Positions 1 to 64,000 are shown, counted from the stretch's first letter. The stretch: 64,000 bases of DNA from Kudoa neothunni (GCA_964304625.1 OZ199838.1:3622440-3686439); one strand, 5' to 3'. Notes: generated from the letters alone by a model not told the origin. Numbers and translations: made by a program.

Positions 1-203
1 ACAATAAGATAATACGGAATTATTTATTAATATATTTTGATAATAGACATTTTTATTTATTAATAGATTTAAATTTTTTTAAGATTAAATAATTCTAAAG
101 GAATTGAAAAATTTTTCGGTATGTTAATAAAGGCAAATATTCCGATGTAATTATTTATACCTATCTTAAGTAATGAAGTGCATGCCCACATCTACAACTT
201 GAA

Positions 204-739
204 CAGGGATTCTCAACCGGATGTAAATTTTAATTCACAGGAAATAAATTAAATAACATCAAAATTAGAGCCAATTTTTAACAACTATTTGTAAAGCTAC
301 TATCATTTTCTTTCTTTCACGCCTCGTTTATCTTTTATGGACGTGACCGAATAATAATAATTAATAAAAATAATGATAATAATACTTAAAATGGCTACTT
401 GCATAGTAAATAATACTCCGTCGCCATTAATGTTGACTATTTTTAATTATTTCTGAATCATAAGAGAGGAGATATGGGACAAATATTATTGAATCTGACC
501 ATGTTTAAAAAACTAAATCTGTAGACAGCTTGTGACTAAGACTTATTGGGGTTAAAAATTGTCATTTCACTGGCGTACATGCCTTTTGGATTAAAATTTA
601 CCATGCAAATAGCCTCTGCCTAAGCTAAAACATTATATAACCATACGATAAATATGAATTTAGCTTCCAAGTTAAGGGGAAATTTGGATTTTTCACCAAG
701 CCGAGGGGAGAAATTTGAAAATACGGTTGAGAACCCCTG
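204..739. mobile_element. Non-autonomous hAT (Buster-type) MITE, copy 1
   Basis: TIRs CAGGGATTCTCAACCG / CGGTTGAGAACCCCTG; degenerate 8-bp flanks aacttgaa / gactagag; an inverted second copy lies at 10868-11413. Confidence 0.8.
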
Positions 740-1076
740 GACTAGAGTATAGAGGTAACGAAATTTGTTGTAAACGATTAATTCGTATGATAAACATTAA
801 CTGTAAGGAGAGATTTAAAATATACGAAATTCTTATTTTTTGTAGAGTCTTAAACTTATTGAAATGAAGGCATTTATAATAAATACTATTTTTTTAAATG
901 GAAGTTTTGCGGAAATGAATGAGTTAAAGCTAACAACTAACACTAACATGTATAAATTAAAGTTGTTGGGGGAAAAATGAAAAACATAAAAATTCACTCA
1001 ATTTACAAATATAATACATAATACATTTAGGTAAGTTTGGTGTTTTTTGGGTTGATCTCAATTATGAGATAAATGA

Positions 1077-2950
1077 TCAATGGTAGGGAGGTTATTAACA
1101 TCACCGTTAGCATTGTAAAAACAATGTAGCTAAGTTGCGACACAGTGAAATCTATGTCAGAGCTTTTGTAGCAATATCGAAGATTTCTGCCTACATCAAA
1201 TAAAGTTATTAATGGGGTAAACTAAATAGAATGTTTCTAAAAAATGTATTATTGCTTACTGTGTAGCGTTGGTCCAGTGATATCGGATTGGAAATTTTTT
1301 CTTCCATTATCCCCACAGTTGGTTATGGCAAAGCCGATTCTGTCATTTTTTCGATCAAACACCACATAGAAACCCTCCAAGACGACAGCACCGATCACAG
1401 TAGCTTTTTCGCTTGCACTTATTGCAAATCGATAACAACTTTGTCCTCCGTCAATCAAATTGTCCGTAATTTCTCTTAGGTACATCTAAATAGTGTGGTT
1501 CATTTATTAGAGATTTACAAACAAGATTGTTACTTGTGGCGTGATATGGAGCTGGAAATCGTGAAAACTACCCATTGTTGATAGCAATGAAAGTTCTATT
1601 GTAGGAAGATAAAGATAGGCAAAACTGGCTTTCTCCCAGCACATGAACTGTCTTCCAAACCAAAAATCATCGGGAATATCTCCCAGCTTAAAAAATAGTT
1701 TTTTATTGGTGCATTGGTAATTTTACGATTTATCAGAAAATATATTTTACTTTTTGATATTTTTTTAGGTGTTCTACCAGCTCGTTGAAAGCTTGTTCTT
1801 CCAAGCGGAGATTGGTGGTGCCGGTATCAATTATTGTACGTTCCTTGTTGTACGCACTACAATCGAGAGGTAGCGTATAGTTGTCCACTTTGATTGACGT
1901 TAACACCACCTCGTAGTACCAACGCCGAATTATTGGTGTGTAAAGGATTTCACCTGTATACATTGATTCTTCAATTCCACCAAACACCTACACAAAAATC
2001 TCACTACAAAATGAATTATTAGAGCAATCGTTACAAGAGATCCCGAGAGTTGATTGTGATGTTCTTTGGAGCGATTTTTTAAATTGAAACATAATTGCAT
2101 TGAAAATATGTCATCCACGTAACCTTCGACGATGTATTGATCGAACGGGGACAGAATATTTGAGTAAGGCTAGGTAGAATTATTTCGAATTTTACCTCTC
2201 AGTTATATTACCTTAGCAAGACGCGGATAAGCCAACCCCAAAATACCTTCCCATAGAGCTGTTTGAAGAAAAAAATTTTCCGATTGTGCAATTAACGATA
2301 ATTTGGATCGAATAGGTGGTAGTTTAGGAGTGATGTCACTTATAGTGATGAATTCGATGATATCAGAAACTAAACTTCCCTGCCAATTGCCTTGTGTATA
2401 GGGAACTTCTACCGACACATTGTACAATTCCAATGTGGAAGAACTATCGATTTATTAATAGCGAAAAAAAAAATAAATATCGATATACTTGCTACTGTTA
2501 AAAAATGATGTCTCCTTAGATACACTGTATGCAGCAACTGCAAAATTACTGCTTCCTGTATCAATTAGTACCCTCAACTAATGTAAAATATTAACTCAAG
2601 CAGATGTGTGTCGAATTAACTTTTTGAGGAGGAGATCCAATTAGGACCGTTAGATAATATCCTTCTCCAGGTTTTCCTCCAAGGTTAATAATTTGTTTTC
2701 GACGCCTCTTCGTGTTAGGTGTTGCCATTGGGTGGTGAGCGTTCACATTGGTTTCAGCTGATTCCTCCGTAACAGTAGGGATAGATGATTTAATTGAGAC
2801 TGTATGTGTTGGCTTTGATATGGATGCAATTGTTGAAACATAATCCAAAGTTGGAAACAATATACATGCGATAATTATACATGGTTTCCATCTGAGAATA
2901 AAACCTACAATCTCACCGTTGAACATAACCAACATTCTACACACAGTCAT
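1077..2950 (-). CDS. BACE1: Beta-secretase (BACE/memapsin)-type A1 aspartic protease, multi-exon
   Basis: Spliced product contains NLGGKPGEGYY..GSPPQK|LRVLIDTGSSNFAV, VPYTQGNWQG, WEGILGLAY, YTPIIRRWYYEV, IIDTGTTNLRL and VIGAVVLEGFYVVFDRKNDRIGFA, colinear with BACE1/2. Introns include 2578-2620, 2444-2488 and 2170-2211. Start ATG and BACE1 vs BACE2 orthology uncertain. Confidence 0.92.
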
Positions 2951-3666
2951 TGTGAGCTAACAGGATAGAACAATCCTTTTGGAAATATTTTCCTCAAAAA
3001 TAACTATCTATTTATCAGATATTTTTCGTGAGAGAATTTTCATCTATGACAATAAATTCTTAAAATTCTTAATTATATACCACATAATTAGTTATTGTTG
3101 TTTTTTAATTTTAACCGTTTTTTCCTCAGAAACTAAAAAAACCATTTAAAACCAATTTCCAACCAGTCAATAGTTAAATATCTATAGAATTTTTTACCAC
3201 AACAACGAGTTTCTTTCATAAATATTTTCTCGTCAAGTCACCCTGACATTTTTTAATCTTCCCATGTTAATACCTAATGAGCTAATCACTTATTCACATA
3301 GTTCCTTAGATGTGCCCATTTTAAGAATAAAACTACTTTAGAAATTCTTGACTAATCATATTTTTTGAAAATAAATCTATCGAGTGATTTGTTTATGAAT
3401 GTGATTTTTAGAGGTTAAGTTTATTCACCGAAATCTATATAAAATCAACACTGCCATTTGATTAATAACTGCTTTCTTCCGGCTCTATCTGTTTAGAAAA
3501 TCACATTTTTACTACATAGCTTCTTTTTGACTCTCAAAGATATATTTGACATAATGAAAAGATCGATAATAACAAATCAATTGATGTTGTGAAATCAACC
3601 TTAATTTAACGTTTCATAATTCAAGTCTAAGTAAATATGACCCAAAATTAAGGATTCCCGTGGTTC

Positions 3667-3686
3667 TATATATATATATATATATA
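3667..3686. repeat. (TA)10 microsatellite
   Basis: Seen directly. Confidence 0.9.
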
Positions 3687-6339
3687 TTAACAAACAATTA
3701 TTGTTTTAATAATTTTCTATAATTTATTAGAAATTCTAAAATCGGATATATCTGTCTTTTTTTAATTTTTGTACGAGAATTTAAGCAAATTATCATACAC
3801 AATTGAAAGCGACTTCAATTATTTCTTAAAGTCATTCTATAAAAAGTCATATTTATGGTTTTTAATGAATTTATTAAAATTTAACATCATTATCTTCTAT
3901 CGTTATCTAAAAAATTATGATTTCTTAGCAATGAATGCAAGATTCTGTCCATCAATGGCGCTAATAGAATTAACGTATGTCTGCCTAAAAATCAAAGATA
4001 TAAACTAGCTTTTTGATGCCAAATTTTACGATCATTTTTAATATATTTAATGATTTAAAAAATTCCAAAATCTTAGTGTTATTAGAGGATTAATAATTGT
4101 TAGATAGGAGTTTAGCCTAAAGCTAACCCATTACAGACAAATGAAAATTAATTTTCTCACATAAATAATTGTTGGGGCCTATTAAGATATGTATTTTACA
4201 AAATTTAGGCTATTTTTAGAGCAATAATCCACAAACATTTTGATCTGGGGGCTAAAATCCAACCTTAGATAACTCACAAGGTCAAATATTAGTTATAGAT
4301 GGTCCTTAAAATTAAGGAAAATGACGAAATATAATACTAAAGTTTAATTACTTATTGTTCGTCATTGGCCACAAAATTTCTCCTTGGATAGTATTAAATC
4401 CAGACCTGGATTTTGCTCAGTCCTGTTTTAGAATATTGTATGTAATAGGTATTGCATATTCATACGATTTAAGAGTAACTAATATAAAAAATTGTTTTTT
4501 TTTCAATTACTAAAATTTTATTGAGTTAATTTTGCATTAAAAATTACCTACGAGAATGAACGTTTAATCTTTCTTTGTGTTTTATTTTCGTTATAAAATA
4601 CATTTTTATAGTAATATATTAACCAAATATGTGCATTATTAGTTGTTAAAACGCCATTTTCATTGTTAAATAAACTTAGACGTTTCGGCCATGATTTACG
4701 TGTCAAACGTCCGCGGCCGATAATTTAACTGTAACCTCGTCAAAATTGTCAAAACTACATTTCTAGCCATTCTATGTTATATATATACGGAAAGCTCTAG
4801 AAATGCTTCTCGAATGATTTAAATAATTGACGCATCTTATCCATAATAAGTTTAGTAGAAAAAGTTATGATCATGTAATTCCAAAATTTGTAGTGTCTAG
4901 GTGCATTTTTTATCTAAGCAGGATTTATTTTTTTAAAATTTTACATTGAAAGTTATCAATTAAAGTCATTCTTCAAAATGGATTCTTGTCTAAAGTCTAA
5001 CCTGACAAATCTTTGTGAAAATCATCAATTTATCATGGGGGAAATTTGTCTGTTTTCATAATGATAGCATTAATTTGGTCGAAAAGTGATGAAATCAGTA
5101 ACAGAGTTCACTATAACATTTTAAACAGACAAAAAATATTGTCCTATTTTTAAATTACCTCGTCATCTTCAGAAGGGTACAGCTACAGCCTATATGTCCT
5201 CCTCCTCCTCCTAAAAGAAACCATTACCCGACCAAATTTTCATAAATAATCAGGAAAATATAAGATTCTTGATCCAACCACAATAATTCACGTATCTACA
5301 AGGATATTAAGATTAATATTGATTTTGGAGAAATTACATTGGACGCAAATAACTATTAGAGAACGGTACAAAGTTAGTCCAAAGATAAGATTTCTGCTGA
5401 ATGAAAGTTAATTTAACGAGCCAAAAATTATTGAATAATGTTTTTATATTAGATAATATATTTAATTAAATAATAATTTAAATTATTTGCATTATACAAT
5501 GAATAAAAATCTAGATAAGCCTTAGAATCTGAAATTCCCAAATCAAAGGCATCCTAAATTACTTTAGAGTTTTAGTAAAATTTTACTTAGCTGGATATTT
5601 TGACTAAATTGAATTTACGAATAGAAAAATTGAATATATAGACAATAGATTTTCTAGAAGTAATTCTCTGTGGAAAAAATATCCACTACCTATTATATTA
5701 ATAATTAGTAGTTTTGGTTTAATTTGTGGGAAAATATGTGAATAAATTGTCATCATATTTCGCTGGAGTAAAGACTATTTAAATATCTAAAAACGTATTG
5801 ATGGAACTCCCAAAATATTATCTAATTGGGCAGAATCTATAACAAATTCTTCTCGTATGTTAACAGCCCGCAACGTTTTAAAAAAAAACAAAAGTTTTAA
5901 TAACATATTATACCATACCCAGAAACCAATAAAAACGTACTATAGCGATGGTTTACGTACAAATTAGTCTAGTGTGTAGAATAATAATTGAATGTATTTC
6001 CCAGGAATAACATTTAATATTATTTCCCCTATTAGACATGTCATAACTTGATGCATCTAAGCTGTTTATGAAAAATGAATGGTAGACAAACAAGGAGTAA
6101 ATAAACTAAATTATTGCTCTTCAGTATGTCAAAATTTGTTCAATTAATATAAAAATAAAATTTATAGCCACAATTACAAATATTACGAGGATATTATCAT
6201 AAAGAGATCCGATTATTATTAAATGGATTGTTAAAGATATTTTTTGAGCGTTTTAATATTAACTTAAATGCTTTACGCAATGTAAAAAAATTGTAAAACA
6301 CCAAAAGGTTAAAATCAAACGTCAGAAAAAAATTCTGCT

Positions 6340-7155
6340 TTATTTTAGAGGAGATAAAAGTCTCTGCTTGAACTTGTTCAACGATTGGCGTCGCTTTACA
6401 GCTAATTCGAGACGTTCCTTTTTCTTGATTTCGGCTTCTCGTTCACTCTTTTCCAAATATTCTGCGTAGGTCACTCTAATTGCGTTGTCTGCTTGCCTAT
6501 TGGTACGGTAACCGAAATAGGCAATTTTAACATCCACCCAATCTCTCCAACCTTTCATAAGAAGATCTCCCCTCTACATTAAACGACCAAAATATAAACA
6601 TATTGAAAGAAACAAGATAGAATGTATTATACATATTGTCTGGATCCAGGAACACGAACCAAATTCAGATACTAAACAACGTTGTGTCAAGTAAAATTCC
6701 AACGCTCAATAATCGTTTACTCTAGCTTCATTGGGACTAAGCTTTTTTCCAATTGAATCAATCGTAGAAAGAATTTCTTTAACTTTGGTTTCCGTACGAT
6801 TCATATCAGGTTTGAAGTCTGGCTGGGGAACAACAGTCTTCTCATACTATTGCCAATAATTGTTTCACAATTCAATCGACCAATTAGTAAGTTACGGCAT
6901 TTTTTAATTCTCTAAAAAACTGTTTGTTATCGATTTTCGATTCAAAACTATCAAAATCGATCTTTTTGTCAGTTTCAGGTAGAGTGTTCATTCTAAATAA
7001 AAAAAATCATCTACATAACACTTTCATTTCAATTACTTCTCTTGTAAAGCAAAGTGACTTCTCCATATTTTGGAAAGTTCCCCCTTGTGTGCTTCGGGAC
7101 ATCGAGAGAATGCCAAATCAAAATTTAAAAGGTTCAAAACCTTCCGGGATGCCAT
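6340..7155 (-). CDS. ATP5PD: Mitochondrial ATP synthase subunit d, 5 exons, ~204 aa
   Basis: MASRKVLNLLNFDLAF...LPETDKKIDFDSFE...LKNAYEKTVVPQPD resembles human MAGRKLALKTIDWVAF...LPENPPAIDWAYYK...FEKKFNALKVPVPED. GT-AG introns 6993-7036, 6847-6895, 6672-6720 and 6574-6632 give one open frame. Confidence 0.78.
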
Positions 7156-9135
7156 CCTTTTAAATGTCGTCAGTTGTCGACTTTCATCGTGGATACAAGT
7201 AAGTTAATGCGTTTTGTGAAATACCCTTAAATTAAAATTAAGTCACCACTTTTTAAATGATATATTAAAAAAATTCATTTTTATTATGGTCACATTTTTT
7301 AATAAATCTTAAATATAAAATACATGGCAATATTATATTATTTAATGTATAAGAGTGGAGCTTCCGAAATCTAAAGCGCAACATTTTAGGTATTTGTTAT
7401 CCTCGATTTTTTCACGATTACTCCCTTTATAAAAAACCAATATTAAGAGTAAACATTTAACTTATCTAAATTGTTTGTACATTTGGACTAAATCTCAATT
7501 CGAGTGGAGTCGGGTCCGTGTGTAAACATCATTATGATTAAAAAACGTTAAATTTTCCAATAATTTCCATAAATTTCAAGATGTTAATAATATTCAATAA
7601 CGGTCAAAAAATTGTTCGTTACATTATTAATATATTTAATTAACTAATCCTTTTTTGGCACGTGAAATTCAAATATGGATTTCGTAAACTTCAAATGCCT
7701 TGACGACTTTTATTTGCTCCTAGCTGATTAAGAGAAATTGTGTAATACTTTGGTCGTTTAAGATCATTAAAAAAAGGCTCCTATTAGATGTAATAATTCT
7801 GGAAATTTTAATACTTTTTTCTAAGTAAAAGAAAATTAAATATTTCCCGGTTAATAACTGGGAATTCCTCATTTGAAAGAAATGATGTGGAATATTGTTT
7901 TATATATTTACACGAATAGTATATATGAATCCAAATTTATCATTTGTAGTTCTTTTAAGTGTGGTAGTAACTTTTCCCTATAAAATGGATCGTTTTTTTC
8001 ATTATCATATATTAGACGGTCGAACTGACTGCACAAAACTTAATTTTAAAATTTTTGTATTTAATTTCATCCATTGGTCGATGGATGAAACCATATTAAT
8101 ATTAACACGAAGGCTAGCCCAAATAAAAAATTGTTTCAACATATTTTAAAAATATAAAAAATCTCAGCTGAAACTTTGAAGAAAGAAATAAACTCGTTGG
8201 AGATTATGACATAATAGAGATTGATGAATGTCTTCTCCACAAAAGTTGAAAAATGATTGAAACAAATATCTTAAAGGAGACCTGTAAAAACCATAATATG
8301 ATAAAGAATTTGGTCCAATAACCACATGTGAAGAATAATTGATTATGCTTTAACAGTAATTATTTCCTATAATTTTATAGACTCCGAAAACGAAAGTGAG
8401 AGTGAATATTTTAAGCCGAAAGTTAAATTTTCGGATGATTTATTCGAAAGTTATTATATGGCGTGCCAATTTTTGAATAAAGAATTTCAAACTTGCATTC
8501 ATACAGGAACGCTTTGGCAAACGAGTGGAAGTAAGCTATTTCTACATGGATAAATGCCAATACTCTAATTCCTATAATTCAAAATGAGGATTGAAGCGAT
8601 ACAAAATAGTTAGCGAAAAATAACGCTCGTATAATAATATGAACTTATTTGGTTAGGACTATATTATGGTCAACCATTCCAAAGAATGCGTCCATAATGA
8701 TGCGAACACCTATACAACAGAGCACCGTTTCCCTTTTGTTTTTCCACGCACTCTATGTTAATATTTATAAAAATATTAATGATAAATTTGTGTTTTCTTT
8801 TTTTACTTTAAGTTTATATTCCAAATAATGCATTTTAATTTCGTAATTTTTAAAGAAATATTAAAATAATTTTCGTGCGTATAGTCGATTAATCGCCACT
8901 AGTTTATGAATAAAACAAAAAAAGTAATCATACATTTTAAAAAGATAGCCAAAAATCATCGCACTTTGATTTTATATAACATTTTAACAAAAACTTTATT
9001 TATTTTATAAAACGATTAATGAAATATTACGGATAGTCAGATATCTTGCAGATATATATTTATATAAGTTTGATATCTAATTCAGTAACTTTAATAAGCA
9101 TATAAGAGACCAAGACTCAAAAAATGATAACACAT

Positions 9136-10859
9136 TTAAAAACTATTGAGTTTAATTTTAATTTGTCGGCTTTCCCTCTCTTGGCGTTCTTTCACTAATA
9201 ATTCAAACCAAGGTTTCTCATTTGTCAATGCGATGCGTAAATCATTTTCTGGATTCAGTAAATTTCTATATTTATTTTTTAAATATAATAAAAATGATAA
9301 TCCTGACTCGCACAACCAGGTTGTCATGAATGGGATAAGAATTTTCAATGCTCTTTTTGCAAGAGGCGAGTAACTGCATTGGGCATTGCAACAACGGTTC
9401 TCAAGTGAATTCCCATTGTACCTCAGCTCCATTATGTAATTTTCTTGCAAATCTATTAGTTACTCAGTATCATTATCATCATTTTTCGTATTATTAACAT
9501 TAAATGAAAATGGATCAACAATCCAAACATCAGAATCTTGTAACTGGCTGGGAGAATAATGCCCATCAAAGGATGGTCTCAATTTATTTATATGATACAT
9601 GGAATTATTCATGATATCTTGCCTACAATGGAAATGTTGTTCATCTTGGAGAACTTTGTTCAGTAAAGGGAAATTAGCAAGATTTCCACGTTTTAATTTT
9701 GAATACGATAAGATTAGTTTTTTCCAGAATGTTCGTAATTTCTCAGAAGCTATCACCATGTTAACTCCCTTCCCTTCCCTTGAATTGAACAATTTAAATC
9801 GTTCAGATGTTGAAATATATCTGCCAAATATGCCAGTATTACTGAAAAATTAGGGTTCTCCATAGTGTTAGCAAGGTTGGATTTTTGCATTCTTAAGAAT
9901 TCTTCTACATCCGTCGATTAATCCAGTTGAATTGATATCTTCAGAGGAGATTCTTTGATATCAAAAATAAATTGGCCAAGAATATCATTACCAATGGCAT
10001 CTATTCTGTTTCTTATAAGTTAAAAGTTATAACTTATAACATTGTTGGACATGGGGATCCTTTGAAATTTTTTCGCGGCCTTCTCACCCAATATAATTTT
10101 TGCAGATTCAACGTTGCAAGTTTTAATCGGACCTCCGCGATTGTATGGGCTTTTTTCTTTTTTGCGATTTCATCGGAAGCCAAAAGTAAAGGTTTCTCCC
10201 CATTAACAAATCCATAACTCGTAAGTGTTCCTTTCATGCTGTATCTAGTTCTTTCGGCCTTCAACGAATCGAAATCGTTTCCAGTTTTTGAACTACCACC
10301 ATGAATAGCTTGAAAATATTCACCGAGCCCGAGCCTGAGCTTTGATGGTTTTGATGTAACATTGACCAATGTTGAGTTGCAAAGAATACAACGAGGGCGG
10401 TCAATTCCATCAATGATAACTCTTATGAAGCCATACCGAGTATAATCTTCATTCCATTTTCTAACTTTTTGAGAAGCAACCATGATGATGCGTGGGTGAT
10501 GTTAGTTTGCACATTAAATACACAGCATTAAGTTGAGCTCTGTTAACGTCTGCAAACTCCAAAATACAAGTTCACAGTATTTTGTTAATAACTTATTTAC
10601 CAAAAAGTTATTAATTATGGAATTATAACTTTATATGATTTTAAAAGATAAACTGATTTTAATGGAAAGTGCACTATATGAGAAGCCTGTTATTAATAGA
10701 TTATTTGATCAACAAAATATCCCCTTATATGATATTTAATTGGATACGATGGCTTCAAATTGAATTTCTGATATCAGATTTTTTCATTCAGTCATATAGT
10801 CAAACGTGAATTTTTAATTCACCATAGGGTGCTCCCACACCACATGATAGGAAACCCTG
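9136..10859 (-). mobile_element. Decayed hAT Buster/Charlie-type (ZBED5/FAM200-like) transposon with fragmented transposase
   Basis: N-terminal RKWNEDYTRYGF..RPRCILC..KPSKL, HTIAE and C-terminal LAKRALKILIPFMTTWLCESGLS..KNKYRNLL..ENDLRIAL (hATC); frameshifts; Buster-like end CAGGGTTTCCTATCATGTGG on the minus strand at 10859; other end not located. Confidence 0.9.
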
Positions 10860-10867
10860 CAATAGAA

Positions 10868-11413
10868 CAAGGATTCTCAATCGTTTTTTCAAATTTACCC
10901 CCATATCTCAACAACCAAATTCATATTTACATGAAGGTTGTATATTGATTAAGCTACGGGAGACGCTATTTACAAGATAAAATTTAACCCCCAAATTCAT
11001 TTACGCTTGTGTAATAACAATTTTTAATCCCACCAACTCTAACTCACACGAGCTGTCTACAAATATAATTTTTTAGGTTTTTCTACACTAAACTATTTTT
11101 GGCCCTTCCTTTTCTCTTAGGGTCAGAAATAATTAAAAATAGTGCTAACTAGTGACACTTAAATATTATTCGGCTACTTCATTAAAAAATAAACGAGCCA
11201 TAAAAAAGAGACTATTTTTAGTTTTATAAATATTTTCGAAATACTTATTCCCCAGTACATTTGAATAAAATCTGCAAACCCCTTAATTTCTGTTAGCAGC
11301 CCTCAATAATATAACTCTTTAGAAATGTTTAGTTACGTCACCAACCTCATTCTACAAAAATAGTCCTATCCAATTTTGAAGTCACTTAATTTACCACTGG
11401 TCGAAAATCCCAG
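10868..11413. mobile_element. Buster-type MITE, copy 2 (inverted relative to 204-739)
   Basis: Starts CAAGGATTCTCAATCG, ends GGTCGAAAATCCCAG; 8-bp TSD caatagaa / caatagca; internal agctgtctaca is the reverse complement of tgtagacagct in copy 1. Confidence 0.8.
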
Positions 11414-12814
11414 CAATAGCAATAGAAGAATGTTGGGGACGGTTAAAACTCAAAATATTTAAAATAAAATAATGTAGATTTTCAAAAATTTAGTATATCG
11501 CAATTTTTAATAACCATAAAAATCATAATTAACACCAGTTTTTAACTACTGTTAATTATTTCCAAACTCTATGAGCCAAAATATTAACTCAATAATTAAC
11601 TAAATAATTAACTTTAATTAAATATAACAAGATATCTCAAATTATTTGCAAATATTACCTACAAATAAGAGTTGTTATAATATGGATGATATGGATGAGG
11701 TTGCACACGCATATACACAATTTAGAACCAAATTTCCCCGTAACAATAATGAGAATCTGAAATTAATCAAAAAATATTAAAAATAGTATTAAATAAAAAA
11801 ATAGATATAATTTGGAATAAAATCATTAGAAACAGTCATCGAAAAATAAATATTCGCGCATGCATCACGCGCACGCAAATAATTTCACCACTACTCAACC
11901 GCAAAGGCGTATCATCTGTTTAGATTTTATAATGGATCCGAGTTGATTAAAATAATTCACACCGCCCACAAGTTCATCACATCAAAAAAACGATATTTTC
12001 AGGTTACAATATCTAGAGTCAACGACGGTGCAATTCATTGTTATATTGTTTACAGTTGGACAACTAACAATAGAACCTCAGATTATGGGTTTAATCCAAA
12101 ATCGTGAATAATATATAATGCGAATCGTTAAAATGGATGGAAATAAATTGAACACGACAAAAAAATTTGATCAAATGCTGACTAACATGATAAGCTCACG
12201 AGAAGATATCTATGAATGGGCGGGCGGTATGATGTTTTCAGTGAAACGAAAGTGGCTATCCGCTTCAACAAACACCATACACCTAATCGACTTAAGTGAT
12301 TATAATGACGAGTACAAAAATAAAATCAGATTATGTTAGAGTCGGAGTAGGTCGCAATAATTGGTGTGATAAATTGTATACACGTTCGCCCATAATATTG
12401 GCAGGAAAATATTCCGACATGCGCAAAAAATGTATTAACCTTAAAATCAAGTTCAACCTCTCATCAAATTGAAACTAATCCACCATAACAAACATAAAAA
12501 TTGTTTGAATATCGATTTATTGTGGCTATAAATGTGTAACCAACTAAAATGAATAAATAAGCGAAGGAGGTATTAACGATGATGGGATCATTGTCGGCGT
12601 GGCGAAGCTTTATCATCGTTAATCCCTATTGGCGGTTGCATCTACGTGTGTGTCGGGTAGTGAACAGCGAGGTTTTACCGTTGAGGGTGTATTCAATAGG
12701 TAGGAAAGTTTCTACGAGACCGCTGGCACTAAAGCGTTGAATTGATTTTAGTGTAATTTTCTTGTGTATTGAAAACCGCCACAGCAACAACAATCTCAAC
12801 TACAATTAACTAAG

Positions 12815-15800
12815 ATGAATAGTGACCATTCAGTGTCATCGAATATGTTGAATGTTGTGAAATCGGAACCAAAAACTTCAATATCAAAAATTTCAAAGTT
12901 TGAGATGGTTCTCAACACCGAAGAGTCTATAAAAGTGTTCAAGGAGTTATGTCAATTGTTGGATATTAGTGAGCAGTTGGTTGCATTATCTATCAAAGAT
13001 TATAACGCGGTGAAGTCATGTTTTATTCTACAGGTACATGGCAATCATAATGCAATTAATCTACTGAGAAATGATGCTAAAGGATTTCATAAATTTTAGG
13101 GAGATCAAAAATTGTGGCTAATATGTGCCTTGTATGGGCTTGTTTTATCGATATCGAATAGTGGCGTGTCAGCTGCAGCGTTTGCGAAAAATAACAACAA
13201 CAACAGCAGCAGCAGCGCAACAAATCAACCAGCACCGAACAACTATCTAATGATGGATATACCGATCCATAATCGTAAACCAAACGTACCAAATTACACC
13301 AATTCATCATGCACTATCAACGCTTCTACCGCTATTGGCGGTAATGTTTCTGGGTCAAATGACAAAGGGTCGTATCAACAGAATGTTTCTAATTCTATCA
13401 GCAGCAACAATCCACCAATATCAATCGTTTCACAGTTGTCGGACAATAGCGAAAGTGTTTCATTGCTGAGTAGATTGCTTCGTCTTATAAAAGTAAATGT
13501 GAATTTCTTTTTTTCCAAATTCAACAACTGGATGCGAATGATCGATCTACCGAAACACGTAACCCAGTTGATATCATCAGTGGAAATGTCGGAAGGTGTT
13601 TCGTGTGTTTTGTTTCAAAAATATGTGCAACTGTTCAATCTATTTTTCCGAACTCCTGATGAATACGCGTTAATCGATTTGAAAAGCAACAAGCGCAAAA
13701 CCAGAAAGCGATCGTGTGATGCAAATGAATTGTTTCATTTTTGTTGGATGCTATTTGTTGCCACAAAAGAGTTGATATCTGTTGTGTACGATGTGTCCAG
13801 TGGGTTCCATTTGTTGTTACATAGCATTCGATTCGCCTTTATGAACGTGATCCACGAGAGTGATCTCTCATCAAAGTTGCTTTTACCCTCGTTCACCGAG
13901 GATGATGAACAATTCAATGTGGTGAGAAATTATTCGGTGGAAGAGTTGGAAGGATTTTTCTATGATGTGCTGACTGCTAATAGTGTTCGTTTTGTGAGGG
14001 AGGAAGCCGAGAATAGTTATCATCGTATATTTGTCCCAGCACTTGAATTTATTCAACAACAACATCATTTTGTGTTCAATTTGATATCAATGAAATCCGC
14101 TCTCGAACCCGAACACATTACATCCAATCTGTATTCTATTTTTTAATTTGTTGTTGTTGTGTGTATTGATGGAAAATGTTATTTAGAAAATATCTCATTG
14201 AATTTTATCGAGACTATCGTGTTCTCCATTTTGGTATTGATGAAATGGAATACGTGAAATTGCTCTACAATAAATCTATGTTTGTTCCGTTGGTTATGAG
14301 CCAACAAACAGCTACCACTACTAATTCTTGTGGTCTTCCTTGTGAGTCGTCAATTGCAACATCCGACCTATTCTTTCGTTCCAACAGCAACAACAACAAC
14401 AATAACAACCACAACAATGACGGTTCATTAGGCTCCTCTCAGATTGATTCGTTGAAGGTAGTTTTTGTCATGTCTAATTTTTATTTTAAAATCGATTGTA
14501 GGATTCCGCTCTCAAACAGGAATGTCATCCCACCACTAACACTCATCAGGACGAATTGTCGTTGTAAGATTGTGTGTGTACGTGTTTACGCTTTGTTAAT
14601 TTTCACTCAATTAATAGATCGTTGTCACCCGAAAACTATGTCATAAATCTCATGAGTTTATTAAAGAAACTAGTCTACAACAACGATGGTTCCAACTATA
14701 AGAATTTGTTGGAAAATTTGCTAGAGTAATAATTACACATTTGTTACCAACCAATTACATACAATATACTTTTATCTAATGTGATTAACTCGTTTAGGAC
14801 TAATTCTTTCAATGTCGCCTTACGTAAAGCAACATCACTCCCCGAATCGGCTCTTGATATCTTCCAAAAAGCCATAAATGATGAAAACTCACAACACAAT
14901 GTTGAATCTTGGGATATCTGCGTTGATATGTATTATAAAGTATGTGTTTATCATTACAATATTAGTTAGTGTGATATTAATATGTGTTCTTGTTGTTTCT
15001 TTTGTAGATGTTGTATTCTACTGTTGAGAACGAAATTTCCAAAAGCCCAAACACCGACAATATTCAACATGTTATGGTAACTTTTGTGTTCAAGTTTTTA
15101 TGGATTGTGTTAATTACAATGGGTCGATTTAGTCCTTTATTTCGTCACATGACTTCCATAAATCACTTCTCACCGTATGTTTTGATATCTTCATCTTTGT
15201 GAACAATATCCAAAAGTACTACTACCACTGCTATTTTGTTCGTGTCCATTGTTTATTGTTAGAGGTTGTTGGCGTGTTTAATGTTCAGTTAATTATTGAT
15301 TACGTGTGGTTAAAATTTTACTAATTGTTTTCACTTAATGAACAATATGGTGTCTATGGGTTTTTTGTTTTAATAATTGCTTTTATTTTTTTACTTAATT
15401 GTGGTTGAAATTAAGTCACGTGCACATGAACGTATGCATGTATTATATACAGTAGGCAACCGGTAATAAACACCAAAGCTGCGTGCGCGTGTTATTTTAT
15501 TTCGCGTTTTATCTATTTTTCAGAATAAGTATTATATCGTTTATTTAAAAAGAATGACAAAACATTATTACGATTGTTTGGCCGAAAAATAATTTGCAAT
15601 TTTTATTGTTATCTTATTTATGGATAAAATATTTATATCCTTTTACATTGGGATAAAATCCAGTGAATGGTCAGTTCAGTATAATTATAAACACTATTTT
15701 ACGCCTTATTCACTTTTTAGCGCAATATAAAAAAAATTTTTACGTTTAAATCGTGTAATCCTTTTTTATCTGCACCTATAACATTGTTTTGAAATTAAAT

Positions 15801-18800
15801 TTATTCTATTTTCATTTCGTTCAAAAATTCAACCTTCATGATTAAAATTTTTCCCTCGTTTCCAATGAAAACAATTTAATCTACATGGTTAAATTTAAAA
15901 TGTGCGTTTTATCGATTGGTCACGTGATATAACAGATTGGAAATTTCCCAGTTTAATTCTAAAATATTTTCAATCATTTTATCTTGTTACCATCACAAAA
16001 ATATTATAAAACGTTTCACTCAATACAATCCAATCATTGACCAGGCCCTACCGATGAAATTGCATATTATCAGTTGCTTACTCGTACTGTAGTTATAATA
16101 TTTTTAATAGATTTGACATTAATTTTTCTCCCTGACACGATCTTAATTTTATCTGCGCTTATCACAGTCGTTAAGTTGTGATATTTTAAATGAACGGTAA
16201 TTTAATTTATAATATGACTTATCAACTCTTAATGTGATATTTTTAACTTTTATTATCTTTGTTAATAACATGTTTTCCGGTTTCAATTAACGAATCGGTT
16301 TCTATGCTTTGATTGTCCACCTTCCGGTGGAAATTAATACACCCTAGTTATGAATTAATAGGACGGAAGAAAAAATTGATCATCCTACGGTAATGTGATA
16401 ATATGGGAATATGTTAATATGATAATATTAGTGTTGATTTCGATGGAGTTTATATTTCTTTATTTTATTTTTATCAAATTGTTAATGGTTGTATATTATA
16501 CCTTGGAGAGAGAATTTAAATAAAATATCGTTGTTATTTCGGTTGATTATTTTTACAATTATTTTCGACTTTAAACCTGTTTAAGTTTTGAATGTAAATA
16601 AACTTTATGTAAACCTTTGAGGACTATCTTCGGCTCCACGCGCCGCCTAGCCTTGAAATCATTTCGTCATTAAATTGGTCATATTTTTGTAGTTTCGCCG
16701 GAACTTTTACCAATTTTATTACACTAATCGACAAGTAATACTTTTTTTAAATGTAGTTGAAACATTAGCAACAAAAATAAAATGTAACATGTTTGTTAAT
16801 ATAATTTATTTAAAAAATACTAGAAAGGTGGACTCGTGAAGCCCCATGTTGGACTGCCAAAGCTTTGGCTTTTCCCCAAAATCTTGAGGTTTTTTTTCAT
16901 TTTTTACAATACCTTTAGGTTTTATTTAAAACACATAAACATTGAATAATAACAAATTTTGTTATCTGCGACACTAATTTTTACATCTTTAATAATGTAT
17001 CCTATTCAGATTATATCATGCAAGGTTTAAATATTCACAAGATTGAACGACGGCACATTATTAGAAAATTTTAACGTTATTCCAAAATATATCTTGAAGT
17101 ATGAAGTGATTAATTGTGTGTATATTGATCTATACTAGACATTAAATATGAGTATGAGTGAGCGTTCGCGCCAAAAAACTGCAATAATACGACGATAAAT
17201 ATAAATTTAATATCTGAAGACGTAATTATAGAGTGGGAAGAAGATTAAAAGCTTTCGTAGATACGATTCTATTTTTTGTTGTTCTTTAAACTGGAGTTTT
17301 TCTCGACCTTGGGTTTTTTAAACCCTGCTGGCAGTCTTGAGCCCAACGTTGGCCTCAAAGTGCTAATAGAAGGACTTTATCTCTTAATATTATAATTTTA
17401 AATCTAATTATTTAAAGATGACCCTTGCTATTAATCTGCTTCAGATTGGACCATAAGTATCATGCTCACTTACTCTACTCCTATTTTTACTCCCTTGGTT
17501 CCTCTGATAAGTGAGAGATTCTGTTTATCTTTCAGAGATTTTACCATTAGCTATCAGGAAAATTTTTTGTTTGCGATGAATTAAGTTTGGCATAACTAAT
17601 GAACACTTTTTTACAATTTTCTGAATAAACTGAAGATTTTAATTTTTTTCAAAATTTTAATTTGAAGGAAAATGTTCAGGGTTTTTTAATCACTGGATTA
17701 CCTTTTTGATTATTTTTAAGTTTAATGTAATTTTTAGCTATTTTTATGCAAATTTTCGCTTCAATCTCCTAAGAATCGAAACATTATTGACAGAATGTCA
17801 TGGTCGTTGTTCGATAGAAATCCATATTCTAATTTTATTATTTACTAGCTCGAAAAACCTGGCGTTTACTGGGAACGGACCAATTTAAATTAAAAAAATA
17901 TTAATCCCTTGGTATAACATATAACCCCTTTGCTGTACAGAATAAACTCATAACTTTCTTATACCATCATACTTTCAACAATCATATTAAGTAATAAAAT
18001 CTGTTGTATGGAATTGCCCGGCTTCGCAACATAGTGAGATTATTTATTTACAAAAATGCAAATAATCTTGTCTTTTAACTGACCCGTTGATTAAAGTATT
18101 CAAGGCATACTTTAATCGTAATATCGTCCTTTTCACTTTCTCGTTGAGTGGATTTTATTTTCATCTAGAAATCGCAAGATCTCACAACTCGTGTAGCGTA
18201 TTAATCGCTTTAACTAAACACTCGAAGAACCAACTAATCTGATATTTTTTACAGTTTTGGACGTAGGGTAAACGAGAAAACTACATTTTAAATTCATATG
18301 AAAAATGATGAACACTTATCTCGTATTAAACATGTGAAGTAAATAATTTTTCAACGTGATTGTTTGTTTCCCCTGACTTCGCAGAGAAAAACGCCATAGA
18401 TCATTTCAACCGCATTCGAATAATATAAAACAACATATTGCAGCCTTATAATTGAGAAAGCAGTGGAAAATAAAAGTTATTTACGCTTATCACTGTATTC
18501 TACTTAAGTCACATGATAACGTGATTTTATTATTGTTGGCTCAAATCTGTATGTACAAATGATTTACACTACTAATTCACCACTTATTAAGCTATCATAT
18601 AACTACATTTTATTTCTGTAGTTAATTTTGTATTTTTTAAATTAAAAAATAATCTCAAGTAGTCAAAAAAATCTATGTATAAGAAAATGTACTCGCGAAC
18701 ACACATATTGTTAGACAGACACACGTACACTGCAACTTTATATATTTATAGGTAGATAGATTTAAAGATGCTATAATGACAATATTTAATTTCCTTGATT

Positions 18801-21378
18801 CGACTAATATCCGACTAATAAGGAATAAAAAACCTTAAATTCAACAATAATGATTTTCACACTCTTATGCGGATATTTGAATATTTCATCAAATAAAAGT
18901 GTTTGCTGAATATTACAGGTTGTTTAAAAATTATTGTCGTGACAAATTAATATGTCTTTCTTTATTATTTATATCCTTAAGTTATTATATTGCTGTGTAT
19001 AATTTAATATTCTATAAAGCTTCTCACGCTGTTTATTTTGAATTCCTTTGTTGTATTTAACATGAAAGGTTTCAATTGTTTTAATATTAATCATGGAATA
19101 TCTTGTATTTAATTAAATTGGATTTATAACGCCAACAACCGCTTAAATATTACGAGTTGATCTTGAATTATGTTTGAATAGACCCTTTCCATGGATATGC
19201 AAATTATTTGATATTGAACCCTTTTATCTAACTCAGGTGATTACCGCCCATTTTTGCTAACCTTGAATTTGACGTTGTATTTATTGAAATAAAGTGCATT
19301 GAATTGGTGATCAAATATGAACCCAAACTTCCACGTGCAGTTGCAAAACATCTCACAATAGTATGGAATTTTAGTTGGAGTTGGTTAATATGTTGTTGTA
19401 GCTTGAAGAAGATATCGTTAGTTGCCATGGTTGGGCTCCCACTTCACCTATATACGCACGTCTTGACTCCCAAATTAACGCTGCGAACGAAATTCCATCT
19501 GCCACTTCGTATACCGAAGATCATTTGAATTCGTTTCTGCCGTTTTTTTGTAATGTAAGAATTGAGGGAGTGTTGGACTATGATGAGACACTTGTCAACA
19601 TAAGCGAACCCCTCTTTGACAAATCCGAATTGTTGAATGGTATGATTTTTTTATAATAAATATATGACGTTCCAGTTTGGATCGAGTTTTTGGTACAATC
19701 ATATTATAAAACTCTCTGATGAACTGGTATATTATTGGCTGAACCTATTGATTTTTTCGAGTTCACATGAATTATTCCTTTCATGTTGAATCGTGGTGAT
19801 ATTGATAGTAGCGCCTACATTATCTATCAAAAAATTATACTTTTTTGTGTGTTATCATAATTTTTGTTTAGTGGGTGGTTATCATGAACAAAATTTTATG
19901 TCCAACAAGTTTTGTGGTGTTGAAGTGTGCTACTATGTGAAACCATCATCCAATAAAGTGATTTCGTCAACTGTATCTATTTTCTACCAAAAAGTAGTTG
20001 TTATTTATTCTTCAGTTTAATCAACTAGTACTTGTTTTAGGTATATCATATTGTACTAACGAGATTAAATGATTTTGGGATAAAATTAAAATTGTCCAGA
20101 GGTGAAAAAGCACTGTAATAAGTTTGATCTATTGTACATGAACGAAATTTAAATTCATTTAGCATATGGAAGTGTATGGAATACATGCTAGTCTTCCATA
20201 CATATTTGATGAAAGATCATCATCTTGACCAACTACTCATCTGTTCCATTTACACCGTTATGAAAGTAGTGAACCGTCCTGTTAGTTTTGAAAGAATTCT
20301 ACAACATTATGAGAGTCAACCTCAAGCCAAGTTGTCATTATCGAGACAGGTTTCGTCGTCCATTATCAACACATTACTACACAACAGTTCGTTGTCGATA
20401 AATTTCAGTGTTTCGCTTGAGAATAACTCCATCAAAGCATTTATTAGTGCACCAAATGCTCGATCGCTGGGCACCGTGGTTGGTAATGTGGCTGGAAATA
20501 ACTCCAATATTGTTAATGCCAGTGAAAATAATCCCTCAAATCCTGATTTCAACTCTGTAAAAACTTTTGTTCCGGTTGGAGCTTCTATTACATATGTTGT
20601 GAGTGATGAGACTCGAAATCGTTTATTGGAATTTTTCACTTCAAGACAATTGTCGGCCATGGGTGATGAAATTTGCGATATTATCCAATTCTACAACAAG
20701 GTTACACTTAGATTCTTCTCACATTCGCGTGATATATATATTCTTCCTTAGATATTCTCTCACATTGTTCAACGTTTTGCAAATGAGATGGCACAATTCT
20801 TTATTGTGAGGAATTGTATTTGGAAAATTAGATATTTATGTGGTTATTTAGCAAAAAAGGATTGTAGTCGAACCCTACCCTGTACTTAAAACTAACTCAC
20901 TTGTGTCCCCACTTAGGATCTCTTCTAACTATGCTGTGTTTGTTTCTCCTATGAAACTCACTAATGTGTCTAGTGGTCATTACAATCCCGACCAACCACC
21001 TACTCCTTTCTTCAACAATAAATTCAGACATCACAACCTTGGAAATAGTAGTATCCGGTTCAATCTGGCTAGCGACAAAAGTCCCCTGGTATGTACGTAC
21101 CGATCGATTATTTTTCTTTTATGAATTTTGTAATATATTAGCTTTGTTGTAATTTTAAATCTTTACTAAAATGTCGTTTATATTTTGTTGGCATGACTGT
21201 TGTTATGTAGGTCTGCCGAGAAATCAACCGATTTGTTTCTGAGACTAAACGCGATGCCGATTTTACCTCGTTCCCCTCTTCATCTAATCCTGTGAGACGT
21301 CGGCTAATGATCGATGAGGAAGAAACTCGGAAAGTCCCAAAAATTTCTGGAGTTACCAACACTGAAGCCATTAAATAA
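12815..21378 (+). CDS. RBL1: Retinoblastoma-family pocket protein (p107/p130-like), multi-exon
   Basis: N domain WLICALY, FFSKFNNWMRMIDLP, ELFHFCWMLFVATK; pocket A FHKSLL..KPFPW..LPRAVAKHL; pocket B LMKDHHLDQLLICSIY..K, DIIQFYN; C-terminal SPLRIS..VFVSP. Large intron 15216-19181. RBL1 vs RBL2 not resolvable. Confidence 0.9.
15450..16089. mobile_element. Tc1/mariner-type MITE in the Rb-like gene's large intron
   Basis: TA-CAGTAGGCAACCGGTAATA at left; TATTATCAGTTGCTTACT..ACTG-TA at right. Confidence 0.6.
17845..18760 (-). mobile_element. Non-autonomous Helitron in the Rb-like gene's large intron
   Basis: Minus strand begins A|TCTATCTACCTATAAATATATAAAG..GTGTGTCTGTC and ends with a degenerate hairpin CCCAGTAAACGCCAGG then CTAG|T (A|TC...CTAG|T Helitron signature). 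Confidence 0.65.
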
Positions 21379-21610
21379 TATCGTACGTCTATTATTCTAT
21401 TACTAAAAAGTCGTATAAACAAACTCTATTTTTAATCATCACACATCTCGCCTGTTTCTGTTCGTTTCAGTTTAAAATATTTTTTCGTCGTATTCTTCAT
21501 TTTTTCTAAATACTGCTTGTTTTTTCAATTTTTTGCTCTTTACTAAAAGTTTACTCGAATTGCTCTTGATGGATTAACGTTTGCTTAGTTTTATTTTTTC
21601 CTTTCGCGCA

Positions 21611-21629
21611 CCCTAACCTAACCTAAACC
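21611..21629. repeat. Short (CCTAA)3 tract next to a GC-rich patch, probably a TE remnant
   Basis: ccctaacctaacctaaacc. Confidence 0.45.
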
Positions 21630-23512
21630 AATTAACCTTCCCTGTACTGAGAGAAAAAAAATTACCCCTTGCCGAACCGAGGTGGGGCACCCAGCGACCC
21701 CAGAAGAATTCAATGTTATTGACATTTGACTGCGCTTGAATTATTATTAATTAATTTATTATATAGTAATTAGCTAATAAAAACCAAAATTTAACTGATT
21801 TTTATTTCCCTCCTTACAAAAAATGGCATTGTTTGTAAGCCGCATCATTTTGTACACAAAATGAAATGCATGGGTTTAAGTCGACAGCATTCATTCAAGC
21901 GATAGTGATTTCTTTGTAGACATATTTCGTGTGCTTATCATAAAACTTAAAAAAACAAAAGTTTATCATTATTATGCCACCAACAACAAACCACACATCT
22001 AAAATCATCTGAAATCATCTAAAATCTAAAAGTAACTTTCGGTTGTGGTCGGTATAAGCAGATTTTGGATAACAACGACGCAAAATATTCTGTTTTTGCT
22101 GTTTGTTGAATTCTTCAGTCATAATTTGTTACGTTTTAAAATTTACTCGCTTTTAAATTTCGCTCTTTATATTTATTTGAAGAACAGAAAAGTAATAATT
22201 TAATTTTTGGTTATGTGAATGTAATATCAGAAAATTCATATTATGAAACATTGTGATCACGGCGTGATGAATCTTTAATGAGTTGATTTATTTTCTCAGT
22301 CATAATTTTTAAGCACAATACTAATTTTCTTAAATATTATCAAAAAGTAACTAAATGTTTTCTACTGGCGGAGGATTAACACTACCTTGTGAAATTAATT
22401 TTCGTAAATCTCCAAAAAATCTGACCACAGTAAAGTCTAACATTTCTGGTGATAATATAAGAACATAATAAATTTTAAACTGTTAAAAATAATTAAATAA
22501 ACAATATATCAGAATTCAGTAACTTTTATTGATTAAAAGGAAGCCTTGAAACACGAAACAGGCATACAGAAAATATTAGGGAAAATAATTTAGTTTCTAT
22601 GAACAAAATGCGTCCTTTGAGGTCACTGAGTGGCCCATCACAGTGTGATATTTTACATCTATAAAATTTCCAGAAATATTAATTTAAAATATATAATTTA
22701 ATGTTAGCTTAGCAATGTAAAGATTATTCAGCTACGAAATAATTTTGTCATCCCTAAATCGAATAATTTTCGCACAAGAGGAAATTTGATTCTAATTAAG
22801 AAGCGTTTCGTCAATCAAAATTTATAATACTTAAAATATTTATATAGTTTTAAATAGAATAAAATAAATATAAAAAAATGTTATGAGTATGGAGAAAGAC
22901 TCAATATTCAACATGTCTAATCAACAGCTGTTTATAATGACTTATTGTTAATTTTTGTTTCATTATAATATCATGAACAAATAAAATGAACATTTATGTA
23001 CACGAATTACAATCACATTCATATTCCTTCATAGTGAAATGTATAAATCAGTGTTTAACATGAGGATTATGTTGTTGACTTCACCACCATATATGCGATT
23101 AGAAGAAAAATTTTGATACGCTCCAGATGAGAAGCGCATATAGTGTATATAAGATTTTTTAGAGCCGCTTTCGACGAAAAAAGTCGTAAAAAACGTTAAA
23201 AATGAGGAGCCACACGCTCCACAATTACCAATTATTTAAAGAACCCACAAATTACGCCTGACCAATGTGTTAATTAATCCCAAACTTTTTAAGAATGCAC
23301 ACATAATTAACTAATCTTATTATTATGCATTAAAAATAAAAATAACAGCGATAATAAAACTAAGTTTGAAGTGTAACATCAACTATTTATAAAAAAAGTT
23401 GGACAAACAAGAAAGGAGAATCACAGCCGATATAGCAAACAAGGTGTTACTTATATATAGTTGGTGAGAATAGCAAACCCCCATTAAAAAATCAGGAACA
23501 TCTAATAATACA

Positions 23513-24801
23513 TCAGCGGTTGCCCTCATTTTCACTGTTGTTTGAATTATCGGACTTTCCATCGAACATGGCATCTAATAGAGCGTTGTTACCGTCGGAA
23601 TTGAAGTTTTTCATCAGTTCTTGGTGGTCTTTATTCGATATGGTGATAAGTTCGTTGAGTGGGGGCGCGGATTTGTTAAGTTCTATGTTTGAAAAGTAAT
23701 CAAGCTGACTTCAACTCAAATCAACAACACCCTCTAATGAGGATACATATTTTAAGACCTACCATTCTCATCTTCCACAGACATATTTAAGGTTTCTTTT
23801 ACAAGCGAATTAAAGTCGTTAACCATAGCCATATCTCTAACCTTTTTATTTGATTCATTTCGCGCCCAATCGATGCAATTATCGACAATATTTTCTTTAA
23901 ACTATAACACAAAGTTTAATCAGATGCGCATAATTAATGATAGCACATCATTAATTATTGATAAATTACTGCAGTGTCTGATTTTGATGGATCAGAATCC
24001 AATCTGAGTTGAGTAATTTGGTCTTTGTTTAGGGCGATTCCGTTTTTATCTAGATTCGATAACAAAAAAATCACTCCAAAAATCCTACCAAGAAATTCAG
24101 GCCTTTTCAACTGGTCTAAATTAACAACACTGATTAGTTGAAATATTGAGAAAAAAATACTTATTTGATAACCATAATAGTCATTTAACGCCTTAGCGAC
24201 TTCACTAATTGCCTAAAATAAGTACAGCCTATAAAAATCTAAAAACAACCAACTTTGAATGAAATAGGTTCATAGATACTAAGATGTTGACATATTTTTT
24301 TGTCAACTGAAACCCTATTCTAAGATATGTATAGTTAGAAGGGGGACCAGATCCACAAAAGAAATAACCCTAAAAAGTTGTCTAGTAAAATCGTTGTAGG
24401 GAATTCCACTTTCTGTAGTAGCCCAACGTAACCTAGCGATAAAAGCCTACATCGTATTAACATCAACTTCTCTTTTACACGTGAATTTAACACGAACTTA
24501 CTTCATGATAAAGTTTTTGTAAATAAGCTGATCTGAATCTGGTTTGATTGCTCAATTTTTTAAGCACTTTGGCTTTTGCTAATTTGAAGCATCTTTTAAA
24601 ATGACCACGCTCTCCCTTCAAAAATATATATTAAAAAAAATCGAAATAATTATCAAAAATTCATCGTGATATATATCAATTAGTAAACTTTTAGGGGATA
24701 ATAGATCGAATCACAATTCATCAAAAGTATACTTTGGCTAAATCGAAAACCCATTGTCGTTCACGTCGTTTGACACTTTTTGGAGCTTTGGTCCTAGGCA
24801 T
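23513..24801 (-). CDS. MRPL20: Mitochondrial ribosomal protein bL20m with long C-terminal extension
   Basis: MPRTKAPKSVKRRERQWVFDLAK|GERGHFKRCFKLAKAKVLK..|AFIARLRWATTESGIPYNDFTRQL..|NRVSVDKKICQHLSIYEPISFK matches L20 (ILKQAKGYYG..WIARINAA..GISYSKFINGL..IDRKILADIA); last-exon acceptor uncertain. Confidence 0.85.
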
Positions 24802-24958
24802 TAAATTAAAATACAAACGATCGGTGACGACACGTGACGATTTTCGGGGTGAGGGCATTTTTGTGGATCTTTGAGGTGGCTAACTTGATACTGTTGTTGG
24901 CGGATTTTTTTATCAATTTTTGTTTAGGTTTTACTCTATAGAGTGACTGTAAGGTGAT
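24802..24958. promoter_or_regulatory. Bidirectional promoter between MRPL20 and TIMM29
   Basis: 157 bp between divergent ATGs; locally GC-richer; contains GGTGACGACACGTGACGA (E-box plus two TGACG half sites). Confidence 0.7.
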
Positions 24959-25616
24959 ATGTCGAAGACGAATATTTTCCCCCGAATCAAGAATTATTTA
25001 AATTGTCTCATTAACGACTACAAAAGTTCGTTAATCGAACTGTCGACGACTATCAAACATCATCCAAAGAGTGCGGTAACTGTTGGAAGTTTAATGATTG
25101 GTGGTGAAGGATTGCGTAGATATTGTCCTGACAGGCGCGATTTTGATAATAACTTGGTATAACGCTGCACTACAACTCTCACCTTAACAATATTCTTTTA
25201 TAATATAATAAATTATTTAAGCTATTATAATTTTCTTGTAAATATTACGCTGTATTTAGAGAAAGATCCAAAGTGAAATTGCATGCTTGAGCAACTTTTC
25301 GCGTAATTCTGTAATTGATGACGAGATGAAACGAAGGAGATTTTTATTTGAGAAAAATCGTCTTTATTTCCGCAATTATTCAATTCTGAATGTTGTTACT
25401 GAGTGTGATTGTGGACTGCATTCGTTCGAATATCTGGATATGGAGTCCGAACTCAAATGGTACGAGCGCTATTTTGTGCCGATGTTTCTACGATACAAAT
25501 TGGTTGATATTGGAATTGCAAATCGTTGGATATTCAACCAAACCTATTCCAATTATATTGATTGTCCAAACACAACTGATCTTGACAGTTGTAGCATACT
25601 TGGACCATCTGTTTGA
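24959..25616 (+). CDS. TIMM29: TIM22 complex subunit Tim29, 2 exons (intron 25157-25259)
   Basis: LINDYKSSL..KHHPKSAV, CPDRRDFDNNL, SRN, NRLYFRNYSIL, LVDIGIANRW correspond to human LLRDYAEAC..RARPGRAA, APSEGAFEEAL, TRN, GRLRYVNLGL, VLDVGFVGRW. Confidence 0.8.
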
Positions 25617-25966
25617 TGTGTTATGTAGCTGTAAATTAGACCAATAGTTTTTTATGTAGATTTTATTTATTTTTTATGTCATTATTTTTTATTCAAATAA
25701 CTATAATTATAAAACAATAATTCTCGGATTATTTGTGGGAAGCTAATGTCAAATTGATTTGATGTACCGCATTATAATTATGTTGAATCATATATATATA
25801 TATATATATATAATTATATATGATTATATGGGAGATTAATGTTGTTAAATTTACGCGATAAATTCCTGAACAACTATTCAACAAAGAATTAAACTGACCT
25901 TAAGGAGAGCGCCGTTATCACTATTTTAACAGCTTTGCTGGCAGGTTGGGAGTGTTTTTTTGGAAA

Positions 25967-28900
25967 ATGCTACAAGATGGGATTGAGTTAAAAGACGAGA
26001 ATCTTCATATTGATAAGGAATTCGAACACAGACTTGAGCGATATATTTCTCGAAAGAAAAACAATCTTGTTCTACAGTTGTTGTCTAGATATCCTCAACT
26101 CTGTCGTCATAAATTTCACGTATACATAGCTTTTTTTTGATGTTTCAATAAATATTCTGATACTTTACGAATAAATTCCTATTTATCTTGGTTTCTAGAA
26201 CCACATGACTCTAGCTCATTTGGCTGCAAAATATGATAATGTCACACTTCTAGCTAGTGTCATCGCAAATGGTTGTGATTTGGAAGCCACAACTAAACAG
26301 GTTGTTCATTTTGGCGTTTTGATTATTTTAATGTGGAATTTTCAAATTAGGAAATACAAACACCCTTGTGCATTTGCTGTGTGAATGGTAGTGTGAATAG
26401 CGCACATTTGCTGATTGAGAACAAGGCCACACTCGATAATCACGATATTGTAGAGGGTAATAGGGTTCGTTTGGTTGATATTGAATTTAGTACGGAAATA
26501 CCCCTTTATTCTATGCACTTCAACAGCGTTGTTTTGATTTATGCAAAAGTTTGTTAAAAGCTGGATCCACCTATAAATATGGTTTGATGGTAGGCAGATT
26601 AAGTTCATTGTGAAAACTAATAAATTGAAAGGAATCTCGCTCCATTTTCCAAGACCTCGAAAGTATGCAGAATCTACAGTTGATCGTTGAATTTGCCGAA
26701 TGTATCAAGGTATGTGAGAGAGGGATTTTTTGTTAAGCCGTATTAAAAAAAATTAGAAATACTTTAATTATATTCATTTGGCTACCAGACTAAATTTGAC
26801 TTCACTTCTACGTTACTACTTGCAAAAATACCCACATATTGATATTGATGAGAGAAATAATGTAATTCCTTTTGTTTGATATTTACATCGTTTATGGGGA
26901 ATTTTGATTAAGGTCGGAATGACTTCTTCGCATATAGCAGCCAAAAACAATTGTGTAGATGTTACAAAAGTTTTGATCGAATATGGTGCCGATTTGACTA
27001 TAAGAGATAATGTGTGTTGGTCCTAATATTAAGGAGGTTTGTATTTTTAAATTATTTATAGCTGGGACATCTGCCTGTACATCTCGCAGTCAAGTATAAC
27101 TCTAAGGAAGTGTTAGAACTTTTGATGCCAAATTATTTGACTGATATCAACTCACCTGATAATGTATATTGTTTGTTGTTGAATGTTGGTGTTTATATAA
27201 ATTCGATCTAGCTTGGCTACAGTATTTTACTGCATGGTATTGAGTCTGGATTGGAAACTGCTCTAATTGAAGAATTTCTTCGACTCGGTGCCAATGAAAC
27301 GAATCAACTCAAAGTTTCATCTCCATAATTGTATTTTTGTTTGATAGCCTAATTTTCAGAAAAATGGAAATACTGCTTTACATCTGGCAGTAATTCATCG
27401 ACGATTTGATATCGTCAAACTACTTTTGTCCTATAGTTTCACGGTGGACATTACAAATAATGTATGTTGAATTTATTAGGTGATTCATAATAAAAAGAAT
27501 TGACTAATATTATTAGGATGGGGTTACTCCACTTCATTTAGCAATCAATATTGAAAAAAATAACGAAATGGTGACTCTACTGATGGACTCAAGGGCAAAC
27601 GTACTGCTTGAATCTCGAGTAGGCGAACAATTCTATTTCTCCTCGTAATTTTTTATGATTAGGCGGGAATGAACGCTGTTTTCTATTCACTCTATAATGG
27701 ATTTGATAACTACTTTCGAATGGCATTGGACCATTGCAATAATGTCAACTATATTAATAAGGTAACTTGGATATGGCTTGCTATTTTTTGTTGAGACTAA
27801 AAGCTGTCGAATAATTAGGATGGTTATGGTGCACTTCATTTGGCTTGTTCCATTGGAAACTTTGAATGTGTAAAACTACTGGTGCTTCATGGAGCAGAAC
27901 TTGACATTAGAGGAAAGGTATAACTATAAAAGGTGTAGTGAATGTGTGGAAATATTTTTCTTATTGATTAACTGATGTTGTGTCCGATTAGTTTGGAGAA
28001 AGCCCTCTTCATTGGGCAGCTTGGCGAAATCATCACAACATCGCTAATCTACTTCTCGATCACAATGTCGCAGTAGATCTGATTGATGAAGTATGGTTAA
28101 TGTTGTGTAATAGTATGTTAAAAGCTTCACATTTTCTCCAGAACAATAACACCCCATTGTATTATTCGTGTATGAAAGGTCATTTTGAAGTTTCAAAACT
28201 ATTATTAGCTTATGGCGCCAACCCCAATCATATGAATAATGTAATTGATATCAAAGTGTTTTAGAGTTGATTTTTGTTTAGGATGGTGTCACACCAGGTA
28301 TTTGTGCCGTTAGGGGTAACAACAGCAATCTTGTAAAGTGTTTGGTTGATGATTTTTCAATTGATATCAACTACCGTCTACAAGTATTTAGTGCCATTTT
28401 TCGCAACTTTAATGCGATTTCAGGCAGGGCTAATGAATATTTATTATAATTATTACCATATATTTATCACTATCAATTAATAATAAGTAATTAACTTAAT
28501 TATGACCATCTTGGTATATGATTTACATGGAAATCATGTAGCCATGCATCCATGTAGATTAATTTTGGCGAGTCCAAGATGAAAGTCTTTTTATAAATTT
28601 GAAATATGAATGTTTTTGGCGTTAATTAATTTTTGAAAACCTTAAAATAAAATGAATAAAATATTCTATTAAGCAGTGATTTCAACATTATTTATTCTCG
28701 AAGTATTTAAAAAAATTAATTACATTATTATCCAAATCATATAAAAACCTCTAAAAATCAAGTTGTTTATTTTTAACAAATTTTAAATTAATTAAAGAAT
28801 TTTTATAAAACAAGTAATATTGATGAAGTTTGGAAAAGCGCAAATAAATTGTTTGTTTAAATCTTCATGTATGTTCAATTAAATTAAATACAACTCTATT

Positions 28901-31900
28901 GAGCTATAAAAAATCTTTTTAGTGTATTAATAAATATAAATTTTAACGAAATAACATTAATTAAATTTATTTAAAAATATTTAATACTCATAAACGTCAA
29001 TCGTAAAAATAAGTATATTACAGTCGAACCTCGATTATCCGGAAACCGGAAGAACCATTTGATCATATTTCCGGATAAAAGTACCACCCATCACCTTACG
29101 ACATGTATAAGGTGGCATATATACCAACGCAATATTTAAAACAAAAATAGTTCTAGGTTATTTATTAATAAATTTTCCTTTTAAAAGTAGGTTAAGAATT
29201 CAGTTCTTATACAAGTTTGTACTATATCTGAACACATGGCAGTATGCATATTAAATAAAAATTAATTATCGATTATTTAAAAAAATAGGTTACTCCTCTG
29301 TGGACGTGTAAAAATTGTCATAATTATGTACTGTTTTTCCTTTATGTCTCCATATTCTTAGTTAATAGATAGTCAACATTTTTAATTTATGTCGCAGAAG
29401 ATAAAATATTTTATTTCATAAATAATAAAAAATTTTTCAACCCGCTCTGGCATGATTCACTGTTTATGTTTGATTAACCGGAACCTCTATTCGGAAAGAA
29501 AGTCGCTGGGAAAAAATTTTTCAGATGATCGAGCTTTGATTATATAATCCATTTTTATTTATATCAAGGTAAATTAATTAATTTATGTTTTATAATATTT
29601 TATTATATGAATTATTAGAATTAAAATTTTTTTCGTTTAAAAAATTATCAAAATTAGATTAAAATACCATGAAAGTGATTTTTTATTTTATTTTTAATAG
29701 TTTTATCTTTGAAAATAATTTCTAATTATTCCATTGTTGTAATTGGTCATAGTAACTTTTTTAAGAATAATAAAAAAATAAATTAACAAAATTTTTTAAT
29801 TTTCTTAAAAAAGTAGAATAGGAGGATATTAAAAAATTGAATTTTAATATCTCCTTGTAAATGAAACTATATAAAATGAACTCTATGAAAAAATATCAAC
29901 GTAAAGCCAAAAATATAAAATTTCGACATCAACAAAACATCCAAAACTCAGTAGTTGAATAGGTTTAAGAAAATTTGATTAAACATGTTACTGTCACAAG
30001 GAAACAACTTAACTTAGTTGATTTCATTTAGGGATGCTATTCGTTGATGTATTTCGCAATGTATTGCGGAAATCTTTCTATTGTTAACTTTTTGTTAAAT
30101 AAAACTTTAGCGTTGGATGAAGTTATTGATGTATTTACCTAGTTTTAATTGAAATAAATAAAATTAATGTGACTTAGGAGAGATTTACTCCTTTTTCTAT
30201 CGCTGTTCTTTGTGATAACGCCGAACTATGTTTCCAATTGTATTCTCTATACAACTACACTTGTTGTAAACCATTTGTAATTAGAATCCGAGTCCGGAGA
30301 GATTTTAACCATCTACCTATTTAGACGTCGTTCAAAATTACCATCACCCATCTTATCGGAATTGCTGGCAGTATCAGAACGTTTCAAGTGCTTAGTAACA
30401 TGAAGCGTTTCAGGGAAACTCTTGGAACTCCCACTAAAGTTTACTCTTACCACATATAATTTAAAAATAACGTATGTTTTAATAGTTTGGAGATACAATA
30501 CTCCATTTCGCAGCCACTTACGGTCATTACAATTTGTGCAGTCTTATAATCAAGTTGGATTCTACGTTGATCCCAAAAGAAAATTGCGTATTTTCCAAAT
30601 TTAACCACATGGGGTAGCCAATTTTTAACTTTATTCGTTAGAATGGTTTTAAAGCTATTCACTGTGCTATTATTTCACAAAAACTGGATGTGTTTAAGCT
30701 ACTCCTCAAATATAACGACAATATTCAATGTGTCGACCAATATGGCAACAATTTTGCTCATCTAAGCGTACTCCGTTGTTCTAACAAAATAACAATGGAG
30801 CTGTTAAAACATGTGGAATTATTTGAAGCTAGAAACTATCAAGGTCTTACCCCGAAAGCAATGTTGGCTGCCCTGGATATTTTAAAACGCTTGGGTCTCT
30901 CCTTCTTTAGTAGTGGAAAAGGAGTAGATTTTAACTACAATCATGACCCCTCTCTTGAACAACAAATTACCACCATCACCCAAGTGGATCTCAAGGTTTT
31001 TTTAGAAAGTTTGTATGAATACTTGAGTGTGACCAACTTGGCCAATTTCGCCAACTATTTTCTAATCCCAAAAGATATCAGTGTTTGCCTCCGAATGAAA
31101 CACTCAAACAAATTTATCTCTAACAAAACCTCAATCGAATATACTCATTGTGTCTTTGATGATGAGATGGCTCAATTTATCGAGTCACATCTTCACAGCA
31201 CGCGACTCTGCCAAAATCAATCCAGTAGCGAGAATCATGGTTGGATTTACAGTAGAATTCCAAATGAAATTGATTCGGTTACTGCGGCTATTAAACCATC
31301 TCTTCTAATCACTAACCAGTATTTATGGTATAAAGTGGTATATTAAAAAATATTGTGTTCGATAGGGATAATTTGATGCTGGAGTTGGCTGGGTGTGGAT
31401 TGGTTGCATTCTACAATGGACTGATTGTGATTATACCTCATCAACCAATGGAAACTGACCATGTCGTTGTTAGTATTAAAAAGTTGACCCACTCTACTCG
31501 TTATGAATCTGAGGTTAGCAAAGAACATTCTTTTTGCAAACGATTGAGCAATTTTCTGGAGGTTACTGTTACAGAGGGAAGTTTTCGAAATGTAATAACT
31601 TGCTACGTGGGGTTCAATAAAGAATCCCTTATAATTAACACAACCCAAAGCTTCAATCACGAATATGTGGGTTTGTTGAAAGAGGTTGATGCAAATGGTG
31701 ACGCTTGGTCGTATGGCACTTTGGCGTCTAAAAGTATATTGATTTTCTTCACATCACAAACTCCTCCAATCGTGTATAATCATTCTGTTTAGATGCATCC
31801 AACGAACTGAAACAACTATCCGCATTGTTCAATGCTAACAACCGATCAAACAAATTTTTATTTTATAATTTGGAATTTCGTGAAAAAATGTGCTGTTTTG

Positions 31901-32821
31901 TGTGCTACCAACCGTGCTTCAAACAACTCCGATCCAAGACCCTCTCCTTACCGGACAGCACTAACTTTAATGTCAAAATTATTCCTTCCAATCGCATTAG
32001 ATTCGATAAAAAATATTCATCCACTTTCAGTGATATTATTCGAGTGGAACCACTGCATAACTCAGAAAAAGAACTCACAGCTGTGTTTAGTGTGATACTG
32101 AATGTCTCCGATCCTAATCTTACACCATCATCCATCTCAGACTACAAAATATTCCGATACGACTCAAACTGCTCCAACAACTATTGGACCCTCAGCTCAC
32201 GAGATTATGTTACTGGCATCAATAGGAATGTTATTGATATCAAAATTGTATTTAATAAAGCATGCTAGTAATTTGGTGATGTTTGTGACTGCAGCGATAG
32301 TTAATATTTTTAGTGTATGGATTTTTTGTGACGGGGGCAGGCTGTCGAAAAATCATCAACTTCTTGTGAACCGGTCGTTCACCAAATCCATCAATTTCTG
32401 TTACAACACTCTCACCAAGCTCACCATTATGCGGAATCGAAAATGGCTAAACAATGCTTTAGTTATTTTTGAATTTTCTTTTGCGTTGTCAACCGAAAGA
32501 AAACCATTTGCTGATCTAAATCAAAAAGAACTTTTTCTCATTTTCACCAAACAACAAGATATCACACTGATCTACGGTCAGCAGCTTCAAATTGTCGCCC
32601 TTGTTGATGGGAAATCAGCCGGATTTATTGATTGTAACAACCGATATCTGCCATATATTAACTATTTTGCGGATCCTTGGTTGTCCAACACTTTCAACTG
32701 CTATCTGACTCCAATAGCATTCTCTGAAGAATCGTCCAACCTCGAAATTCAATTTCTTGACCCAGAAGTTGACAACGAAACCAAGTGCTCACCTATTGCT
32801 AGCTTTTTAGTTTCTCTCTAA
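25967..32821 (+). CDS. Divergent ankyrin-like protein: ~20-22 ANK repeats, ZU5-ZU5-UPA, no C-terminal death domain
   Basis: Successive ~99-102 nt exons encode repeats (GNTALHLAV, DGVTPLHLA, FGESPLHWAA, NNNTPLYYSC, GDTILHFAA); GLIVIIP..LSNFLEV (ZU5A-like); FSDIIRVEP (ZU5B FSPIVTVEP); QQDITLIYGQQL (UPA KDIEVLEGKPI). Start codon uncertain; large intron 28384-30031. Confidence 0.8.
29021..29542. mobile_element. pogo/Tigger-type MITE in the ankyrin gene's large intron
   Basis: TA-CAGTCGAACCTCGATTATCCGG at left; degenerate inverse TCAGATGATCGAGCTTTGATTA-TA at right. Confidence 0.6.
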
Positions 32822-33589
32822 TTCAAATGGTTTTAAATGATTGAATAATTGTTTTTATGTTTGGTTTCGCTAAAAAAATTTAAAATCCAACAAACTATTT
32901 ATTATTATGCACACATTTATTTCGTATTTGTATTTTAAAGGATTCAATTTTTTTCATTTTTAAGTTTCCTATTTAATCGTCGAATTTTTATAAAATAAAC
33001 GTCGAAAATTACGATCCCTATATATAACCAATGTAGTCCTAGCAGTTGGCTGGTTTTTATGCAATCCCCTTTAGACTATTGGAGATGGTGCAAGATTGAG
33101 CTGGTCCAGTTTTAATCATTATTTTTTGCGCGTACTAAAACATACAAAGCTGTTTAATATATTAGAATTGCATAAACTAAAGCCAAAAATTAATTATTTA
33201 CACTCAAAATCAAAATGTCCCGAAGTAATTTTAAAAATATTTCTTTATAACAATGTAACCATTATTATTTAATATTTTTGTAGAAATATTAAATTGTTTT
33301 CATTCCCTTTGATAAATTAAAGAGATATAAAAATGATTAATGCTTTTCAAAAATTTTATCAGCTTAAGTTTTGTTTTTTGAGATATTATTTAAGCCGATA
33401 TATGATATATATTAAAGTGTCTTTATGGACCGATCTTACATCTCTTTGGAGGATCCTGTGAAATTATTCTATTATCTTATATTTTTATCTGCTAGTTTTG
33501 TTGGTTGTTTTATTTTTGTTAAAATTAAACTTGATTAATGAATTTAGAGAACAAGATATAAAAAGAAAAATTAATGATAGAATTGACGA

Positions 33590-33599
33590 GTCACGTGAT
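33590..33599. promoter_or_regulatory. CLEAR-like E-box GTCACGTGAT ~300 bp upstream of the saposin-like gene
   Basis: 9/10 match to GTCACGTGAC; a similar 20-mer occurs at 39110, so it may be repeat-derived. Confidence 0.3.
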
Positions 33600-33893
33600 C
33601 AACATTATAGAAAATGTTGAGTCTTAATATATATCTAAATCTTTCAATAAAAAAATATTAAATATTTACTTAAATTTAAATTTCGTAAATTTTTTTAGTT
33701 TGAAAAAAGTGTGTATAATTGGACAATGATTATTACAATATTTGTTTGAATGGCGTGATAAATTCAGTTTTATAAATTTATTATATTACGTATTTTAATT
33801 TATTTATTTATTTCACCCAAATTTTCATCTTCCATGCAACATAAATCAAAAGCAGACAAAAGATTGTTTTAGCGAATGATAACCAGTTTGACC

Positions 33894-36800
33894 ATGGAAA
33901 ATAAATCGGTTGTCAAATGTTTATTATTTATTGTGTTTATCTTTTGTTGTAATAGTTTAATACAAGCTATAGTTATTTTAATTGCTTTAGCTCGGGTAAT
34001 AGTTAACAACAACCTCATCTTCCAGAGTCCTATAGTAGGTTTTTATTGCATTTTTTAGATATGAATTTGCATTTGTTTATTTTAGACTAATTTTCCTATT
34101 GGAATAAAAAATTGTACGAAAAGTTTGAAAATTTATCATCAAAATTGGTTTGAAGCGTTTTTGAAGCAACATTGCAAAAGAAACTATGTAGACAAACTAC
34201 AATTATTTTACAAACTCTCACTTTTATATAGTGCTATCACAAAAAAACTATGCTTCAAGATTATGTATCATTTGTGAGATTCTTTCTCAAAAGAAAAACT
34301 TTTTGCAGGTACTTTGCAAATTGTACCGCCAACCAGGGTAGGTGAGAATTGTTTTTGGTTTATCAGAAATATTTTGATATAGTATTCAGTATGGACAACG
34401 AATGTTTAACATGCCGCATAATAGTCAAATGCTTTCTCTGAGATTGTGTAAGAATTAATTTAGACCCCTACCACTATCATGGGAAGGATGGCATCCTCCA
34501 ATTTCTCTGCTAGTTATTCAGATTTCGTATGCAACTTTGGGGCCTCAAATATTACACAAAATATTTATGAGCATAATTTGGTAGTACACGTAGATAAATG
34601 CCTCTAACGTAGTAATTTTAGTGTGTGGTGTTAAGCAGATACTTTGCTAAAAACGTTTGGAAATACAATCGTTTTATGTCTTCTTACCAATTCTGTTCCG
34701 CTATGGGAGCTTGCTTAAATCCACAGATCGAAAATATAACTTTGTAAATTGTTTCTATCTGCATTCTTTTCAACCATTTTTAGATTTTTGCCTTAGAAAT
34801 GCTTCAAATAATATTAATCAATTAGAATTTACTTCGTTCCGACCTCAGCTGATTATTTTGATATATATATTTCCTAGTCCAAATTTATACATTTCGAAGT
34901 TTCATACCTAAAATAATTTTTAATTGGCTTTAAAGTTTCAGACGGTTTAATAAAACCAACGACAACTTGGCAGCTGACTTTGAAACAGGATAATCGAAAT
35001 AGCATGGAATTTTGTTCCATAATTTAGATTAAATCCGTACGAAAGTAATATTACCATTATATTAAGTTAACGGCAAAGAAATTAAATTAATTATTACGTT
35101 ATTGTAATATTCTTGTTAGAATCAGAAATAACAATCGTAGCAAACGATACCACAGGTTAAATAATAATGGTCACATGCCATGTAATAATATAAAATACAG
35201 TGTGCACGCCATTACACATAGTATAAATTGTACCAACACATTTCAGTTAATAAATTGGTAATTATAAATCATGTGACACTTGAAAACACCCTTTGGAGCA
35301 CATTTTTATTGGCGAGTTATTCACAATTCTTTTAAATAAAATTAATAAATACGAAGTGCAAAAATTAAGCTTTAAGAAATAATTTTTCAACGTTAACGCA
35401 GCTTTTAATTCGGACATGATCGTTCCCACGTTAAATCTCTCGTTTGTTTACAACAACTTCTGAATTTCCTTATTCTTCGTATATTATAAAACATTTGTTA
35501 TTTAAAAAGACCTAACTTATTTTTTACCATAATTAATTGAGTTTAGAATGGGTTTATGTGCGATGTATTAAGATGTTATATTTTGCAGACCGAACAAACT
35601 TTTTCCTCATATCACGATGATTGAAATGAGAATTTGACAATTATTTTTTATGCAAAAATAAAATTTTTAGTTTATATATATTTTTGGAATATTTACACTA
35701 AGAAGAAAAAATGTTACGACCAAAATAGTAAAAAAATCCGAGCACGAAAAAGTTAAATATTGTTCAACTTTTAATTTCGACATTTTAATGAAGATGGTGA
35801 CTACTTGCAGTACAAATAGACATTATATTTAATGAATACGTTACTTAAAAAAATATTAACAATTATGTTCGTCCTAAAATTTAGAATAAAGCAAAAATAA
35901 TAAAAAGTATAAAATAATTGATCTTTAATCTTTTAGATATAACATTATTTCAGACATTAAATAAATTAAGTTGACCTTTTATGACAATAGATGAAACAAT
36001 TATTTGATGATGTTAATCCCATTATTTTCAAAAATCTATTAATTTAAACTTAAAAGGTTAGTTTCATGATGTCAAAATAATTAAATACATCCAAATTTAA
36101 TGAATATTTTAGTTTTTCAATAGTATTGCTATTTGAATGTCCAATTAGCCCAAAAGTGTTATTTTGTTCAATATTGTTTTGAAATATATTTCAGAAGAAT
36201 ATTAATTAAAATTTTTAAAAATAGTTAATAATTGTTGACAATTAAATTGTATCCCAGATATAACTTTTTAACGTTTCAAAAATTTTTTAGATACACACGT
36301 TTAATTTTACTAAATTATCCAAAAAATCAAAGTAATGATATATTTTAAAACATTTTTTGCAGCAGAATTTTGATAAAACGATTAATTAATGCAAAGTTGG
36401 TTGTTAATGATCTAGATCGACATAACTCTTAGATTATAACGATATTGTTGTCATCGATATAATTATGTTTTCATTTTTTTATTAAAATTATGCGATATAT
36501 AATATAAAATGTTTATTATTCATTTTACTTTCAGGAGAGATGAGAGCATTTCAATTCAATTTTGATATATTTTCTCTCAAAGGTATAAATAATATATTTT
36601 ACGCTTTAATTGTAACATGGTTTAATTTACTGATGGATCGCGAACTTCTGAAATACTTTCAATGAATTATCTAATGGTAAAAGCCGGTGAGTTAGAGATT
36701 ATCGGGAAAATTTCGATTTTATAAATTTTTAGATATTAAATTCTTATCAGATAAAATATGAGACAGATTGAATTTGGTACGACGTTTAACGAAATATTAC

Positions 36801-37658
36801 AAAAGTATATGGAACCAGATTAATAAGTAAATATTCTTTCGAAAATATTCTTTTGTTTATATATCTGTAGATGAATTATTATTATTATAGACTCTTTCTC
36901 ATGATTAAAAAATATTTTTATAGTTATGTAGAAAACCGAAATTAACTTCGCATAAATTTACGAAAATTCCCGCATTGTACATAATATATCAAGTTGATTT
37001 ATTGGAGAATATTTTTTCTGAATAAAGAAACTTCATCGATATTTAAAAGTATTAAATTAATCATTACTTAAATAACCTAGTTATCTTGTATCAATACGAA
37101 TTTTTGATAAGTCTCTTGAAACCATACTCTGACTTAGCCGAAAAAAAATATTTGTGGGAGTGATTGTTTACATATTAAGTAGAAAGATAAATTAGGCGTA
37201 ATTATGACAAAGAAGGCTTTCTTTGCAGCTTGTAGTCAAACTTCTAAAATCAGTAACTCAACCAAATTTTTAGTCATTTTCCTATTATCACAATGCTTAC
37301 AACAAGTCCCTTTTTCAAATCTAACAATAGTGGTAATAAACGACAATAAAGTTACGAATAATTATATTCATAGAATAATGTAACAAATGAGTTTGATAAT
37401 TTTGCCGCTCAAATCCAACAAAAATATATCGGCGGATTTGTGAGTCTTCAGAGCCATCTATGTTCTCAGAAAGATATTAAAGTTTAATCAGCATCAATTA
37501 GATTTGCTTAAGCCATGATTTAGTGTGAAGAACCTACCAAAAAATTAAACAATTTCGAGATATTTTTAAACCGATCGGTGTCCATTCAAAATGTTTGCCA
37601 TTATTTCGCTCTTTGTCAGAAAAATGAAAGTTTTTTAGCATACTACAAATTTTCTTAA
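33894..37658 (+). CDS. Putative secreted Cys-patterned saposin-like (SAPLIP/prosaposin-like) protein with many small exons; middle exons unresolved
   Basis: accATGg start and hydrophobic N terminus; exons encode FLKQHCKRNY|CYH..VLCKL, DFVCNF..NL|CVVLSRYFAKNVWKYNRFMSSYQFCSAMGAC and CEEPTKK..IQNVCHYFALC, resembling saposin-B C-terminal motifs. Could be two genes or partly pseudogenised. Confidence 0.45.
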
Positions 37659-38419
37659 ATAAATTGTTATAGTGCGTATTTTTGATGCATCGGATCTTAA
37701 TTGCAACATTCTGGTAACATTAATCATAGAAATTATAGTATTAAGGTACTTCTATTTTAAGCTACAAAGTTTCAATTACCTAGACTTGGGGAATGATCTA
37801 GTAAAGGATGCCTTTACACGGAAACTATGTTTCAACGCTACAAAACCTACAATCAATAACCTGATTGTATATAATATTTATTTTAGTGTAAACTAATATA
37901 TAAAAGTGCAAAATATCAGTAAGAGCATCCTTAAAGGCAATAAACCATGTTCTTCTTAAACTATATGGCCCAAACACCAACTCTGAGGTTGGATTTTGTG
38001 TGGCATCCTCATTTAGAGATCTAAAAAAGAAACCCAGGTAACAAATAAATTACCAGTTTAATATCAATTTTTATAGTATTAAACTTTGAATATCTTCTCA
38101 TGGTATGCAAGAAAATGAAAAAAATATTTTATCTACATTTTTACGGTAAACATAACGTAACGACGTGTTCGGTAACCTCCATTTAATTGTATTTTTATGG
38201 ATGCGCTGAAAATTCATTACACATATCTTGAAAAATTTTAGGATCTTGTGGGTTTTCCATGAATGTTAAGTTTACGAGGTCAAAATATAAAATCACCGCC
38301 TACGAAATTAAAACAATTAATTGTAATAGGTCGCATTCATATTTTATATTTTTTTATTAATAAGCTATCAAACTAACTGTCTTTTAAATTAATCCCATGA
38401 GGTATCAAAAAACGAATTA

Positions 38420-39085
38420 CCTCCTTCGATTTTGGGATGAAATACACCCCAGAGTCGTTTTAAGTGATTTAAACAAAAAATTTGGATTCAATTTATCCAT
38501 AAAACTTTATATGGTTTGACACATTACATTCAGAGAAAAAGTGTCATTACTCACATTATTAATGCTCAAAAAATTTTGTACGGCTTAAGTCATAAGTCAC
38601 CAATTCTTCGGTAACGCACAAAAATAAAAAATTTAACTATGATGTATTTTATCTTAATTTCAAACTTAGTTTATTTTTTTAATACGATGAGCTAAGATAG
38701 AATTTATTTTGAATAATAAACACATTTTTTTGGTGTATAATTAAGGAAAAATTATGCCGGGGTGAATTTCACCCCAAAATCCCTAGAGCAATGTTTCTCA
38801 ACGTGGGGCGAGACAAATTTTTTTGTGAGGAATGGAAATTGTTAAACGTTTAATGAATCGCTCTGGTGGGGTGCAGAAAATCCTGAGTATTGGTATGACA
38901 CGGATAATGATGAGATAATTGGGCAGTATGACGTACTTTGTAAATAATTTCGCGATTTTCGATATCGCTAATTTTTAAGTGACGATTAACATCACAAAAA
39001 TTTTATAGAAAGGTGGGACACGAAACTTTTTTTCTGGAAAAAGTGGGGCGTGACAAAAAAAGTTGGAAGACACTGCCCTAGAGGG
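38420..39085. mobile_element. piggyBac-type MITE interrupted in its right terminus by a Buster MITE
   Basis: With the insert removed the right end reads GGGGTGAATTTCACCCCAAAATCCCTAGAGGG-TTAA; the left end is a degenerate inverse (CCTCCTTCGATTTTGGGATGAAATACACCCC). Confidence 0.6.
38789..39075. mobile_element. Buster-type hAT MITE, 287 bp
   Basis: TIRs CAATGTTTCTCAAC / GTTGGAAGACACTG; perfect 8-bp TSD ccctagag (38781-38788, 39076-39083) with central TA. Confidence 0.88.
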
Positions 39086-41040
39086 TTAAAAAGGAATCAA
39101 TTTATCAAATCACGTGACCAACATAATAGTCAATTTTGGGTTGATTCTTGGAGGTTATATTTTTGTTCTCAAATAAAAAAGGAGAAAATTAAAAATCAAT
39201 CTTTCGAAGTAATGAAGAAATGCACGTAATAATTATAAGTTATTTAATTTTGTATATAATGGTGCAAAAATACCATGACATAACATTTTAAAATATACGA
39301 TGTATCAAAATTAATTATGAATGTAATTTTTTAAAATATTCGGGTATTTCAGTAGTAAACATTTGATAACACTGTAATGGGAAATGATTTATCAATTAAT
39401 TAGGGCTTATGACTTAGTAGTTGGATGAAACGAAAAAATCTGACTAATTTCAGTTGATGACATAAATATAACTAATAAATTGATTAATTTCGGTAAGAAT
39501 TAGCTCAACTATTACCTGGTATGACATCATAGTCCTAAAAATGATTCGGATACGGAAAGAATATATTTTCATTCATAATCGGTTGATATATGTTCAAATA
39601 CAGATAATGAGTTCTCCATCAATGTTTTAAACTTGTATGAACATTTCTCTTATGATTAAATATTTAATTAATACAAATTTATTTAATTTTATCGTAATTG
39701 GTGTTAAAAGTTCCAACTTATGAATAAATTATTTTCTAGGTAAAATCCTATTTTATACTAATTTAAATCGAAAAAAGTAAAAATTCAACGATGCTCATAA
39801 GAATGATTTATGAATTTGTGGAGGTCAAGAAAAAGTTTTTTGGGATATTTAAACAAAACCGATTACGTATAAAAAATAATAGAACAAATTATATTTCTAA
39901 ACAAAGGTAGTTGCCAATTAAAAATATTGTTGCAGATGCAAAATATTAAAATATTTTGACATACAATATAAAAAAGTTATTTAATAAATGATTATAAAAT
40001 AAATAAGAAATAAAATAATTTTTATATTTCCAAAAAATAAACCATTCACTATATTTTATCTCAATGTAATTTGATATAAACATTTTATGTAAAAATATCA
40101 TTTGACCGAAAATGAAAGATTATTTCTCAATGTAAAAATCTTAAGAACATTTTTTTAGTTATTTTCATTTGAGAAGCAATCCTAATACCAATGCTGAATA
40201 ATAACGAAAATGCAAAGAAAAAGTCACCGCATGTGTATAAATTACGTACTGTTGGTTGCAAATTTTAGTACGCCATTATTTTTTAAAAAGCGGTAATTCG
40301 AAAGGTAAGTAATATCCAAATTTCATTAGTTTTGACGAGATTTAATTAAATCTGTATATAGCTTATGTGGTTATGGTAAAGTATATGACTCCAGAAAAAC
40401 GCCATCATGCGTGCTTTTTTTCTTTTCATTATCAATAATAAATCAAAAGAATACTGAGCGTAAATATTGAGCTCAATAAATTACCTCTAAATTTTTTCCT
40501 AATTCCTATTCGACTACAATCGGATACGAGTGTAATCCACATCGTTTGGCAATAAACACCGAAAAATGGCCGATCATTTTCTTATTTTATCCTAATTAGT
40601 ACATTAGAACCATTATTTAAATTTTCTTAATATTTGCGTTCCAAATTTAGCGTAGTAACTCTTCTAAATTAACTTTTCTAATATTAAGAAATAATATGTC
40701 GTCTATCTTTATTTCTAAAAGTCAAATTAACTTTTAAAACATTTATTAACAACTATATTTGTTTACTTTAGTTTATAAATTTTTATTAGTACATTATTAT
40801 TAGTGAAATAATTTTTATATGTCAATTACTTGCGAAATTGAAACTAACAATAATTATATTAATCGTACATTGATATTTTTGGTTATAAAATCTAAACAAG
40901 ATGTTAACTAGAAATATTACAATGCGTATTTTATTTGTCTGAAGATATTAAATTGGATAACTTTTAGAAATAATAAATCGTATATTTATGATATGCAAGA
41001 AACCATCACCTTAAACATACAACAACGTAAAAAGGCTTAA

Positions 41041-41217
41041 ACAGCAGTTAATCAATTCTACGTAATCTCCATCGGATTGGCAAAAAAGTACGTAAAATCA
41101 GTTGCCGACTGTGTTATTATATGCTCGCGCTAATAAGTGCGTAAGATCGGACGTGACCAATTTTCCACACTTTTCTGCGATCCCCGAGGAGATTACGTAA
41201 CACCGGTCACTGATTGT
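41041..41217. mobile_element. Small fold-back element/MITE with ~60-bp imperfect inverted arms
   Basis: TACGTAATCTCC..GCAAAAAAGT at left pairs with ACTTTTCTGC..GGAGATTACGTA at right. Confidence 0.65.
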
Positions 41218-41854
41218 ATTATTATTTATATTTTTGAACAATAATTTAACTAACAAATTATTTTTATTCATTTAATAATGACTTGTTAAAATTAAAAATT
41301 GATTTTTATCATAAAATAATTTTATGCGTGACTTTGAGAACTATCTTGATAATATTGATCCTCTTTTCGGCGATAATTAAGAAAATATAATCAGGCCATT
41401 ATAAACTGATTATCTTAAAATACCCATGAATTCTTTTATTGATTTATATTAAAAGAAAAATTTATGATTAATAATTTTATTAATATACGGAAAATATATT
41501 ACTATGTTGTATTACAGAGAAGTTGGAAATTAATTTGAATAAATACGTAGTTTTTAATTAATATGGAATATTAAATTCGTGCGTGAAAGTGATAATTGGT
41601 TGATAATGAAAGAAAAATATTCATAAAAGTGTGACTTTGTAGTCAATATCATTTTTGTTTTTGAAATTAAAAATAAATGACTTAAAAATTCAATTTATTA
41701 ACAATATTTTCGACTTACTTTTCTATATAGTCCAGGTTATTATCTGAGTTCGTGACCTTTAATCGTTTTTGAAAAATCTGGTAAAATCGTATACGATACG
41801 GAGATATTAATATTATTAGATAAAAAATATTGAGATTGGTGACATTTCAATCGG

Positions 41855-44800
41855 ATGTTTCATAAAATATTAATTCTAGCTATATTTGGAGTGGTTTTTC
41901 CAAATCTGCACACTTGTGTTAGAGCGGAACGCGAATCACATCCTCCAAATGTTCACGTAATATGGATATTGCTTGCATTGTGTGACTCTAACAAAATTTA
42001 GTATTTTGTGAATATTGTCTTGGAACTATACACGAGTTGTATTCGCGTCTATGAGGTTATTATTAGAGGGGAATATGATTATACTATCGAACTAATAAAC
42101 ACAGTTGACCGTAAGATTGATGAGATTAATGATGAGATGAGTTTAATTTTTGTAGTTCCTGAATATTTTATTACAGTCAAGTATTCCACCGATGAGTTTG
42201 AAAATACTCTTGTTGAAAAACTTTGGGAAGCACTAAAGAGGGCAAATATCCGTACATACGCTGAGAATGTTCAGTTCAATGTAGTTCAAACAAACACCTT
42301 ATTAATGACGTACTAATAATTTATTCTGTCGGCTTTTTTCTATTCCAAAATAGTGAAGATATAAACCAACATTATTACGATGCATTTAACAGGATTAATC
42401 AGAGAGAGCGATATTACGGGAGCAATAAGGATGAACTATTTACACATATGATAAATATCAACACATTTAATAGAGCGGATAAAGCGTGGGCACTTTATTA
42501 TTTGGCCTACGTAAAAAAACTAGTATGTGCTTTGATGAGTCGTGAAAATGATTTTATTGTTCTTAGATCAAATGGAATGACTTTCTTCTATATATTGACG
42601 ATAATTCTTTCGCTGTTTCCTTAGTAAATATGTCATATAGTTTGCCACATTCTGAGTATGCTCTCAAACGAAATGTAAACTTCATTGTCGGTTTTGATAC
42701 CTATTACCGAGGAATTGAAATATTAAAAAATCGAATATTCAACTACCTCAAAGTATTCAGTTTTTTTGTTTTATTACTAAGTTTGATGTCACGAATGGAC
42801 AACCAGAATGTAACAACGAATGGTAAAATCGTCACCCCATGCTACCCTAATAAAGAATATAAACTGGATGATCCAACCACTTTGACTGTGGTCTGTTCGG
42901 GATGTGCCATTACAAAAGAAAAACAAGACAGCTTAAAAGGTTACACACTTACTGGAGAATTCAATTATGAAAAATGCGCAAATATACTGGAAAATCGTGC
43001 CTTTCAATACAGTCTCCCGGTCCTTAAAGAAAGGAGCCTAAATTATGAATGGAGAAATTTTATTTCGTTATTCGAATATCATCGTCAGAAAGTGAGATTA
43101 TTAATTTAATTGAATAAATAAATAAAATATGTGTACACGATTTGATCTTAATATGAACATGTATAGTTGGTTATAGTTCAGCCGGGACAAAATGCACTGG
43201 GTAGTCATGTAAGAACAGATAACGTGAAACATTTGTACAAATATGTGGAAAAAGAATGTATAAATCTATCGGAAGTATTTGCCACCAACATAATTTAATC
43301 TTTCATTAAATAACTTTAGGATTCAAGTCCAAGCGCTTGCTTCAATGCGTTTTATACCTACTATATTTACAATAATAAAATACCTGCAAAGTCTTCCTTT
43401 AAAGTGAGATTTGACATTTTTCTGTACTGACGAGTTTGATTCCTAATTCAATTGCACCACATAATAAAACTAAATTTTCGAATATTGAATCAATTCCCCA
43501 AAATATCCTTAATATTATATTTAAATCTAACTTGTAACTAAAATAAATTTGGGATATGTTATAAATTACAATGCCACATTTTATTTTTATATTTTTTCCA
43601 AAAACCATTCTTAAGTGTGAAAAATATATTAAAATAAAATTTTAAAGTTGCTGAATAAAAAACCGGTCAATAATCACTCCATTATTTAAATAAAAATTAG
43701 CGATAATTTTTCTATTTAACCCTCCAAACATTTTTGGGGCCCAAATGGACCCCACGCACACTTTAATCTCAATTCACTGCTCACTGAAAACTTTAAAATG
43801 GCGATATCCAATCATTATTCTTTAAAAGTTTCTATATATACATAATTTAATTTAAAAATTTGTAATTTTTTGTTTTCTAGGATTTTATATCAAATACTTA
43901 CAACAAGCAGTTTTGGGATCCAGGAGGACCCCACGTTTTTATTTCTCAAAAACTTTTATAAAATTATAAAAAATAAAATACTCTAATTTCGTAAGGTTAT
44001 ATCCATTAAATATTGAGAAAAATCAAGGTTTCTGTTTCCGAAGCGTAACGAGCGAAACCGGTTGCCACCGGTCGTTAGGAATGGAAGAGTTATGTGATGG
44101 TTTTCTAACAATTTACGACTCTGATTGCAGTGAAATGGAAGATATTATTGAAGAATGTTTCTCTTCATCTACTTATAATAGTTCAAATAATTATTACATC
44201 ACAAAAATTATTTGTTATGGTCTTTAGTTGTGCTTTCAAATACAAAAATCAAGAAAGAAAACATCTTAAACAAACCTCTAGGTCTAGCTGCATTTGTAAC
44301 ATCCCGAATTTACGATTTATATGATAGTTTTACCATTTTTTTGATGATGAATTTTTCAATTTTGCCATTACTCACACTAATAAGTTTAGTGCTTTTCTTT
44401 ACGGATGCAACTAGAAAATTTAAATATAATGGAATTTAAACCATTCATAGGAATTCTTAAATATACTCCAATCTTTAAATCTAAAATGGAGTCTCTTAAG
44501 TAATTGCGGAGCTTGAATAAAGGACATCGTATACTTCGTAGAGTCATGTCGCTTTATAGATTCATCCAAGTAAACAGAAATATTCACTTTGATGATTGTG
44601 AGACAAGGGTTTGCGATGAGAAGTCGATAAGTTTTTCCCGGTGACCGAGATTTTCAACAGGTTGAAAAATATTTTGCCGATGTGTCTAATTCCTCTGCTC
44701 ATCTTGCTGTTGATGAACAATTAGTTTCATTGAGAGGCGGGTGACCCATTACGCAGTATATTCCCACCAAACTTGCGTTTTATGTCATTAAATTTTTTTC

Positions 44801-46479
44801 TTTTAACTGATCCTCATCATACCAATAATACACGTAACATCTTAGTTTATCTTTGAGGGAACAATGACCAGATTATCAAATGTGTTGGTGAAAAGGCCAG
44901 TAAAAACTTTTGTTGCGATAATTTTTACAATTCGGTTCCATTGGCAAACAAAATTCTTAACCTAGTTTTAATCATTCTGGAGACAATCCAAAATAATAAT
45001 GGGGATATCTCATTACTTTTTAAAGTTAGGGAATAGGTGTTTTTTGGTTCAATTTTCCTAAAAAGGACGTGGTCATTTTATTGGCGACGCCCCCAAACAA
45101 TGTTAATTTATGCCGTGATCAGACAAAAAATCCGCAAGTTATCGTCGATTATAACAAAACTAAGGTTATGCGGATACATTAGTTAGTATTCCGCCTACGA
45201 TAAAGAGAGGTATATTTTCTGCGCTCGGTTCTCTGATATAATAATAATAATGAACAAATGTTATTGTTGCTCCAAACATCGCTGCAACAATCATTTGAGA
45301 ATTATTTATTACAGATGGAAACAGAAAATAACCAGTAAAATTTATTTAATTACATATTATATTTTTAATTATTATTTTTGAGACTTTTTAGCATAGTTAA
45401 GAAATATATTAATTATTAATCCATATTTTATTATAAGTGATTGGCCTCTATGTGAGTTCGCAACGGTGGATATACCAAATTTTTTATGAATATCAGTTAG
45501 GTAATATTGTATTTTATGTCATCTTAAAAAATGTTATTAAATAATTATAAGAGTCGGTAAAATCAGAATCATTTTGTTACAAGTGAACGTAGGTATTTTC
45601 AGATGTTATTAGAATTTTGAAAGGTCCACTATCTTGTTAGTATCTAGAAAATGCTGTGAAAATATCATATAATATATTAAAATATAATTTCATTAATATT
45701 TAAACTCGTAGAATTAGTAAATAAGTCTTCGTAACTCATCGACTATAATTGCCACGCAAGTAAATTGTGATTATTTCGTTATTGCTCGAGTAAAAAACTT
45801 GTTAAAAGACTATAATTATAATTCATAATATTATGTATCAAAATAAGTAATAAAAATCTGGGGTCCTCCTGTACCCCAAAACTGCTTGATGTATAGTCGT
45901 TTTTGGCATGATTGGAGGTTTAAATAATCGTCTTTATTGATGAATAATTTATATTATAGTACAATATTGTATTAATGTTATTGTTTGTGATTTTGTAATG
46001 TTATTTTTTTATATAAAGAACCCTTTGGTTTCTCTATACAAGGTAGGTCTTTTCGGCATTTTTTTACTAAAAAATATTTTAAGAATGCTGAATTACATTG
46101 GGACGAATTTATCATATACGATAAACTTGGTTATAAATTAAACCAAACTCTTATTCGTACACCAGTCCTTCCTACTGCAGAATATAGATGTTTCTACAAT
46201 TTGGGTCCTTGCAATTATGATTCTAATAAGGATAAAGAAATGGATAAAAATAAGGATAAAGATGATAAAGATATGGCGTTAATAATATTCATAGAGTAAG
46301 TGAACAATTTTTTTACATATATAAATTTTTTTAGATATTTAAAATTTTTGTGGAAATATCTTTTAGCAGCGATCCCGGCTTCACTTCTTATTTGGGGAGG
46401 TATTCAACTTTACTTCAAGTGTAAAAGAAAATCCAATGTGAAAAAGGTTAGTGATAGTCAAACAAAGATTGATGAATGA
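41855..46479 (+). CDS. CD39/GDA1 (E-NTPDase)-fold membrane protein, paralog A, with degenerate apyrase motifs
   Basis: Hydrophobic N terminus; YFVNIVLELYTSCIRVY (ACR1 position); TPCYP; TGEFNYEKC; KEC..ACFNAFYTY; KLGYKLNQT (CD39 TLGYMLNLT); C-terminal TM and basic tail; 9 predicted exons, intron 7 = 43404-46083. Confidence 0.75.
43720..45919 (+). mobile_element. Decayed piggyBac transposon in intron 7 of NTPDase-like paralog A
   Basis: TTAA|CCCTCCAA...TTGGAGGT|TTAA; internal inverted repeats at ~43901-43933 and ~45858-45891; transposase relics LAVDEQLVSLRG..QYIPTK, CDNFYNSVPLA, VIVDYNKTK with stops and frameshifts. Confidence 0.9.
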
Positions 46480-47087
46480 ATGCTAATACCTAATATTCAT
46501 GCTTACCTTAACAAAATTTACAAACTATTATCACGTTTTCGATGGAATATTTGTCCTTATGAATAAAGCAAATGTAAAAATATTACAATGAATGCAATTT
46601 AATAATCAATAAGTTGTTTCATGCGGCTATAATCATTTACCTATCATGAAAATTTTAAGTATGTGATCTCTCACTTAATCGGCTTCTACGACCCAATAAT
46701 AATAATAATAATAATGGTAATAATTCTTACGATGAATAACTTAATGATAATACCGGAGACAGCCATCCTTGAGCATAATCGTAATACAACCTTCGAGACC
46801 GCGTTATGATATGATGCTAAGAAAATTTTTATGGATACGTAATGTACTTTTTGTTCAATACAAAAACTCGATTTTTCGACATCCTCTCAACTAATTTTAA
46901 TTTCACAATTTTTAAATATTTTTTGTATTATCATTTAACGGTATTACTCGCGATATATCATTCCCTTAATGAAATTAAAATTTATGTCAATTATGACCAG
47001 GTATTGCAGTTTTCGATTAAAATCGTCGAATTTTTTAAAAAGTTTCTGTTTATTTTGGCGCAGGCGCACTTGTTTTTTATCCGAGTC

Positions 47088-48990
47088 TGATGGGCAGAAA
47101 TAGAAGAGATATTTGTAGTTACGCCCTTGAATGGGAATATTTGAGGTGTCAGACGGTGATTTAATTTGCAATTATTGCAAGATAAAACTATTTCCACAAC
47201 AAAATCGATGTCAAGAACAATTTAATTCAAAAAAGCATAACTCTGAAATCTGCGTTTGAAAAGGCCTCCACTCTTCCAAACATATTCTTTAGGAGTATTG
47301 AAAATGGTGATTCGGAAATAGATTTGGTATCTGTTGTCGCATTTGATGGACTCCCGCTTTCGTCAATTGACAAAAAAGTTCTTTGCCACAATTTTTATCG
47401 AAATATTGTTGGTCATCTCGTACTTCACCATACGCTCGTTCACTGATACATAAATACTTACCTATTTTGTTCGAACGTTATATGTTTGCATTGAAAAATA
47501 CTTTAAAGGCTCGACGCTTTCCATTGATCATTGATGAGTCGCCCGACTCTAAAAATAGACCTTTGTTTAACATTTTGCTATGTTACTTTGATATAGAGAA
47601 CAATACAAAAAGAATCATCATTCTTGATTCAAAAGCCTTAAGCGAACGCAACACAGTTATAATTACGAGCGAAGTTGCGGAATTACTCCAAAAACACGAT
47701 ATTAAATTAATTGGAAAAATTGTATGGTTATCGTATCCTATTCGGCATCATACATGAAAAAATATTACAAGAGCATAGCTCTAATGTATAATCTTATTGT
47801 TCGAGTTGCTTACTTTTCACATTTGATTCATTCTGCAATGGTCAAACAATTGATTTGATCTTCATTAACATAAAACGATTTTGTATGAAGTTTTCATCTC
47901 TTATTGCTAAGAACAGATAGACTAAAACCAAATTCCTACACTTTCTTCAGAAAAATGATTCAGAATACACAAAATCAGTTCCAGGCGTGCTTGATATAAG
48001 ATGTTACAGTTTGTATAATTGCGTGCTAACTTTTCAAGAATATTTTCTAACAATAAAACAATTTATTGTAGAATCTAAACATAGTTCTGTTCCTAGATTT
48101 ACCACCTTGTTTGATCTGTCTGTAACGTCGTTGGGTGAAATGTCAATTTATCTAAAACTTATTATCAAGTTTCTCTCTCCATTATATGAATTTTAAATTA
48201 CAAACCGAATCTAATGATTCTATTGGTATCTCGAGTCTCTCCGACTGGACAAACTCAAACTACAATATATCTTTAACAACGCTATTAAACAGCAGTAATC
48301 TTACCTCTTTCTTTTTACCAAAGAGAGAAAGTTATCCAAAAAATTACCGGATTTCATGAATTACTCTTCTATCAGCTCAAGAATTCAATCAATAAACTAA
48401 TTGAGGGATGCGTTCTATCGATTGGTTTTTTAGATAAAATAGAGAACTTAGATTTTTCTCTGAAGGGATGCGTTAGAGATGTGAATCCGAGAGATATTCA
48501 ATTGTTTGTTCCTAGTGACAAAAGAGGAGACCAATTTCAGAATGAATGATTGTGATTATCACAGGGTAATATAAATACGGTCATTGTAGAATCTTGGAAA
48601 AACATACATCACAATATCCAGTATCTCATCTCTCGCACAAGATTTGTTATCAACCTCCATATTGTGCATATCTGTCGAAAGTAGCTTTTCGTAGATAAAA
48701 CATATGTTTACCCTCGGCCGAACATACTGATTGAAAGGTGCAAGATTCTTTCAATTCTTTATTACAACGTGTAAGCTCACCTGAATCATCGCCAAAACTA
48801 GACATTGAGCAAACAATAAAACCAATACTAATTACACAACAATAACTAATGGGAACTAAGTGTTTAGATGTAGCCCTAAGAGAATGTTAGATGGGTAGAG
48901 ATGATGTCACACAATTCAGAATTAGATAAGTAATAGCATATTATGCTTATAAATATGCATAAATGGGTTTACATAATTTCCGAGGCACGG
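47088..48990 (+). mobile_element. Decayed hAT transposase pseudogene (non-Buster subgroup)
   Basis: LICNYCK zinc finger, LIIDESPD, SASYMKK, SHLIH, IRCYSLY (RW-like position), VESSFS..KH; many stops; probable terminus near 48990; boundaries approximate. Confidence 0.8.
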
Positions 48991-49084
48991 ATAAATTATT
49001 ACTCACCTAACAGTGGTACACTGTAAAAAAATATACAAATTGAAAGAGAAAGGGGGAATATTACAATATCGAATATTTTAAATC

Positions 49085-50030
49085 TTTGTGAAATCCAGGT
49101 AAGTACTTTAGGGGTGAAAAATTCTGCTTTTATGACCCTGGCCCGAATGATATTCAACGCATTGTAATTTTAACAACAAAAGAACATTGAACGTTTAAAT
49201 AATTCAACGGTAATGGTAGCAGATGGAACTTTTGATATCGTCCTAAAGAGTTTTTACAGCTCGGTACCCTTAATGAAAGCATCTTAGACAAATTTTTCCC
49301 TCTGCTTTTTGTTTTAATGAAAAGCAAAAATCCAGAATTTTGTATTAATTAATCAAGTTAATATATAAATGCCACATAATATAATTATGGATTTTGAATA
49401 TGCATCTTTTGATGCTTTTAAAGAAGCATAAAAATTTTCAACTATCTAATTTTGCACTTTTCGTTTAAGACAGTATGTTTTGAGGAAATTACAAAAGTTT
49501 GGTATGAAAACAATTTACAAAAATAATGTGGAATTTAGACTTCTAATCAAATCTTTTACTTTGTTGGAATTCGTTCCTGAGGAAAATTCTTTAGAAGAGT
49601 ATGAAAAATCGAAGATAGAATCTAGGAAAGTAAATTAAATATCATTAACTCCATTTCTAGATTATTTCGAAAACAATTTCCTATATGGACGCAAGTATCC
49701 TTAACGGCTTGGAACTCGTACAAAAGAGTAATGGAAAATCTATCATTAACCTCGAACAATACGGAAAACTTTCACAAATGTTTTAAAGCATTATTCGAAC
49801 AATCGCATTCAGGACTGAATAATTTTGTAGAAAAGCTGCAACAATGTCAAAACGTCAACGAACAAGAAATATAATTTCCAATAGATAATCCATTTAATGG
49901 TTCCACTACGAATAAAAATCATGACAAAACGAATAAAATAAGAGTGGCCTGCGAAAATTATAAGCGCTACACTACGGATTATTTTATATTAAAACATTGG
50001 CCAAACTGTATAATTGGTGTATAGATTAGA
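49085..50030 (+). mobile_element. Decayed MULE/Mutator transposase
   Basis: VADGTFDIV, FPLLFVLM, IMDFEYA, FLDYFENNF, WNSYKR..TSNNTENFH (typical TNNxxEGWH position); stops and frameshifts. Confidence 0.85.
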
Positions 50031-50329
50031 ATAGTTATTTTATGTAATTATGTTAGTTTGCAATAAATAATTGGTTTTTCTATGTTATTCAAACCTATCA
50101 TAACATGGTCAACAGGGAACGTTGGGCGAAATTTCGCCTCACTAAAGCATGCCAGAAAAAATCAAAATCTTGAGCTTCAATGGAGTCAAATGATCGAAGA
50201 TATAGTGTAGGGTGGGGGTTTGATTTTGGATACACGCTAACTCTCAATAAAAAATGTGTGTTTGTATTATTTATTTTCGAACGAGATTCTTTTTGTGGCA
50301 CTATATAAATAACTATAAAGAAAACAAGT

Positions 50330-50900
50330 TTTGTTATACATGTATAGTATCTGTTCTCATCCCAGGGTACAGACAGACTCTTTAGGCACGTAAATGGCTA
50401 ATGAGTTTGTCAATTTTCTATTATTAAGTGGGGATATAATAAATTTAAAAATGCGCCCCGGTTCATTGGGCTTATGTGTCCCGAAACACCTCAAGAGTGT
50501 TCCCGATGGTCTGTATATATTGAAATCAATAAGACCCTACAACTCAGGGGATAGTTTTTGCGACAGGAATTCTTGGTCGTTCGAATTTTTGAAATAAATT
50601 TCCTTCCCTCTCTTCGGCGAGGCCTAACAAAAAGATAGTACCAACATTTTGTCACATTCTTGTTTGGTTTCGTGCACAGATGGTATTTTAATATTGTGAC
50701 ATTAGAGCTGCTGGCCTCCGTAACGTTTTCCAGCTCTTCTACTAATAGTTTTATTTTTTTCCAAACATCAATCTTCTGAAATATCCCCATACTTCTTTAC
50801 GCTTAGATCAAAGTCTATGAAAAGAGTTTGTGGTGAGTCCCCTTTTTATATATTCGAACACACCTCTGTTGTCAGAGATGAGCCCTCCAATATCAAAGGG
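50330..50900 (-). mobile_element. Possible Penelope-like retroelement RT relic
   Basis: Across frames: KRGL, CTKPNKN (cf. ITKPDKGN), IYRPSG..THKPNEPGR (cf. PKIHKPxxPGRPI); heavily decayed. Confidence 0.4.
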
Positions 50901-51096
50901 GCTCTCTGCAGCTAACCACCTCCAGTAAGTACAGTCAACAAACGGTTATTGCACATTTTTTTGGAGAATCGTAAAGAAGTACGCAATACCCATCTAATAA
51001 CGCGTGTATGAAATCAAACAATTATCTTCATTAAAACAAACTACTTAACATTTATTTAAATTTAAATTCCAACAAAAAATTTTCATACGTATTCCT

Positions 51097-51138
51097 GTTG
51101 CGAATCCCCGGTTGAAAACTACTGCATTAGAGGGTTAA
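51097..51138. mobile_element. Buster TIR end followed by a piggyBac-like terminus
   Basis: GGTTGAAAACTACTG + cattagag + gg + TTAA; same junction layout as 39062-39089. Confidence 0.5.
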
Positions 51139-52190
51139 GATAACGAAATTGTATTAATCTCATACACATTAATATATAGGGTTGATGTTAAATATCGAAA
51201 TCTCTTTGCAATCATTATATTGGGTCTAGTTAATAATGCTTATTTCCATAATGTATTAAATAATTAGAAATTAACGTATATATTACTTATTATCTCTATA
51301 ATATTGGGTTTGGCAATGGAAGATCATCCCCGAATCGTTACAGTAATTTTTTTATTATTTACTAATACACAATTAATGTACAAATAAATGTTATTAATTA
51401 AAATAAATATTAAATTTTTGGGATTAACGAATAAATTCAATTGGTTAAAATGCGGAATAGTGGTCAAATTTTCAGATTACAGATTATAATTAGTTTGATT
51501 ATTAATCCTATATTTTTAATCCCAAATTAGCGTTATAATTATGCTAATATTTTTTCCAGGAATGACTTATCTTCACTCAATATATTATTTTTGATATTAT
51601 GGTTACGCATTTGCTACAATTGAACACCTAATGCTTGTATAAAATACGAATTCTTTTTTCTTATAGACAGATTTAACAATAGGCAATCGCTAAGGATGAA
51701 ATATGGCAATTCAACAAAATTAAAGTTGTCCAACTTAAACTCTACAACATAATGCATGCTTTATTTGAGCCAAATTAATTAGTGGTATAGCCTGTCGAAA
51801 GAATCGCGAAGACTAGGAGTTCTCTGCATTAATAGATTACTGCAAGTGCTATTGTGATGACAAATAGGGGTTGCTAAAAGTACCGTACTGATGAGTGACC
51901 CAACATTGATTAATACTCAATAAAATATTCAGCGGGTTCGTTTTTGTACGTTGTCGCTAATTTGGATAACGACCACTATGATACATTCCTACCATCAATT
52001 ATAATAGAAACTAAAATATGATTAGCTTAATAAAACAATTCATTTATTTTTATTAGCAATATAAACAAGATTATTAACATATTATGTGAAAAAATCCTAT
52101 TAATATTATAGTAAGCTCTATACTTGGCGGAGATAACAGATTGATAATAGCATTAATTTGTCGTCTTAACTAGAAACTGTTCAATTCCAC

Positions 52191-54158
52191 ATGTTTCTAT
52201 TATACCTTTTTCCGATTATAATTGGGTTAGTTCTAACGGACGATTTGTACAGGGTTAGCCAATTGCGAGATACTCCAACCCAAAATATCTATGTACTAGC
52301 TTGTTGGTTGTACAAAATATAAATTAGGCATACAGTACTATGTGAATGTGGTTTTGGAGATTTTTAAAAGCTGTATACGTATGTATAAAGTGAATATCAT
52401 TGGAGACCATAATTATACTATCGAACTAATGGATACAATTTACCGTAATATGTTTAGGTGTAGATATGTTGAGGCTAAAAATTATAAATTTGTAGTCCCT
52501 GACTATTTCGTCACAGTAAAGTACTCCAAAGGCAAATTTAAGACTATCTTGGAAGAAAATATCTTACAAATTCTCCAAAACAATGATATCAAGACAATTG
52601 GTGACTATGTTAGAATCAATGTACTCCAAACAGAGACGTCCATAATGAGGTTTTAAAAATGGTTCTGTTAATTATTTTCTAATTGATTAAAAGCGAAATT
52701 ATAAGCAAAAATTATTCCGAAGCGCTTCTTGAAATGAATTCCACTCAACCATTTATAGATAAAATAAGAATTATAACTCTTAAGTCAGTCGACAAAGCTT
52801 GGGCTTATTACATAGTGACGTTCGAAGAAAATGAAGTAGGTGCCTTTAAAAAGTTATCTGTAATTTTTAATTTTATTAAGTCAAAATGGAATGACTTTCT
52901 TGTCTATGTCGATGAAAATTCATTTGTGATTGGACTGCCCAATTTATCGTATGGGTTTGCACATTCTAACTATGCACTAAACCTCAATGTAACGTATATC
53001 GTTGGGACGAATTTTGAGTGTTATGGAATCAATATGCTAAAACATCGAATGTTCCGTTTGTTAATGGTGTCTTGGTATTATTTATTTTTATTTTTAATGT
53101 TTTAAAGGAAAAGCAATTTGAATCCCCAAGTGAAATCGTCCATCACCCGTGTTATCCTAATGTTACATTTGAGTTGGATAAGGAAGATGCATTAAAACAA
53201 GTTTGCCCTCTATGTTACATAGAAGGGCGTAATAACAAAGTCCTAAACAATTACAAAGTTGTGGGGGAATTAAATATAAGAAAATGCATGGCTTTAATTA
53301 TCAAGGCTTCTAATCATTTTTTTGAGGAAACCCCGTTGGATAATTGTGGTTATTACAGTTGGTTAAGTTTTATGGAAACCTTCAAAAATTCTAACCAGAG
53401 TGTATGACGATTTTTTAGTTACTAACTGGTCAAATATCCATAATCCCATTTTTAAATCAGCATTCTTTAGTTGGTTTTTGCTCAACCGGGACATAATACC
53501 TTAAATACAAATGGTTACGTAAAAATTAAAAATATTCTTCGTAGCAACATCAAAAAAGAATGCAATATGTCACTGAATGTATTCCTTGTTTATTATTCTA
53601 TATGTAATATCTAATAACATATTCAGGGTACAGATTTTGACGTCTGCTTTTCTGCAATCTATACCTATTTCATATTCAAATATAAAATCGGGACTGATTT
53701 ATATTATAAGGTTAGATTTATGAATATTTCGTTGTTTAGTTTAGTTAGAATTTTGAAATATTATGGGACAAGTTTCTTATATACGATGACTTTGGGCTAG
53801 AATTGAACCAAACTCTTATTCATAATCCTGGGCTTCACTCAACCATATACAGTTATATCAGTAAAATATACGAAGAAGAGCTTAATAAATCCAAAGTAAT
53901 AATAATTCCCGAATTTCCTGATGTATTGCATATTCCGTCACGATATGTACAGTCGTCATTCATTTTGGAGTAAGAAAATTAATTTTTAAAAGATTTTAAT
54001 TTACCTATAGGGGGATAAGAGACTTATGGAAACCCCTTTTAGCACTCTTCATGATTTTTCTTTTATATCTTTTAGTTGTTTCTTGTAAGAGATATAGAAA
54101 TGAAAACAAAGATTATCTTGAGGTTGGCAGTGGGAGTTTGCAAGAGATCAACGATTGA
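52191..54158 (+). CDS. CD39/GDA1 (E-NTPDase)-fold membrane protein, paralog B, with degenerate apyrase motifs
   Basis: Colinear with paralog A and same exon layout; IRIIT (CD39 ARIIT), NFECYG (SFLCYG), HHPCYP (DPCF), VVGELNIRKC (IQGIGNYQQC), KKEC, VCFSAIY (YCFSGTY); C-terminal TM LLALFMIFLLYLLVVSC. Confidence 0.8.
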
Positions 54159-54974
54159 GCTTCCAATATACCTTTTCACATTAATGCTATCTTTATACTG
54201 TTTCTTGTTATTGTTCTACAATCTAATTATATATTTTTTACAATCTCTCTATTTAATAGTAAAATGACAGTATTTAAATCAGTTGGTTGGCTAAACTTAA
54301 TCTTTTTTCGTATAAAATTTTATTTAAAACGTTTATATATTTTTCTATTTGGTTTCTAATTATTTTTGAAGAAAGCATATACTCTATTATTTTAAAAGGA
54401 TATAATTATTAAGTTTTTGTATTAATTATTCCAAGAACTTAAGATTGAAATATCAACTCCTTTCATTTTGGAGATGACTTCTTATTTTTAAAAAATATTT
54501 CGATGAAATTGTTCATTTATCTCGATATCACATAGGGTCGTTTGAAATGTATCTTGTGATAATGCGACACGCGCGGTATTAGGTAAAGATATAGAATATT
54601 AAAAGTTTACAAGTTATTCTCTCTTTAATTATTTAAATATTATCTTATATGAAAAAAAGCCTAATTAAAGTACATCACGTAGTTTTATAAGCTATACTAA
54701 AAGGATCGGGGAAGCGAGACATTACATATTTAAATGCTAACTTAATTAAAATTAGAAAATAGAAAATATTACTTCGTAAGATTTAACATTTCGCATATAA
54801 CAGCCGTGTTGCGATTATAATTGAAATTTATGTAACATTTTACATTATATATTTAAAAAATCATTTTATCTAAATTGTGGCAGTTTCTACCGAATCTTTC
54901 GCACGTAAAATCTAACATAAACACGAATAAACAAAGAAAATGAAGAATTCACAGCATGCACGTATACATTAGAC

Positions 54975-55045
54975 CAGTAGTTCTCAAAATTTAATTAAAA
55001 CTGAACCCTTTTTACATTATTTGTAATATAATGGAACCCTTATCT
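54975..55045 (+). mobile_element. End fragment of a Buster-type element
   Basis: cattagac + CAGTAGTTCTCAAAA with repeated GAACCCTT subterminal motifs; partner end not found. Confidence 0.5.
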
Positions 55046-55419
55046 AAATTATCCTCTTAAGGTTTTTATAATAAATTTGAATGGCCTAATACTCCTCGTC
55101 ATAAGCAAAAATTTTATTTGTTACACAATAACCAAAAGTGTAATAACAAAAAATTATTTTAATAAAGAAAATAATTAAAAAAACACAGTAAATCGGAACA
55201 AATTCTTTTTTTTTAAATTGGAGATGGCAGATCGTTCAATCGCGAGTTGATTTATTTCTGCCTCTTCTTTAGATGATGTTATACATAACTTTTCTAACCA
55301 TTGCTCCCATTGTCGATAAAATCAATATATTCAAAATTATGATTAGTATACAATTATAATTTAAACTAGATCATCTTATTTTTTCGACAGTTCAAAAGTG
55401 ACGGTTCTAACGGCGCTAT

Positions 55420-55940
55420 GTATATTCGACATAGTACCCAGTTACGAAAAAGCAATAATAGAGTCTAAAAAGCACATTATAGCAACTATAGAAGAGAAAA
55501 TAAGTCAGTTGGCTAAAAATGCACTGAAGGAGTTAAGTAGAGATAGAGATGCTGTCGTACTCAACAGTTTGAGAAAACTAGAGCCCGCCCTAAAATATAC
55601 AGAGAGCGCATCGATAAGCTAATAGAGGACGAGAAAGGCCAGGAATATGGAAACTATGCCAACGTCTTGAAGAATTCAGAAATGCTTTTGTGCGATATAG
55701 AGAAAGCGCTAGAATTAAACGGAATGGAAGAGTATTCTACTGCGATTAAACAAACGTAATTTCTTAGCTCATTGGATTCCACTCACGTAAACCGCCAGAA
55801 AGATAATGCAGCACAATTGCGCCTACCATCAATTTCATTAAAAGAGTTTGGTGGAAAAGCTGGCAGGTGGACATAGTTTTGGGTAAACTTTTAAAATTTG
55901 GTTGATTAAAACAGTGATTTAAATGATCATTCCAAACCCT
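55420..55940 (+). mobile_element. BEL/Pao LTR retrotransposon gag relic (DUF1759-like)
   Basis: Coiled-coil region followed by LRLPSISLKEFGGKAGRW..FW..F..LVD, with in-frame stops. Confidence 0.7.
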
Positions 55941-56989
55941 GACGTCACCTAATTGTTTCTAATGGATAACACCACAATCTAATGGGTTGCTCATACGGTT
56001 CCATATTGTTAAAATTAGCCCAATTGTTATCCATAATTAATAGATCATCAAAACATTTAATAATTTTACAATATTTTATGAAGGAAGTTTATTCATTATC
56101 CACAAAACATACAAGTTGTTTGTAAATCCTTTAAAAAAATTAATTGAATTTTTTTAGTTAGTTATATTCGGAAAGATCGATTAATCAAGAAAATCTACAA
56201 AAATTAATATTATTAAATTAATTCAATTGATCTTATATTTAGATAAGTTTATAACCAATTCAAGTTTCTAAGAAGATTGTCTTATGTGGCTGAATTATAA
56301 AAAAATTCAATATTTAAACAAAATAGTTGAGATGGAAAGAAATTCAAGAATGGTCTAATACTCCAAAAAGAAATAATCTTGTTATTACATAATGGAAATG
56401 ACTATTATTTATCAAATCATTATTTTTATCAATGGATTACACCCAGAACTAATTACAAGAAATCTATAAATAAATAATTATAACTACAACATATTGAATC
56501 AAATTGTAAAACTTCGTTACTTTAATTAAAATATTTTATAGCATATATCTTTTCCGGAATTTAATATCATTTCGTCAACTAAATACTTAATCGAAAATAT
56601 ATGGTTTTTATGGGTTACTATGTGAATATAAATATGTTGTAATGTACGGACTAATTTTAAAGAAATATATATTATTAATATATTTTTTAAATTAATAAGA
56701 AATATAAATCTTTTAATAAATTAAATAGATGCAAAATTTAAGACTACCGATGAAGTTTAGAAAATCGGAGGACATTAGCTAATCTTTTTTTTTCAAGCCG
56801 GGGATTGCAATCGGGATATTATTGTTGATAAGGACAATATTTGTTTGGGGGAGATAATTTTGACGTTCACGCATTGCCGACTATTTAAATCTGCTAAATA
56901 GTCAGAAATAATAAGAAAGTCGAACAACATGACAAAATGTTTTATTAGAAGCACGGTTGTTAATATTATTGGTATTGGATTATTGGATA

Positions 56990-57380
56990 AATAAAATAAT
57001 TATATATAGCATTAGTTGGCATAATTATTCAAGGCATACATACAATCAGTCATCCAATTGCTGAGGTATACATAAATTAAAATATCGATTAACAAATTAT
57101 TAGTTGCCGTATTCATCGATCATTAATTATACAAGAATATTGGAAGCTGGATACATCGTTTGGTTTGATCAATATGTAGATAACTTGAAATCTGACCATA
57201 TTATTCCCTCGAATATATCTGTAGTTATAAAACTACCATAGCAATTTAATTTCGTTGGATAGGTCGATTTGAAAAATGCCATGATCAGATTTTACAGGGA
57301 AAAGTTACGGGCTTATTTGAGTGAAGAAAATTTCTGTAGCGAATTCGCCACCTGCTCCCATACAAATAATAGTGGTAAAA
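56990..57380 (-). mobile_element. Possible pogo-type DDE transposase relic
   Basis: TTIICMGAGGEF and IMPTNA fragments in a plausible order; very decayed. Confidence 0.3.
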
Positions 57381-60300
57381 ATAGGTTCAAATTATCAATA
57401 ATAACTTATGTATAAAATATAGTATTAAATGTGAATTTTGATTGCTTATCTTGTCATATTATGGTAAGTTCATTGGGATTATTGACATATTTGATTTAAT
57501 GGTAAGGGTTCAAGTGTCCCCTTATCCAAAATAGGGGGTTCACAATTTTGGAGACATTTTTCCACCTACATATGTAGACATGCTAGTGTTTATCGCAACA
57601 ATATGGTAAAAATGATTTTTTGATTTCACTATCTAATACCAAGAATTATAGTGTCGTCTTTTTATTGAAACTTTCATGAAATATAACATCGAATCCAGTG
57701 CTTACTTGTCTACCTCAGATATGTGTTCTATTATCGGCAGTTGCACAAAAAAATATCATAATCATAGGAATAAATAAAAAACTTATTTTATTTTAAATAA
57801 CTATATCTTGCGTAAATAATCACGATAATTTTTTGTATTGTTGATGATTAGAATAAATTTTTTTTACTACAAACTTTCTTCCCTATTAAAAGCCATCGAT
57901 TGAATATTTTTTTTGATGCTTGAAATGAAATTAAATGATTAAACTGTAATATTCCTTCTTTAAACCTGTAAGAGAAATACAGTGGTGTATTTTTTTTGAA
58001 TAGGGGTCAAACGCCACTTGTAACAAACTATTAATTACTGCCTTAAAAGTTTTTAATTTAACTTATAAAGGAGAGAAAATAAAAAATATTAAGAAATTAT
58101 TAATATTTATAAATTAAATTAAATATTATAACTAACTCTATGCGTAATGGGCTCATCACGTAGTATCGTATGGGATTAATGAAAAATAATGAACGAAGAA
58201 ACAAATTAAAATAACTAAATACATCTTATATTGTTCAAAAATTATAAATTATTGCTTCTAACTGGCAATAATGGAAATTCCAAACTTAACAAATTAAATA
58301 CAGTACGATCTCGATATTGTGGGTTTCGATATAGGGTAGTTGGCATTTTTATTTAATTTCCGTATATAAAAATTTGAATTTTTCGATGTTAATGATTATT
58401 AAATCTAGTAATCTATCCACAAAAATGATATTATCTTTATTTTACGCAATTTTTGTAAAATTAAGAGTCTTGCTATTGGGTAATGCTTACTTCTAATTTT
58501 AATTCGACTAACCCACTAGATCTCACCTTGGGACGTTCGGCATGGTGAGAGAACAAAGAAGTTTAGATATGAAAATTGAAGTCATTCAATACTATTAGTA
58601 AATTAAATTAATATCAAATTTTAGAAAATGACTCTAGAATGTTATGGAATATCACGTATTCCCTCGTTGTTAGTTTTATTCAAATTAAAAAGCAGAATAT
58701 TATATTAAATTTTATTGTTTTATAAATCATTCCGTGGGAATATTTATCTTATTGTATGTATTTTATAAGGTGAATGGGCCAAATAGTTATACTACACCTT
58801 GGTTTCATGTGGGTTTTATTGATAAAAATTAGTTATATTAAAGTACATTTTTGAATTAATGAAACATAATTTATATTCTGCATTTATAGGCGATATTTTT
58901 GGAAAAAACGCATCCGGCAAAATAGACACAGCAGCCGAAACTGTACGTTGGTTTATTTCGAGGTGTTGATAATCGAAATGATTTTTTAATACAAATCATT
59001 TTGATGCTTCCTGTGTAAGTAGAATAGTTGTTTTAGGTTAAGTATATCAATAGGGGGAATAATTGATTTGTGAAACCCTTGTTACATCACTAACGCAAAT
59101 AAAACTTTATTGAAACAAACAGACATTTATTGAATATTTACACTATATTACAAGCAAATATCAATTTGATAACGAAAGATAATAAAAAAATAACAACTCC
59201 AACTTTGTTCGTGTGCACACTGAGCGACCGAAACCTATGCCGTAGTCAACATAAACCAAAAATAGGTCCAAATTTTTCAATTTAATAGAATAAATTCAAT
59301 TAGAAAATTACTTTAGTGACAACATTGACACGAATAGCGTTATATTCGCTTCCTCTAAAATTAATTGGAAGACTGATTCTGTCCATGGTGAGAATTTTAT
59401 AATTTCTGGGAAATTTAACGGCCATTCCAACGTCAACTACCGTTCCTTACCTATTGGATCATGCAATTTTCGAAAATTTTAAAAATATCTACAAAATTGT
59501 CTTATAAATTCATTTAAGAATTAAATTAAAACTAAAGAGATTGATAAAATTGTTTTATATATCTTAGTAGTGACTTGTTTAATGTTATATAATTGAAGTA
59601 TAAATATGGAACTTTTATGAGATATTTTGAAGAGTTGTTTTACACTAGCAGATCTACTAATCACTGATATTGTAGATGATCCTATGAAAGAGAACATCAT
59701 TCAGTATATAAAGAATATGCATTTAATGGAAAAGAATTAAATATCTATTTCAGGTACAATTAATGAAAGAGGATCCTATTTTAACTTTGGTCTGCACAGT
59801 CGGAACAAAATTTTCTCCTCTCCCGATTTAATCTATGCATTTCTTAATATACGCCTTAAAAATATTTTATTTCATTTCTAATTAAAATTTCAACTAATGG
59901 AGTCAGAAAAAGTTTCCAAATTTTTAGTTTTAAAATTATTTATACATTTAAATTCACGCTAAATTAAAAATCACGTTTCCATCTCTTTTAAAATTATTCA
60001 GAATTTCTCAAAAAATGAAGCAACGTGATTTTTTGCAATTGATTTTAAAGTCGAATAAATTAACATTTTTGATATTGATTCATTCTTTTAAAATACAAGG
60101 GAATTCAATTTATGAGTAAAACTAAGGAAATTCGTCAAAAAGAAAATTATATCTATGCTCAACACTTAAGTGTAGAAAACTTGGGAAGGATCCGCTTGAA
60201 TATCTGAGTATTTAGCTTAAAAATACATGTAATATTCAAATAATATTAATTAACAATTTATTACAATATGAATAATTTATATATTTATTGTTTAAACAGA

Positions 60301-60867
60301 TATTTACTTTTATATCGCTTTGTTGATAACGTAAATTAATTCACTTTCTATCCAATTTTCACTTTTATTAATTTAAGCAAATGAAAATATCTATTAGAAT
60401 ATTATTAAATCAATTTATTTACGAATTATTATATTTTTAACAAATTAATCAAAAAAAATAAATAATATTTTTAATTTTTTCTCAAAATTTACAGTATAAT
60501 TTATTTTATCTATTGATTCTATCTAAATGTCGTATAACAGGTGTCGACTAATATTATTACTATTAAATTATTACATCTCTAATGCATCATTGCTCAATCA
60601 AGTGCATGAATTTTTGAAAAATTATCTAACAAAAATTTAGAAAATTGCAAAAAATGTCTAACTCAATTTAAATTGATAACAGAAAAACAAAAAGGAGAAT
60701 TTATGTAATTTTCTCCTCCAAATACAATGAGCATTAAAAATTCAACCAATAAATAGTTACGCTTTACAGACTGACATTTTATATTTATTTAAAGCTAATT
60801 ATAGATTATATAAATTAATATTATACCTTATTAAAAGTAGATAATTTTACTCAAAATATCACCCTAG

Positions 60868-60893
60868 TTTATTTTGCGCAGGCGCAAAATAAA
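60868..60893. promoter_or_regulatory. NRF1-like palindrome just upstream of POP1
   Basis: TTTATTTTGCGC-AG-GCGCAAAATAAA: 12-bp perfect arms around TGCGCAGGCGCA, ~20 bp before the ATG in ACCACCATGG. Confidence 0.6.
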
Positions 60894-60912
60894 AAACCTA
60901 AAAAGAACCACC

Positions 60913-63262
60913 ATGGATGAAAATAAATTTATCCGCGGAATAGCTCCCATGGAGTTTGCAATGAATAGATCACTCGAACTTTACAACCTAGTTCAAGTAT
61001 TTTGGAGATATAACAATGTCTCGTTATATAGTTGAATTTAGCGTCTAAAACGCACATGTTCTTCAAGATTAGCCATTCAAAGATTACCATGTCATTTGAG
61101 ACGACGAAGTTCCAGTTATAAATCTCATAAGTTGCCTCTTCGTAGAGTCGGGAAAGCTTTTAGTCATGGAGGTTACAACGTGGTTGCCAAGGTAACCATA
61201 TTTATTGATTTTTCTTCTGCGAAATAATTTCTATGTTAAGCGACGAAAAAAGTCTCGTATAGTTCAACTATATGGAAAAAGACGTCGTAGATATTGTCGA
61301 ATGAAGTATTTTAAAAAAACGTTGCTGTCTCGATCGAAAACCACGAAAAAGCAAACCTTTTTGAATAGCGGCAAGTTTCTACCATTAACGACTCATCTGT
61401 TTTACGCGAAGCGTTTTCGAATGGTTAAATATACCAATTGGATTTATAGTTTGCCATTCGGTTGTATGTTCAAAACATACAGACCTTCATGCCGCGCACT
61501 TTTAGGATATAGCGTTTTGATAGTAAGCTACACTTAAACAAGTGCTTAATTGATTATTTTTTCCTTTTAAGGATATGAGCTACTTGACGCAGTTTCAGAT
61601 ATGTTCTAATAACAGTGATATTATCAAATTTTTTAAAACCTACACAGATGATAGAATTGGAAGTGATATTGAAAGTAAGATATGTGCTGATGGGCTGTGT
61701 GAAGGGGAGAACAATTCTTTATGCAAATGTAAATAATGAAGATACTAGCCGAGCAGTTGCAGGTCCTATCAAATATAGCGTTTCGATTAGAAGTGAGGAA
61801 ACCAAAATTGTGGATTTGGTGTCATCCTTGCTGCACCAAATCAGTTGACAATCTATTAAATGAATACTACTCCGCAAACCCTTACTACAGTTATGAGTTG
61901 TTATCAGTTCAGCATAAATTCAATCGGTATCGATTGATAGGTCCTCAGTCGTTGGAGATACTTTTTGACACTCTTCTCGCTTGTACTTTGCAGAAGTCGA
62001 CCCAAATTATTAAAGATGAGGATTTGTTAGCAGGTCAGCTTTGGAATAGTCGAAAAACCGATGGTCGATTGGTGTATAATCTGCTAGTGCAGTTGTCACT
62101 TGTTAAAAAACCCAAAACCAACCATCAAAAAGTATCTCTCACCTTCAAAAAAACCACTAATCAAAACATGACATCGGCCAATCCCCGTAGTGATATGATT
62201 ACCTTTCATTCAAAATTCAAAGGCATTATCACTATCAACGATCAAAAATACATTCCTGTTAGTGTGGTGTTGAATCACCGGTTTGATCGGTTGCAGAATC
62301 ATGTGGATATTGTGGTGAGAGATTCGATAGGTGGCAGGCGTTTGTGGAACGCGCTGCTAAATAGGAATGTATGTGTTGGTGGTTTGCGTGAATTACAAAC
62401 CTATTTCTATAATTATCATCAGCCTTTATTTCCTTACGATTATCCTGATTGTGTTGATTATCGTCAATCCACATTCGATTACTATGTCACTGAATGTATG
62501 AAGTTGAAAAAGAATCAGCGAATGCCACCTCGAAGACGCATCAACTTTACCAATCTGCGCCAAATAGAACACGAATCACTTTTGTTCTGTAATAAAAAAT
62601 GGGTTGACGAATGGAAAGCTGCAACAATCGAATATTTAGAAGATTGTTTTCTATCTATTCCTACTCAACTACCTTCAACTTTGGAATTAGATATTCAGAA
62701 TGATAATTCAACATTAAAGGTTTGTAGAAATGGTTTTCTTTTGAATAGTTTGGCCGAATATTTCTCCGGGGTAAGTGATAGTACCGTTACCCTGTGTGCG
62801 ATTAACGAATATACGAGTGAGTGTGATAGTGCTTCAACATTAGTTTTTGTCAATTTTGATCATGTTAACCTTCGAGGCTGCCCCCAATCGTTGGCCACTA
62901 TCCACCTGCCCACTTTCCCGGTTTTATCCAGAGAAATTAAGGAAAGTGACTGTTTGGATAAAAATTTTAGAAAATATGATTGCTATACTAAAAACCGATT
63001 TTCAATCGATATGAATTGGCCTTTTATTATCATTGGTCAATGTACTGCTGGAAGTTATTCGTATCGATTTGGATATCCTACTGCTCAAGGTTTTATCTCG
63101 TTGAAAGCATTGCATTTAATTATTCAACTGGAATTAACTAAAACCAAAGTTGGTGGTGCACCCGATAGAAACTACAGAAATACAGTCCTTTTACGAAATC
63201 GCGGTTCAGATCGTTATTTACGTTCCTACTTCTCTATACCATTGCCTAGTTACCAACTGTGA
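60913..63262 (+). CDS. POP1: RNase P/MRP protein subunit POP1, 4 predicted exons
   Basis: QRLPCHLRRR, LTTHLFYAKRFRM, DMSY, LWIWCHP, NRYRLIGP, GGLRE, FPYDYPDC, PPRRRINF, IIGQCTAGSYS..AQGFIS and VLLRN, all POP1 motifs in order. Confidence 0.93.
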
Positions 63263-64000
63263 TATATTATTGATTTTGTTGTTATTTTAATTCTCGCCCT
63301 TCTCTCTACTCTTATTATTATTAATTTTATTCTTATTTATTGTTTATACTTTATGATAATTAATGATAATGATAAGCTGTTTTGGTTCGCAAAAATAATA
63401 TGCAATAGGCCCGATAATAATAGTTTGTTTATAAATACAATATTATCATCAATAATATTTTTGTTGTTAGGTTTGTAATATTATAACAAATACATTGTGA
63501 GAAGAATCTATTTTTCAATACCTAAGTTATGGAAGAAATGTAGGGAACGGTAGAGAATTCTTCGTAACTTTTAACATAAACTGATGTTGGTGGGAAGAAA
63601 GACGCGTATATATTTAAGATTAGGGGTGGTGTTTGTTGTTGATATGACTGTTAAGTATAATTTTTCCGTCTTTATGGCCTATAAGATTATCTCGATAATG
63701 ATGGCTAATCCGTTAGATGGCTCCTTTGACTGTGCTTATGTGGCTATTTTACCGTTATCTCTTATTAGTATTAAGGTTCTTTTTAGTTGATCTGTTTATG
63801 ATCAATTAAGGAATTAACGTATATGAGGTCCTAAATTGAGTATATCTGTCGAAATAACACCATTTATTTTTAGATTAAAATATTTAACCACAAAAACAAT
63901 GTCCAACTCATACACATCCGATAATAAGTCAATAAGATGATCGTCTTAACTCCAAATATTAAGGTAACTATTTCCGCAAAGAAAATCCACATAATTAAAC

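What the first reader, a model, noticed from the sequence alone, without database searches (positions are those of the whole stretch)
41855..54158. Tandem CD39/NTPDase-fold surface proteins with all catalytic motifs erased: candidate pseudo-enzyme family
Seen: two open, identically spliced paralogs with a hydrophobic N terminus, a Cys-containing ectodomain, a C-terminal TM and a short tail. They track CD39 landmarks in order (IVL..S...Y, RIIT, F.CYG, PC, G..N...C, KK.C, CFS..Y, LGY.LN.T). Yet ACR1 DAGSS becomes ELYTS/EIFKS, ACR2 ATAGMR becomes QTNTLLM/QTETSIM, ACR3 GQEEG becomes RADKA/SVDKA, ACR4 DLGGAS becomes YIDDNS/YVDENS, and the ACR5 Trp becomes Asp. These motifs are required for NTP hydrolysis in E-NTPDases. 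Inference: a non-catalytic, fast-diverging family reusing the NTPDase scaffold as a surface antigen, receptor, adhesin or decoy. Intact frames despite strong A/B divergence argue for maintained function.
Basis: partly seen in the sequence, partly recalled or inferred. Interest (0 to 1): 0.88.

Follow-up and report, generated by a model that had tools for sequence, protein, structure and literature searches.

The report
Disarmed CD39-type membrane protein gene pair
Two neighbouring nine-exon genes of a small-genome animal parasite (earlier scan notes name the fish parasite Kudoa neothunni) descend from the cell-surface ATP-destroying enzyme CD39/NTPDase but have lost its catalytic motifs. They belong to a family of at least 21 such genes that the papers searched do not describe.

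Summary
Gene A (41855-46479, 528 aa) and gene B (52191-54158, 532 aa) are open nine-exon paralogues. They share the same splice layout, a hydrophobic N terminus and a C-terminal membrane span, and are 39% identical.

Direct searches do not see an NTPDase. Pfam, HMMER against PDB sequences, hhalign and the ESM Atlas all failed exon by exon. Three indirect lines support descent from one:
- A 19-member exon-5 profile that includes A and B has rat NTPDase1 as its best PDB sequence hit (E 0.034, matching region). It also matches exon 5 of the genome's own intact NTPDases (hhalign 88.6%, E 2.7e-6).
- Exon 7 matches its counterpart (P 0.0004).
- Six introns of A and B have the same phases as in those NTPDase genes, and three of A's six lie at the identical coding coordinate.

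With exon borders as anchors, the Gly-rich phosphate loops, the catalytic Glu and the ACR5 Trp are replaced.

Not shown: the full-length fold (the joined protein was not searched or folded), expression (no parasite RNA reads) and surface location.

The scan had already found this family elsewhere in this genome. A and B are a divergent branch without the stalk seen in members that carry one, and a relative exists in another sample. Interest is moderate to good.

The parts
41855..41956 (+). gene A exon 1: start codon and hydrophobic N terminus (signal peptide or anchor)
42002..42309 (+). gene A exon 2: from the ACR1 position (IVLELYTSCIR) to the ACR2 position (QTNTLLM); ends in phase 2
42354..42510 (+). 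gene A exon 3: ACR3 position (RADKAWALYY)
42567..42752 (+). gene A exon 4: ACR4 position (YIDDNSF)
42807..43091 (+). gene A exon 5: PCYP ... C ... G..N...C module, the part with a significant match to NTPDases
43167..43274 (+). gene A exon 6 (..VEKEC..)
43320..43403 (+). gene A exon 7 (ACFNAFYTYY), matches exon 7 of the true NTPDases
43713..44078 (.). dispersed repeat of about 365 nt inside A's intron 7 (at least 40 copies in the genome, 72-92% identical)
44090..44439 (+). decayed duplicate of A's exons 8-9 inside intron 7 (E8-like stretch plus a hydrophobic tail); not the gene's real 3' end
46084..46295 (+). gene A exon 8: ACR5 position (DKLGYKLNQT, Trp replaced by Asp)
46335..46479 (+). gene A exon 9: membrane span, short basic tail, stop codon
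47047..51894 (.). spacer between A and B, largely three dispersed repeat families (about 47047-48777, 49024-50142, 51439-51894)
52191..52292 (+). gene B exon 1: start codon and hydrophobic N terminus
52336..52649 (+). gene B exon 2: from the ACR1 position (VVLEIFKSCIR) to the ACR2 position (QTETSIM); ends in phase 2
52694..52835 (+). gene B exon 3: ACR3 position (SVDKAWAYY)
52881..53066 (+). gene B exon 4: ACR4 position (YVDENSF)
53108..53401 (+). gene B exon 5: PCYP ... C ... G..N...C module
53471..53578 (+). gene B exon 6 (..IKKEC..)
53627..53710 (+). gene B exon 7 (VCFSAIYTYF)
53749..53969 (+). gene B exon 8: ACR5 position (DDFGLELNQT). A further small in-frame intron inside this exon cannot be excluded without RNA
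54011..54158 (+). gene B exon 9: membrane span, short basic tail, stop codon

Best explanation
A and B are old tandem duplicates within a lineage-specific expansion of at least 21 loci. The expansion comes from a cell-surface-type NTPDase (GDA1/CD39) gene of the kind this genome still keeps intact twice (loci L003 and L016).

Shown here:
- the gene models and the family size
- homology of exons 5 and 7 to the true enzyme genes
- a shared intron layout with those genes
- the same end-to-end architecture: a hydrophobic N terminus, an ectodomain of about 480 aa with conserved cysteines, and a C-terminal membrane span
- replacement of the residues that do the chemistry

The replacements are as follows. 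In the two phosphate-binding loops, ACR1 DxGSTGTR becomes E[LI][YF][TK]SCIR and ACR4 DIGGSS becomes Y[IV]D[DE]NS, so the glycines give way to bulky or acidic residues. ACR2 loses its glycines. The ACR5 Trp becomes Asp.

Inferred:
- The proteins keep the two-lobed NTPDase shape but cannot hydrolyse nucleotides the canonical way.
- They are inserted with the large domain facing outwards, or into the secretory lumen.
- They act as non-catalytic binding or coat modules at the parasite-host interface. Rapid sequence turnover (39% identity between neighbours) would reflect diversification rather than decay.

My odds are about 0.8 for 'NTPDase-derived and catalytically disarmed' and about 0.4 for 'surface binding/coat role'.
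For: Gene models are open with identical phases.

Family:
- An exon-5 profile finds 21 loci on three contigs.
- A/B exon 5 against the other members (19 rows, with locus L026, a duplicate of L025, counted once) gives hhalign 99%, P 7.8e-18.

Link to NTPDase:
- The 19-member exon-5 profile against all PDB sequences has rat NTPDase1 (3zx0/3zx3) as best hit, E 0.034, residues 250-322, which is the matching region.
- The same profile against exon 5 of L003/L016 gives hhalign 88.6%, E 2.7e-6 over 67 columns.
- Plain HMMER gives E 8.7e-6 among 1,775 ORFs.
- Against a 9-protein NTPDase alignment the match has P 0.01 and falls on the matching columns 248-306.
- With A, B and the few closest relatives (one contig from another sample and family locus L006), the two best cells of a 7x8 exon-by-exon matrix are the matching pairs. 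Exon 5-exon 5 scores 21.1 (P 0.003, 73 columns in register) and exon 7-exon 7 scores 17.4 (P 0.0004). None of 150 column shuffles reaches either score.

L003 and L016 are true GDA1_CD39 genes. PF01150 scores 26.5 bits on an L016 read-through piece and E 7e-4 on the L003 ACR1 exon, and their ACR1, ACR4 and ACR5 motifs are intact.

Intron positions, in nt from the first base of the ACR1 exon:
- A: 308/465/651/936/1044/1128
- B: 314/456/642/936/1044/1128
- L003: 281/447/651/936/1035/1128
- L016: 287/450/654/942/1041/1134
- Phases are 2,0,0,0,0,0 in all four.

Long-term retention: a contig from another sample (L014, protein P0010) carries the end of exon 2 and exons 3 to 6 of a relative. On the exon-5 tree it is sister to B inside an A+B clade with support 95/86.
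Against: - No direct profile or fold search recognises A or B as NTPDase. This covers Pfam exon by exon, exon profiles against PDB sequences, hhalign of A/B exon profiles against real NTPDases, a 1.84-billion-protein HMMER search and Atlas features.
- Exons 2, 3, 6 and 8 give no significant match to their counterparts, so ACR1-ACR4 are placed by exon borders and motif spacing, not by a significant alignment.
- The PDB hit is borderline (E 0.034).
- The AlphaFold model of exon 5 alone (pLDDT 76) gave no significant structural match. NTPDase1 chains rank 2, 4, 6 and 16 but at E 4-8.
- There is no RNA evidence: the three RNA runs tried held no read of the locus and are no test.
- A's 2.7-kb intron 7 with inserted repeats could impair its splicing.
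Confidence: 0.72

Rival explanations
1. Dead-paralogue regulators. The proteins do not face the host. They pair with, or titrate, the parasite's own active NTPDases (L003, L016, L001) in the secretory pathway or membrane and tune nucleotide hydrolysis.
For: Same two-anchor architecture and descent as L003/L016. From general knowledge, cell-surface NTPDases form oligomers through their membrane spans, and inactive paralogues often regulate active ones.
Against: An expansion to at least 21 fast-diverging copies, many with Ser/Thr-rich mucin-like stalks, fits a display or coat role better than regulation of three enzymes. No interaction test was run.
Confidence: 0.12
2. One or both genes are unexpressed relics whose frames are open only because they have not yet decayed.
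For: No RNA support. A has a 2.7-kb intron 7 with a repeat insertion and a decayed copy of its own 3' exons. The spacer is full of repeats. The related contig L014 has a frameshift in exon 4, though its coverage is only 1.7x.
Against: Nine exons of 528 and 532 codons stay open at 7% stop-codon density, with all 16 splice sites intact, although the copies are only 39% identical. That much divergence without a single stop or lost splice site argues for selection. The A/B split predates the separation from the other sample's organism.
Confidence: 0.1
3. The family is not related to NTPDases; the landmarks are chance resemblances in a lineage-specific cysteine-containing membrane protein.
For: All direct searches with A/B alone are negative. 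Fragment fold searches are negative.
Against: - An unbiased PDB search with the family's exon-5 profile puts NTPDase1 first at the matching residues.
- hhalign E 2.7e-6 to the genome's own NTPDase exon 5.
- Exon 7 match P 0.0004.
- Six introns with equal phases, three at identical coordinates.
- Seven family loci open the first ectodomain exon with [YF]G.[IV][LFIM], as the true enzymes do, while only 8 of 3,554 ORFs in those loci open that way.
Confidence: 0.06
4. The proteins are still hydrolases, using a rebuilt active site or another substrate.
For: An Arg at the end of the ACR1 position and a Ser in the ACR4 position are kept. The ACR1/ACR4 register rests on exon borders, not on a significant alignment.
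Against: All four loop glycines of ACR1 and ACR4, the ACR3 Glu and the ACR5 Trp are replaced in both copies, and differently in other family members. From established NTPDase biochemistry, these residues are needed for phosphate binding and for activating the water molecule.
Confidence: 0.05

Closest known systems
Cell-surface E-NTPDases (CD39/NTPDase1, 2, 3, 8; Pfam GDA1_CD39, PF01150)
   Same: - Order and spacing of landmarks.
- Hydrophobic N terminus plus C-terminal membrane span.
- Conserved cysteines of the C-terminal lobe (PC..., ...C, G..N...C, KK.C, CF).
- The family's exon-5 profile has rat NTPDase1 as best PDB sequence hit at residues 250-322.
   Different: - No Pfam match exon by exon.
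- ACR1-ACR5 catalytic residues replaced.
- No significant similarity in the N-terminal lobe.
- At least 21 fast-diverging copies instead of a few conserved enzymes.
The genome's own intact NTPDase genes L003 (G000:C1:884130-887228, minus strand) and L016 (G000:C3:5316606-5319854, minus strand)
   Same: - Six introns with the same phases; three lie at identical coding coordinates and the rest differ by at most 27 nt.
- Exon 5 (285/288 nt against 285/294 nt) and exon 7 show significant similarity.
- Same two-anchor architecture.
   Different: - L003 and L016 keep DxGSTGTR, GTGGLR, an ACR3 Glu, DIGGSS and W.LG, and reach Pfam's threshold.
- They have one extra intron inside the ACR1-ACR2 exon and none before the C-terminal membrane span.
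The stalked members of the same family elsewhere in this genome
   Same: Exon 5 is clearly homologous (hhalign 99%). Exons 7, 2 and 4 have their best, though weak, matches to the corresponding exons. Catalytic motifs are lost as well.
   Different: A and B lack the Ser/Thr-rich repeat stalk. Outside exon 5 they are too diverged for HMMER. On the exon-5 tree they form their own clade with the other sample's P0010.
Expanded families of inactive enzyme paralogues on parasite surfaces, such as the inactive trans-sialidase-like proteins of Trypanosoma cruzi (my own knowledge, not tested here); and the truncated inactive ENTPD5/mt-PCPH (PMC3829800, found; I read only its title and the start of its abstract)
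   Same: An enzyme scaffold kept after loss of catalysis. In the parasite example it is multiplied and diversified as a surface repertoire.
   Different: Unrelated folds and organisms. mt-PCPH is a somatic frameshift product, not an evolved family. No surface or binding data exist for the proteins described here.

Membership tests
GDA1/CD39 nucleoside phosphatase family (PF01150) | Match to the Pfam profile above its gathering score | tested here: not met
   Exon by exon there is no PF01150 hit even at E 10. A six-frame PF01150 scan of the whole genome hits only L001 and the L003 ACR1 exon, nothing in the window. The joined protein was not searched because it has no reference, so full-length failure is not shown.
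GDA1/CD39 nucleoside phosphatase family (PF01150) | Five apyrase conserved regions with phosphate-loop glycines, catalytic Glu and ACR5 Trp | tested here: not met
   At the exon-anchored positions A/B read ELYTSCIR/EIFKSCIR, QTNTLLM/QTETSIM, RADKA/SVDKA, YIDDNS/YVDENS and DKLGY/DDFGL. L003/L016 read D[AV]GSTGTR, GTGGLR..E[TQ]EAE.., DIGGSS and W.LG.
GDA1/CD39 nucleoside phosphatase family (PF01150) | Common descent with bona fide members (significant sequence or profile similarity) | tested here: met
   For exons 5 and 7 only: PDB best hit NTPDase1 at E 0.034; hhalign 88.6%, E 2.7e-6 to L003/L016 exon 5; HMMER E 8.7e-6; exon 7 P 0.0004. Supported further by the shared intron layout.
GDA1/CD39 nucleoside phosphatase family (PF01150) | Two-lobed actin/hsp70-like (ASKHA) fold | tested here: inconclusive
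   Only contiguous pieces could be folded. The exon 4-intron-exon 5 read-through had pLDDT 53. Exon 5 alone had pLDDT 76. Foldseek, VIA-align and Atlas gave no significant match.
Cell-surface subgroup of E-NTPDases (NTPDase1/2/3/8 type) | N-terminal and C-terminal membrane spans flanking the ectodomain, with conserved ectodomain cysteines | tested here: met
   Read from the sequence only. A hydrophobic stretch lies within the first 16 residues, and a hydrophobic stretch of 15-19 residues followed by KCKRK / CKRYR lies in exon 9. Cysteines of the exon-5 motifs (PC, C, G..N...C) are invariant in the 19-member exon-5 alignment; KK.C (exon 6) and CF (exon 7) are shared by A, B and L003/L016. No topology predictor was run.
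Pseudoenzyme (catalytically dead paralogue under selection) | Loss of catalytic residues together with evidence of retained function (expression, constraint) | tested here: inconclusive
   Residue loss is shown. Constraint is indicated only by open frames and intact splice sites at 39% identity, and by a relative in another sample. dN/dS was not computed because synonymous sites would be saturated at this divergence. Expression was not testable.

The most novel reading that the evidence does not exclude
An intracellular muscle parasite has turned a dead ecto-ATPase scaffold into a large, rapidly diversifying surface repertoire: stalked and stalk-less forms, at least 21 genes. Members would either bind host molecules or still bind nucleotides without cleaving them, acting as a sink or sensor for host ATP danger signals. 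This would be a new class of parasite surface protein and a new use of the CD39 fold.
Probability: 0.25. Interest if true: 0.8.

Novelty: new variant of a known kind. Interest (0 to 1): 0.55.

Why it matters
NTPDases are known in parasites as active enzymes that remove host ATP and ADP. An expanded family that keeps the scaffold and discards the chemistry is not described in the papers I could search: no paper holds 'myxozoa' with 'GDA1', or 'pseudoenzyme' with 'NTPDase'.

If these proteins sit on the parasite surface, they are candidates for the poorly known host interface of myxozoans, which spoil fish muscle and cause food-borne illness. They would be obvious targets for antibodies and diagnostics.

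The case also shows that gene structure can recover homology where sequence and profile searches fail in fast-evolving genomes.

Tried and rejected
1. Pfam on 10 exon ORFs: nothing.
2. Exon profiles A1, A2, A3 and a chained exon 3-5 profile A5 against PDB sequences: no NTPDase.
3. hhalign of A5 and A2 against a 9-protein NTPDase alignment: 0.8% and 0.3%.
4. HMM of real NTPDases against all window ORFs: A/B exons not above noise. Only exon 7 of both falls on the right columns, at E 12-16.
5. HMMER of A5 against 1.84 billion proteins: one exon-5 relative (P0010), one spurious repeat protein, no NTPDase.
6. ESM Atlas by features on A's exon 4-5 read-through: no usable hit.
7. AlphaFold of that read-through: pLDDT 53, useless.
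8. AlphaFold of exon 5 with 19 sequences: pLDDT 76, but Foldseek PDB, VIA-align wide and Atlas shape search gave nothing significant.
9. Reads: the best holder X1 is unspliced DNA, probably the assembly's source. RNA runs X10-X12 under the same organism label held no read, which is no test.
11. My first 3' model of gene A (44090-44439) was rejected once the exon-8 profile found the better-conserved exons at 46084-46479.
12. Iterative HMMER could not link A/B exons other than exon 5 to the rest of the family.
13. dN/dS was not attempted: at 25-57% identity per exon, synonymous sites would be saturated.

Joined step left out: the spliced 528- and 532-residue proteins were never sent to any search, fold or family tool. 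Exons were joined only inside scripts to check frame continuity.
Full report
**What is there**

The window is AT-rich (about 30% G+C) and carries ordinary animal genes: a retinoblastoma-family gene at 13-21 kb and POP1 at 61.7 kb. It is G000:C1:3622440-3686439 of a 40-Mb, four-contig assembly. Earlier notes of this scan name the organism as the myxozoan Kudoa neothunni. I could not test that. A 2026 preprint mentions a chromosome-scale K. neothunni assembly obtained as a by-product of a host genome project.

On the + strand I built two nine-exon models, with every intron GT..AG:
- Gene A, 41855-46479, 528 codons.
- Gene B, 52191-54158, 532 codons.
- Neither has an internal stop, and all intron phases are identical.
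- Introns are 38-75 nt, except A's intron 7 (2,680 nt).

A's intron 7 holds a roughly 365-nt dispersed repeat with at least 40 genomic copies. It also holds a decayed copy of A's own last two exons at 44090-44439. I first mistook that copy for the real 3' end. The 5.7-kb spacer between A and B consists largely of three dispersed repeat families.

A and B are 39% identical, summed exon by exon, ranging from 27% to 57%. Stop codons are 7% of codons here, so each 100-codon exon has about a 7e-4 chance of being open.

**Is it an NTPDase? Direct tests say nothing**

The joined proteins were not sent to any search or fold tool. These tests were negative:
- Pfam on ten exon ORFs.
- A six-frame PF01150 scan of the genome, which found nothing in the window.
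- HMMER profiles of exons 2, 4 and 5, and of a chained exon 3-5 alignment, against all PDB sequences.
- hhalign of those profiles against nine real NTPDases.
- A profile search of 1.84 billion proteins.
- ESM Atlas features.

The homology is beyond what two sequences can show on their own.

**Indirect tests support descent from an NTPDase**

First, the genome has three genuine NTPDase genes: L001, L003 and L016. L003 and L016 keep D[AV]GSTGTR, GTGGLR, an ACR3 Glu, DIGGSS and W.LG. They reach Pfam's GDA1_CD39 threshold on a read-through piece (26.5 bits).

Second, their exon layout is that of A and B. Intron positions, counted in nt from the first base of the ACR1 exon:

| Gene | Intron positions (nt) |
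|---|---|
| A | 308/465/651/936/1044/1128 |
| B | 314/456/642/936/1044/1128 |
| L003 | 281/447/651/936/1035/1128 |
| L016 | 287/450/654/942/1041/1134 |

Phases are 2,0,0,0,0,0 in all four. The intron in front of the ACR1 strand is also phase 0 in all. Three of A's six positions are identical to L003's.

Third, I ran an exon-by-exon hhalign matrix of the pseudo copies (A, B, the other-sample contig L014 and family locus L006) against L003/L016. Its two highest cells are the matching pairs:
- Exon 5-exon 5: score 21.1, P 0.003, 73 columns in register.
- Exon 7-exon 7: score 17.4, P 0.0004.
- None of 150 column shuffles reaches either score.

Fourth, an exon-5 profile finds 21 loci in the genome. 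The resulting 19-member alignment (A9) has P-C, C, G and C invariant or nearly so. Its matches are:
- Best hit among 177,635 PDB sequences: rat NTPDase1, E 0.034, residues 250-322. This is the PCF.PGY ... PC ... G.G.Y..C stretch.
- L003/L016 exon 5 at hhalign 88.6%, E 2.7e-6, and by plain HMMER at E 8.7e-6.
- The matching columns of the nine-protein NTPDase alignment at P 0.01.

A/B exon 5 against the rest of the family gives 99%, P 7.8e-18.

Fifth, seven family loci open their first ectodomain exon with [YF]G.[IV][LFIM], exactly as L003 and L016 do. Only 8 of 3,554 ORFs in those loci open that way.

Taken together, I put descent from an L003/L016-type NTPDase at about 0.85-0.9.

**Motif status**

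With exon borders as anchors, the catalytic positions compare as follows:

| Position | A | B | True enzymes (L003/L016) |
|---|---|---|---|
| ACR1 | ELYTSCIR | EIFKSCIR | D[AV]GSTGTR |
| ACR2 | QTNTLLM | QTETSIM | GTGGLR.L |
| ACR3 | RADKA | SVDKA | stretch that holds the Glu |
| ACR4 | YIDDNS | YVDENS | DIGGSS |
| ACR5 | DKLGYKLNQT | DDFGLELNQT | W.LG.. |

The register is exact to within one or two residues. It is not backed by a significant alignment for exons 2, 3, 4 and 8. Under any register the loop glycines are absent. From established NTPDase enzymology (my knowledge), these loops bind the phosphates, the ACR3 Glu activates the water molecule, and loss of these residues abolishes activity.

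**Fold**

I could fold only contiguous pieces:
- A's exon 4-intron-exon 5 read-through gave pLDDT 53.
- Exon 5 alone, with the 19-sequence alignment, gave pLDDT 76.
- Foldseek found nothing significant. NTPDase1 chains rank 2, 4, 6 and 16 at E 4-8, which I do not count as evidence.
- VIA-align and the Atlas shape search gave nothing.

That the whole fold is kept is therefore inferred.

**Family and age**

The 21 loci lie on three contigs, some in clusters such as four copies at C3:10.34-10.37 Mb. Many carry a Ser/Thr-rich stalk before the membrane span; A and B do not. Outside exon 5, HMMER cannot link A and B to the others. hhalign gives weak best matches to the corresponding exons 2, 4 and 7.

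A 1,085-nt contig from another sample (ENA ERZ4740390, L014) carries the end of exon 2 and exons 3 to 6 of a relative. On the exon-5 tree A, B and this sequence form a clade (support 95/86), with the foreign sequence sister to B (96/74). The A/B duplication is therefore older than that split, which argues for long retention.

**Expression**

No parasite RNA was available. The only runs holding the locus are DNA, probably the assembly's source. Three RNA runs with the same organism label held no read.

**Verdict**

Its interpretation is supported for descent and for loss of the catalytic motifs. It is unproven for fold, surface role and expression.

The scan had already reported this family on other DNA of the same genome (s1-692211 and others). 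This window adds a divergent stalk-less pair, a relative in another sample, and gene-structure evidence that ties the family to two intact NTPDase genes. The papers searched describe nothing like it.

Noticed in passing
window 43713-44078: A dispersed repeat of about 365 nt (SINE- or MITE-like) sits in intron 7 of gene A. At least 40 copies at 72-92% identity lie across contigs C1-C3.
   Followed up: partly
window 44090-44439: A decayed duplicate of gene A's exons 8-9 lies directly after the repeat, inside intron 7. It has an E8-like stretch and a hydrophobic tail ending in a stop, and suggests a local rearrangement of A's 3' end.
   Followed up: partly
window 47047-48777, 49024-50142, 51439-51894: Three different dispersed repeat families (73-89% identical copies elsewhere) fill much of the A-B spacer. 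The ORF at 47383-47757 inside the first one has no Pfam match.
   Followed up: partly
L003 (G000:C1:884130-887228, -) and L016 (G000:C3:5316606-5319854, -): Two intact paralogous NTPDase genes have unusual motifs: ACR2 is GTGGLR instead of ATAGMR, and L003's ACR3 lacks the usual glycine. A third, differently spliced NTPDase is at L001 (G000:C2:7278507-7279569).
   Followed up: partly
L018 = G000:C3:2039162-2042446 and L019 = G000:C2:7348109-7351387: Two near-identical stalked family members on different contigs carry long arrays of an 11-residue Thr-rich unit (TTTLEPSTIVE-like) in front of the membrane span, a mucin-like stalk.
   Followed up: no
L025/L026 (G000:C2:11538807 and 11578192); G000:C3:10340272-10369423: An identical-scoring exon-5 pair lies 39 kb apart, suggesting a recent segmental duplication. 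A cluster of four family copies lies on both strands within 30 kb.
   Followed up: no
window 42567-42752 compared with the L003/L016 ACR1 exon: In the exon matrix, the ACR4 exon of A/B scored slightly better against the ACR1 exon of the true enzymes (14.3) than against their ACR4 exon (12.8). This might echo the internal duplication of the two lobes, or it might be noise.
   Followed up: no
window 13112-14146 and 20176-20751; 61736-63262: A retinoblastoma-family gene (DUF3452 and RB_B domains) and a POP1 (RNase P/MRP subunit) gene flank the region. Both are ordinary animal housekeeping genes.
   Followed up: partly
window 9460-10483, minus strand: Two ORFs of 110 and 149 aa have a Cys-rich N-terminal stretch that recalls domesticated transposase proteins. 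Neither has a Pfam hit.
   Followed up: no
L014 positions 335-548 (ENA ERZ4740390 contig): The related gene in the other sample has a frameshift inside exon 4. The contig has only 1.7x coverage, so this may be a sequencing error rather than a pseudogene.
   Followed up: no
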